64,000 bases of DNA from Eutreptiella sp. 'Long Island Sound 2002' (taxonomy: Eukaryota; Protista; Euglenida), in assembly GCA_964036045.1 (NCBI GenBank), contig OZ038379.1:24118001-24182000 (forward strand), given 5' to 3'. The notes below the pieces were generated by a model. It searched no databases, was not told the DNA's origin, and saw only the letters and a program-made list of their open reading frames with translations. This document shows, in pieces, positions 1-64,000 of the stretch (positions within the stretch are counted from its first letter, which is position 1; each line of letters starts with the position of its first letter). A program made the translations under genes and the position numbers.

Positions 1-3000
1 CATACAGGACGCGGTACGGACTGTGCCTGCTCCTGGTGGAGATGACGGACTTCACCTTAGGGACCAGGAGGAGGTCCCCTGACAGCCAGAGTCCTAGGAG
101 GACGTCCCAGGCCGGCCACCTGCCCGAGCCGGGCGTTGGGGCCCAGTTGGCAACGTGATACCACTCTGGCGGTGGGTTGTTGGCGAGGGACTGGTTCACG
201 GGGGCCCGCGGTAGGGGAGAGAGGTGGTCGGCAAGAGGTAGAACGGGCACCGCGTGCCGCTTATGTAGGAGAACGGTAGTGAGAACGACATCGCAGAGTA
301 GGCGACGGAGACGCGCAGGACGCAGACCTCTATGCAGCAGGGCATCCATGTGTGGCGTGGAGATGGCTCCGAGACGACCAACAGTGTAGGTTGCGATGGT
401 GTGGTGGGCCGGGGAGCCATCCAAAGCCAGTATGAACGGCTCGTCCCCCCAAAGGACAAGGGTGCCCCAAGCAGTGGGCGTACAGTGGCGCCATGCATGG
501 CACCTCTGAGAGAGTCGGGCCGCAAGCCACCGATGGTAGTGGGCGCGGATGAGCGGGTCTAGCGGGCACGAGAGGATGTGGTCCCCGGAGGCGGGCATGG
601 TGCAGAGGGGGCAGGACGTATCTCTTGGGGGGAACAGGGAGAGGCGGATGCCGGTGACCGTGAGGTGGTCCCCCCATGTGACGAGACCGTGGCTGACGAT
701 GTTTGCGTACTCGTTGAGGTCGGGGCGGCGTTGTGGCGGGGGGGACGCAGAAAAGGCGTGGTGGGAGGCGAGCAAGGCGCGGCGCGCGTGGGGCACGGCG
801 TCGTGGACCTGGAGGCCCGCGTGGGAGAAGCAGACGCGGGGTTGCTGTAGGGGGCCGAGCCATCCTACGGCGTCCGGGCAAGTGTCCGCAGCTTGCCCTG
901 CCGCTTCGTCTACCCGGTCCAGCAGGGTATCGAGCCAGGTGCCGGCGATATGGCAATAGAGGTGACGGGGAGGGGCGTGACCGTGGGCCATGTCGCGACA
1001 CGATCTTATGAGATCTCCTTGTAGCGAGTCTTCCGGCTCGCGGCGCCCTTCCTGCGCCGTGATGTACCCTTTGCAGTCCGCGAAGTGCCACGCACCGGAT
1101 CGGAAGCCGATGGCAGGGTCGGCTGAGGGCCCCTTGGCGGTGAGGGCCACCCATGCCGTGTACAGCTCCGCCGTGTAGGCGTTGTCCAGCCTCAAGGGGA
1201 TGGGGACGGGGTACACCTGGTACCGGAGGGTGACGGGGCAGAACACCGCCACTGCCCCGCCGCAGCGCCGGGTCTTCGGGCACCACGACGCGTCGTGGAG
1301 GATCCCATAGTTCTCAGGGAGCCAGGAGAACGTGGGGACGGTCGCAGTCACTGCTTGGCAGCGTCTAACCGGGGGGACGGTACCGACCGGCGGAGTGGGG
1401 CGGGGCGAGGCCCGGGGCCACCCCTTGCGTCGCGCGTCCTCTGTACTGCGATGGCCCGCAAGCATCCACGCGTGGGTGTCCTGGACCTCGAGTCCGGGCG
1501 ACGACAGGGCCAGCACATGGGGGGTGTGGTGTGGCAGATGGCTGTCAGGGGGTAAGTGGATGGCGATGTCGCACCGTTGGCACAGGGCAACAAATAGATC
1601 GTGGTCCGTGGGGTGTGCGGTGCACCGGAGCCCGAGCTCCGGGGTGAGGCAGGGCTGGGAAGGATGGAACCGCCAGAGGGCAGTCAGGAGCCCGTGGCGC
1701 GTGGACCGGCAGACCAGGGAGTTGGGGTGGTTCAGGTGTCGGATGTAGACGCCGAAGAAGTTAGTAAACCCAACGACCGGTGCCGGGGGTATACCGACTC
1801 CCCCTTCGGGGACCTCACGGAGGAAGTGAGCAGAGGCGGAGAGGGTCCACCCAGCGGTGGCGCGCATGGCCGAGGCGGTCATGGCGTCCAGCACGCACAA
1901 GGCCCCGTAGGAGGGGGGGCGGACACTGGTAAACCAGTTGACCGTCCCATGACACTTGGCGGTATACATGGCGAGGGGGTAGTGGGCGGGGAGTCGTGGG
2001 GCGCGGAGCGCCCGGCACGCAGCGCGGGTGCCCGAGAACAGGCGCCGGGAGTCGACGGGATGGAAGAGGTGGGGAAGGGCATGGCGGCCAAGGACGCGGA
2101 CGTAGTCCTGGCTCGTGGCACATCGCACGGGGTGACCATTGAGGTATACCGTGTCGTTGAGGAAATAGACCTGACCATCGCGCATGTCGGTGCCGATCAA
2201 GACCGTCTTTGTTGGGTCTGAGTGGAGGTTGGTGAGGCGGCCCGCTCTCTCAATGCCGCTGGCGAGGGCAGGCAAGTGGCAACGGTCGCCGGGCAGCCAC
2301 TGGGTATCATCCATCAGGAGAACCCGGTTCAGCGGGCCCGCGGGGGTGTCGGTGGGGGGGACGGAACGGCAGGCCTCGTGCCCCCGAACTTCGCCATATA
2401 TGCAGTACTTCATGCCGGACACGGGGCACCCTTGCCCCGTGCCGGCCCCCAGCCGGGTGGAGGACGGAGAGCGTCCGTCAGCCCCCCCCATGTGCACCTC
2501 AAGGGCGCGGTCATGATGCTGAAGGGTCGCGGCGTCGGCTGGGGAGATCCCTGCGGCGGTGAGGACGGCGTACTCGGTGGTGTGGTTGATGGAGCCATAC
2601 GCGTGGCGGACATCGTCCGACAGGACCCACGCTTCGAGGCGCCTGCGCCAGCGGTCCCACCATACATCGTGTAGGACGCGGAGTAGCTCCACGGAGGAGC
2701 AGTGCGGGGACATCCCGAACTGGTAGGGCGGCAGGATGCCGTTCTGAACCAGGCGGGGTTGGTAGTGGTCTTTGATGAGGGCAGCCGTGAGTTTCCATAT
2801 CGTGGCCAGATTGGTCAGCGGCCTGCCGTTTGCAATGGGGCCGTGCGGCGTCTTTTTCGGATTGTTGAGGAAGTCTGCAGAGTGTGCCTGGGGCACGGGC
2901 ACCCCACGGAGAATACTGTTGATCAGGCTCACGATCGTCGCAAACTGGGCATCCTCCAATTGTCCGAACAGCCGGTACTCCAGTAAATCGTGGTACGGCA

Positions 3001-4966
3001 TAGTGGCCGCCGCCCGGCGGATGATGGCCCGCAGGTTTGCGGTGGTGGCGTTGGGTGGTGGGCCGAGCGGCCTTCCCTCCCATCCCGTGATGGTCCGGAC
3101 GCGCGCGAGTGAGAGCGCCTCAAGAGGGGCAAGGTGCCTTTGGCGCAGCTGGTCCAACGCAACTGCGGCTTGTTGATGAAGAGGAACTGGGACGCCCACC
3201 ACGTAGACCGGATCCGCTGGGGGTACGTAGCGCGCCCCTAACGTGCGGCGGTAGTCCACTTTGGTGGGTTGGCCACGGGCAGCGGGTAGGGGCGCCAGCC
3301 CTACATCCTTCTCCAGAAGGAGAACGTCCCAGGCCGCTCGGATGCGTTCTTTCAGGCGGGCGACCTCCACGAGGTGTGACGATTGGGACGCCCAATCCGG
3401 GTAGGCGAGCGTGTAGCGTTGAAGGTTGGTGACGTGGACACGTACCGTCGACGGTACCGGCTGGCTGGGGACGGGGGGCCCGTAGGCAGCCGTAGCCGCG
3501 GCGTATAGCGCTGAGGTCACCTCGGTATAGCGTGGCTGTGCTTCGGGCGCGCCTGGGGGCGGCGTAGCGAGTTCGGCCCGAAAGGTGTCGTTGAGGGTGC
3601 GGAGCTGGCTGGCGAGGGGCTCCCGCGGGATGGGGAAGCGGCCCTTTTTCGAAGGGCATACCAATTGGGGCGCTGGCGGGAGGTCATGGAGGGTGGCAGT
3701 CACGGGTAGGTGGTCAAATGGGAAACTGGAATCGGAGCGCACCTCCGTGGTGTGGGCTGCTTCCGAAGGGGTGCGGAGGAAGATGTGGTCCAGGGCACCG
3801 GCGAAACCTTGCGGGCTCACCCACGTGGGGGCCTCCGCAAGGGGGCGTAGACGGCGCATCCCAAGGCGCGCGAGCGTGGGGAGGACGAGGTCACAGAGGG
3901 AGGCAGGGGAGACAGGAAGGTGCGAGACCCAGCGGCAGTTGGCGTTCAGGTCCCCTGTCAGGACAACCACTCTAGCCGGGGTGAGGAGGAGGTACGGGTA
4001 CACCCAATCCAGGATTTCTTGGAGGGTGTCGAGGTTCCCGTCGGCGGGGAGATACACGTTGGCGTGGCAATGGGTCACGCCAGCCATGGTGAAGTGTGTG
4101 ACGAGGGCTCTTCCCGACGGGTGGGCGCTGTGGCTGGTCACGACCAGGTCCGGGGTCCTGTAGAGGAGAGTGGCACATCCCCCAGCCACTCTTGCTGGTG
4201 CCTGGATGGTATGGTACAGGGGGTGCACCCGTTGGATGATCAGGGGCCCCGCTTCTTGAACATGCAGGGTTAGCGGGTACTGGCACTCGCGCACCAAGAC
4301 GTCCAGGGCGCGGAGTTTGGGTCGCAGGGACATCTGCACGTTGAGGGTCATCACGTCTGGGCGGGGCGACACGTGGCCGGTGGGGGGGGGACCAGGGCAG
4401 GAGCCGGCGGCGGTGGAGTGCTGGGTTAGCTTGCGGTCCACGGCTGCGGGGAGGGCGCAAGGCAGGCCTCGCACCCACTTGCGGAGGTGCCGGTGGTGGT
4501 ACGTGGCCGCCATCGCCAAGACACTGGCCCGGGTGAGGCCTGTGGCTGTGATGGAGACACGGCTGTGTAGGGATTGTGGGAGGACCACGTGGTGATGCTC
4601 GGGCAAGATGAAGGAGGTGGGTGGCAGGCCCTTGCGGCAGAGCTGCAACTGATGGGAGCCCGTCACCTGCACACAGTGCACGGCGCCCACTAACGACAGA
4701 ACGTTACGGGGCCAGGGGTCCGCCCCGCTGCACGCCCGGTAGTAGTGCACACCCACCGGCAGGTGCAGGCACATTTCGAGGGCGTAGGGGGGCGTGATGA
4801 ACTGGGCAGTGCCCGAGGCCGGCACCGGTACCAGGCCCCACTCTCTGGGGGGGGAGCTGGGGGTGTATGCGCCCAGGTGCAGGTCCCGGACATGGGGGAC
4901 GCCGTCGAGGTGGGAGTGGCGGAGCTGAGACACGGCGGCAGGGATGTCCTCGTTGCGCCCCGCCAT
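1..4966 (-). CDS. LINE ORF2 polyprotein: N-terminal ~205 aa extra domain, APE endonuclease, reverse transcriptase, RNase H, CCHC zinc finger; open to window edge (>=1655 codons)
   Basis: Manual translation from ATG 4966, all motifs in one frame. APE: MTLNVQ (4351), LHVQE, ANVYLP, LTGDLNA, PTW, LDHIF, FDHLPV. RT: RPLTNLATIWKL, YQFGM, SDDVRHAYGSINH, GTGQGCPVSG (~2420), LMDD (~2310). RNase H: ILHDASW (~1295), NAYTAEL, HFADC, HLYCHIAG..DRVDEAA. Finger: CPLCTMPASGDHILSC (~565-615). No ORF in this frame appears in the track, consistent with no stop before the edge; the last 180 nt were checked by hand and are open. Confidence 0.92.
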   Translation of the reverse strand, partial: MAGRNEDIPAAVSQLRHSHLDGVPHVRDLHLGAYTPSSPPREWGLVPVPASGTAQFITPPYALEMCLHLPVGVHYYRACSGADPWPRNVLSLVGAVHCVQVTGSHQLQLCRKGLPPTSFILPEHHHVVLPQSLHSRVSITATGLTRASVLAMAATYHHRHLRKWVRGLPCALPAAVDRKLTQHSTAAGSCPGPPPTGHVSPRPDVMTLNVQMSLRPKLRALDVLVRECQYPLTLHVQEAGPLIIQRVHPLYHTIQAPARVAGGCATLLYRTPDLVVTSHSAHPSGRALVTHFTMAGVTHCHANVYLPADGNLDTLQEILDWVYPYLLLTPARVVVLTGDLNANCRWVSHLPVSPASLCDLVLPTLARLGMRRLRPLAEAPTWVSPQGFAGALDHIFLRTPSEAAHTTEVRSDSSFPFDHLPVTATLHDLPPAPQLVCPSKKGRFPIPREPLASQLRTLNDTFRAELATPPPGAPEAQPRYTEVTSALYAAATAAYGPPVPSQPVPSTVRVHVTNLQRYTLAYPDWASQSSHLVEVARLKERIRAAWDVLLLEKDVGLAPLPAARGQPTKVDYRRTLGARYVPPADPVYVVGVPVPLHQQAAVALDQLRQRHLAPLEALSLARVRTITGWEGRPLGPPPNATTANLRAIIRRAAATMPYHDLLEYRLFGQLEDAQFATIVSLINSILRGVPVPQAHSADFLNNPKKTPHGPIANGRPLTNLATIWKLTAALIKDHYQPRLVQNGILPPYQFGMSPHCSSVELLRVLHDVWWDRWRRRLEAWVLSDDVRHAYGSINHTTEYAVLTAAGISPADAATLQHHDRALEVHMGGADGRSPSSTRLGAGTGQGCPVSGMKYCIYGEVRGHEACRSVPPTDTPAGPLNRVLLMDDTQWLPGDRCHLPALASGIERAGRLTNLHSDPTKTVLIGTDMRDGQVYFLNDTVYLNGHPVRCATSQDYVRVLGRHALPHLFHPVDSRRLFSGTRAACRALRAPRLPAHYPLAMYTAKCHGTVNWFTSVRPPSYGALCVLDAMTASAMRATAGWTLSASAHFLREVPEGGVGIPPAPVVGFTNFFGVYIRHLNHPNSLVCRSTRHGLLTALWRFHPSQPCLTPELGLRCTAHPTDHDLFVALCQRCDIAIHLPPDSHLPHHTPHVLALSSPGLEVQDTHAWMLAGHRSTEDARRKGWPRASPRPTPPVGTVPPVRRCQAVTATVPTFSWLPENYGILHDASWCPKTRRCGGAVAVFCPVTLRYQVYPVPIPLRLDNAYTAELYTAWVALTAKGPSADPAIGFRSGAWHFADCKGYITAQEGRREPEDSLQGDLIRSCRDMAHGHAPPRHLYCHIAGTWLDTLLDRVDEAAGQAADTCPDAVGWLGPLQQPRVCFSHAGLQVHDAVPHARRALLASHHAFSASPPPQRRPDLNEYANIVSHGLVTWGDHLTVTGIRLSLFPPRDTSCPLCTMPASGDHILSCPLDPLIRAHYHRWLAARLSQRCHAWRHCTPTAWGTLVLWGDEPFILALDGSPAHHTIATYTVGRLGAISTPHMDALLHRGLRPARLRRLLCDVVLTTVLLHKRHAVPVLPLADHLSPLPRAPVNQSLANNPPPEWYHVANWAPTPGSGRWPAWDVLLGLWLSGDLLLVPKVKSVISTRSRHSPYRVLY

Positions 4967-5037
4967 GTCCCGGGTTACCGGTCTCGCGGATGCCGACCGA
5001 AGTACGGCTGGTAGCGGTGGGGGTCGGCTGGGGGGCT

Positions 5038-7968
5038 CTAGGGCGGGGGAGCGTAGGGGTTGTGGGCCATGGCCACTCGGGGGTCGTGGGGGTCCCCCGA
5101 GTACGGGTAGGGCAGGAGGGGGGCTGCTGCATGGTGGTCGTGGCGGCTGGAAAGCGCTTGTGGCTCATCGCGGTACGCGCTACGACGCCTCGGCGGCGGG
5201 CTGTCGCGGCGATGGCCTGGGGTGCGGCGGCGGGACGGGGACCGGTCCGAGCGGCGGGGGCTGTACCTGCGCTGATATTTGGAGTCTGGTTCTCCGTCCG
5301 ATCCCGACGTTGCCGTAAGGTCCACCTGATCGTCAGGGTCCCGTGGACGGCGCTGCTTCCCGCGGCTTCCCCGATGAGTCTTCCGGGGCGGATGGTCTCG
5401 GTCAGGGTCAGGCACCCAGGGCGTGAACGGTTGTTTCTTCGATTCGGCCCACGTCACTCGCCAGCCACGAGCCGTGTGTTGCCTCGTCAGTCGCATGCCG
5501 CGCTCGTACTCTGCTGGTCGGATTCCGACGATTGTGAACTTGGATGTATGGTTCAATTGTTCTTCAGTAATGGAGGAAAGGCCTGCACCAAATTTATCCC
5601 GAAGGATACCACCGAGGAGTCCTGCATCAACTTCACCGGACGGCGGATCGTCGACTTCTTGCCAGCCGACCCACAGGGCTTTCGAGTAAACTTGCGTATC
5701 GATTTTTTGGGGTGTATACCCCTTCTTTTTCGCTGCGCCCTGTGCCTGGTTGGCGGCTGCAGCTTCTGATGGGGAGGTGGCTGGGCTGGCGGAAACCCGC
5801 TGGACTGCAGGGGGGTTGGAGAGGAAGGAGCGCAGGACTTCCGCGATGCCGGGCAGGCTGGGCGCGTGGCTGTGGACCCAGGCCCACTGCTCCCGGATCG
5901 GCGACTGCGGGAGGGTGTTGACCTTCGCGCCGTACTGGCGGAAGAGCTGGAGGTGGAGCGCGTGCGCAACCTCGTCCTCACAGCCCTTGGGGATCTCCGG
6001 GATCCACTCCAGCAGGTCGGTCAGGGCGGTATCAGCAGGCGACGGCAGAGACGGCGGCGGCTGGGCGGTCGCGCCCGGTGCCCGAAAGGCAGAGACCGCC
6101 CTCGGCTTAGGGATCGGGTCCGGGACAGCGAACGACAGTTCGGGCGCACGCGCAGGGGCCTCCCGGGCCGGCACGGCGCCTGGCGCGGCCATAGCCCTAC
6201 GGAGGACGTCGGCCAATTCCTCGAGGTTGGGTGCCTGGGGCGAGGTGAGAACTGCTGCGGCGAGGATGACCGGCACGAGGACCAGGAACTGCTGAGAGCC
6301 GGGGGGAGGCAGCTCGAATGAAGCCGGAACGGTACTACGCACGGCGTTGGCGAATGCCGGCGGCGTGGACTGGAGGCCGTGGAGCCTGGTGGCGATGGAC
6401 AGGAGGGGGGGTACCGACCTGATGAAGTTGTTGAGCCTAACGGCTTCGGTCTGCCGCTGTGCCGCGGCGCAACGCTGGGCCTGCTGCTGGGCATTATCCC
6501 GTTCGGTGCGCACCGTGTCCAGATCCCGCGTGAGGGACTCCAGGTCGCCCCGTGCCACGGCCAGCTCCCGTCGTTGGGCCTCATACTCGTCATGCAATTG
6601 AGCGTAGTCGGTGGAGTAGGCCGTGACATCCAGGTCCGGGACGAAAGGCTCCCCCACCTGGGAGGGGCTGGGGGGGGCCGACCCGACGGCCGGGGTCGGT
6701 GACTCCGGAGGCGTGGGGTCTCCGGCAGCCGGTGGTACCTGGGAGGCAGGCTCTGGGAGATTGAAAGAAAGCCTTGTCTGTTCGGGCAACAGTGATGAAG
6801 GCGACGGTTCGGACCCTGAGGGGGTGGGCTTGCCCTGGGCCTTGTACAGGGCTGACGCCGGGGTGAACGCCGCCGTGGCGAACAGAGTGCCGGCGGGGCT
6901 GGGCGCTGCTTGCCCTTTGGTGAGGTAAGGTGCGTGGCTGGGCGGCGTGAGCGGGGGCGGGTTGGCGGTGTCGGCGATGCCGGCCTGCAGCAGGGCGAAA
7001 GTGGGGGCTGTGGCCCAGGTTTGCTCGCCAGCCTGCTCGATCTGATGCAGCAGCTCCACGCTGCGGATCGGCAAGATCGAGCATTCGAGCAGCGGCCGCA
7101 GCTGCTCGGGGGTCCACATGCCCTTGTTGGCGAGGGCGGGGGGTGTGGGAACGGGGGCTGGCGTGTACTGTCCTGTGAGGCAGACGGAGGAGGCCCACGC
7201 CAGGAGTCCGAACTTCAGCGGGACGAGGTCTGCCGTCGGGATATGGGCTGCCTGCAGGACGGCATGCACGTCGTTGGGTAGCGCCCAAAAGGCCGCAACT
7301 ACCTCTCGGGTGCGGAGGCGGTCCCATGACGGTCTGAGGTGGGGGGCAAGGAACTGGCTGATGGGCTTGTGGATCTTGTGGGAGACCTTCTGGCTTTGGA
7401 TGTCCGGAGGGCCGGCAGTGTCGACGGGCGGTGGCTGTTCGCGGGCTGTGTACAGGCCCTTGAAGACTTGGCTGCGGAGACGTGACGCCGAGATTGGGGC
7501 ATGGCTTGGGCTCCACCGCGTGACGAGAGCCGCTGTGAGGGCCTCAGGGTCCTTGGAGATATACTCCAGCAGTGGGCCTCCTTGTACCAGCGACAGGGGG
7601 ACGTGTTCGATGACCTTCGTGTCAGACGGGCCTGCGGCGACTGTTACGGTGGCTGTGAGCAGGAGCCCCCGCGGCGTCCACACCCCCGTCACCGCTGTAA
7701 TAGCCTGGATGTCGCCGTTGGCAGCCGTCCATCGCAGGGCATCACACAAGTCAGCCAGGGCGGGGTCGGTGGCCTGGATAGCCGTATCTGCCGCTTCCAG
7801 TGCGTCATCCTTCAGCATGTCCAGCTCTCGCAGCAGACGGTCAGCATCGTCGGACTGGGCGATGTCCATCAGAAACATGGGGAACGGCCCCCGACGAATG
7901 GCGCCGCCTCGACCGGTGTCGGGGGCGGGAGAGGGGGTGTCCTGGGACGGTGTTGAGCGGTCTGACAT
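5038..7968 (-). CDS. LINE ORF1 protein (976 aa from first ATG): coiled coil, putative RRM-like domain, Arg/Ser-rich tail
   Basis: The 990-codon ORF in the track starts at a TTG; the first ATG is at 7968. It sits directly upstream of ORF2. Heptad-like segment YAQLHDEYEAQRRELAVARGDLESLTRDLDTVRTERDNAQQQAQ (~6420-6610), KALWVGWQ...FTIVGI...GWRVTWAESKK (~5430-5690) and SPRRS/SPSRRR/SPPPRRRS tail. Confidence 0.8.
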   Translation of the reverse strand: MSDRSTPSQDTPSPAPDTGRGGAIRRGPFPMFLMDIAQSDDADRLLRELDMLKDDALEAADTAIQATDPALADLCDALRWTAANGDIQAITAVTGVWTPRGLLLTATVTVAAGPSDTKVIEHVPLSLVQGGPLLEYISKDPEALTAALVTRWSPSHAPISASRLRSQVFKGLYTAREQPPPVDTAGPPDIQSQKVSHKIHKPISQFLAPHLRPSWDRLRTREVVAAFWALPNDVHAVLQAAHIPTADLVPLKFGLLAWASSVCLTGQYTPAPVPTPPALANKGMWTPEQLRPLLECSILPIRSVELLHQIEQAGEQTWATAPTFALLQAGIADTANPPPLTPPSHAPYLTKGQAAPSPAGTLFATAAFTPASALYKAQGKPTPSGSEPSPSSLLPEQTRLSFNLPEPASQVPPAAGDPTPPESPTPAVGSAPPSPSQVGEPFVPDLDVTAYSTDYAQLHDEYEAQRRELAVARGDLESLTRDLDTVRTERDNAQQQAQRCAAAQRQTEAVRLNNFIRSVPPLLSIATRLHGLQSTPPAFANAVRSTVPASFELPPPGSQQFLVLVPVILAAAVLTSPQAPNLEELADVLRRAMAAPGAVPAREAPARAPELSFAVPDPIPKPRAVSAFRAPGATAQPPPSLPSPADTALTDLLEWIPEIPKGCEDEVAHALHLQLFRQYGAKVNTLPQSPIREQWAWVHSHAPSLPGIAEVLRSFLSNPPAVQRVSASPATSPSEAAAANQAQGAAKKKGYTPQKIDTQVYSKALWVGWQEVDDPPSGEVDAGLLGGILRDKFGAGLSSITEEQLNHTSKFTIVGIRPAEYERGMRLTRQHTARGWRVTWAESKKQPFTPWVPDPDRDHPPRKTHRGSRGKQRRPRDPDDQVDLTATSGSDGEPDSKYQRRYSPRRSDRSPSRRRTPGHRRDSPPPRRRSAYRDEPQALSSRHDHHAAAPLLPYPYSGDPHDPRVAMAHNPYAPPP

Positions 7969-8740
7969 GGTAGCTGTGGCGAGAAAAGAGCGGGTGGCCT
8001 GTGGCCGCAATATGTTGGGGGGGGGGGGCAGATCGAGGTGTCGGCAAACGGAGGTGCACTGACATCATAGGCAGCCCCAGTCGGATGGGGCGCGCAGGAG
8101 AGAAACAAGGGGGTACCACGAGCGTGGCCATAGTGTGACAAAACAAAGAGCATGGCGCGATGGCGCGGAGTAACATGGGGCCGCCTGGCGGACCAGGTCG
8201 GTGAGCGGGGGTCCCAGGACACACAGGGCGGGGGTGCGAGGGGAGCACCGCGCTGGCGCGTGGTGCTGCAACCCTAGTGGCGCACGGGAGCGAGGGGCCC
8301 CACGTTGGGACGACGAATCGGACGACTGATGATACCCTTGCACAAGGCGTCACGCTTGAGCGGCGGATACGTCGAATGCAGTCCCCGTCGCGGCTCCCCG
8401 CGTAGCGGCCTGGAAGATTGCCACGGCGAGGTCGACGTCTTGCCAGAGCCGAACGTAGAACGACGTGCCCACTGTGAGCAGGAAACGGCTTGCAAGGGGG
8501 AGGGACGCACTTGAGGTGCGGCACTCAGCCCTTGGAGACACGGGACGAAGAGGGAGAGAGAGAGTGCACCATACGGGTGGAGTTGAGCGGAGAGGGGGCC
8601 ACGATGGCAGAGCTGAGTCACGTGGTGGCACGACTATCACGACGATTCACGATTGGTGTCGAGCGTGGCAGTGCGTGTAGGCAATCCGTCCTACAGCTAC
8701 CATCCTGAGGGTTTTTAGACTGGTGCCAGGTCACCAGTAG

Positions 8741-11700
8741 TGAGGCAGTGCGTTGCAGAGGTTGCACTGTCCGCTGCCCCCAGGCAGAGGCAGTGAGGCA
8801 GTGCATTGCAAGAGTTCGAACTGCCCACTGCCCCAGGGCAGTGAGGTAGTGCATTGCAGGAGTTGCACTATCCACTGCTCCCAAGCAGTGGGGCAGTGCA
8901 TTGCAGGAGTTCCACTGCCCACTGCCCCCAGGCAGTGAGACAGCGCATTGCAGGAGTTCCACTGCCTACTGATGTGGGACAGTGAGGCAGTGCATTGCAG
9001 GAGTTGCACTGTCCACTGCCCCCAAGCAGTGGGGCAGTGCATTGCAGGAGTTCCACTGCCCACTGCCCCCGGGCGGTGAGGCAGTGCATTGCAGGGGGTC
9101 CACTGTCCACTGCCCCAGGGCAGTGAGGCAGTGCATTGCAAGAGTTGCACTGCCCGCTGCCCCCAAGCAGTGGGGCAGTGCATTGCAGGAGTTGCAGTTG
9201 CACTGCCCACTGCCCCCAGGCAGTGAGGCAGTGCATTGCAGGAGCTGGAGTTGCACTGCCCACTGCCCCCAGGCAGTGAGGCAGTGCATTGCAAGAGTTG
9301 CACTGCCTACTGCCCCCAGGCAGTGGGGCAGTGCATTGCGGGAGTTGCACTGCCTACTGCCCCGAGGCAGCGACGCAGTGCAATGCAGGAGTTGCACTGT
9401 CCACTGCCCCCAGGGCAGTGAGGCAGTGCAATACAGGAGTTGCACTGTCCACTGCCCCCAGGGCAGTGAGGCAGTGCATTGCAGGAGTTGCACTGTCCAC
9501 TGCCCCCAGGCAGTGAGGCACTGCATTGCAGGAGTTCCGCTGCCCACTGCCCCCAGGCAGTGGGGCAGTGCATTGCAGGAGTTCCACTGCCCACTGCCCC
9601 CAGGGCAGTGAGGCAGTGCATTGCGGGAGTTGCACTGCCTACTGCCCCCAGGCAGTGGGGCAGTGCATTGCAGGAGTTCCACTGCCCACTGCCCCCAGGC
9701 AGCGAGGCAGTGCAATGCAGGAGTTGCACTGTCCACTGCCCCCAGGGCAGTGAGGCAGTGCAATGCAGGAGTTGCACTGTCCACTGCCCCCAGGGCAGTG
9801 AGGCAGTGCATTGCAAGAGTTGCACTGTCCACTGCCCCCAGGCAGTTAGGCAGTGCATTGCAGGAGTTCCACTGCCCACTGCCCCCAGGGCAGTGAGGCA
9901 GTGCATTGCAGGAGTTGCACTGCCCACTGCCCCCAGGCAGTGAGGCAGTGCATTGCAGGAGTTGCACTGCCCACTGCCCCCAAGCAGTGCGGCAGTGTAT
10001 TGCAGGAGTTGCACTGCCCACTGACCCAGGGCAGTGAGGCAGTGCATTGCAGAGGTTGCACTGTCCGCTGCCCCCAGGCAGTGAGGCAGTGCTTTGCAAG
10101 AGTTCCACTGCCCACTGCCCCAGGGCAGTGGGGTAGTGGATTGCAGGAGTTCCACTGCCCACTGCTCTGGGACAGTGAGGCAGTGCATTGCAGGAGTTCC
10201 ACTGCCCACTGCCCCCGGGCGGTGAGGCAGTGCATTGCAGGGGGTCCACTGCCCACTGCCCCAGGGCAGTGAGGCAGTGCATTGCAAGAGTTGCACTGCC
10301 CGCTGCCCCCAAGCAGTGGGGCAGTGCATTGCAGGAGTTGCAGTTGCACTGCCCACTGCCCCCAGGCAGTGAGGCAGTGCATTGCAGGAGCTGGAGTTGC
10401 ACTGCCCACTGCCCCCAGGCAGTGAGGCACTGCATTGCAAGAGTTGCACTGCCTACTGCCCCCAGGCAGTGGGGCAGTGCATTGCGGGAGTTGCACTGCC
10501 TACTGCCCCGAGGCAGCGACGCAGTGCAATGCAGGAGTTGCACTGTCCACTGCCCCCAGGGCAGTGAGGCAGTGCATTGCAGGAGTTGCACTGTCCACTG
10601 CCCCCAGGCAGTGAGGCAGTGCATTGCAGGAGTTCCGCTGCCCACTGCCCCCAGGCAGTGCGGCAGTGCATTGCGGAAGTTTCACTGCCCACTGCCCCCA
10701 GGGCAGTGAGGCAGTGCATTGCGGGAGTTGCACTGCCTACTGCCCCCAGGCAGTGGGGCAGTGCATTGCAGGAGTTCCACTGCCCACTGCCCCCAGGCAG
10801 CGAGGCAGTGCAATGCAGGAGTTGCACTGTCCACTGCCCCCAGGGCAGTGAGGCAGTGCAATGCAGGAGTTGCACTGTCCACTGCCCCCAGGGCAGTGAG
10901 GCAGTGCATTGCAGGAGTTGCACTGTCCACTGCCCCCAGGCAGTTAGGCAGTGCATTGCAGGAGTTCCACTGCCCACTGCCCCCAGGGCAGTGAGGCAGT
11001 GCATTGCAGGAGTTGCACTGCCCACTGCCCCCAGGCAGTGAGGCAGTGCATTGCAGGAGTTGGAGTTGCACTGCCCACTGCCCCCAGGCAGTGAGGCAGT
11101 GCTTTGCAGGAGTTGCACTGCCCACTGCCCCCAAGCAGTGCGGCAGTGTATTGCAGGAGTTGCACTGCCCACTGACCCAGGGCAGTGAGGCAGTGCATTG
11201 CAGAGGTTGCACTGTCCGCTGCCCCCAGGCAGTGAGGCAGTGCTTTGCAAGAGTTCCACTGCCCACTGCCCCAGGGCAGTGGGGTAGTGGATTGCAGGAG
11301 TTCCACTGCCCACTGCTCTGGGACAGTGAGGCAGTGCATTGCAGGAGTTGCACTGCCCGCTGCCCCCAGGCAGTGGGGCAGTGCATTGCAGGAGTTCCAC
11401 TGCCCACTGCCCCCAGGCAGTGAGGCAGTGCATTGCAGGAGTTGCACTGCCCACTGCCCCCAGGCAGTGCGGCAGTGCGTGCCGGAGTTTCACGGCCCAC
11501 TGCCCCAGGGCATTGAGGCGGTGCATTGCAGGAGTTGCACTGTCCACTGCCCCCAGGCAGTGAGGCAGTGCATTGCAGGAGTTGCAGTGCCCACTGCCCC
11601 CAGGCAGCGGGGCAGTGCATTGCAAGAGTTCCACTGCCCACTGCCCCCAGGCAGTGAGGCAGTGCATTGCAGGAGTTGCATGGCCCACGCCCCCAGGCAG

Positions 11701-13245
11701 TGAGGCGGTGCATTGCAGGAGTTCCACTGCCCACTGCCCCCAGGCAGTGAGGCAGTGCATTGCAGGAGCTACACTGCCCACTGCCCCCAGGCAGAGGCAG
11801 TGCATTGTAGGAGTTCCACTGCCCACTGCCCCCAGGGCAGTGAGGCAGTGCATTGCAGAGGTGGACTGCCCACTGCCCCCCGGCAGTGAGGCCGTGCATT
11901 GAAGAAGTTGCACCGCCTACTGCCCCCAGGCAGTGAGGCGGTGCATTGCAGGAGTTGGAGTTGCACTGCCCACTGCCCCCAGGCAGTGAGGCAGTGCATT
12001 GCAGGAGTTGCACTGCCCACTGCCCCCAGGCAGTGCGGCAGTGTATTGCAGGAGTTGCACTGCCCACTTACCCAGGGCAGTGAGGCAGTGCATTGCAGAG
12101 GTTGCACTGTCCGCTGCCCCCAGGCAGTGAGGCAGTGCATTGCAAGAGTTCCACTGCCCACTGCCCCAGGGCAGTGAGGTAGTGCATTGCAGGAGTTCCA
12201 CTGCCCACTGCTCTGGGACAGTGAGGCAGTGCATTGCAGGAGTTGCACTGTCCACTGCCCCCAAGCAGTGGGGCAGTGCATTGCAGGAGTTCCACTGCCC
12301 ACTGCCCCCAGGCAGTGAGGCAGTGCATTGCAGGAGGTTCACTGCCCACTGCCCTAGGGCAGTGAGGCAGTGCGTTGCAAGAATTGCACTGCCCACTGCC
12401 CCCAGGCAGTGGGACAGTGCATTGCAGGAGTTCCACTGCCCACTGCCCCCAGGCAGTGCGGCGGTGCATTGCAGGAGCTGCCCTGCCCACGGCCCCCCAG
12501 GCAGTGCGGCAGTGCATTGCAGGAGTTCCGCTGCCCACTGCCCCGGGGCAGTGAGGCACTGCATTGCAGAAGTTGCACTGCCCGCTGCCCCCAGGCAGCG
12601 GGGCAGTGCATTGCGGGAGTTGCACTGCCCACCGCCCCCCAGGCAGTGCGGCAGTGCATTGCAGGAGTTGCACTGCCCACTGCCCCAGACAGTGAGGCAG
12701 TGCATTGCAGGAGGTCCACTGCCCACTGCCCCCAGGCAGTGAGGCAGTGCTTTGCAGGAGTTCCACTGCCCACTGCCCCCAGGCGGTGCGGCAGTGCGTT
12801 GCAGGAGTTCCACTGCCCACTGTCCCCAGGCAGTGAGGTGTTGCATTGCAGGAGTTGCACTACCCACTGCCCCCAGGCAGTGAGGCAGTGCATTGCAGGA
12901 GTTCCACTGCCTACTGCCCGAGGGCAGTGAGGCAATGCATTGCAGGAGTTGCACTGCCCACTGCCCCCAGGCAATGCGGCCGTGTATTGCAGGAGTTGCA
13001 CTGCCCACTGCCCCCAGGCAGTAAGGCAGTGCATTGCAGGTGGTCCACTGCCCACTGCCCCAGGGCAGTGAGGCAGTGCATTGCCGAAGTTGCACTGTCC
13101 ACTGCCCCCAGGCAGTGAGGCAGTTCATTGCAGGAGTTCCACTGCCAACTGCCCCAGGGCAATGCGGCAGTGCGAAGCACGATTTCCATTGCCCACAGCC
13201 CCCAGGCTGCCTGGCAGTGCGTTACACTGCCCACTGCCCCCTGCC
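8741..13245. repeat. 47-bp tandem satellite, consensus GGCAGTGAGGCAGTGCATTGCAGGAGTTGCACTGCCCACTGCCCCCA, internally palindromic
   Basis: About 95 head-to-tail degenerate copies are visible. Each unit has GGCAGTG-A-GGCAGTG facing CACTGCC-CACTGCC. Confidence 0.97.
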
Positions 13246-13544
13246 CACAACAACAGTGCAGCAGGGCACACACAGTGCAGTGTGGTGCAGAGCACCCAGC
13301 AGTGCGGCACCACACAGAAGGCACTGGTGGTGCAGCGCGGCACGCAGGGTGCAGTGGGCAAATGAGAACCTGTCTGACTGCGCGCAGGCGTCGGCAAGGC
13401 AGTGTCGGCCAAGTGCGAGAGTGCACTGGTCCGGCTATGCCACAACACACTTACACACAGCGCGCACACAACACACACAGCCCAGCCCGTTTACCTGTAC
13501 CCGTGGGTAGACATCCCGGCCTTTGCCTTTTGGTAACAGCGCCT

Positions 13545-14345
13545 TCGGCACACCACACCACACCACACCACACCACACCACACCACACCACACGACACCA
13601 CACAACACCAGCCATATCATGCCACGCTACACTGTACAACACAACACAATATGACATGACATGACATGACATGATATGACACAGCATGACATGACGTGAC
13701 AATACCTAGTACAGTACATGGTACATTGCAACAGCCCAGAAGCCTAGACAACACAGGGTTGTACAGCAGCACACAACAAAACCACAGGATGCATCAAAAC
13801 ACATCGCAACACAACGTAATGCACTGCAACGCAACACAACACAACACAACGCAACACTGCACAGCACCACACGGCGTGGCACGGCGCAGCGCAACACAAC
13901 ACAACACAACACAACACAACACAACACAACACAACACAACACAACACAACACAACACAACACAACACAACACAACACAACACAACACAACACAACACAAC
14001 ACAACGGTGTGGTGTGGTGTGGTGTGGTATGGTGTCGTGTGGTGTGGTGTGGTGTGGTGTGGTGTGGTGTGGTGTGGTGTGGTGTGGTGTGGTGTGGTGT
14101 GGTGTGGTGTGGTGTGGTGTGGTGTGGTGTGGTGTGGTGGATACAACAAGGCACAACAAAATGCAACCAATCGGCACCAGAAGATCCTCAGGACACAACA
14201 TGACACAACACAGCAGGACATACACCAGCACCACAACATGACACGACAGGGCCACAACACAATGCAATGCGACATGACACGACACAACACGACACAACAC
14301 GACAGAATACGACACATCGCAACCTGATACAACACACCACACACC
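13545..14345. repeat. Compound pentanucleotide microsatellite: (CACCA)n, (CATGA)n, (CACAA)n, (GGTGT)n, (CACGA)n-like
   Basis: Directly visible runs, e.g. (CACAA)n ~13895-14003 abutting (GGTGT)n ~14005-14140. Confidence 0.95.
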
Positions 14346-14350
14346 ACTCT

Positions 14351-14526
14351 GGCAAGGAAGCGTGGCAGCCGACGATTCAGCATCGTCACTTGATTAGAGT
14401 GTATTATTGCCTCGCGGGAACTGTACAAATACTAGACAAGTATTTAAGAAATCAATTTCCCCACACACATGATTTTAATAATGCCACATGGGTCTGTAGT
14501 TCTGTCTTTTAGACTCAGTGAGTTTC
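14351..14526. repeat. ~176-bp dispersed repeat, copy A
   Basis: About 95% identical by eye to 16690-16866 (GGCAAGGAAGCGTGGCAGCC...AGACTCAsTGAGTTTC). Confidence 0.9.
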
Positions 14527-15344
14527 AGCCCTCCGGCAGCAGTGCACAAGGGCATGCTTTGGCTGGGAGAATTAGAAAGAGTGAATTCACCTCCGGCATA
14601 TCTTACTGCAATCATCTGGGCCCTCGCTGTAGCGGTGACACAGCACCACCCTCAGTCTTCCATCCCAGCCACTACTCATCCTCATGCCGCCTCCTACAGA
14701 TGCTTTAGAGGTGTGGCAGCTGACAGCCAAAGCCGCAGTGCTGTGGGACTCAGCAGTAGAAATTGAACGCTAATGAGGACCGCCACAATATGCCTGACCT
14801 CAGATGTGTTGTGCTTGCAGCGTGCAGGGCAGGCAGGGGACACACCGACATGGTATATGTTCGAGGGGGCAAGGAGCATGGCGCTACTATGTGGACCCCA
14901 GCATCCCTTACAGCTGCCAGACAGGGGCACCCCCTGTGTGACGGGCAGCCTCTGTCTGGCAGCTGCCTCTGGCAGTTGGCACAACACCGCAGCCTGTGCA
15001 GCACCTTGTGGTGGTGATGTGCTGCGCTGTGCGTGTTCCTCCCCAGCCCCCCCCCCGCCCCCACAGCATCCTGCCCCAAGTGCACCACTGGGGGCGCCCC
15101 TCACAGCTGGGTTTTCGGCGACTGCATGCCGTGCATCTGAGGGACCGGGGGCTGGCACAGCTGTTCGCTGGTTCATTGCGGGACAGAATTGGTGAAGAAT
15201 TTGTGGCACATTCAATTTCATCCACTATGTTGATGCGACAACATGAAGACAAAACCACCATGATGGGCTGAAAGCTTCGGCAAGTGCCCATGGTACCCAA
15301 CCCACACACAAACAGAGTCACAACACGACACCACACTGACACAG

Positions 15345-15460
15345 CGGAACACGACACGACACGACACGACACGACACGACACGACCCGACCCGACCCGAC
15401 ACGACACGACATGACACGACACGACACTACACGACACGACATGACACAACACGGCACGAC
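15345..15460. repeat. (CACGA)n/(CCCGA)n pentamer microsatellite just inside an intron
   Basis: Visible run immediately after the GAG|GTGCGT donor of channel paralogue 1. Confidence 0.9.
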
Positions 15461-15464
15461 GCAC

Positions 15465-16034
15465 CTCAATTCCCGCCAGCGGTCCTGCAAGAATGGCAGA
15501 AACCAGTAGGAGTGTCACCGGAATTACGACAACGGCAAGAATCACAAACTTTCTAATGGCCTCACCGAGTCTCATCGATTCAGCGTGCACACGCATCCGC
15601 CTGCCGATGGGAAGGAAGGCTTGGCCGCCTATCATACTCAGCACAACAACCGCCACGGAGATCCCCCAGGCGGCCACAACAATCACTGCGATGCGGCCAA
15701 AAGTGTTGGTGGGTACCCTACTGGTGAAGGCGCTGTTGGCGTTGACAAGGATACCGGCAATGTAGTAGAATCCGTCCATGTACGGCCAGTCCTCCAGCCA
15801 AGCCAACACCCCTCCAAGGCCGGCAGACGTGATGAAGAGGACTGTGGGGACCACAATCAATATAAATAGAAACAGCTGGAGCGAAGCCTTGTAGGGGCAC
15901 TGCTGCGGAGGCCCAACTTCCGCTGGGACAGCCCCGGCGGACTGCGAATCCTGCTGGCATGGTGGATCCCAGTCCAGTCTGGCATCCCAGCCCCCATGTA
16001 CGGAAGTCACTGGCGTTGTGAAGGTTGCATCCAC
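15465..16034 (-). CDS. Two-pore-domain channel-like protein, paralogue 1 (exon with TM1-P1-TM2-TM3; downstream exon not found)
   Basis: LQLFLFILIVVPTVLFITSAGLGGVLAWLEDWPYMDGFYYIAGILVNANSAFTSRVPTNTFGRIAV...AGPLAGIE, then donor GAG|GTGCGT at 15464. About 60% identical to paralogue 2 over P1-TM3 (manual count 62/103). 5' end uncertain. Confidence 0.7.
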
Positions 16035-16689
16035 TGGTGGGCATGGCAGCTGTTCAAATAGTGGCGGCGGGGGAGTGGGGGCCAGATCAGTGGGTGCCGA
16101 CTCCAGTCCATCAGCGCTGTCATCAGCGACCTATCGGCAGGTGCGTGGTGGGCACAGAGAAGCAGAGCGGATCCACAAAGGTGTGAAAGAATTATGAAAC
16201 GGCTGTCAACAGGCTTGCCAAGACTAAGTTGAGAATTGATTGGCCATTTCGCCAAAATTGATGGGGGAAAGTGCCTCACCTTCCATATTGGCGGGCGTGT
16301 CTGGCTCACGAGGTGAGGCTGGGTTGCTGCATCTCCCTTGTCCCCAAGTGGTTTTGGTGGTAGCAGTCGGCCAAAGAGCCATTGAAACGGCTGTCAAACT
16401 GGCAGCACGCCTCCATCTGGAGGCTATCCATCTTGGTGCGGACAATCAGGTGCCATGTGGTTGCAATCCGCTTGGCCAGTGCTTGTGCAGTGGGAAACCC
16501 TCCGAGGGGACGAATATTGCGCCACCTTGCTCATGCCCTTTGGCGGGTAAAAGCCCACAAGAGACTGAGTTTCCCTGCCCACCCCTCCCGAATGTATAAA
16601 TTTCCCTACCGGCCACAGGCATGGTGGCCACACCACCTGCTGAACACGGGGTGGGTGGAGGGCTAAAAGGCCCAGGGAGGGGGGGGCAT

Positions 16690-16866
16690 GGCAAGGAAGC
16701 GTGGCAGCCGACGATTCAGTATTGTCACTTGATTAGAGTGTATTATTGCCTCGCGGGGTACTGTACAAATACTAGACAAGTATTTAAGAAATCAATTTCC
16801 CCATACACATGATTTTAATAATGGCACATGGGTCTGTATTTCTGTCTTTTAGACTCACTGAGTTTC
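16690..16866. repeat. ~176-bp dispersed repeat, copy B
   Basis: Matches 14351-14526. Confidence 0.9.
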
Positions 16867-17062
16867 TGACCCCACCCGGCATGCCCTTCACTCGCCCACC
16901 CACATAGAGTCATGGGGCATCCAGAAATGGATACATGCTCGCCACAGGCCTTGTGCACGCCTGGCGGACACTCCTTGCAATGCAAAAGGTGATGAGGGGC
17001 GGAGCAATTGGAGCAACAGAAAACAGTGTGCAGACACAATGGTTGCCCAGGCACACACATAC

Positions 17063-18740
17063 CACAGTCTGCGCTTTGGGATTGACGTAACCGCCGAAGC
17101 CCAACTTTTCACAGATGATGGGGCAGATCGAGAGGCCGAGGGTTGCGAGGGCGAGCCCCATGAGCCCCAGAGACCAGGCATCAAACATGAGTGCGACAAG
17201 TTTGCCCCAGTGCGTTTGAGGCTCCTCTGCGGTCAAGGGCACATGGAGGGCCGTCATGAGAGAGCACAGCCACCAAAACCCGTGGTCCCATGTCCAGCCC
17301 TCCATCCCTGCCAAGGGCCCTGCAAGGATGGCGCAGACCAGGAGCAGGTTCACGGGGATGATAATGAGGGTGAGCAGGAATAGCTTGCGGATGGCCCTCT
17401 TGTAGCAGTAGCTGTCATAGTGCACACGGATGATGCGCCCGATGGGGACAAAGACGGGCCCGGCAACCATGCTCAGCACCACCACCGCCACCGAGACGCC
17501 CCAGGAGGCAATGATGACCGCTGCAAAACGCCCGGCAGTGGTATCAGGTTGCACGGTGGTGAAAACACTGTTGGCATTGACCATGATGGCGCAGATGTAA
17601 TAGAACCTGGGGCCAATGCACGGAGAATGATCACTGGCGTGAACCCCTTTTGTAGGCACTGGAAAGGTTGATGAGTGGGTTGCGGTACTTGGTCGCCTGG
17701 ATTCGTGACATAAAAAAAAAGCCCCAGTGTGTGCGGTGCGCAGATTGTTCAAGCAGGGGATGCACTGAGCGATGCGTTCACAGCGGACGGGCATTCAAAA
17801 CGGGTGCTCGTGCACATGCCTCATGCAAAGAGCTTCCCCGGTGGACAGTCAGCAGGACTGAGATTCCTATACCCAAGGTACAGGAGGAGCAGCTCTGGGT
17901 TCGATCATGGGAACAAGTTTGGTGGGTTGTTGGGAGGACGAAGCCTCCTAGGCACAATGGTGTGAGGCGCAGTGGGCAGGGACAGGACTTGGGTTGGATG
18001 GATGTCCGTCATGCCTCAGTGCAACGGGACGGTGTCGTGCCCGGGTGGGGTGGGGGGTCTAGCCGCCCCCTCCTTACCTACTTCTTTCAATGGAGCGACA
18101 CACGGCTCCTTCGTTTGCCCATCTGTAGCTCGGGTTGAAAGGGATGTCCCAACACGCACCTGGCCACAGCCCACCCTGATCCACATCCATGATTCGAGGG
18201 GTCAAGAAGGGGGAGCATAGATGCAGGGACCCTTGCTTGTCCAGGCTAAAATGCCAGAAGGGAAGGATGCAGGAAGCAGGGAACAGAGTACCCGTCCATG
18301 AATGCCCAGCCTTCAATAGCCGCCAGGATGCCCCCCAACGCCACGCTTGCAATCCCAATGAACAGCGGCATCAGGAACACGATAAACACGAACTCCTGCA
18401 GCACCGCCTTCCTGAGGGACTGCCGTTCCAGGGAAGACTCCAGAGGCTGTGAACTGGCGCTCAAGTCAAGATCTGCATGGTGGCCCGAATCGGGGTCCGA
18501 GATGGTGTCCATCTGAGAGTTGGAGTTGGTGGAGGAGGGGGCATAGTAACCGGGGCCTGCAGGTCGGTAATGGTGGTCTGGGGCCCATGGGCCCGTGGAT
18601 GATGCGGATAACGGGTTGGCAGTGGCCGCAGGTGCCCATGGGCTGATGGGCAGTTCTGAGGCAGGCGCGTGGGTAGCATCTGCAGCCGGGGCCCATTGCC
18701 TAGGTGCAGCCCTTGGTGCAGCCGCGTAAGAAGCGAACAT
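17063..18740 (-). CDS. Two-pore-domain (4TM/2P) channel-like protein, paralogue 2; join(18292-18740, 17063-17606)
   Basis: ATG at 18740. A GT-AG intron at 17607-18291 (685 nt, GG|GTACTC...CCCAG|G) restores EGWAFMDGFYYICAIMVNANSVFT. The second repeat reads EGWTWDHGFWWLCSLMTALHVPLTAEEPQTHWGK. Probable further donor GTG|GTATGT at 17062; otherwise the frame reads to a stop at 16910. Confidence 0.85.
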
Positions 18741-19489
18741 GTGCTACTGGGGGCAGCCCTGCAGTCAGGCTGTGTTATCGAGCCGAGGTTGCATCAGCAA
18801 TACTGCAGGAAATGGCATGTGCTGATTTGACAAAGCCCATATGCGCAACATGCAAAGTGCTTCGCACATTGTCCCACAGAACCCCCCCCCCCCTGCCCTC
18901 CCCTTTGGGCCCCCCTTTGAGCAGGCAGTTGGGGAGTTGGATTAGTGGGTGAGGTTCGAAGAAGTTGGACAAACGGCATGGGGGGCTTGTGGAGGCAAGG
19001 GTGAAGAGTATTGGGCAACAAAGTCTCTGCCCTAGGAACACGTTAGGCATGGTAGAAGCTACAATGTAACAAGAAGGAATCTATAGTACTTTACTTTAGA
19101 GCATCCACTAACTTTAATGCATCTAAAACAAAAACACCGAATACCTGCACATTTGGGACATATGATGTGTGATCACTTCATCATTGTGCTATGTTATGCC
19201 CTATTCTGCTTTGTGTCTTTTGTCTTTGTTCCCTTGGTTGCAACTCACAAGTCTTCTTGTTTGCTGTGGCTGGTACAATGGTTTACATGGTCAATGGGAG
19301 CTTGGGGATAGCATGCATGCCTGACTTGGGGATGTCAATGTGTCTAGCTGGGCTCAAAAGGCACCTGAATGGTGTTTGTGGGTCGATTTTTGTTTTGCCG
19401 GATGTTTTGGCGAAAATCGTTGTACTGCACTGCGCATGTCAGCAAGCTCACACTGGGCATAGTCCAGTTGCTCCTGCAACTCATTAATT

Positions 19490-20330
19490 TTGCTGTGGGC
19501 AGCGATTGGAATTGATGGTGTTCCTTTGTGGCACAGCCATGTTGTGAGCATATCCTGCTCCACATGTGTTGCCCTAGATGGGACTGGACAGCATGCCATG
19601 GATCGGTACTTCATCGCTGCCGTACTACGTGGTCATGACAATCTACACATGTTGACCGCCAGCCTTCGCCATATTGCACCACTCCTGGGGATGTTGTCCG
19701 CGACTATTCGTGTCCGACATGTCCATTGGCTACAACACACAAATGCAATGCATTGGTAAAGGAAATAATACCCGTGGCACAACACCCACCGCACATCCTG
19801 CATGGTGTTTGCAATGTGTTGTTTACAATTGTTATTCCCCTGATTGAGAACCTAATCATGGATGATTTGCAGTGGACAACCACAACCACACAGCAGTTCC
19901 TAGGGAATTTGGGGATGGAAAATCTTTCCGCGGATGACCCAGAAAAAGAAGACATTGGAGGACCATTGTGGAGGCAATGTGCTTGTCTCAGAAACAACTA
20001 ATGCACAATGGGACATTGCGTGACATTCACACACTGATAAACACACTATTTATTCATATACTAACTACATTGGATGCTGCCCATAAACTTGAGCCTCTCA
20101 GTGACCAAGAGGTTGCATTGGTTGAGGCGGCATGTGAGCACACAAGGCAACTCTTCGTGACTTCGAATGGCACCGTGTGGGGCCATGTGTGGGTGTACCA
20201 TGTTCCTCAGTCTTTTCGCAAATGGAAAACCATGTTTCCCTTCTTGGGGTATGGTGTGGAGGGACGCCATCGTGCATTGAAACAAGAAATTTGGCTCAGT
20301 GCACGCGGGTAATGGAGAGGTGCTATCGTG
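19490..20330 (+). mobile_element. Decayed DDE transposase of CMC (CACTA/Mirage/Chapaev)/Transib type
   Basis: Three frames in order give AIGIDGVPLW, PPHILHGV and HVWVYHVPQSFRKWKTMFPFLGYGVEGRHRALK (H-x4-H followed by a putative catalytic E). Two frameshifts and a stop at 20310. Confidence 0.55.
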
Positions 20331-21951
20331 GGATTTGTTTCTGTTGTGCGCCAGTCATTGGTGCAACTTGACCTTCTATCTATGGGTGTGGCACTTGTTG
20401 GCCGCACGTATACTGTGACTAAATCCGCTAGAGCGCGGTTCCACGGCTTTTGTGCATACATGAAGCAAAAGATGCAACATAGTGGACGTCATGCCAATTG
20501 TTAATGCTTCATTCACTTGTCTTCTTAATGCCATGTGCATTGGTGGCATGTTTGGTTCTGTGCATTACAACAAACTTTTTGCCTCACGGCAGCAACTTTT
20601 TATGGGTATAGATTCCAAAAACCACAACATTTTTGCCTCTTTCCAAATCTGAAATTCATCATTCCTCGGAGTGCAAAAATTGTACACATGATGCACAATA
20701 TGACCCCAATTCACATGCCCATTCCACCAAAAAAAAAACCGCGCGCAAAACGCAGCTATGCAGCAAAAGTTATGAAACAATAGACTTTTTGCAGGTGCCA
20801 ACGGACATTTTTACCGCTATTGAAAATGATGCACATGTATATTTATGTATGGCACGGTAGAAAGGATCCCGGGTCACATGCCCCGGAAATCTGCCGATAT
20901 CCTCGGGCCCTAATGGCCCGGATATAAGAATTGGGCGTAATGCCCCGGATATCTGCCCTGCATCTCCAGGCACATATCCGGGGCATAGGCCGAATTTTTG
21001 TGTAGTATTTTTGCTCTTTGCCGTGTCTCCTTTAATGACATCATGGGTGGTATACTTAAGCTTAAGCATAAGCATATGCTTAAGGTTATGCATTCGCTTA
21101 AGCAGCTAATGAAAGCTGCATAAGCAGGTAGTGCATGCCTTAGGTGGGTGGTGTTGAATGTTGCCTTGAGTTTATCCAATTGGACTATCGAATGTTGCGT
21201 AGACTGGCCTCACGTGGGTGGGGTGTGTTCAACGGTGGTGATATGGCTTAGACTGATCCAAAACATTTGACAGTGAGGGGAGGGGGTTTTCCAAAGTGAT
21301 CCACGGACCACTTTGTCTCCTTCAATAATTGTACACCACATATAGCGGCAGGCTACAAGCCAAAGGCACAAGAAATCTTTTTGCGGGAGTTCACTCCACC
21401 GATGCCGTGTGACTTGAAAGGCTGCATTACCTACACTGCGACTACTTGTTGTTCGATACATTCTTCAAACCCCAAAGGTGTAAAGGCAAACCTAGGCCCG
21501 GGGCAACATGTGATGGGCTGTGCCTCGTACAATCCGGGGGCAAAGGTTAGGCGTTCTATCCCACACAGGCAAGAAATTGCGGTTCCGAGGGGAAACTTCC
21601 AAACGACTAACCGGTGTAAAACAGAGCAATGCTAACAAGGTGCATGCCGGTTGTGCCATGCGGCGAAAGGCCAAGGTTCCACACTTGTGCTTACAAGGAG
21701 CCAACAAGCCATTGCCAATGCTACTATTTTGTGCAAGAGACTATTGTGACATGTCTTTCCATCAATGAATGGCACACTTGCAAACTTGTTGGGACGGACG
21801 GAGGGAGGGAGGGTCCGAGGGATCAAGGGAGGGAGTGTGTGGGTTATGCCATCGCTCAGCGTGTACGAAACATTTTCTCAAGGGTCGCAAGCGGTCGGAA
21901 GTGGTCGTAGGCGGTGGGCTCCCCCTGGGGACTGGGCAACCCACTCCGCGG

Positions 21952-22052
21952 CGGATCGGAGGTCCGGGAACCCCCCCCCCCCCCCCCAAGGATCGGCGCG
22001 GATCGTGGATTGGAGGTCCGGCAAGCCCCCCCCCCCCCCCACTGTTGCCTAG
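21952..22052. repeat. Short repeat family (poly-C dimer ending CTGTTGCCTAG); second copy at 23328-23422
   Basis: Both copies contain CAAGGATyGGCGCGGATCGTGGA...poly-C...CTGTTGCCTAG in the same orientation. Confidence 0.6.
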
Positions 22053-24659
22053 GGGTGCGGATCAAAATTTTCAAAAACCACCAAAACCAGCCAAAACACA
22101 TGGGTCAAAGGCATGGAAGGCATAGCAAGCAAACACAACACCAAGCAAAAAAACATCCACGCATGCATTGAAATTTGTTTTTCAAATTTCTGTACGGCAA
22201 CCTTGGTGCCGGTATCTCCAGGCAATGACGACAACCACATTGTGGTGTGGCATGACGGTGTAGTGGTTCATAGTAGGCAAACAAGTCGCCGCAGAAGCAC
22301 TAGCAAGGGTGGAGCACCGTGCCCCAGTCCTTTGCCATGGCCACCAAAACACACACCCGTGCCACGTACCGGCCAATGACAGACCAGGGTGGCGGGCAAA
22401 CCTCATGACAGGACGAAGCACGCCAAGTAAATAGACCCGACGGCGGCAAGCATTAGCATTTGTGCAGTGGGCCAAATGGTAACACAAAGGACGCGTTGTT
22501 TGAGGGATGCGCGGTTTGAAGGTCGCCGGTTAGAACCCTGGTACACACTAGAGCGGGCAGCGAGCAGCGGGAGGCTCGGCCCAAGGTCCAACCGAGGGAC
22601 CAGATAACGAGGGCCCTGGATGGCCAAGCATGCATGGTGATGGAAGTGGGGACAATATTTGTTGTTGGGGGTGGACGCCGCGGAGCCGCCTCCCATCCCT
22701 GGGGACAGAGACACCCGGACGGGTGCAGAGGTGTACACCGCCTAGAGGTGGCACCAAACCCAATGCCAATCGTCTTAGGCTGGGCGCTCCACGTGAGGCG
22801 CTCCACCTAACCAAGCGCTCCACGTGAGACACATGTGCCACTGGCCCAGAAACCCCCGAAACCGAAACGGAAACTAAAACGAACCCCCCCCCCCTACCAA
22901 CCTCACCCACCCACCCCACCCCTTCCACTGAGGTCATGGAAGTCCCCTGGTTGCTTTTGGGGGCTCTTGTCAATTCAGCCCTCCGGTGCGGGGGGGGGGG
23001 GTCCAGCTAAGGGGCTCTATCGACAACCCCTTGAAGTGAAAGTCCGCCCACCCCAGGGGCCTATGCAGTATTTGTCTTCCAGTCACAGATGCGTGCTTCT
23101 GCGTATGCCATTCCTTCGCGTGGATTGTTGTGTACACAGGCTGCTAAGAGAAGAGTGTCTCACAGCCTTTCACTTCTTTCCCAAAGGACCTCTTTGCATG
23201 TTTCCGGGGGTGTGTAAAGACGAATCCCCCGTGACCTGTACTCCATTGGACAATTTATGTTGCAAGTTCAGTCAATTGGCAACCTATCTCCTCACTATAC
23301 CTTGACCGTGGTAATAGATCGTACCATGGATCGTGGATCGAAGCTCAAGAACCCCCACCCCCAAGGATTGGCGCGGATCGTGGAACGGAGCTCAAGAACC
23401 CCCCCCCCCCCCTGTTGCCTAGTCCCCCCTCTCCCTTTGTAGGGCTAGGGCACTGCACATTGCATACCCGTTGAAAGAGTCAAACACACAAAGCAAGGAA
23501 GTCCTTAGAATATTGGATCATCAGGCTTTTGTGCCCTGAACATGCGCAAACTGTTGCGGAGAGAGATGCCAGTATTGATTGACAACTCATCGTGAACACA
23601 CTAAGCCACACCTAGCAAGGTGCACTACACAACCCCATGGGTCCGAAGCTGGAGTAAGATAACTGTGAGTTACCAAATGCCTTGTGTCAGCAACAGAAAA
23701 TTGGAAATGCACCTCACGAAACAAAGAAGTGGTTGGTGGATGTTTTGCATGAAAAACACGCAATTCCAACAACAACGGGTTGGTGGCCAGAGCGGTTAGG
23801 TATTGACCCCATCCCATGCTGGACAGCCTAGACACGCATGGCTAGAAGGGTTGGCAACCTTTGGAATACATCGACCTGGATAACTCGATGGTGTCCCTGC
23901 CAACCTGATAATCTGAAGGGTGGCGCGGTTGGGCCCACCAAGGCTCGGAAATGTTATCCGTCCCGGTGCAACCCCCCCCCCCCCCTGCCAACAGGTCGGG
24001 TCACAGATCAAACATGGAGGTGAAAATATACCCACCCTCCCAAAATGGATCAAAGAACATAAATCCACTGAAAGCCTTGATGCGGTGCATGTATTGCTAT
24101 AGGAGCTCCAACCTCACCAAGTCTTACGCCAATCTTCTAGCATTTCCATCAATGCAAATCAACTCTGCCGATCGTTCAAGGGAAATGTTTGGAGTTTGAT
24201 ACATTTGCATTGGCCTACAATTCTTGTTCCATCGGTCAACGGGAGGTGAATAGAGCTTGACGACTTTGAACTAGTTCCAACCAGGTTACATCCAATTTGT
24301 GCACTTCGTAGTTCATGGAATTGGGACAAACTGGATGTGCACACGATTGCGTAGAAAGGGTTGCACATTGCACCCAACACCCCGATGAGGCCAGGTGCAT
24401 AAAGATGCGGGAGGGGTACATCTTCACGCTTTCAAACCTTCTTCTTATCGAGTTGTGATGCTCCGACCCACGAAGGACAACAAGAGGCAGTGGACGGGTG
24501 GTGTGGGTCCAGCGGGTGTGTATACTGCCAAACGCATGGTTGGTGCTCCCCCTCATGTTGGTGGGGTGCCTTCCTTTGGGCGACAGTGGAATGAATAAAG
24601 ATTATTAGATTCACATCATTAGAGCATTGTGGCACATTTTGACACTGCACCCTGGCAAA

Positions 24660-25613
24660 TTATGTTGCGAAATGCCTCATAATAGGTGGGCTTGCTGAAG
24701 GGGTAGGGTGGGGTAGTTGGTAAACACCAAAATTGGGCAGTGTGGCACGAGTTGATGGTGCCTTTGGCCTACTACGGTAGCCCCCGAAGCGGAGGTGCTC
24801 CGACAATGTCGGAACAAGAGATGCCGCTATTGTCGCTAATGCGAGCCCAAGGACCCCCAAAGACCATGCATCGAACAATATAGAGACAATTTTGCCTCCA
24901 TGAGTGGTGGGGTTTCTATTGGTGAGTGGATTGGTCATCGCCGTCATAAGCGCAATCAACCACCAAAACCCATCGATCCAAGGCCAACCTTCAATGGCTG
25001 CAAGAGGGCCTGCTAGCACGGCTGCTGCTGCACACAGGACCGCAGGGACGAAAACGAAACATAGACCAAGTAGCTTGAGCACACACCATGCAAAACTTGT
25101 ATTGCTACGCCCAGAAGAGTGCACACGGAGAAAATTTGCAATGGGCGTGAACACAGGCCCGCCAATCATTGAGAGGAACACTATCAAGATCGAGATGCCC
25201 CAAGCCGCGGTAACTACAGCCATAACTTTCCCGAAGGCGGTCGTGGGGCTTTGATTGGTAAGGGGGTTGGTTGCATTCACGCAAATCGCTGCTACGTAAA
25301 AAAATCCATCGATGAACGCCCAGCTCTCAATAGCCGCCAATATACCCCCGAGGCCCAACCCGACAAGAAATAAGATGGCAGGCATAACCACGAGAATGAA
25401 CAACACCAATTGCAATATTGCTAAAGGTAGACTTTGATATTCCTCGAGTTCTTCTTCTGCCTCGATGTCCTGCACCTGGAATTGTGTCATGGGATGATCC
25501 AAATACCATGACGGAGAAAGGTGCACCGTTGGATAAAGAGCATCTTCGCCATGGCCGGGCATTAGCCCGTTTCTCAGACGTGCTGTGTCATTTTGGGAAA
25601 CATAAGAATACAT
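24660..25613 (-). CDS. Two-pore-domain (4TM/2P) channel-like protein, paralogue 3, intronless (317 aa from ATG 25613)
   Basis: Single ORF with four hydrophobic segments and two repeats, ESWAFIDGFFYVAAICVNATNPLTNQSPTTAFGK and EGWPWIDGFWWLIALMTAMTNPLTNRNPTTHGGK, matching the E-G-W-x-F-x-D-x-x-Y...P-x-T-x-x-G-K/R frame of K-channel pore modules. Confidence 0.88.
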   Translation of the reverse strand: MYSYVSQNDTARLRNGLMPGHGEDALYPTVHLSPSWYLDHPMTQFQVQDIEAEEELEEYQSLPLAILQLVLFILVVMPAILFLVGLGLGGILAAIESWAFIDGFFYVAAICVNATNPLTNQSPTTAFGKVMAVVTAAWGISILIVFLSMIGGPVFTPIANFLRVHSSGRSNTSFAWCVLKLLGLCFVFVPAVLCAAAAVLAGPLAAIEGWPWIDGFWWLIALMTAMTNPLTNRNPTTHGGKIVSILFDAWSLGVLGLALATIAASLVPTLSEHLRFGGYRSRPKAPSTRATLPNFGVYQLPHPTPSASPPIMRHFAT

Positions 25614-25949
25614 GGAAGCTTCTCGCAAATTGCCAAGTGACTCGCGATCAAGCAAAATGCTGCGGTGTGCGTAGAACGAGCAAGAAACTTCCAAAGGATT
25701 GATTTGTGTACCCTCTCAGCCTACTGGACGCATGATCATGTGTTTCGTCCGAGGATTCTGCTTTGCTCGGTGCTTACTTGCTCATGATCATGATACATAT
25801 CCATAGGACTAAAAGACAAATTGTCGTACACGGACAATCCATCACCCATACGCAGGCATGTACGCTACCCGGACACCTTCTCCCCCAATGCGCGGTCCGT
25901 ACGATGTTCTCTTGTGCTTGTCTTGGTGCTCAGTGTGCCCTTAGTCTTT

Positions 25950-26510
25950 TGCCCTGATTCTTTATGTTGATGCTTGGTTGTTTTGTTGTCAAGTGTAGCA
26001 TGAAAGCAGATGAAAGCAGCGTGGTGTATAGAGGCACATGTGTGTGCCGGTGTGTGTCCGGGTGGGCTGGGCATGGTGATTGGTGTGCTGTTCCAGCTTA
26101 TCACTGAACTGCTCACAACGACATTGAGGCTGAGTGAGGAGAAAGCTGTGCGGTGTATCAGGCATAAAACCCAAACCCAACCACAATGTAGCATCCTCTC
26201 GTTGTATATGCAGCTGCATATGCGACCACTGCTGTACACCCAAATCAAAGGCAAGCAAGCCGTAGAAATGCAAAAAATGTACCCAACCCCTGACCCGGGT
26301 CACATGGCAGGCCTGCCAATCACAGTCGTACAGGTTCACTCCGACCCAGTGCCCACGGTTCTGCCCTGCTTAACCCACTGATGCATCTCCGGCAATTGAA
26401 ACACGCTGTACAACTTGTATCGTTCCGAGCACCTCCTGAATTGGGGCTTCCACCATGAATGTGGATAGCCACAGATGGTCAATCCCCACAACAGAGATCT
26501 AAGATTAGCT
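25950..26510 (-). pseudogene. Possible second decayed CMC/Transib-like transposase fragment
   Basis: Motif-like pieces in shifting frames: LLWGLTICGYP, YDCDWQA, MPDTPHSFL. Heavily disrupted. Confidence 0.3.
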
Positions 26511-27551
26511 ATAATGTCCCCAGTCGACCAGGCATACCACATGGACTTTGCAAACAGAGACGGCAGGAACAGACGCCACACCACCCGGGCGTTTGGGGAT
26601 AGGGGACCCACTGCCAGCACTCCCCCTGTGCTGCCTCATGGAGCGTTCGCGCCGCCCCTTTGCGCATAAGTGACAAGCACCCATCTGGCGCAGGGCACAA
26701 GACGGCACATTCACCCCACTCCACCACTGCCCTGTGAGGTTCCCACTTTAAAGGGAGGGAAGCATAGGCAAACTGGACTGAGGGGGCTATAGGAGGTGGG
26801 ATGTCGGCAAAAACGAAGTAAATGTTGTCACGAGACCCACCCAAAAGCACAAACGGTCGTGGGGGGAACTCATGCTTCAACTGAATGGCCGTGTGAGCAG
26901 TCTTCTCTTCCCTTGTCAGCAATATGCAACACATGTTTGCAGCCTAGCGCTTTGTCCCTCCTCGAGCTGTTGTTGGTACAACCCCCAGAAACGTCTCCAT
27001 TTGATGGAACTTCTTTCTTTCTCTCCAATCCAATCTTACTCCATGAAGTGTAGCAAAACACACTGTTGCAGGATGTGGTTCACCTTGCATGAATGCTATT
27101 GTAGAGTGCTCACACTATGTCTTCGCTTCTTTGTTAAAGTCATATTGTTTCAGATTGCTTTCCATTTCTCCCTCCACTTCTGGTGCCAAGTTATCCATAA
27201 TCCATTTTCCTTTTTGCATCCATCTCCTTCATGGTGTGACATGTCGGTCAAAGAGCACCATGGAGTGTAAGCAAACAACCAATTGCTTAGGTATCCGGAA
27301 ATCAACACGCCACGTTACACATTGCAGTGTGTTGTTATGGCACATTCGTGCATTGCTTGCCGTTGCCACTGACGAGGGTACCCAAGGATCAATTGGAAGT
27401 ATTCAAGAGGCAAAACAAGGCAGGTGTGATTTGTAGGGAGAAACAATCGACCAAGACCAAGTTATTCGTGGATGCCAAAAGCTGAAAGTATAACTCAAGG
27501 GCTACGCGCAAGACATGCGGCACGTGCCATGAGGCGTGTGGTAAATGGATT

Positions 27552-28141
27552 GCGAGGAGGCCTTGAGTGGGGCGCCTCATGAATATTTGTGCCACTTCTC
27601 CCTCCATTGGGATATGTTTGGTGCCTCATGATTTTTTGAATTGAATGATACAATTTTCTGGACACAAAAGCACTCCTTAGTGTCAAACTTGTGCTTCTTC
27701 CCAAAGCAACGCAAGTTAAGCAAACGTGCACTACTCCATGGAAAAAGACATAGCCTAAAACCAAATGTAATGAAATGCGTGCAATTGCTCCTGCTTCACA
27801 TCTTGCCCTTTCCCCTTGGCTGGCCCACTGCTGTGGGCCCTCTCTGAGGTGTAGGTGGTTCAGACATCTACATGGCTTTCCTATTTCATGATTCAGCGTA
27901 GCAAAATTCCAGTGACCTTGTTCTGGTGTGTGCTGAGCACCATCCTGCGGGACCCACAGGCGCAACCCTTTTCTACCTAAGCCAATCTCATCTCAACAAA
28001 ATGAGATGCACGCGGATTCTTGCTGCTATGTACAAGACACTGCAGCTAGTATCATTGTGTGCGTAACCAGCGAGGAGGCCTTGAGTGGGGCGCCTTGAAA
28101 ATCTTTGCCACTTCTCCCTCCATTGGGATATGTTTGGTGCC
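27552..28141. repeat. ~75-bp direct repeat pair (27552-27625, 28070-28141)
   Basis: GCGAGGAGGCCTTGAGTGGGGCGCCT...GCCACTTCTCCCTCCATTGGGATATGTTTGGTGCC appears twice ~520 bp apart, with a weaker third echo near 27170-27200. Confidence 0.8.
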
Positions 28142-29519
28142 AAATCGTCCATAATCAATGTTCGCGTGTTTCTTTGTCCTCGTCCCCCTCGTCTAGCTGC
28201 TCTCTTTGCTAGCATTGTGTTTGATACGTGTAGGTATGCATGAAGCGCTCGACTTTGTGGCTTAAGAACAAGAACACGTCACCAATGCCGAGTGGGCAGC
28301 CGGTGGGGGGGCGGATGGCATCAAAGTTTCCAATCCCTATTTATTCAAGCAACACTGATATCACACAAAGCAGCAATATGCAAGCCTCGAATAGTTCAAA
28401 TTATCATGCAAATGTATATCTCACACAAAAAATACCACGACGGTCCACAAAGGCCCGGTAGCTGATTCCGCGACTTCGATTTTGAGGCCTACAGAATCAC
28501 TCAGATGGCCCAAACGGGCAGGAAATCGGGTTTTTTTGGTATACTGGAACAAAATGACATGCAATGACCTACCGGGGAAGGTCTGTCCCAGAAAATCCCC
28601 GCCCCCAACCCTCCGCCCAGCTGTCATGCCACATCCCTTGAACTACCAGAACGGCAAGGGTGCAACGGGCAAGGGGAGGGGGGAGCACGTAGGGCTGAAT
28701 TGTACACCGTTGGGCAAAGAGGAAGCCAAGGGCCGAAAAATAGCCGATTTAAGAAATTCAGTGCAATGACCGGCATACGGGTCGGTTTCTCATGCGACCT
28801 AGCGCTTATTTTGCCCATCAATGTGGGTGATCAGGGGGAGCAAGGCTCGAGGAGTATGCACACACTGGTGGTTTTTGGTAGAATTAGTATTGTGAGAATC
28901 GCTACAAAGACTTTTTGGACCGTTGTGACCCAAAAAATTTTGCGCTCTGTACCTGGTGGGGCCAAGATCCCGTGTCGGTACCAGCGGCTGTTAACAGATT
29001 TACAGCCGCGTTCAAATTTTGGGGTTTTCTCTTGGCTGCCGCCGAGTTTTGGGGTCGGACTTGGACGCCGTGGCAGCTGCACTGATGGGGAATGGGATCC
29101 CAGGTGGGGGGGGGAGAGGATTTGCCAGGGGACCCTAGATTTAGCTGCCTGAATTAGACGCATTTTGGGGTTGCGTCAAATTTTCATTGTAAAAAACTTT
29201 ACACTTTGTTCAAAAATTGAGAAAATCTCTGCGCCGGCGCCACCAATCGAGAGCGCCCGCACTGGTGATGGAGCCTGCCGGCTGCGATTCCAGCGCTCAG
29301 ACCGCTGGAGCAGCACTGCTGGTGGCCTGTGTGCTGGCGCTTTTGCTTATAGATTTGTTTTGGTTTTTTCGAAATTTTTAAAAAAACAAGGCCGGGGCGG
29401 GCGCCCCGGCTCGAGAACCTTACCAATTATCAATCAGTGTGCCCTGGGGCATCAATGGGCACATGCACGCATCAAAGATTGGGCCGGAAAGCCCACATAG
29501 GCGGCATAATACCACCAAC

Positions 29520-30179
29520 TTACCTAAAACTCACCAAGTGCACACTTGCATACACAGTCACATGCATCCACCCCCCAAAAATCATAACTTCGTGCCACCG
29601 TGACCGTTTTACAAACCGTTTTTTTTTGTTTGAAAGCCCTTTTTGTGTATAATGCATCGATGTATTTGAATATGAGTCATATCCAACGCATTTTGAAACA
29701 TTTTGCAATGTTTCATTTTGACTTGGTAAAATTTTGGCACAAGTAGTGTGTGACAAATTTATGCCAAATCGAAGGTACACCTCAGAAGCAGCTTTACGAG
29801 AACTTAGTTTCCCTTTACTTACTTCTTGACCCGCCCATTGGTAGGCTTGGGCATAGAGGTCCCAAGGATCAACCTTAACATCTTCTTGACGTCGGGGAGT
29901 TGACTCTTCAGGTTGGGGGGCATTCACCTCCATTTCAATGCAAACTCCTTCTTCCTTTAGCTTCTTCAAGTAGTAGGCAATATGGTTCTTCGGGATAACC
30001 CACTTCTCTCCGGCTTGTGTGGGACCTTTGAGAACTCCATTGAGGATGTCCCATGCACCTCGCATGGCACGATCCTTTTGCGAGAGAGTTGCAATCAACT
30101 TCTCATGGTCGGTGACCACAGAGCATTTGCGAGAAGATCTCCTCATAAGTAATGCTGAGAAATTTGACAGAAAAGGCAA
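29520..30179 (-). pseudogene. ORF with HTH-like motif, possibly the N-terminus of a pogo/Fot1-type transposase
   Basis: KLSSRKAASEVYLRFGINLSHTT resembles the S-x-R-K-A-A...G-I-x-x-S-T HTH pattern. No DDE domain follows. Confidence 0.35.
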
Positions 30180-30890
30180 AACAATGGTTGTTCAAATATT
30201 GGACTTTAAAGAGGCAGTTTGGCTCCAATTGACCTAGGCGAGCATCCATTTAATGCGGATTGTAATGCCAATGTAGCAGAAAAGCTCGGAATCAAAAAAC
30301 ATGGCATTGGCATGAAGAAATGCCCAAAATTTGAACGGCAATTTTGGGATTTTGCGAGATATGGGCCAAAATGCCACAACCCCCCAGGGCAGAAATTCTG
30401 GTACAGTGCATTGTGACAGAAATTCTGATGCTCCCAGCTATAGAACAGCTCTCAAGCTACAGATCTGTCAAAAAAAATCCACATTTGGTGGTTTCCTGCT
30501 GAAGATATTCCCAACATTTGAACGAACCGGCCAAAAAGCGCCGCCCGTAAGCATTATTACAGCCGCTGCCAGCGTAGGGGTAGCGGTGGACAAGGCTTGT
30601 TAGGAAAGTTGAAACACCTACTTGGGGGGGCAAAGAGGGGTTGTTTGGGCACATATGCATGTAGTAAACGCACTTCAATGGTTTTTTTCTGTGGCCCGCC
30701 CTTGGACATGTTGTTTCTAGCCTACACCCGGTTGGTAGTTCTCAGCCAGCTCTGTCTGCCACTGCTAGGGTTAGGGTTGGGGCAAGGCCACACGATAGCA
30801 CTACACAAAGGCAAGCAATAAGTCACCATTCAAAACGTTAAGCAACACAATGTTGGATTTACTTAAGCTGTTCCGTATTCGCACAAAGCA

Positions 30891-31223
30891 TCAATCAAGG
30901 AGCCGGCTCGGGATGGCACGGGCCCGACCTGAGCGACTGGGCTGAGTAGACCTTGCCCTCCATTTTGCCCTACTATCGACAACTTGCACAACTCGCGAGT
31001 GGGACATCCTTAACCTAAGGTTTTTTTCCTTAAGTTCCTTCTTCCTCTTACAATCAACGGCCCGAAGTGCAACCATTCGGCGCCTTGTCTTCTCCATCTC
31101 AATCTTCACATCATCCAACCTCTTTTCATACATCTCCAACTCAAGGTTTTTGATACTTGCTTCTTTCAACATCATGTTGCAACGGTCCTCCATTACCTTC
31201 AAGTCTCCCGAAGTCCTTTGCAA
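30891..31223 (-). CDS. Coiled-coil ORF fragment of unknown function, probably TE-derived
   Basis: Charged heptad-like sequence LKEASIKNLELEMYEKRLDDVKIEMEKTRRR in AT-richer TE-like context. Confidence 0.3.
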   Translation of the reverse strand: MQRTSGDLKVMEDRCNMMLKEASIKNLELEMYEKRLDDVKIEMEKTRRRMVALRAVDCKRKKELKEKNLRLRMSHSRVVQVVDSRAKWRARSTQPSRSGRARAIPSRLLD

Positions 31224-32089
31224 CCTAAAAGAGGTTGAAAAGCAAGTGTTGGCACCTCAAAAGTGGAGCCGTACTTGGATCGGTAACAATTGCCGGCGTC
31301 ATTTTTGGGTCACCGGCAACCCAAGACACCAACGGGTGCACCGTACTTGACGAAACAACCCAAATCCTATATGCCCTTTGATCCCTCAACTTGTGGTGCC
31401 TTTAGTTTTGAAATCCATGAGGATCCACTTTTTGGCGGTATTAGTATACAAAGTTGAATAGCATGGTCAAACCTTGAAAACAAAGCGGCACAAGGCAACA
31501 CTACAACCTTGCAAACACGCACAAGCAGTTTTTGGGGGCAACCAACACAGACATGTACCACGATTGCAACATGGTGACAATTGTTAGCCTCAATTGTAAA
31601 TCAAAGATGTAATGACCACAATGCAAGTAATCACACCTTGAAAGTTTGGGTGTAGACCTCACTCGTAGTTGCCTTTTGAGCCTTGAGTGCGTCCTAGTTG
31701 CAACTTGTTGACAATGGCTTTCACAACCCAACCATGCCCAACCATGCCTTGCCCCTAGTCTTGCAATCACCAAGGTAGCACCATTGTGGTGTCCTACCAT
31801 CCTTCAAATGAGGAGGGGGTGGCTGCAATGGTAGCTCGGCCGGCGGCGAACGCCATTGCGTCGACACTACCAAGTCGCCATGGACCCAACACCACTTTTT
31901 TGGCATTAGCAGTGCGCAGCAAGATCCAAAGATCTGAAACATGGAATTGTCATAGAATTAATAGTTCTAACATCCTATCAAAAAAAATCTTGGACCCTGG
32001 TGCCGCACTATGATTTTCCATTCGATTTTGCACTAAAACTGCCCCTTCCGCAGCCGCCGGCGGCCATCGCCAGCTGTCCCGTACCCGTC

Positions 32090-33911
32090 CATGGTATTAG
32101 GTATGAATCTAATCACCATTCCTACCTGTAAAAAACCCTCCAAAAAAGGGGTTTCACCAAGGTGGGAGCCGGCCCCGGGCCGAAGCGCACCGCCGCAATC
32201 TGCCGCAAGGATATGGCTAAGCAGATACGGGTCTGTAGGCAGATACTGTGGATACGAGCACGCGCGTCAAATTTCAGACCTGCAGATTCAAGCGGCGGCG
32301 GATAATTGCCGACGAGGCAACTAAACTGGCAAATTAGATGCGATTTGACTGATAAAGAGAGAGACTATACCTATGTGTTCCAATCTTCAGTGTAAACAAA
32401 ATGTAAAAATAATGTAATCTCGAATGATTGACAACTTTGAGAAGCAGCAGCCACATACGTACATACAGCAGCTTGTTGCAGCTCACAGACTAAACTCATC
32501 CCACAGGCTCTCCCCAACCTGCATCGTGCAGTTGCCACTTTGAAACTCAACCTAAAATGTTGCTAGATTGCACCATTGTCATCTCAATCTGACCCACAAT
32601 CAACCACAACACATACCTTGTGGCTGCTCACCTCAAAACCTGACTCATCACATTGCATATGTCCTGGAAGAAAGCACTACTAGCATCCAACTCTTTCGTA
32701 GTGCAGTTACCACTTTGCAATTCCAGCTGAATTGATTGTAGATGCTCACATTGTAACCTTGATCCCACCTACAATGCACTCGTAAACACACCTCTCGGCT
32801 CCTCTACTCAGGAACATATTTTATATGACCCAAAAAGAGAACAAAAAGTGTTTCTTTACCTCCAATTTTTCCCTGGCATAGTTGCTACCTTGACATTCAA
32901 GGTAAATTGACGGTTGATGCTACCTTGGTCATTTCAATCCAAATCACATTCCACCGCCAAATGCTGTGTATGGCCTCGTCAATCAAAAACAAACTACGCA
33001 ACTCACATATGACCCATCTTTTCCAAAATTTTTTCCAAAAGTTTTTCCAAAATTTTTCCAAAATTTTTTCCAAAACTTTTTCCAAAATTTTTTCCAAAAT
33101 TTTTTCCAAAATTGGCTAATAACGAAGATCAAAATATGGAAATGAGGGAAATAGATAAAAAAAGGATAGATGGACAGGAAATAGGAGGGAGAAACGGATG
33201 AAAAACAAAACTAACATGCTTTTGGTGTGCATGGATGGAATAACAGATGAACATGGATGAACATTGTTTTGAAGGGGAGGTTGTGCATGGCAAAAGAGGG
33301 GAAGGATAGTTGTCGTGTGGCCAATAACGAAGATCAAATTATGGAAATGAGGAAAATGGACAAAAAAAGGATAGATGGACAGGAAATAGGAGGGAGAAAC
33401 GGATGAAAACAAAACTAACATGCTTTTGGTGTGCATGGATGGAACAACACATGAACATGGATGAACATTGTTTTGAAGGGGAGGTTGCGCATGGGTCAAT
33501 GATGGCGAATAACCAAGATCGAAAACGGATAAAAAAAAGCATAGATGGATGGTGCATGAAACATGAGGGAGAAACGGATGAAAAACAAAACGGACATGCT
33601 TTTGGTGTACATGAACAATGGCAATGTAATAGAAATTCATCATTTACTTCACACTACTCACTTTTGCTGTGAAAATTTCACGGAAAATTGGTCTACAGAC
33701 CGCTTTTCACAGTGTTTCGAGGGACGTTTCGAGGGACTGTAGGCCTGAAATTTGACGCGCGTACTCGTATCCACAGTATCTGCCTGCGGACCCGTATCTG
33801 CTTAGCCATATCCTGCCGCAAGGTCCTCACACCCCTTGTCCACCACTGTCGGCGCGATCACCGCTCGCTGGCTTGCTAGGCCTAGCTGGCCTGGCATTCG
33901 GTAATACCATG
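32090..33911. mobile_element. ~1.8-kb non-autonomous element bounded by inverted repeats
   Basis: Terminal CATGGTATTA (32090-32099) / TAATACCATG (33902-33911), plus a ~77-bp ~90% identical inverted pair at 32209-32285 and 33737-33813. No ORF and no clear TSD. Confidence 0.6.
33020..33620. repeat. (TTTTCCAAAA)-type run (33020-33115) followed by a ~205-bp tandem duplication (33118-33290, 33323-33495, partial third copy)
   Basis: Direct comparison of AATAACGAAGATCAAA..GGATAGATGGACAGGAAATAGGAGGGAGAAACGGATGAAAA..CATGCTTTTGGTGTGCATGG blocks. Confidence 0.85.
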
Positions 33912-34029
33912 CCAATAGATCGACACAAATGTTGTTGCGACTCCAAATACCGCTCATATAGTCCAATTTCTATGCATGATGTGTCATACTGCGCAGGCAT
34001 GCATGCAGGCAGGCATGTCCAAGTTGCCT

Positions 34030-36340
34030 TAGCCCAACGAGTCCCACTTTTTCGCCCAATTTTTGCATCAACAACACTTTGTTTGCAAGCACATCCCCGT
34101 AGACCCTGGTAGAGTCCTGACCCTTGAACTGGCGAGCAAGGTTATGTTATCGCCCGCCATCGCATCAGACTACCAAAACGCCTCATGATCCCACATCCAC
34201 CCTGTGACCCGAAGGACCTGTCCTCCCTGAAAGTCCTCTTACGTGATACCCTGGTACACCTGCCCATTCCAAAAATTTTGCAAAAATATTTTCTGTCCAT
34301 CACGTCTTTTGTCGCACGGCGCTCATGCACAGTGCGCGACCTGTTGTGCACCAAAGGCACCACACTGTCCTGGCCACAATTGCAGCGCGAGGCCACAGGG
34401 CCATGCTCATGTAAGGACTGCCCCTCCTCACTTGCACGCGTGAACGGATGCGTGGCGGTGCGATCCGTGGGCGAAGTGCGGACGCTCTTACCTCGGTGGG
34501 CTCCCCTGCTCAACCAGAACCTGACCAATGCGGTCCTGGGTGATGAAGAACAGTTCCTACGTGGAGCGCGTGGAGCGGTGCAGCGCCTCCTGCGGGCGTG
34601 CCCAAACATGCCTTCCGAATGGAAACCAGTACTACAACAGCAAGTGGTGTCTGGGGTCAAGGATCTGTACCATACAGCAGTGGCTGAAACCCCCTCCTGC
34701 CTCCACAGGGACGAACTCCAGCGCGCACGCCGCGACATAGCGACACGCTTTGTGGTCCTGCCACTTGATAAAAACGGCGGCAAAGGGATGGTAATGTGCC
34801 GGCGCCTGTACGCACAGCTACTCCTGCAGCACTATGGGGATGACGCCCAGTTTGAACTCCTGCATGATGCGGAGTCTAAACAGGACGCCGACACATATGC
34901 ACAGCAGTATTTGTACACACGCGCGTGCCAGCTACAGCTACAGAAGTTTTTCAAACTTGGTCGCCGATATGGACCCCCCTCCACCTTTGTGTTGGTGAAA
35001 AACAAAAGTATGGAGAAGGAGGGAGAAGGGCTCAAGCTGCGCCTCGTGTTTTCATATTTTTCTCACCCCATGAAACAGTATGCCAAGCGCATCGGCCGTT
35101 GCCTGAATGTACTCCTGGAGGAAGCAAAGATTGCACTGCAGACGTTTGAAATGACAAAAAAAACCCTAACCCTAACGAGGTAAATGCGTGTACATCCCGC
35201 ATCAAGCTGAAAAAACCACAGGGTGAACGCACACACAGAAAAGCGTCGTTCTTCGAGTTCGACGTGAAGGAAATGTTCCCCCGCCTACGACGTGGTAACC
35301 CTGAGGCGAATTTTCAGGAACTGCACCAGGCGCTGACCAGCGGCGACCTGGCCCCTCGCTCTCTAGGGGTTTGGGAGTCTGTCAATATGATCGCCCGGCT
35401 TGTCAGGGAGGCTAAGGGGTTACGTGCATGCAATGGCGCACCTTGGTTCGGCATCGGGGAAGAACGACAGTTGGACGTGATGCGCAAAGCGTACGGGGAA
35501 CGCGCTGTCAACATACCCTGGCAGGAGGTACAGCGCTATGTACAATTTGATATTTTTCATAATGATTGCCTGGTCCTGGGTACCAGAGTACTGCGACAGA
35601 AACGGGGCGTGCCGATTGGGGGGATGTTGTCCGCTCAATTGGCGTGCCTCTACTGCATGCTCCACGAGCACTATTGGATATCCAAGGCCGGAGATGCGGT
35701 CCCCTGGGGGACGGCGACCTGGACGTCCCCACACGTATCATGCACACAGGGATACTCAGGTTTGTGGGCACCCCCTTTCCGTTTTCGCGACAACCTGGTG
35801 GGCGTGTTCGTTGGCACACGCAATATAGAGGCGCTGCGACGCCGTTTTGAAGACATCTTAGGGCTGGATCTACAGGTAGAAGGATTTGGTCCAGATTGGG
35901 TTTCACTGGAAGCGCATATGTCATTTCACCCCCACACTGCCCAAATCGGGATGCGCTTGAAGGATAAACTCGGTCTGCGAACAACACCCAACCCCCTGCC
36001 AGCCCACACGTCGCCCGCAGCACCTGCGACCCTGCTCCCCCCGCCACCTATACCCCCCCATAAACGCATCGTCCGATTTCCAGACGCACACTCCCCGAAC
36101 GTGCGGAGTGTGCTTGCCTCATTGGTCCCATCCCTGGTCAGGAAATCCATACTATATGCGTTCTGTGCGGCCGACGCCGCCAGCAATCTGGCTCTGATGG
36201 TATGTGAAATGAAACAGAAAGGTTACCAACAGTCCTGGTGGCGTCCTCTGGCCAAAAAGGTGCTGAATGCACCCCATTTTGGCGGCTGGGCGCCTTTGTG
36301 GGCAGTTTTAGCGAAGCGGTCACTGACCGCTTGCCTATGA
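34030..36340 (+). mobile_element. Penelope-like retroelement RT, frameshifted; no recognisable GIY-YIG endonuclease
   Basis: ORF 34185-35183 (CSCKDC, FVVLPLDKNGGKGMVMCRRLY, KLRLVFS) and ORF 35264-36340 (FEFDVKEMFP, QKRGVPIGGMLSAQLACLY, FRFRDNL, EMKQKGY) join by a -1 shift in the A8 run at 35156-35163. A probable additional upstream shift lies near 34185. Confidence 0.85.
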
Positions 36341-37254
36341 GTGTCATAGGGACGTGGGTGAAGTTTTTCTGTAAGGGAACACACCACCACACGTGCGTAC
36401 TTAGCATTTTGAGCTGTCACATCTTTGTTTTTGCGGACGCCGAAAACACCCATTGTGCAACCGTGTATGAACCAAAAGTATAGCATAGTGCACGTCGTGG
36501 CTTCAGTCATTGGTGTCACTTACGAGATACGACGGACGTACTTGTTGTTGCACAGTTGTTATTGGCAATTTCTTATGCATGCTCCGCCGTGCCCGTAAGC
36601 CCAATTGACAAGTGCTCCGTAAATCCGTGACAGTTTATTTGCAAACATTAAGTTCAACCACAAAGATATTACTCCATTGCTCTTTTTTCCCCCCTTAGTG
36701 ACAAAAATCGCAAATCAAGCCTTCGGGGAAAGGGCAGCCCATCGCTAGGGATATTGCCAAGGGGCTGCGTTGATCTACTTTTGTGGATTCGGTGAGGTGT
36801 GATTGAGAAGAATCGCCGCGGTGTAGGCAACCATAAGGGACGCACGCTGGAGCAGTAGCCACCTTGGTGGTGCTTTCATGTAGACGTCAAATTGGAAGGT
36901 CACCGGCGCTTCGTCAAGGTTGTCGGAGGGCTGAGAGTCCCATTTGCGCATAGTCCATTTGATGCCCTAGGGGTGCACATCTCAAGGTCCATTCTCATGT
37001 TATCCAGGTTATTCTGCATGGTTGCAAATCGGGGCCGTAACACCAAAGCACGCTTGGTGGGACTAAAAGATGAATTGCTTGACCCTTTGTCCAAGATAGC
37101 GAATTGCCTTGACCGCAAGCACATGAAGATTAGAATTGGTAAACGGAGGACGAGTTTGCTGCAGTTTTCCATTTTCCAAAGTGCCTTCGAATCAAATTAT
37201 CATTCAACGTCATGCGATGAACATGGCCAACACAATCCATCTTTATCCGCCGAA

Positions 37255-37348
37255 ATGTTGTTACTACTAGAGGCTGTAGTCGCGGACAACGAAGAAGTTG
37301 ACCGTGCAGTTGGTGCACTCGTGGGGAATGCTTTGGGCGATTCTCTAG
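37255..37348 (+). CDS. ADP-ribosylglycohydrolase (ARH/DraG family) exon 1
   Basis: VDRAVGALVGNALGDSL-G|GTATGG. The start given is the nearest in-frame ATG; the frame is open back to 36892, so the true start is uncertain. Confidence 0.8.
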
Positions 37349-37715
37349 GTATGGACCTTAGGATGCGCCCGAAAAAGTCTCGACAATTATGCCTCTCGCG
37401 TCCTTGTTTGCATAATCAACAATCCTCCTCTTCGTCATTTGCCCTTGAAACCCCTGCTACATCGAATCTTTTTGTCCCATCCCCGCCCCCCCCGGGTGTA
37501 CACGCACCAGCAAAGGGCCTTTTAAAAGACCTACCACTCTCGGAAAACCATTTATAAGAACCACTTTCGAAAGTACACTTTATGAGCCCCACCGAAAGTA
37601 CACTTTATGAGTCACACACAATTCCGACAAATAGATCTCGGATTGACATTAGTGCCAAAGCCCAAGGCGAACACTTCGCGCCAAGGCACGATCTCGCTCA
37701 CTTGCTTCAAAAGCA

Positions 37716-37862
37716 TCAACCACGACAACCTGTCAAGTGTGCAAGTGGCTCCCAAGAGTCATCTTCTTGCCCACAACCCTTCCATCGCACCAAATACAAT
37801 TGGTTGCCACGATGAGGTTTCTTGGAAACTATCCTCTCTGTCTCAAACTCCTCCTCTTCCTC
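37716..37862 (-). pseudogene. Chromodomain fragment, antisense within ARH intron 1
   Basis: EEEEEFETERIVSKKPHRGNQLYLVRWKGCGQEDDSWEPLAHL is a textbook chromodomain pattern; the cage Tyr is replaced by Cys (TAT>TGT). Confidence 0.75.
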
Positions 37863-38686
37863 ACCGCCCATCCCACCATCATCACTCGCCCACTTGTTTT
37901 CGTGAGTTAGAACACAGGTCACATCAGGGCCCGGAACTACAAGAGGAGAGACCCACTTGGAAAAGTACACTCTAAGAGACCTAGGGCTTTGGCTCCGGGT
38001 CAAAAAAATAAGAGACCCGGGTCTACTGTCACGGGGGGACATGCGCACACACGCAAAGGTGCAATGGATACTAGGCAGATGAGGATGGATGTGGACCGTA
38101 GCTTGTTGAGGACCTGCGGGTGCTGAATGGTTGCACGGCATACCATTCTTGGACGCCAAGTGGGGCATATCAAACACAATTCTTTGGTGGTAAGAAAACA
38201 GGTCACAGTGCGCTCCGTATCAAAGAAGTATGAGACCCACTTTCAAAAAGACCACTTAATAAGACCCAATCCCTCGGGTTTGGGACAAAAAATTAGAAAA
38301 CCCAGGTCTACAGTTGGGGGGGGGGGGGTATGCATGAGTGATGGTGCCACTTGCTTTGTGACTCTGAGTTGGTGACTTTGGTATTTTACACCTTAAGAGA
38401 CCTGTAGAGGCATGTGGCGTTAGGAGCAATCCCCTAAGTTGTCAGTTCCTCGAGCCATCTTTGTCCACTTTCCTCATGAAGTTGGCAAAATACGTTTTCG
38501 GCGTGATTATTTAGAGGCCTTCGTCGCTATTCCACAGCGATCAATGATCATCATTAGGATTCGAACGAAATTTACAAGCGAAATTTTCAAGGTAATTTTC
38601 AACGAAATTTTCAACGAAATTTAAGTTTATCTTTCAAACGAAAATTTCAATGAAAATTTGCCGTTCCTTCTTTTTTTATAGACAAC

Positions 38687-39100
38687 ATGAAAAACAAGAA
38701 CTTGAGCACCTGGGGACACTTTACTGTAGTGGAGTACATGGGGGAGTTGGGGTGGGAGGGGTGTGCTGACGAGGAGATCCTGCTGTGCAGTTGTGGGTTG
38801 AGCCCCCCCACCCCCGGTAGCCCCCGCAGCACCTCCCCAGCAAAGCCCCCCCCCCCCGCCGAGAAACCCAAACCCCCTGCCCTGCCCCCCCCCCAAACCC
38901 ACGCAACCCCAAAAGCCCTCCATGCTTCCTCTCCAGCAGCTGCATTGGGCAAGGTTGTGGCTTGTCTTCCAGCCAGCCAAGCCCCGACGGAGCGAGTGTT
39001 TAGCTCAGCCGACTGGCAATGTGCTAATCGGGAGCGCCTGAGTTTTTCCATGTTGGCAACTTGGCATTGGAGTTTTTCCATCTTGGCAAGTCTTCATTCG
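38687..39100 (+). mobile_element. hAT transposase C-terminal dimerisation-domain remnant
   Basis: LGKVVACLPASQAPTERVFSSADWQCANRERL (38945-39040) matches P-A-S-x-A-x-x-E-R-x-F-S...R-x-R-L. Flanked by GAAATTTTCA-type repeats (38560-38660, 39290-39390). Confidence 0.65.
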
Positions 39101-39776
39101 TGTCAACTACATGAAGTTGTGCCACGCATGAGTATATCATTGCCATTGGCATCCATCATATTGTTTGTGGACTTCGGCATTCCAATTGTGATGCGTCCAT
39201 CAATGTCTTTCATCAAGGGCTTGGTTATAGGTGCCAGGATTCAGTGCTATGATGTTATAGAACCTCCGCCTTCCCATTGGGACCATAAATTTCATAATTT
39301 TCATACTTTTCAAAAAAATCGAAAATTTCACGAAATTTTCACGTTATATTTCACGTGAAATTTAAAATCCTCATTTTTCACGAAAATTTTAAATCCTAAT
39401 CATCATTTCCAAAACTAGGCCCGCCTCCACCCCTAGCTACCCTCAAGGTGACGAAGCGGAGGGGAGGGCTTGCAAAATTATTGCTCTTTATTGCTCTTTA
39501 TTGCTCTTTTCACAACGAAGGAAACCATGCACGTAATTGTTGCCATTACTTACTTAAGCCGTTGCGACTTGCACCTAACGTGGGACCACAAAGGAGGGTT
39601 GTATTGAAAAGAAATTGAAAATGTGATTTTCACAAATGTGTGATCTTTTCAACGAACGGTCCAACTTCACGTCGCTTTATTATTTTAAATTTCTCGATGT
39701 GTATTGTTCGTCGTTTGTAGTGTTGGGCTTGTTCCGGTCGGTGGGGGGGAGGGGGTGGGGGTGGGGGGGGGGGACT

Positions 39777-39870
39777 CTAGCCATCCAGCCACCCAGCCGC
39801 CCAGCCACGCAGCCACCTAGCCAACCGCCCAGCCACCCAGCCACCCAGCCACCTAGCCACCTAGCCACCA
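39777..39870. repeat. 8-bp tandem repeat (CCAGCCAC/CTAGCCAC)n
   Basis: Directly visible. Confidence 0.85.
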
Positions 39871-40639
39871 TATTGTGTTGGGCCTTGCATTTTGCCTGCT
39901 CTCAAGATGACATGACGATGATGATGTGTCCAACACAAAATTTTTTTTCAACGGAAAACCTTTTGTTCAACACAACAATTTCGCGTTGAAAAATTTTTTT
40001 CAACACAACAATTTTTGTGCTCCAAAATTTTGTGTTCAAAAATTTTGTGTTGAAAATCTTTGTGTTGAAAAAAAAATTTTGTGTTGAATTTTTTTTGTGT
40101 TGAAGTATGCCACATTGTGTGTCTTCAGCTGCACATGATTCAGAAGTTGAGCATGGGAGGGAGGGGGCGTCATTTTGCACTTCAAAAGAGGCCACACAAC
40201 CTGGTTGCCCCAAATGCACTGGCATACATAGCCACTAGCCAAAAGGGGATGGCTTGCACCCCTAGGGACCCCAAGTGTGGCCGTTTTTTCTTCATTTTCC
40301 TTGATTTTGGCCATACCCCCCCCCCCCCCCAGCCATTTTTGGCTAGCCGCAGCCAGCCAAGGGGGGGGGGAGGGGGGGGTCAACCAACCCAGCCGCGGCT
40401 AGCCCCGGCTTGGAACACCCCCGTTGTGACCTAGGCGTGTTCATTGTTAGGTCCTCATGATGCAATATTTGTTTTGTTTCGCACCACTTTTGGCGTTTGT
40501 GCAAGGGTGTCTGGTCTTAGTCGTGTCTTGTGTATGATGTCTCTTGTCTTCGGTTCCCGATTCGAAAGGACATGAAGACGCCAAAATCTTCAGCTACGAC
40601 ACCACGGTGGTGGCGAGCTCTCCCACACTCGCTTCGCAG

Positions 40640-40895
40640 GTCATCCCCTTGAATTCATGCCCGTGGATGATACTTTGCCTCCCTTCGACGCTGCTAGACC
40701 CCACTTGGACCCCCAAGAAATAACGTGCGATGGTCGACCCTTGTATCACGAGGACAAGAATACATTTGCGTTGAAGCCGGGGCAATGGACGGACGACTTT
40801 TCCATGGCGTTATGCTTGGCGGACTCGCTCCTCGTTCATCATTATTACAACGGGGCGGATGCTAGGATTCGGTGGTATAGTTGGTGGAACAACGG
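40640..40895 (+). CDS. ADP-ribosylglycohydrolase exon 2
   Basis: CGCAG|GT CAT...AAC GG|GTGTG. Encodes GHPLEF...PGQWTDDFSMALCLADSL...WWNNG with the TDD Mg-binding motif; phases match exons 1 and 3. Confidence 0.92.
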
Positions 40896-42144
40896 GTGTG
40901 TCGGAGCCGCGCTTGCCGCCTCGCCCATGATACCATGCCTCCACCCAACGAGACGCTCGTCGATGGAGGAAATCAATTGGGACGTTGAACTTCCCCCTAC
41001 ACTTGTCGAACATGCCTTGCCGGGGATATTTGATCGTTGTGAGGTATCACAAAAAATCGGTTCAGAATTTTCGATTTTTGAGCTATTCAAGGATACAACA
41101 ATTTTGGAATTATTATCAGTGCAAACGTCAAATGGCCGTGAAATGGGACCATAGCCCCCGGGGTCATTGTGTAGTTGTTGTACCATCGGATGAGATGAGC
41201 GAAGCAGCGGCGGTGACATTCCTTGACCGTGACGTACCCCGGCAGCCAAGGCATTTGACAAAGAGGCAGGCGCATGTAGTGCATATCACGTTATTCTCTT
41301 CTTGAGGAACAAAGCCTCCTTGGACCTCCCGTGATCGCAAGGGGCAACTTTCGTGTTCGCGATGATGGGAAGTTCAAGCCCTCTTTGTTCCTTTTCAGCC
41401 GGGTGCTGTGCGGGCATTTACGACCCGTTTCACGACGCAGGCACGCGCACAAAGCGCCTCCAACCTTGAATACGAACACGCGAGGAAGTTGGGGGAAGGG
41501 GGCCGCGGCGGCTGGGGGTCAGGGACGGGATCGAACGAGCCCGGAAAAGGATGAAAGAGGCCTCCCCACGGTGTCAATCGCGCCCGGTTGCTGATGTTGT
41601 CAATGGCAAACCCCCAATTGCCGTGTTTCCGGAAACGTCGCCCAACCTACGGTATCGAAGGAAAGTTTCCGCCCCCTATCTCAAGCCCCCAACCCTCTCT
41701 ACCCACCACCCACCCACTCTGTCGCGCGCGCCACCACCTACCCATTCACCAAGCACCCAGCCAGCCACCCACCGTGATGCCTGCGACACTACTATTCAAA
41801 ACAATTCTATTTGGTAAAGGGAATGTGATCAGGGAATGGTGGGAGTGTGTTGGAGTAAACAGTCCCCGATGAATATCATGAGGGGATTGAGGGAGGAGGG
41901 ATCCCCAATGTTCACAATGGGTTTTTTTGCTTTTGCTTGGAGTTGCACAGCTTTAACAAGAATAGCAAGTTAACTGCATTCACCCACCCACCGTGTCGCC
42001 CGCGCCACTACCTACCGACCCAGCCACTCATCCACCGGATCGCGTGCGCCTCCACCTCCGTCCCATCATCCACCGTGTCGCCCACGCCACCACCCACGCA
42101 CCCACGCACCACCCTCCCTTCACCCGTTGCTCCACGGTCTGCAG

Positions 42145-42494
42145 CTACAACAACGGATTCCGGTTTGATGCAAAGAGAGCGGCATGGGAACTGGGGGCTG
42201 GCTCTGTCGGTCTGGGTGGCAACATTAGCAAGTCGTTGTATTCAGTCGAGGCATATTACGGCAAAGAGCACGCAGTGCCTGCTTTCTATGAGGGGACCGG
42301 GGAGGACGCGGGGAACGGGTCTATCATGCGGCTCTCCCCCATCCCTGTGATGTTCCACGCCGATGTGAAGCAGGCCGAGGAGGAGGCAGTGAATCAGAGT
42401 CGGGGAACGCATCCCGGGAACGACGCCGCGGCGAGCTGCCAGTTTATGACGTATTTTATGATCCGGGCCATCAAGGAGGGGCTGCCGAAGGCAG
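42145..42494 (+). CDS. ADP-ribosylglycohydrolase exon 3
   Basis: TGCAG|C TAC...GCA G|GTGTGC. Encodes YNNGFRF...SVGLGGNISKSL...DAGNGSIMRLSPIP...SRGTHPG with the GNGxxMR and TH motifs. Confidence 0.92.
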
Positions 42495-44655
42495 GTGTGC
42501 GGTCACGGCATTGCGTTCCAAATGTCCGCCGTCGGAGGGTTACGTGGGAGGCACGGTGGAGTGCACCAAGCCGGATGCTGTGGTAGACGTCAAATCATCG
42601 GATGTGCACCCAATGCACCAAAAGAACTTCTATCTGTGCTACACGGGGGTGGGGGTGGGGGAAGGATGCGGGAGGAGGTTGGCTGGGGAGGCTGGGGAAA
42701 GTTTTGTTTTTCAAGCAGGTGCCGAAATTTCACCCGATAATTTGTGCGCACAAGGGCAGGGGATTACGAGGTATTACAAGGAGCTATTCAGGCCGGTTTA
42801 TTGCACATCATGAGGAATTCCACAACGTGAGGGTGTGTGATTGTGCGCTTTCATGTTGCAGGTTTGTACCATGGTTTAAAGGCCCATTTCACAGCCGCTC
42901 TCCACCACTGTTGGGCGATGCAGAATTTGTCCCTACCGACCCCCCCCCCCCGCGCGCGCGCCTCTGCATCTTCGTTGCTTCAGGGTGGAGGTTCACCCCC
43001 GGCCTTCACACATTCAATCCTTCACACATCCCAGCACAAACCTGTTCCTTTGGGCTGCAGACTGTGTTGCACATGTCGAAGACTGATTTGGATAGTTATT
43101 GGGGCCGAATAACGGGTCTGAAGACTTGAACCGCTTCATTTCAGTGACGCTACTCTACACTGGCGTGTTTTATTGACTACACATCTCGCCACGGATTGGC
43201 GGGGTACCGCAGACCGGAACCCAAAATGTGGGGTTTGCTTTTGGAGAAGCAAAAAGAAGAGGAGAGGACCCCGTGACTGTGCAAGAAGGATCAGTGCATT
43301 CCCTCGCATCCCGTTCCATATTGAATGCCAGCAACACCACAAATGCTGGGGTCCTGCTGGTTTCCCCTGATTTCTCAGTACCTGCTCAAGGGTTTTCCAT
43401 TTTCAAAGTACACGCGCACGCATACACACGAACACACACACAGAGCGGTGCCTGCCCTCCCATGGAAGGACCATAGGAGGCTCAGCACCGAGGAAGCCCT
43501 CATCATCCCCCGGAGATCCTTGGACGTATTTCTAGAGGGGCTTGCGAGATATTTGGGCACCATTCCAGCGGGTCTAGAGAGCGCGACGCAAAAAGCCAAC
43601 ATAAATCAGCACTTCTGCCTCAAATCTGTCCTACTTTTGAACGAGCAATGCGGAAACCGTTTTGCCAAAAAACAAGCCGGTCCAACGGGCCCCCTCTTTG
43701 GACAAAGCTCCTGCTTGCTCCAGGCAGGGCTGCACGTTGTGTCCTCTTGCCCTTCATGTCTTTGGATGCTACTCCAGGGACCCCCCCCCCCACAAGGTCC
43801 ACTCTGCTTCACCAAGGTTTTGCTTGCGTTTTCATTCCGACAAAAGGGGGGCTCCCCACGAAACCCCTCCCTCCCTCTCATGGACACCCTCTCCCCCTCC
43901 GCTCTAATCGGCCGAAAACCTGGGTGTGCCAGACATTTTTCAGTGGCTGGGAAATTTTGTGCGTTGCGCCTTTGCTACATGTCAAAGGGTGTTGTTTTGC
44001 TGACGTCCCAGTCCATGTCTCAGCACTCATTGGCCACGTATTTTGGCTCCCCGGTCCACGGTCCAGGCCCAACGTGAACACCTACTTGATGCGATATTTT
44101 ATGTTCGGGATAAAGATTGACTCACCAGACCCTCTGACCCTGAATCATTACCTGACATCAATTTGGTTTTGTTTGATGCCTCGAACGCAGGAAGAGATTC
44201 AGATTCCTGCTCCGCTCCCTTCAGTCACACATTCGGATGAGGTTGGTGACGGTGATTCCAATTCTGGTGAATCCGATTCAGATTGAGCAATTTTGACGAC
44301 CCCATGGATGGACAGTGATGGGACTAGCAATGGGCAATCTCCTGCTTTCTTGTGTGTTGTTGTGTGCTGGTGGGATCAGGGCACCCTGAAGTGACCTAGA
44401 ATGGTGATGTTGCGGGAATACACTGACACCTCCATGTGGGGGCGGGGGGATTCTCCAGATTTTCTATTTCTCGGGAATTTCGGCAGGGGTGGGGGCAGCC
44501 CCCCGCTCTCCCCTGGCCCCTCTCGCCCCCTCCCTCCTCCGCTCGCGAGCAAGTCCCTTATGCCCCCTCATTCGTTTCTCCCTTCCGCACACTCTTTTCC
44601 CTTTGTCTGCAATCCCCTCCTGAGCCCTCCGCCCCCCGCTCCTGCCCCCTCCCAG

Positions 44656-44870
44656 GCGACGTTCCCATGGGCCTGACCCCAACGCAGCATTTCGTCAACG
44701 AATGCATTGCGAAGTTTCGAGCGGAACACGACATGGCCTCGAACAGCGGCCTTCAGAAGCTGGAACGATTGCTGCAGTCCGCTGAGGCCCCGAAGTCCAA
44801 AGAGGTTTGCTGGAACTGGAGGCAAGAGCAGCTGCCGATCCTGAAGGCCATCAAGAACCGCCGTTTGGAG
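44656..44870 (+). CDS. ADP-ribosylglycohydrolase exon 4
   Basis: CCCAG|GC GAC...TTG GAG|GCATGT (GC donor). Encodes LERLLQSAEAPKSKEVCWNWRQEQLPILKAIKNRRLE; phase consistent with exons 3 and 5. Confidence 0.8.
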
Positions 44871-47800
44871 GCATGTTGCCTCTCTTCGGGTTTGGTCTGG
44901 GAGATAATGCCGCAGCTGGCCCCTCGCCCCCCGCCACACCTCTTTACCCCCCCCCCCCCCCTCGCGCGCTTCCTTTAGCACTGGGGGTGTCGCGTAAGCT
45001 GCTTGGTAATCAGGATAGTCCTGCTTTACTCCAGATCGTGCCGGCGGCTCGGGCCATATACGTTCACCTGTTGGACGACGCATTGTGCGCTCGATTCCAA
45101 TTTTGACCATGACCGGAAGGATAATTCTCTGCACGGCGCTGGGAGGCCTTCAGGTGCCGGGTATGTCAGTCACTCCGGTCTGCGACATCAATGATTCCTT
45201 GGCTTCCAGCTGCATCTCTACGGGGCCTCTATCGACCCCTCCCCCCTGTATTCTCCCTGGCACTCGCGGGCGGGGATTGTTGGTGGGTGGATTGGGAGGG
45301 GGGGGGGGGTGCAGAGGTGGGGGCTGGGGATGTGTTGTGAGTTCGAACACGCCGTGTTGAATGCCGATCTCCGCAGCAGACAAGAGCCCGGTCACCAGCG
45401 GTAGGCTATGAGTGTGGTAGTTGTGGTGGTTGGTGTACACACAGTCAAGAGAGCACTGGAAGTGCAGTCAGTGTGCGCGTGGCCATTCCCACAACGTCTC
45501 TTTCGTGTCACGTGGCTCGACGATCATGTATCATCGCCTCTTGCAGGTGAGGAAGGGCACACCCAGGGCGCCCTTCAAGGAGTCAACAGCCATTTGCAGT
45601 CAAGGCCCGTCCCTCACAGGGCTGTCCTTTTAGGAATCAGCCATTTTTTGCGGTTTTGCAGGGAGGGCGTTGGGTGGCAGGGCTGCGGTCAACCACTGGC
45701 TGGCCAATGACAGCTGCGTCTTCGCCTATGGCGGTGGGTGCCGTCAGCGGTCAAGGCAGTGAGTTCTGGTTGCGGAGCCCCACCAGGCCTTTGAATATAT
45801 TGGGTGTGGGGAGCCGTCACCCACAGCCGACTACTGGTAAAGAGGGGGCGCGGAGCACAGATTTTGCTTCTTTTTGGGCATCAAGGGGAGCCCTGATCAC
45901 CCAACGGTCCCTGTTAGACAAGCCGTGGGTTGATGTGCGAAGCCTTGCTTGGAGGTTGGCTCAATGCACGTGAAGCTAATGGGAAACCCCAGAACCCCCC
46001 CCCTGCGCCTGCGCAAGGATCACGATGACGTTTTGCTAATGGCCATTCCGTGTGTCGTGTCCCTGGCGCTCAAAGCCTTACATCCCTACGAGATGTTCTT
46101 TCATATGCCTTTTCTCAGCAGATAAACAACCCATGAATCACTCCAACAAGATGAGAACGGAGCACAAAAAATAATATGCATCACTTATGTATACTGCAGC
46201 AGGAGAGGTAAACACTGTATGTGTTTGAGTGTGGCGTTGCTGCTCGACGACGGTGTAGGATGCGGCCTGAGAGTCAAGCTCTGATCTTACCTGTGGCCTC
46301 ATTTGACCTCAAACCGAACCAAAACGATCATTTCAGATTCTCTGGAGTGAAAGGTATTAAGGGACCCTTGCAACAATGGCTAAAAGCATATTTGCCGTGC
46401 AAGAAATGTGTTCCTCTTCTGATCAAACCCAGCCTCTTCGCTTCACAGCTGCCTCTGCCTGCACGGCTCACTCCCCACCATACAACATTGCATCAAAAAC
46501 CTCCGCACCCACGATCCAGCCCATGGGCCGATATAAATCACACCCATAGTCAAACGATATGGCAGTGATGGATCTAATTTGTGCGCCACTCAGGGGGTGG
46601 GGGTGGGGGTGGGGGGGTAGTGAATTGTGACATGTCACAAAAAATACAATAGGCCATAGTGGGAAAACAGCTTTTCTGAAAATATTGTGACACCCAAAAG
46701 GCTCTGCGGTACTTCCTGAGGGCAGTGGTATTTCCTGAGGGCATGTGGGCAGGTTGCTGAATAGTTGTGTCTGTGCTTCTGACCTTGCTTCTGACCTTGC
46801 TGTTTTTTGTGACATTCATCCATCCATTGCATGCACAGCATAGAGATGAGACGCGGTGTCAACTGACACTGTGTTCTCTGTAGGCTCTGAAGACTGCCGA
46901 TTTGTCTGCTGCATCCTTCCGCAGCTTTCTCTTGAAGGACAACAACGAAATGCCTGTGCGGCACGAATTGCGAACGTGCTACGCACAGTGAAAGAAGAGC
47001 TGCGTGAACTGCAGAAAAAACATGGTCCATATGAGAGGTGGTTGCGTCACAATTTAGTTGTGCGAAAAGAGGTCAAACAGGCTGTTTTGCATGGCTAGGT
47101 GTTGGACAGTAAGGGGGTCGGGGGCGCTGATGTGACGAAAACAATAAGAACCCTGGTGGACTACCCAGAAACAAAAAAAAAACTGTTTGTTGTTGCCTGT
47201 ACCCTGCTGCACACACATGCCTCTCTAGAAGGGTTGTCCTGCTTGCCTCCTGGTACCCTGCGTGGCTCAATCTGTGACCGGGTTTTTTTGTGACGCGTAT
47301 TGTGACGCCTCGTCACAACAGGGGGGGGGGGGGAGGGACACCCACCCCCCCAATTACATCCGTCACTGCGATATGCCATCGGCTCGATTCCTAGCCTTGT
47401 GGAATATGACCTGATACAGTGGTGAGTGACCTCATCATGACCCAAAGACCGTTCCACTGGATGGCGTCGGGGGGCTGCAAAGTGGACATGAAAGCTCAGG
47501 TACTCTCAGTCAACCACCCTGGTTTGCTGGGGGTAGAGGTCATGAGAGTGCTGTGCTACCTAAAAGTGCCATGCTACCTGCCTCGCGAAGTCTTTGGCTG
47601 AGTGACCGCCAGTCACAGCTCCCACTCGCCCTCCCCCGTGCCTGCATGTTGGCACAATGATGCAGAAACTGTGCCAGACATCACAGAACACAGATCCCAC
47701 ACACTGTCGCCTTTATTGAGGCTGTTTTCTTTTTCAATTCCAGGCCAGTTGGCTATGCACAGTGCATGCCTCTCAGCACACGCTTGTGTGAAAGATGTGA

Positions 47801-50667
47801 GGCCAGTCAACCAATGGGCAGCCATCAGAGTGTGCCACAAGAGGCCAGGGCACTGTTTGTTGGGGTCAAAGTACCAGACCACTACCACCTGCTGTACCTA
47901 CCGTACTGCCCAGACCTGCAACTATTCTACTACTACTGCCGCCACGCGCTAACAAATTATGCCGTATTTCCCTGGCACGGGAAATCATGGGAAATTGCTG
48001 AGTAACACGGAAATGAAGGAATGTGAAAATCACGGAAATTATTTATGGGTCATGGAAATAATGCTTCACTGAAATTCAGTTGGTGCTTGACAAAGTCTCT
48101 TTGGGCCGCTTGGGCTGCCCGTTTGTTGTCACACATTCCCATTTCCATTTCCATATTTCAGCACCATTGGTGGCCATTAGTGATGTGGAAAAGACGTATT
48201 TGCCAAATACAGAGGCAAAAAGTCCAATCTTTGGATGGTGTGGCAGCTCTTTGGCAGTACCGTAAATGCATATTAAGTAGTGTTGTCAGGCCTGTGACAG
48301 CTACTGCCATTGAGACGACAGCCTGGCTGGTTTGATTGATGCCAAAGCTCGGCAAAATGTTTGGCAAAAACATAAGGCAACGTGCTGGTACCATGTTTTG
48401 CGATGGAGACGTGGAGGGGAGGACCATGAATTGCGCACGCGCACCGTGTCGTGGGAGCCCCCTAGGCGGGCTTTTGGTCTCGCGGTTTCTGGCGGTTGCC
48501 CAATATCCGACAGAAAATTGTGTTTCGGCGTCCTCTCGGCATGTCTTTTGGTGGAGTGATGGTCCACCCGTACGACGCAGACAATCCCGCGCACGGCGAC
48601 CCGGCTTTTCAGTGGTCTGAGAGCCCTCGACAGTCCCGTCCACTGGGCACAGGCCGCCCCCAACCGCCGAGAGCCAAGCCCCTGTGCTGTCAGGCACAAG
48701 TATGCGCCGAAAAGGGCCGACGACCGACGATGGAGGTGTGCCCCGCCCTCAGTGCCCAACGCCCCTCCAGGAATTGTTGAAGGCAAATGGGAGCGAGGGC
48801 TTTTGTGTTTTTTCGGGGGGGGGGGGAATGGGGGTTGGACAATTGCGCCAACGGGCGGTAGTGGGTGCTGTGGGGTGTGAGTCCCATGGCTGAGGACCGC
48901 TCGCCGACACGTGAGGGCACGACCAGGTGTGTTTCCGACCATCGTGTCAAACCCCGGCTTTGATCCCACGACCTCTGGTTTCGAGAGCTTCGTGCCCTGC
49001 CCAGGGTTCCATCCCGGGGGCGAGGACCACACAGGCGCGGAAGGCTTGGAGCGTCTGGAACCGAAGGGAAAGGATGGGGGATTGGGATGGGATTGGCCTG
49101 CGAAAATCGGGGAGGCCGAGATGCCCGTGATATGGACCCCCGAGGACGCGACAAATTTGGAGCCCTGCACGTGTGCGAGTGGATCCTGACAGCAGACCGT
49201 TAACCAAGGAGGTTGTAGAACCCACGATGAGGGGTCTGGGGGACCTTGGTGATCAAGTGAGGATGCACAGCCATTTCAGTTCCCCGTCGTCATCCTGAGA
49301 GACTCCGGTCGGTCGAGCGGTGACAGCATTTGACTGCGCCCCCGGTCCCAGGTCCCTCGAATCCCGTAATCCGAAGGTACCCCTCGACCGGCGCCGGGAG
49401 TAAAGCCGCCGCTTCCGAACACTGCTCAGGACCCCGTGGTCGAGAGCCCGCACACGGGGTCTGACACCGATGGTGGGAAACGCACCTGGTCGAGCGGTAG
49501 CGTGTGGGCGAGTGGTCCTCGGAAGTAGGACTCATGCCGTCTCATACTCACCCGCCGTCCCCAAGACTCCTGCGGGTTAAGTGGTTCTACTGCGGGAATG
49601 GCTTGGTCTGGTCGGTGATGGCTGGCTTGTTTAGCAGGTCAGCTCCATTTGTCGTGATTTTTTTTTTTGGAGGATTCCCCAATTCCCCTTGCGGTGAGGT
49701 GTGAGGTCTCTTGGGTTTGCTGGGCTTGGTAGGCTGCCACGCTTGTTGATAAGTGCGACCTGTACATCTGCTGCCACGCTTTCTAAAGGCAGAGGAACAC
49801 GCAGAAAAACTAAGGGCTCTTGAGCCCGGAAACCATCTGCCGATAAATATCAAGCGCCACCTGTTTTTGGACCGAACCTGTGAATTTCTTATTGTTTATC
49901 CAAACAAGTCTCTGCAATTTCTATTTTCCACAGAGGCCAGAGGTGAGCCTTATTTTCCTCAAATGGTTCTCACTATCAAATCGGACCTGTTGCCCCCAAA
50001 CCTTCCAAGGCGCAGTGGCAGGGAGCAGGCTGCAAGGGCTGGGGCCGACGACCAGCGCCAGGCGCCGCGGAATCGGACACTGCTCCCTCCAGCGGATTGC
50101 AGCGGAGAACAGATATTTTGCCCCCTCACTTGCTTCTCCCTGCACTGATTCGTACAGCTTGCACGCACCCTGGCCTGATGCACACCAGCACTGCAATTCT
50201 CCTCAGTCTGCGCCCTTGTGCACTGCTCTGCTGGTTCCAATGGCCAGGCCTCATGGTGGGGACGGCCCCATGTGGCCTGCGGAGGCAGCAGGTAGGTGTG
50301 GTATGGGACCTCTCTAAGCCCATCAAAGCCTCCGGCAAGGCTTGAGAGGCCTTCAAGCCGTCAATCAGTCAAGTAGTGTGACCAACGTGTTACCAATGTG
50401 CCACCAATGTGTTCCCAACATTTTGCCCATGTGGTTGTGATTCAGTAGCTCTTGGTAGGTGGCTGTGTTAAACAAGGCCAGTCCACCAGAGGTTTCACCT
50501 ACACCTTCACTTAGCTCACCTTCATTAGGTCTCACACCCCGAAATCTCCACACCCCCCCCCTGCCCTCGTCCCCCGTCCGCACATCCGTTGCCCCTGCCT
50601 CCCTTCCTGCTCCACGCCGCCTTCCCCTATTCCCCTCGCCTGCTTTCGGCCTTCTAACAACCCTAAG

Positions 50668-51093
50668 GACCAGCACGTCATCGCCCTCAATTTGGCTCTG
50701 CCCTCGGGAGTCTCCGCTCCGTCGCCGGTCCACTTTTTCGGCGTGTTCGACGGCCACGGGGGCGTTCTGATGGCGAATTACGCCGGTGCACACATAGTCG
50801 AGCATGTGCTCCGGCAGCCCAACTGGTGGCAGCGTCCGGACCGTGCCATGGCGGACGCCCTTGTGCAATTGGACAGTGAAATGGGCAGCCCCATGTGCCT
50901 TGGGGGTGAGCGCGGGGGCACCACCGCCATCTGTGTCATGATCCTCGGGCACGAGTGCTACGTGGCCAACCTGGGGGACAGCCGCGCGGTCCTGCACGAC
51001 ACTGGGTGTGCCCCTGTCGTGGTCCCGCTGAACCGCGACCATCGGCCGGATCTGGCAGACGAGGCTGCGCGCATCATGAGGGCTGGGAGCATG
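50668..51093 (+). CDS. PP2C/PPM-family protein phosphatase, main exon (nested in ARH intron 4)
   Basis: TAAG|GAC; DQH...FFGVFDGHGG...GGTTAICV...YVANLGDSRAVL...DHRPDLADEAARI, then ATG|GTGTGT. A small upstream exon probably lies at 50253-50291. Confidence 0.88.
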
Positions 51094-52387
51094 GTGTGTG
51101 CGGGCCCACCACCCCCTGTTCCGACCTCCCTTCAACAGCACCCCCGCCCTCAGCCCACCCTCTGCATGCGTACGGCGGCGTCTATGATCGCTAAAGAGCC
51201 CACACACCCGCTCTGCATACCTCCCCAGACACAAATCCCCTGCCTTCCTGCAGGTGCCCATCGCTGGGTACTGGGCCAGGGTGCACTGAAGAGAACCCGC
51301 ACTTGCACATTCCCTGGCCACTTTATGGCAGCCGTCTGGATTGCTCGGCCATTCAAGCACATTGGAGCATTTAGAGGAGGTACTAGTGGTCTACTGTTTG
51401 TCGTCTGTGGTCTATTCTACCAAGTTGGCTCAGAAGGACACTCTTAGATCAGGCCGAAGGGGGGTGCAGTGATCTGCGGTTCTGCTTGGCATGTGCATTG
51501 TGTGTTGTAGTGGGGTGTGGCATTGCATGTGTGCCTTCATTCACACGGTTGTGGCTTTGTTATAACAGCCTATCCACCCAGCCTGATGAAGGGTTGGAGT
51601 GTTTCTACTGCCAATTAGGGCTTGCAGTGATAGTGCCGCATGTGGTGTTGCACGCTGAGGACTTACAATTGGATGCAGTGTCATGTGGCTTGCGCCATGT
51701 GCGTTCCATTTTTGTAAAAGCAGCAACTTCCACTGTGACCACCTTTTGCCCACCAATGTGCAATCATGGCCCTCATGACCCTTCACACATTTGGCACCAA
51801 GGCTTGATGCACGCTGTCCTCAACATGGTGGTCTGTGGGTTCACGCCCAAGTCTTAGCCTAAGTCCTGTGCCCCTTACTCCATGTATGTGGGGGAGCATG
51901 AAGATTTGTTCAAGAAACCATCTTCCCGGACCATTTTGAGTACAGCAATCTTTAGTTCCTATCCCCCTGTCCCCACCCCTTGAAGCACAGCTTTCCAGCA
52001 TCAATCCCCCATTGGTCTCCCTCTATCTTTTCTACAACCTCTGGCGTGCTTTTTTTTGTTCGGATGAACGCAGCAATTCAGGATTGTGCGATGCTTTGTT
52101 GTTGATGCTTTGTTGTTAGTTGTTGGATGGATCGTGCCACAGTTCTTTGCTGCATCCTTTGGTAAGTTCCCACAGTGAATAATTCACAATATTTGGCTTT
52201 TGCATGGGGTTGAGGTTGACCATGGCACCGTCCTCTGCACCTTTTCCACATCTCCTCCACCACCCCAGCTCCTGACCCCTCTGCCAGTCATTCATCATCC
52301 AACGCTCCTGCCCTGGTACCCCTGCACAATGCATGGGGCCGGTGTATTCTATGAACCACCCTGTGCCCCCAGGTCACATATTATCAG

Positions 52388-52741
52388 TTGCCCTTGAGTG
52401 GGGGCCGTGTCTACCGCATCGAAAACTCAATGGCCGTCTGCCGGGCCCTCGGAGACTGGAAGTGGAAGCCCCCACACAAGCAGCATTATGTCATCACGAA
52501 CCAGAGCGAATGCAGCCACTTTCCTTTGGGTGACCAAAGCCGCTTCCTCATCTTAGCCTGTGACGGCCTTTGGGAGACGCTATCCAACGAGGAGGCGGTT
52601 CAGATTGCGAACAAATGTCTTGGCCAAGGGGACAGCTGTTCGCCACAGACGCTCAAGGCCGCGGCCAACGCCATTGTGCAGGCCGCGCTGGAGAAGAAGT
52701 CCACGGACAACATCACCGCGATGGTCATCGGATTGCACTGA
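52388..52741 (+). CDS. PP2C/PPM-family protein phosphatase, last exon
   Basis: TCAG|TTG; MAVCRALGD...FLILACDGLWETLSNEEAV...STDNITAMVI-stop. Phase 0 join to 51093 across a 1294-nt GT-AG intron. Confidence 0.92.
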   Translation: MPLSGGRVYRIENSMAVCRALGDWKWKPPHKQHYVITNQSECSHFPLGDQSRFLILACDGLWETLSNEEAVQIANKCLGQGDSCSPQTLKAAANAIVQAALEKKSTDNITAMVIGLH

Positions 52742-53049
52742 CAGGCGCGGTATTGGGGGTTGACTGAAGAGGCGTTGTGGGTGCTTTGCCGCGATCGACA
52801 CCTTAGCAGTGATTAGGGATGATTGCGTGGTTTGAGGGGCAGATGGCTGGGGGAAAGGGAAGCTACCCCGCGGCGGGGAGCACTGTGGTGCCTACTGTAC
52901 GAGGCCAAAGCACAGTTGCTGATTTGTTGAAGGTTTGCGACGCATGTGGCAGAATGATACCAGCCCCTTTCCCCTGTAACCCTCCCCGAACTGTAAACCC
53001 TCCCACTGTAATGCGCCCGCCCTTGTTGCCAACCCGGTGGACACACGCC

Positions 53050-53055
53050 CACACA

Positions 53056-53095
<40 letters not shown>
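53050..53095. repeat. (CA)n(GA)n compound microsatellite
   Basis: Directly visible. Confidence 0.95.
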
Positions 53096-56000
53096 CATGT
53101 TTTGGTGGGGCTGGGGGCCAGTGGGGCTGAGTCGGGACGTGCACACACTAAGGCTTGCGTCCTGTTTGACATCTCCGTTTCAGACGTGTTGAAGTTACGT
53201 CCGTGTGTCTGAGAAATACATTTCGACACTGGCAACACTGAGGCAGGCCATGTGCACTCGGATGGCGAACGAAGCGTGTGTCTGTGTTTGCAACCCTGCA
53301 GGAACGGCGCCCAGAACTCTGATTACGGGACCGGGCGTTCCCACTTTCCCTGCTACCACCCGTGTCCAACATTTCGTCCGCTCTTTGGCTTCCGGGGTCC
53401 TGAAGAATCAACATTGAACTCAGCCCAGTCATGTCCTCTCGTGCTCGTCTCTCTTCGTGCCCATTCTTTGCATTTTCCCTCACCAGTTGTCACGGGACAA
53501 ACAGTAAGTTGAGTCAACGAAACGTGTGTTCGAGCCCACTGGATGGGTTCATGAAGCACGGGAGGGGGAGGGGGCTTCTGGCCAGTCATCCCCTCTAGCG
53601 GGACGTAGCAGCCGCTGCCACATGCTGCAATGTCTATGCTCACGGAAAAATTGTGCCCTCAAAAAACACCACCACGAGACGCTTTTCTTTCTGGGGTGCA
53701 GTGCCTGTAGGAGTCCCCTGGGGTTTCTCTGTTCCTTGCCTGGACGCTAAAAACATTTCGCATCACGGTGGTGTCCGAGATTCCAATCCGGGGCCTGCAT
53801 GGGGTTGTCCCAGCAGGTTTTCAATCACAGGAATTCAATAGTTCTCGCCTTTTCGCCGTGAAGGAAATGAAGGTCGATTTTAACGCTGGTTCTGAACTCA
53901 GGGGGTGTGGGCGGCCTGGTCGCTTCATGTTATGGATTTTGCCGGCTTGTTCGCTTGTGTGGGCCCCCATCCCTTGGGAAGGGATGCTGTTGCATCCCTT
54001 CCCAATCATCTTTGCCACAGCCATGCGCAGATTTAGTCTTCGGTACATTGAGTGTAGGCCCCTGGCCGCAGTCCTCCGGCTTTGGTCCAATTTTTGTCGC
54101 ACGGTTCTTGGGTTGTCCTCTGAATACCCGGCAAAACAGGCAGCAGAAGAGGCCGATGAAGGGTCGCGGCCTTAAACAGTCAGCTGATGGTCAGCTGCTT
54201 CACTGATTTGTCATTTAACATCATTTAATGTCACGAAATATAGTTTTCTGCACCATAAATGCCTCCATTCATCTGTTTTGCATTTGTATTTGCACGTCAG
54301 TCGCCCCGGCATCTTCAAAGCTGTTTGGTCCCCTTCTTCAGCGGCGTTTTAGAGACGGGAGGTCATCAATGTCGCCATTCTTCGGGATCTGGACACGCCT
54401 TTCAGCGTGGGTTGTGCGTTACACAGTTTTTCATGGACAACCTCCGCCCCCCTCCCGGTGGCAGGGACCACTTCCTTTGACCCCAGATCACACTACGGGG
54501 CTTGGCAGCGTGAATCCGACAGGGACCTGCGATCTCCATTCTCTGCTGAGGTTTCACTGGAAGCTGCTCCTGAGTCATCAAATCGGAGAAGGGAGTGCCC
54601 ACGGTGGCCGCCTCAACATCCCCTATGGCCTGCCTTTGGCACCTCCGGCCAGAAACGTTCGCGAGGTCGAAGCACAGTGACCGCATAGCACATGAAATCT
54701 TTACCTTTTGTGTGTGTGTTTTGGACTGCTCAACTTCGATGCCAGTTAGCGCCACGGTCGGTTGGTGGTGGGCCGGCGGTTTCTGGATTGGGGACGGTGG
54801 TTGAGAGTAAACCCAATCCCGTTGAATGGGATGCTTGTTGTGAAAGTTGCTGACCCCCTCAGTCAAAATGTAGTCCATTCATCGCCGCAGTCATGCTGGT
54901 GCACCTGTTGATCATGGCCACCCATTCCATCACCTGAACCCCGTGCACGGTGAGGATTGTACGGTACTTTTCCGTGTTATCATGCACCTCTGCCCCATTG
55001 TCCTGCACACCCCTGCCTTGATCTTTCACTTGTTGCGAGACGGAGTGACAGCAGTACGACAGTAGTACGACAGCATCACCTACCCCCCCCCCCCTGCGCA
55101 AGCACCGCTTTGTCTAAGCACTGGGACCCAGTCTGACCGTCACTTTTACCGAATTTTCTGACCACAGCTTTTACAGTCAGAAAGTAGGCAAAGCATGATT
55201 GTGTGCCGAGGGCAGGTTTTCGGGACATGCTTTCTTTTGGTACCGCGCGTCGCGCGGTTGCACCGCCTTGTCTAAGCACCAGGACCCGGTCTGACCGTCA
55301 CTTTCCTGACCTGGCTGGTGCTTGCGCAAAGGGGGGGGGGGGTACGTTCACATTTATGAAGCGGTCTGAATTGAGGCCCTGCGCAATAGCGATCATTGGT
55401 CTGAGGGAAGCCCCCGCCCTTGTAGTCCCCTCCCCTGCCTTGCGCCAGCGCACCCTTGTCTGCACACAGCGACCCCGTCTGCCCATTGTTTGCGATTGCA
55501 GTCTCTATGGTCAAGAATGTACAATGCCATGTTTGTGAACTGGTGTACTTCATGCAGACCAGTCTCCACAGAAACCCCAAGTTGCCAGAAGCTTTGGCTC
55601 AAGCATCTTCTGACCCTAAGCCCAAGCCAGAAGCCGCCAATGCCCACGTCCAATTGTTCCAAATGCAATGTTACTACCTGTGCACATGGGTTCTTATTGA
55701 GAGTAGCTATAACTGTCCAAATCTACATCAGTGCAATGTTGTTGTTGTATAGTGCTTACGATCTTCATCGATTTCAAAACATTGATGAATGGCCAACCCC
55801 CTCACCCCCACCCGCGCGCACACTATTGTTGGGTGTTTCTCGGTGGGCTTATGATCACCGTCTTTTTTATTTTTTAGGATGAAAGCACTCGGTACCCCCC
55901 CCCCCCCGAAGAATCTAAGACAGGATGCCCACCCCCACTCAAAACAAATTTTCCGACCCCCAATTTTGGCAGAATTCTGTTAGCATGTGTCGACACCCTC

Positions 56001-57279
56001 ATAGAATATTGTTGTGATCTAAGACGGGGAGCTGCTACTCAAATTGAAGCTGAAATGCGCATCAACCCGGGCAGCTTTGGGATTTTGTGACTGAATACTT
56101 GCCGTTCCACGTCGAAATTAAATGTGCACTGCAGTGAAACCGGATCCATTTGTTCACTCCAAACATTGCAAGATTTTAAATTGTAGATGAAAATTAAAAC
56201 TTTGGTTAGACTTTTTTGCCTGCCCCATCCCATCTCACTGCCTTTGAGCCCCCCTTGGTAGAGGTCATATACTTCAGGGAAGACACCAATATATTGGAAG
56301 CACAAGAAGAAACAGAGCAAGAGGACACAAGGGGAGAGGAAAGGGAATGGGCTGTGCAGCTAGCGCCAAGACACAACCAACTCTAGAGGCAGAGAAGAGG
56401 AGAAGGAGGTGCAGACTAGTCAAGATGTTGGGACGTAGCAGGAAGTCAAGGAGGAACAACGCCCAAAAGAGGGACCCAAGGGGAAGCACAGCGAGAGCCA
56501 CAGAAGAAGAGGTGGATAGTAAAACTACAAGAGCACCCACTGGTGAAATGGAACGAGACAATATCGGAAGTAGCAGGGCAAGGAAGTGAGACCATGGGGT
56601 TGTTGTGGGGCAAGAAGACACTCAGTGGTGTCAAGGTAGGGGGTTTGCACATACCAAAATACAAAACACAAGCACACCTGCAATGCGTGGTGGGAAACCC
56701 AAAATTAGCGGAGGCTGCGAGTTGGGGTACAAGTCTAGGAGGATAGCTAGTGGGTTGGATACACATGCATCCATATCATGAGCTGGTAGTGTCTGCCTTG
56801 GGTGTATGCACCCACAACACCATAGACCAAACATTGTGGTTTACCATACCAAAAAGGGGCCCAGCCATGGGAGTTGTCCAAAGTTGGACCTCTACCCAAC
56901 CACAAGAAAGGCTGACAAGTGCCCCAGAAGGAAGTGGCTTGAAGGCCTACATGACTACTCCCTGGGGCAAGGAAGTGGCAAGCAAGTGTGCTGCAATTTG
57001 GAGAAGGAAGCCAAGGGAGGTGCAGCAATATCACGAGCGCATGGTGGGGTGTGGGAGGACGACCAACCACACCCAGTGGGTAGGGAGCAAGAGGAAGTGC
57101 CCATGGTAGTGGTAGGGACGGAGGAAGGGTGTTGTGTGGGGGTAAGGAGCAAAAAATGGTGGGAGGAGCAAACGTGGAAGAGGAAAGTCACAGGCGGAAC
57201 AACGACACCGAGAGTGACAACAACACGGGCAGCATCAGAAGGGCAGGCCCAGTGGGCCTGCAAGCGTGGTCTCAAAACG

Positions 57280-57430
57280 GGCTCCAAGTATGCATGTGGA
57301 TTGTGCTATACGCCATTGAGGGCCAAGGAGGGAGTGGTACAGTGCGGCAATGGACATCGGATGCACCTTAAGTGTGTTGGAGTGTCCCGGTGTCCCAAGC
57401 CAAGCAAGTGTTCTACAACAACAAGGTGTT
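57280..57430 (+). pseudogene. PHD-finger-like Cys/His fragment, probably TE-derived
   Basis: CGLCYTPLRAKEGVVQCGNGHRMHLKCVG within ORF 56806-57648; one expected Cys is missing. Confidence 0.35.
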
Positions 57431-59603
57431 CCAATGCAGCTGCAAAAAAGCCAACCTTGCCAAATGCCCAAAGGAGGCAAGAGCACTGCAGCAAGGATAG
57501 AGGCAAAAACAATTCCAAGAGGCTAGGGAGGAGCAAGAGGCCAAAGGGGTGGAGCAGCATCAGGAGCAGAAAGGTGGGGGACAGGAGGAAGGTGACACAT
57601 CTGGCCCTCACACACATTTTGAGTACCTCTGGCATAGCAAAGCACTGAAGCCATGGCGTGAAGAATGGCATGCGCCGCAGCAACACTTTTGCACCCAAAC
57701 ACTTCATTGGATTGGACTGAAATTGCCAACGGCGGGGGCATTCAGTCAATCAGAACCGACCATCAATCCCCATTTGCACCCCACAGGAGGTGATCAAGGA
57801 ATCCGTTGAAAACAATGTGGAGTGATAAGGAATCCGTGGCCCCTATTGCAGGGATAATAGCCCACATCAATGCAGGAAATTTATTCAATGTGCCACCACA
57901 AGAGCTCAAAAGTGGTGGTTGCCTAAAGATAACCTGGAGAATGGAGCAAATCACTGCATGTGGATTGTATTTGCTGCAAACATTTGCAGAACACAGATGA
58001 AGCGCCTCCTCCAAATCTGTGTGTTCAGAAAAGGGTTCTTTGGCCAAAATGACTTGCCTCGACCAACAATAATATCACACAAAAGACCTGGCACTCGACA
58101 CCAGCTCTGGTACTACATGGTCATGTACTAGTTTTCATGTAACCTCTCTGGGGGTAATTAAGCATGGTGTGGTGTACTCTCAAGTCTTGACTGTTTTGTG
58201 GTTGTTCACACACTACACTAGGGGCAAAGCGGAAAAGCATCAAGTATTCCATGGGAGGGGCGGTTGGGGGTGAAGTATTGTTGTTTATTTGTGTTTGTAT
58301 TTGGTCAGATGTTGAGACACACCAGGGGGCTGGGACCCCTAACAAGACTGCTGATTGGCCAGCCATGTGCCAATGCACATCCCATGCCTGGCCGGCTCTG
58401 CTGAGCAGGTGGGGCCTGGCTATCTTCAGTCATTTACTGCTGCTGCCATCCCCATCCGAGTCACTCGCTATCCCTCAGGGGCACTTGAGCCCCAGGGCAC
58501 TTCTTTGGTCCTCTGGCGAGCTGAGCGGTGTACGACGCAACGCTGCTGGGACGTTACCACTGTTGTTGTCGGACTCATCGCTGTTGGCAAAGCTAAGTGC
58601 CATCATCGGTGCTAGTGCCACTCTAGCCTGCGATGCCTCCGAGTTGCGGGGTGAGGCAGCTTAGGAAAGCTAGTAGCTGTGGACAATGGTTGGTGTGTGG
58701 TGGTTCCCATTGTCTGTTGCATGGTGCCAGGAAGTTGGCCGAGAACATCGCAACCTCGGAGGGGTGGTGCAACGTCTGGGCCAGTGGTGTCTAGCCTAGA
58801 ATACATGGGGCACGATGCGTCAGCAGGGTGCAGGCTCCCGGGGCTCACAGTGGGAGTGCATGGGAGTTGTGCACACACATTGATGTGTGTCGGCTTTCTC
58901 CAGGATGGTGGTGTCTTTTTTTGGAGTCCCCCATCAACATCTTGAAGAAACAACTGGTGCAGAAGTCCTCTGTGGCCTTGTGCAGCCCTGCCCCTGCTCT
59001 GCGCCCCCTGTGCCTGTGTGGCCCTGTGACCGTCCTGTGTGTTGCTGATTGTCCCCTGTCACCCACCATTGGGGCATCATGCAAACGAGATCCCCCACTG
59101 GTTGGGTGCAGCGATCTTGCGTGGAAAACAGCAGAGTTGCATCTGACTCCTCATAGACTGACCCCTCACCTTTAACCCCCCCCAAAACCATTTTCGTCCC
59201 AAGTGCTCTAGCCTCCATGGGATGTGGGGCTACAGGTGAGGCCTGTTGTTTTACGAAGCAAGATCGCCTGTAGCATCGCAGAGGTTCGATGCAGCGGGCG
59301 CGGGTCTGGAAGGTCTGAAGCTGGAAGGGGGTGGGATGCGAGGATGAGGAGCACGCAGTGCGTCGGGACTAGGGCGAAGTCCCCCGCCGACGGTTGGCAA
59401 CTGACGGCAGGTCACAATTCGTTGGCCCTCCTTTGTCAACATTGTGAGGTTGAGATGTGGATGATGTTAGCCGTGTTTGTTGGCTGGCTGGCCCACCCAG
59501 ACCCTTTTCACAGCGTAGTCTCTGTGGTTTTCCGACCCCTGCCTTCTTGTCTGCCTGCAGATGCCCCCCCACCAAATGCACTTCCATCACTCCCACTGCT
59601 CAG

Positions 59604-59831
59604 GGGTCATACAACGGATACCCCGTGCTCCCTGGGTACTGGGGTTCATACTGCCTTGACGGCCTGGCTATGGCCCTTTGGGGGCTATACCATTCCAATT
59701 CATTTGAGGAGGCAATTATCCGCGTCGTCAATTTTTTGGGAGACGCCGACAGCACTGGAGCAGTTGTGGGGCAAATGGCAGGGGCCCTGTATGGCTACCG
59801 GGGCATCAAGGCTGGCCCCCCAGATCGTAAG
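59604..59831 (+). CDS. ADP-ribosylglycohydrolase exon 5 (3' boundary and terminal exon uncertain)
   Basis: CTCAG|GGG TCA TAC. Encodes GSYNGYPVLPGYWGSYCLDGLAMALW...VNFLGDADSTGAVVGQMAGALYGY with the GDxDS/T motif. Candidate donor AAG|GTGTGT at 59832. Confidence 0.88.
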
Positions 59832-62401
59832 GTGTGTGGTGAGCTGCCTGCCCGTCAGGGTGGATCACACGCCATGTTGTCATCGGGTGATTGATCACGT
59901 GGTATCCATGTTGGTTTGCAGGCGGACTGGCTCCCAAGTAGGGCCATAGGTCCGTGTCCGTTGCACCCAGAAATTCCTTGGTGGCTGCAACAGGTGATTG
60001 CAGCAATTTGCAATTGACGCTGCTTTTTTTTACCCTTTTGGGGAACGGGGGGGGGGGGGGTACGGGGGGGCGACTTCGCACCAACTATCCCCGGACAAAA
60101 GCACGTAACGGGGCATCAAAAACAGAAGGCACGAAGCATTTGTGTGCCTTCCTTCTTCCCACAAAACAAGGGCAACAGTAGCAGAATCATGCACAAGTAC
60201 CACTACAGTTCCCACTGTGCTCTTGCTACTCCTGCTGCTGCTTTTGTACACTTTTGACACCTCGTCGTTTCTTTGCCATTTAGTGTTGCCTCAGGTGATG
60301 TGGTGAAGCGGATACAAGGTGCTTGTCCAGGGGCAACATCCACAAGTAAACGAGTTTTTGGACTCTTGACTCGGCACAGTTTGAAATTCGGTGAAACGCA
60401 CTAGTCTATAAGGTCCAGACTTCGGCTCACACGATGCATGTACACCTTATCAAATGCACTTTTGTGATTTGAAGTCATTTGCAAAGCATCGTTTGACATC
60501 AATGAACAGACATGAACATGAGTTATCAACAAGACCCATCCAACCCCACAATGCGCACATGAAGGCCAGTTGTCAACTGCCGCCGAAAATTTTTTTTATT
60601 GTGTGACGGTGAACCCTTCCTCTCAAAAGAAGCAATTACACCTTTCTGACACTAGGTATCTACCCCCTGTCTCTCTGCCATGAACTGGGATGGGCAAAGG
60701 TGCATAGGTGGGGCTTCCCGTATGTCACAACATTCATACCGGAGAATTATACCTGGGGATAGAGTACAGGGGTTCACTCCAGGCCCCATTTATGGAATGG
60801 GGAGTCTCAGGGGCTCGAGTATCCAATTCCATGATTTGCTGCGCCTGCACTTACCGGCCATCACTTGCCTTCGGTTACCAACCAACCGCCACAGGTCTCC
60901 AACATTTGTCGTTGTTACGCTCGCTGGGGCTTTCTGTTCAGGAGTCAGCCCTCTTTTTTGTGTGCTGCTGATGATCACCCGGCGTTCTCTATTTGTGGTA
61001 CACTCCAAGGGTGAAGGGGTGTACTGCTCGCACTGCACCACACAGGCCAACCCATTCCCCCACTTACAACCCCCACCCCCACACAGAGGACACTTCATCG
61101 CCATGCAAAATGCGGCCAAGTGGCGCCAAAATTCAACCCTACTGCTCCCTTCGATTTTGATTTTGGTTGCTTTCTTTACTGAATGTTGCAATGCATGCAA
61201 TGCAAAAAACTGGCACTCAGCGAGTACGAGTACGCCGAGAAACCCTTCCAATTAGGATCCATTGCTCCTTCCTTTGCAGACAGGGAGTGGTTCGACAGCC
61301 AACTCGTGTCAGGCCACCCGTTGAACAACTTCTTGGGTACCCCTGCGTACCTTCAAAACACTATATCCAAGCAATTTTGCCACTTTCCTCGACCTTCCCC
61401 TCTTTACTTTTTCTCCCGTGGAATTGCGTGTTGGATGCATCGCACGCCCCAAGAGATTATGTGTTTTACATCGAGACTCATTCTGCATACTCGTGGCTGA
61501 TCATCTTTCGTTCCTTCCCTTGACTCTGGCACTGCGGTGTCTGCTATGCCACATCCTTAGCGGTTCGAGCATCACCTTCATGTTGCCCAGTTCTGCCAGG
61601 GTTGCCCACGATTATGCTCCGACAGACTCTGCGACAGAAACGGCTACTGCAACTCCTGGTGAAACAGGTCCTTTCAGGCGGAGAAGTCACACGAAATTCA
61701 GTATGGGACAAGGGTGTGCACTCTTTGCAGTCACCGCGCTGAAGGTCAAAGCTGCGTCTGCACCCACCACCTCAAGACGTCAAACGGGCGCAGCTCTCAA
61801 CGCACAGCAGACATCAGGGACCGGACTCTCACACGCCTGGGCCTCAATGGAGCACTGGCACACCAGTGACCGGTTTGCGGCTGCTGGCGTCGGTGGACCA
61901 TCGGCTCGATGATTGTCTGCCGCGCGATTGGCCGCAATTCTGCACTGCGAAACCTCAGGCTTCATTTTAGTGAAGAGGGGGGAAACAAAGATCATCTCAT
62001 TCCTCAAGGTCTCCCCTGTGCTCATGTGACTCTAATGAGCAAACACATGGGTGACCCAGTTTTTCAGGGCAGGCCAGTGGGTGTGAGACCTGAGCTGCGC
62101 GTTCAAACAATACCGAGGGCACGTCCTGATGACGTGTGGCAGTTGTTTATGACGTGCGACTCATTCAATCTTAGGTCAAGTATCAAGCACGTCCGGATGC
62201 TGGGAGCATAAGTGATATGGACAAAGGTGTGTCCGCCGTTTCTGCGAGGCCCTGCCACGCTCAGAGATCAAGCGTTCCGTTGCGTAAGAGGTGCCATGAG
62301 GTGCGCTTGAGTGACGGCTCGACAGTCAAAGAGGCCCCTCAACAGCCCTCGGCAACGCTCTTTTCGGCGCAATGGGACCGGGACACCACCCGACAACAGC
62401 A

Positions 62402-64000
62402 GCACAGCGCACCCCACACAGCGCACCCCACACAGCGCATCCCACACAGCGCACTCCACACAGCGCACTCCACACAGCGCACTCCACACAGCGCATCCCA
62501 CACAGCGCACTCCACACAGCGCACTCCACACAGCGCACTCCACACAGCGCACTCCACACAGCGCACCCCACACAGCGCACCCCACACAGCGCACCCCACA
62601 CAGCGCACTCCACACAGCGCACCCCACAGCGCGCACCCCACACAGCGCACCCCACACAGCGCACCCCACACAGCGCACCCCACACAGCGCACTCCACACA
62701 GCGCACTCCACACAGCGCACTGCACACAGCGCACTCCACACAGCGCACTCCACACAGCGCACTCCACACAGCGCACTCCACACAGCGCACCCCACACAGC
62801 GCACTCCACACAGCGCACCCCACACAGCGCACCCCACACAGCGCACCCCACACAGCGCACTCCACACAGCGCACTCCACACAGCGCACTCCACACAGCGC
62901 ACTCCACACAGCACACTCCACACAGCGCACTCCACACAGCGCACTCCACACAGCGCACTCCACACAGCGCACTCCACACAGCGCACTCCACACAGCGCAC
63001 TCCACACAGCGCACTCCACACAGCGCACTCCACACAGCGCACTCCACACAGCGCACTCCACACAGCGCACTCCACACAGCGCACTCCACACAGCGCACTC
63101 CACACAGCGCACTCCACACAGCGCACTCCACACAGCGCACTCCACACAGCGCACTCCACACAGCGCACTCCACACAGCGCACTCCACACAGCGCACTCCA
63201 CACAGCGCACTCCACACAGCGCACTCCACACAGCGCACCCCACACAGCGCACTCCACACAGCGCACCCCACACAGCGCACCCCACACAGCGCACCCCACA
63301 CAGCGCACTCCACACAGCGCACTCCACACAGCGCACTCCACACAGCGCACTCCACACAGCGCACTCCACACAGCGCACTCCACACAGCGCACTCCACACA
63401 GCGCACTCCACACAGCGCACTCCACACAGCGCACTCCACACAGCGCACTCCACACAGCGCACTCCACACAGCGCACTCCACACAGCGCACCCCACACAGC
63501 GCACTCCACACAGCGCACTCCACACAGCGCACTCCACACAGCGCACTCCACACAGCGCACTCCACACAGCGCACCCCACACAGCGCACTCCACACAGCGC
63601 ACTCCACACAGCGCACCCCACACAGCGCACTCCACACAGCGCACTCCACACAGCGCACTCCACACAGCGCACCCCACACAGCGCACTCCACACAGCGCAC
63701 TCCACACAGCGCACCCCACACAGCGCACTCCACACAGCGCACTCCACACAGCGCACTCCACACAGCGCACTCCACACAGCGCACTCCACACAGCGCACTC
63801 CACACAGCGCACTCCACACAGCGCACTCCACACAGCGCACTCCACACAGCGCACCCCACACAGCGCACTCCACACAGCGCACTCCACACAGCGCACTCCA
63901 CACAGCGCACCCCAGACAGCGCACTCCACACAGCGCACTCCACACAGCGCACTCCACACAGCGCACTCCACACAGCGCACTCCACACAGCGCACTCCACA
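62402..64000. repeat. 14-bp minisatellite (CACAGCGCACTCCA/CACAGCGCACCCCA)n, running off the window
   Basis: More than 110 near-perfect copies, directly visible. Confidence 0.98.

Follow-up and report, generated by a model that had tools for sequence, protein, structure and literature searches.

Three related loci, designated g1, g2 and g3, lie on the minus strand of the window, the whole 64,000-nucleotide stretch of DNA that was analysed. The first, g1 (24660-25613, minus strand), is a complete single-exon gene for a protein with four transmembrane helices and two pore modules (4TM/2P), comprising 317 amino acids from the first ATG, at 25613, within a single open reading frame that spans 24660-25694; the sequence P0001 is identical to the g1 protein. 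Pore helix 1 of g1 (ESW-A-F-I-DGFFY..., 25281-25328, minus strand, helix 51-62 of the structural model) is followed at the filter position by the P1 loop VNATNPLT (25257-25280, minus strand), a block modelled at pLDDT 95-98, while pore helix 2 (EGW-P-W-I-DGFWW..., 24945-24992, minus strand), whose counterpart in the alignment with Kv1.3 is the pore helix DAFWW, precedes the P2 loop TAMTNPLT at the second filter position (24921-24944, minus strand). The second gene, g2, is divided into two exons on the same strand. Exon 1 (18292-18740) encodes the N-terminus, TM1 and the start of pore helix 1 as far as ...EGWAFMDG, a GT...AG intron of 685 nt in phase 2 (17607-18291) interrupts pore helix 1 in the Gly codon of DG/F, and exon 2 (16910-17606) runs from the remainder of pore helix 1 through the P1 loop VNANSVFT (17558-17581), TM2, TM3, pore helix 2, the P2 loop TALHVPLT (17231-17254), TM4 and a tail to the stop codon. 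Both loops in g1 and g2 are without glycine. The HMM of the protein family described below matched g1 at E = 4e-71 (profile positions 3-232), g2 exon 1 at E = 1.5e-12 (positions 4-50) and exon 2 at E = 1e-40 (positions 50-216), and g3 at E = 9e-37, so that the best matches at all three loci are far above chance.

The third locus, g3 (15465-16034, minus strand), retains only TM1, pore helix 1, the P1 loop VNANSAFT (15723-15746, minus strand), TM2 and TM3, and covers positions 9-153 of the 238 in the family profile. Its homology stops at 15465, at 'AGIE', where a splice-donor-like GAG/GTGCGT is followed by a (TCGTG)n satellite, and no second pore module for g3 was found in the 64 kb by tblastn at word size 2 or by a maximum-sensitivity HMM search of six frames. 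Moreover, ahead of TM1 the g3 reading frame contains no in-frame ATG. The locus is a 3'-truncated copy, likely a gene fragment or pseudogene, and probably non-functional. The first-pass annotation of this DNA had described three 4TM/2P paralogues whose differing filters suggested functional diversification. All five loop motifs were confirmed as it had read them and their differences are real, and the 4TM/2P topology is present in g1 and g2; in g3, however, the homology ends after TM3, and this locus resembles a gene fragment more than a diversified channel.

The pentanucleotide satellite (CACGA)n identified by TRF at 15319-15460 starts where the homology of g3 ends; in DNA runs its word depth is very high, and contigs lie to either side of it. 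In addition, a 183-bp segment located 3' of g2 (16689-16871) recurs downstream of g3 (14350-14531) with 94.5% identity by blastn, a pair that is either the remnant of a duplicated unit or the product of local conversion. Satellites and retroelements are abundant across the locus, and a search of the window against Rfam returned zero matches.

A fourth paralogue, g4, was found elsewhere in this assembly, on a different contig. The local genes have undergone lineage-specific duplication, and in the phylogenetic tree a starred clade unites g1, g4, g2 and g3 and adjoins the Eutreptiella sequences. Where dS could be estimated, dN/dS between the paralogue cores was approximately 0.15-0.5, with dS near or beyond saturation and not computable for g1 versus g3; these ratios show long-term constraint only and are silent on the present status of g3. 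The runs that contain the locus were all DNA-like contig sets from two studies, and no RNA evidence for the loci was found among three small possible RNA runs. The relatives of these loci include transcriptome-derived proteins.

The genes g1, g2 and g4, together with the truncated g3, belong to a large protist family of membrane proteins with a K2P fold and an NPLT-type loop. An exhaustive HMMER search recovered 367 cluster representatives at E <= 1e-3, of which 117 reached E <= 1e-10; with clusters defined at 50% identity, the family comprises at least 367 of them. It is not a local oddity but is widespread among marine protists, with a distribution that includes euglenids, haptophytes, prasinophytes and many other marine eukaryotes and with named members from Eutreptiella, Pavlova and Cymbomonas. 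The few database names carried by family members are automatic, and no paper describing the NPLT-loop family was found in the literature, which bears out the earlier suggestion of an expanded, uncharacterised family. Word-index protein searches with g1 and with the family profile returned the query alone because words rich in transmembrane residues swamp the candidate list, and they are uninformative on relatives. In IMG/VR, a search with a 9-sequence alignment gave 21 pattern matches, of which tblastn confirmed none.

The family core, of about 250 residues, has the signature EGW-x-F-x-DGF ... G-L-x-N-P-L-T ... P-x-T-x-x-G-K. Across 330 modules, the conserved positions are the E (293/321) and W (284/319) of the pore helix, the G (202/323), P (199/316), L (228/324) and T (165/324) of the loop, and the P (274/324) and G (291/323) that come after it; the residue following PLT is D in 67, S in 59 and N in 55 of 323 modules. 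Few functional motifs are as highly conserved as the TxGYG filter, and its reported loss from these proteins extends to the family, where G[YF]G occurs in 0/318 modules and TxGxG[DN] in 1/318. The description of the filter as free of glycine holds for this lineage but not for the family at large, in which 202 of 323 modules carry one loop glycine, and in Eutreptiella-like relatives alternate modules read TTGYT or TVGFT. As for the number of modules per chain, two were counted in 100 and four in 20 of the best 150 of the 367 representatives.

Homology to K2P channels is shown by profile comparison. Against the PDB, the family profile matched K2P10/TREK-2 with E = 7.5e-11 over P1, M2, M3 and the P2 helix, TREK-1 with E = 1.5e-8, and also TASK and THIK, while NaK was reached at E of about 4e-3 and sequence matches to Nav/Cav or TPC were absent from this search; a single-sequence search returned Kv1.3 and K2P3 at E of about 1e-3. 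The K2P/TPK-like pore scaffold proposed in the first reading is thereby upheld. In the comparison with Ion_trans_2 (PF07885) that it had proposed, scores of 18.8 and 18.6 bits remained under the Pfam gathering cutoff of 22.5, and only 8 of 41 relatives matched this domain at E < 0.01. In the HMMER alignment, P-L-T-[DNS] stands opposite G-Y-G-[DN], and, measured between the Trp of the pore helix and the conserved Pro, the loop is indeed two residues longer.

The AF2 monomer of g1 (pLDDT 89.2, pTM 0.83) places helices at residues 13-47, 51-62, 77-101, 125-159, 163-174 and 189-224, which correspond to a TM helix, pore helix, 14-residue loop and TM helix twice over. The re-entrant pore helices and channel fold, on whose absence the first reading would have fallen, are present in the model, which is cap-less, with 3 residues linking TM1 to pore helix 1. 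The top 50 Foldseek neighbours of this model were all K2P channels (probability 1.00, TM about 0.43), with modest E-values starting from 4e-3. By VIA-align, the two modules of g1 fit adjacent TPC pore domains best (TPC3/AtTPC1, Z 11.1), followed by Cav1.2 (Z 10.4) and TASK-3 (Z 9.2), and the model of the four-module P0006 (pLDDT 86, pTM 0.82) superposes on all four pore domains of Nav1.7 (373 residues, Z 13.5, rmsd 4.4) and Cav1.2 (Z 12.2), Z values of 11-13.5 being within the range of which the tool warns for helical proteins. A non-channel helical bundle was rejected, since P-loop channels account for all neighbours in sequence and structure. The predicted fold and the conservation across the family are thus documented alongside the homology.

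Among known systems, the animal K2P channels (TREK-2/K2P10, TREK-1, TASK-1, THIK-1) share the 4TM/2P subunit and are the best sequence relatives of solved structure, with a common I-E-G-W pore-helix start (in the K2P P2) and P-x-T-x-x-G-K inner-helix start; they differ in having an extracellular cap between M1 and P1, which the g1 model is without, and G-[YFL]-G in their loops, which is missing from both of the two-residue-longer loops of g1 and g2. Nav/Cav and TPC channels possess voltage-sensor domains and a second pore helix after the loop, neither of which the g1 model has. TPC filter I contains an Asn-Asn-Pro stretch, a possible parallel to the N-P of the loop; membership in the TPC family was rejected, since these proteins consist of pore modules only and the similarity is confined to the pore domains. 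The Trk/Ktr/HKT (SKT) transporters have four M-P-M modules per chain and one glycine per loop, and may be compared with some relatives that have four modules and a single loop glycine, T-G-L being the family consensus. KtrB matched the g1 model weakly (Z 8.0, rmsd 11 A) and did not figure among the top 50 matches of the four-module model; SKT membership appears unlikely in view of this weak match and of the two modules, free of loop glycine, in the window genes.

The cap-less tandem-pore architecture of g1 is shared with plant and algal TPK channels and with the viral K2P-like channel Kpov, which is K+ selective (PMC13715775; PMC8619664). In TPK and Kpov at least the first pore retains GYG(D), and algal TPK second pores range 'to the complete absence' of GYGD (PMC8619664), whereas here both loops are of the NPLT type, which is itself conserved. 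C-terminal segments resembling EF-hands occur in some relatives, in the manner of TPK channels: the Cymbomonas relative is named 'EF-hand domain-containing' and P0023 gave a sub-threshold EF-hand match. EF-hands are absent from g1-g4. NaK, CNG and NirBac carry a changed or unrelated P-loop on the pore module of a K channel and set a precedent for lost K+ selectivity (PMC4607889). They are single-module tetramers, in contrast to the two modules per chain of g1 and g2, and their loops, including the T-V-G-D-G kept by NaK, show no sequence likeness to N-P-L-T; the two modules and the lack of loop glycine set g1 and g2 apart from the NaK/CNG type, which has a single 2TM or 6TM module per subunit and a T-[VI]-G-x-x loop.

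On balance, we lean slightly towards the view that g1, g2 and g4 encode subunits of a tandem-pore P-loop channel that assembles as a dimer and whose filter is not K+ selective. These proteins would represent a divergent, cap-less branch of the K2P/TPK lineage in which two subunits of two modules each place four modules around a central pore, an arrangement we infer from certain relatives in which four modules are joined in a single chain with a predicted Nav/Cav-like fold. The loop [TG]-x-x-N-P-L-T-[DNS] takes the place of T-x-G-Y-G-D, with P-L-T substituting for G-Y-G and two residues added to the link between pore helix and filter. Both glycines that enable the four backbone-carbonyl K+ sites are lost, and classical K+ selection is therefore most likely impossible. 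K+ selectivity has been tied to the TxxTxGY/FG signature (PMC13715775), and where the motif is lost, as in the KirBac-like NirBac channels with their unrelated P-loops, the channel is functionally non-selective (PMC4607889). By analogy with NaK, CNG and NirBac, the putative pore probably passes cations non-selectively, or it may be a cation pathway of different selectivity; conduction and selectivity, like dimer assembly, are predictions from these likenesses. In this scheme, g3 would remain a truncated copy, probably without function.

With both filter glycines replaced, one of them by proline, occlusion of the pore could equally be conceived from the sequence. The proteins would then be non-conducting or modulatory subunits whose loop plugs the pore, acting as sensors, scaffolds or 'silent' partners of other channels, and the divergence of the paralogue loops (NPLT, SVFT, SAFT, VPLT) would agree with such a role. 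We nevertheless regard it as rather unlikely, given that the loop P, L and T are among the best conserved positions of the family, that AF2 models the loop at pLDDT 95-98, and that four-module chains speak for a four-fold unit that is homomeric and complete, and not for a partner subunit. Anions, protons, water or a small solute might also permeate along Asn and Thr side chains lining the path, as the conserved loop Asn-Pro and Thr are polar and uncharged and the acid at the loop exit is not invariant. This appears improbable: all sequence and structure neighbours are cation channels, the pore-helix dipole geometry of the P-loop fold favours cations, and many members have Asp after PLT.

Selectivity for K+ despite the unusual filter would be in keeping with the K2P identity of the nearest sequence relatives, with the Thr of g1 that is equivalent to the filter threonine (T-N-P-L-T), and with the TTGYT or TVGFT modules of Eutreptiella-like relatives, but the virtual absence of GYG/GFG and TxGxG[DN] from 318 modules and the reported dependence of selectivity on the motif (PMC13715775; PMC4607889) leave it a low probability. 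Lastly, it is very improbable that the loci are decaying K2P-like pseudogenes devoid of function. The truncation of g3 and its missing upstream ATG, the lack of RNA for the locus in the three small possible RNA runs, and the satellites and retroelements that fill the locus would be expected from decay; on the other hand, the frames of g1 and g2 are intact over all family-conserved positions, the g2 intron has clean GT-AG borders, dN/dS is below 1, and the loop signature is conserved among hundreds of clusters that span several phyla and include transcriptome proteins. For g1 and g2, decay was rejected on the ground of this family-wide conservation of the loop.

Past departures from TxGYG, in NaK, CNG, HCN and NirBac, have each been informative on ion selectivity, and here a whole family, missed by Pfam, keeps the K2P scaffold yet conserves a different, proline-containing loop. 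A bolder proposal, which we hold to be somewhat less likely than not, is that the NPLT-type loop may be a previously unrecognised filter of the tetrameric P-loop superfamily with its own ion preference, present in two-module dimers and four-module chains, and that the latter would record a transition from K2P to four-domain channels independent of Nav/Cav. The four-module fusions illustrate, from nature, how two-module subunits become single-chain pseudo-tetramers, and the small size of the proteins suits the bilayer and heterologous-expression methods already applied to viral K2P-like channels. For genome annotation, the label 'potassium channel domain-containing protein' is no ground to assume a K+ channel.

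The genes discussed here belong to a variant of the tandem-pore channel design that is real, conserved and apparently undescribed. The window, eukaryotic DNA with satellites and spliced genes, contains two complete 4TM/2P genes plus a fragment, rather than the three genes of the first-pass annotation. The gene g1 (uninterrupted ORF at 24660-25694, minus strand, first ATG at 25613, 317 aa from the ATG) encodes a protein identical to database entry P0001, and has two modules, each composed of a TM segment, an E-[SG]-W-x-[FW]-I-DGF pore helix, an 8-residue loop at the filter position, P-T-T-x-x-GK and a second TM segment. Its loops read VNATNPLT in the first module (P1, 25257-25280, minus strand) and TAMTNPLT in the second (P2, 24921-24944, minus strand). 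Its paralogue g2 consists of two minus-strand exons (18292-18740 and 16910-17606), each searched for homology on its own, and carries the loops VNANSVFT and TALHVPLT; its GT-AG intron of 685 nt (17607-18291) falls in pore helix 1, within the Gly codon of 'DG|F'.

The third locus, g3 (15465-16034, minus strand), retains the first module (VNANSAFT) and TM3, and its homology ends at 'AGIE', after which a good donor, GAG|GTGCGT, leads directly into a (TCGTG)n satellite (15319-15460). The family HMM matched g3 at profile positions 9-153 of 238 only, no second pore module was found for it in the 64 kb by tblastn or by the family HMM at maximum sensitivity in six frames, and its ORF has no in-frame ATG upstream of TM1. 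Both flanks of the satellite are reproduced in DNA-run contigs of two separate studies, so this assembly did not create the truncation. Moreover, a 183-bp segment 3' of g2 (16689-16871) is repeated 3' of g3 (14350-14531) with 94.5% identity (blastn), which suggests that the g3 unit formerly ended like g2 and then lost its final ~430 bp of coding sequence. No RNA runs containing the g1-g3 loci were found.

A fourth paralogue, g4 (P0002; loops VNANNPLT and TALTNPLT), occupies positions 2548-3087 and 5989-6900 of L002 (contig ctg10584_35x_l), from the same ENA assembly (ERZ25074135) as the 603,711-bp contig of the window, ctg9829_38x_l. Its ~2.9 kb intron follows 'AAIE' of module 1, the same relative position as the g3 break after 'AGIE' of module 2, so that introns in this clade may recur at 'IE|GW'.

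A word-index protein search with g1 returned the query itself only, since TM-rich words swamp the candidates, and an exhaustive HMMER search was therefore run against 1.84 billion cluster representatives, retrieving 367 at E <= 1e-3, of which 117 passed E <= 1e-10 and 8 passed E <= 1e-30. Few members are named: two transcriptome proteins of the euglenid Eutreptiella gymnastica, the source of the closest named relatives of g1-g3, both with the automatic label 'Potassium channel domain-containing protein'; a Pavlova sp. CCMP459 MMETSP protein; and Cymbomonas tetramitiformis KAK3244261.1, labelled 'EF-hand domain-containing'. The remaining members are unnamed or 'hypothetical proteins' from short contigs, mostly 1-6 kb, in ENA, JGI/IMG and Logan assemblies. 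Phylogenetic analysis of the NPLT-type homologues, proposed earlier as a check, recovered a well-supported euglenid clade (99/97 and 100/94) in which g1 is followed by g4 and then (g2, g3), adjoining the Eutreptiella proteins. The paralogue cores share 42-60% identity, dN/dS is ~0.15-0.5 where dS is estimable, and saturation of synonymous sites is nearly reached or already exceeded, which indicates old duplicates under long-term constraint.

The loop signature was determined from 330 single modules taken from the best 150 of the 367 representatives. From the pore helix onward the consensus is E-G-W-S-F-x-D-G-F-L-Y-V-L-S-N-L-T-G-L-A-N-P-L-T-D-V-S-P-T-T-x-G-G-K, with conservation of E (293/321), W (284/319), the loop G (202/323), P (199/316), L (228/324), T (165/324, with V in 63), the second P (274/324) and the G before K (291/323). 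Among these best 150 representatives, G[YF]G occurred in none of 318 modules, and T-x-G-[YFL]-G-[DN] was matched by one of 318; the 33 'G-L/M/G-G' cases lie nearly all inside G-L-G-N/T-P-L-T-type loops, with the second G at a variable position. In HMMER alignments P-L-T-[DNS] stands opposite G-Y-G-[DN] with a two-residue gap immediately before, in agreement with the earlier proposal of a filter two residues longer than that of K+ channels, and counting backward from the conserved P-x-T-x-x-G-K confirmed this register.

Further evidence comes from L003, a Eutreptiella-like contig from another sample (ENA ERZ28668931, NODE_6917, positions 1-2327) that encodes three and a half pore modules or more in a row, in which ATNP[IY]-type loops alternate with near-canonical ones, T-T-G-Y-T and T-V-G-F-T, at the exact positions of T-N-P-L-T. 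This contig looks like a stage between GYG filters and NPLT filters, and may encode an 8TM/4P protein that a stop or frameshift interrupts at 621-625. Given the register and the L003 loops, the family loop is a derived K+ filter in which the second glycine was replaced first, and then both glycines. The filter had been described as glycine-free, which holds for the euglenid lineage of g1-g4, where the loop glycine conserved elsewhere has gone too, but not for the family at large; 'glycine-free' is thus a lineage trait and 'GYG-free' a family trait. Besides, among P0028, P0030, P0056, P0075, P0098 and P0122, one four-module sub-clade has the last-module loop Q-L-G-G-G-M-x-L-T and another sub-clade has E-[LI]-[ST]-x-T-[ND]-x-x-L-V, and the family therefore contains several distinct conserved loop types.

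Single proteins are marginal K-channel matches only: Pfam Ion_trans_2, the profile indicated for checking the assignment, gave E = 1.5e-3 and 18.8 bits, below the gathering score of 22.5, and a search of PDB sequences gave Kv1.3 and K2P3 at E ~1e-3. The profile A2, built from 66 two-module cores, convincingly retrieved K2P channels from the PDB: TREK-2 (7.5e-11) and TREK-1 (1.5e-8), then TASK-1, THIK-1, TRAAK, TASK-2 and TWIK-1, while NaK and other single-module channels scored weaker than K2P. The alignment starts at pore helix 1, extends over M2 and M3 and reaches into pore helix 2; it covers the I-E-G-W motif, which TREK channels share.

The AlphaFold2 model of g1 residues 50-300, obtained with the A2 alignment (pLDDT 89.2, pTM 0.83; loops at pLDDT 95-98), comprises TM1 (13-47), pore helix 1 (51-62), a 14-residue loop and TM2 (77-101), then a short helix, TM3 (125-159), a second pore helix (163-174), the second loop and TM4 (189-224). 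With three residues between TM1 and pore helix 1, the protein is predicted to have no cap. The best 50 Foldseek matches in the PDB were all K2P, with probability 1.00, E only 4e-3 and TM ~0.43. A Foldseek-independent structure search ranked first adjacent pore domains of TPC3/AtTPC1 (Z 11.1) and Cav1.2 (10.4), with TASK-3 (9.2), TASK-2 and TWIK-2 aligned from pore helix 1 on. K2P monomers are domain-swapped via the cap, which may be why TM1 was left out of the K2P alignments. The neighbours are tetrameric-type P-loop cation channels throughout and the pore helices are modelled as re-entrant, as expected from the channel scaffold originally proposed. The outcomes that the first-pass annotation named as refuting, a missing re-entrant pore helix or homologues fitting a non-channel family better, were not observed.

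The family descends from, and probably works like, the cap-less TPK/Kpov-type tandem-pore K+ channels; it is not classed with K2P/TPK K+ channels because it lacks the filter signature that defines them and scores below the Pfam cutoff. A plant and algal TPK survey (PMC8619664) noted that second pores of algal TPKs range 'to the complete absence' of GYGD, a partial precedent, although it described no conserved loop that takes the place of the filter in both pores. Full-text searches on the motif and on non-canonical tandem-pore channels in protists returned no description of the family. The first-pass annotation was right in substance, including on an uncharacterised family, but the third gene, the role of the glycine and the breadth of the family need correction.

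Modules per chain numbered two in 100 and four in 20 of the best 150 of the 367 representatives. Single-chain 8TM/4P proteins (P0006, P0013, P0014, P0017, P0018 and others) make up about one in seven of the best representatives. In them a K2P-type unit has been doubled to give a pseudo-tetramer, for which superposition on Nav/Cav pore domains is predicted. Within P0006, module 1 resembles module 3 and module 2 resembles module 4, so it is in effect a covalent dimer of the two-module unit. In its AlphaFold2 model (pLDDT 86.1, pTM 0.82), 373 of 456 residues can be overlaid on the four Nav1.7 pore domains (Z 13.5, rmsd 4.4 A), with similar superpositions for Cav1.2, Cav2.2, Cav3 and Cav1.1. On the best available evidence, from modelling, the functional unit would be four modules around one axis, and g1 and g2 would therefore act as dimers.

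In the canonical K+ filter, the glycines allow the backbone to extend so that its carbonyls make up the K+ sites. The pore-helix geometry of the P-loop channel fold favours cations. The K+ channel filter signature is TxxTxGY/FG (PMC13715775); in the derived loop both filter glycines are absent, one of them replaced by proline, and classical K+ selectivity would thus be lost. The g1 protein keeps a threonine at the loop base (T-N-P-L-T), Asp follows P-L-T in many relatives, and NirBac, a KirBac scaffold with foreign P-loops, is functionally non-selective (PMC4607889). Taken together with the pore-helix geometry, these observations indicate that the proteins most likely function as cation channels, either non-selective or with a different selectivity. 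Ca2+ may regulate some relatives, as it does TPKs, considering the EF-hand name of the Cymbomonas protein and sub-threshold EF-hand matches in P0023; the tails of g1-g4 are short and unconserved.

Directly downstream of the gene cluster lies a 47-bp satellite array (8788-13207, ~93 copies, 86% match), whose translated frames yield long spurious ORFs. Pentanucleotide arrays (CACAC, CAACA, GGTGT, CACGA) occupy 13549-14139 and 15319-15460, and the CACGA type, whose word depth in DNA runs is ~1e5 where the background is ~30, is thus among the most abundant repeats of the genome. A 14-bp satellite, CACAGCGCACTCCA (62403-64000, ~114 copies, 97% match), continues past the window end, and its region has an extreme GC skew of -0.46.
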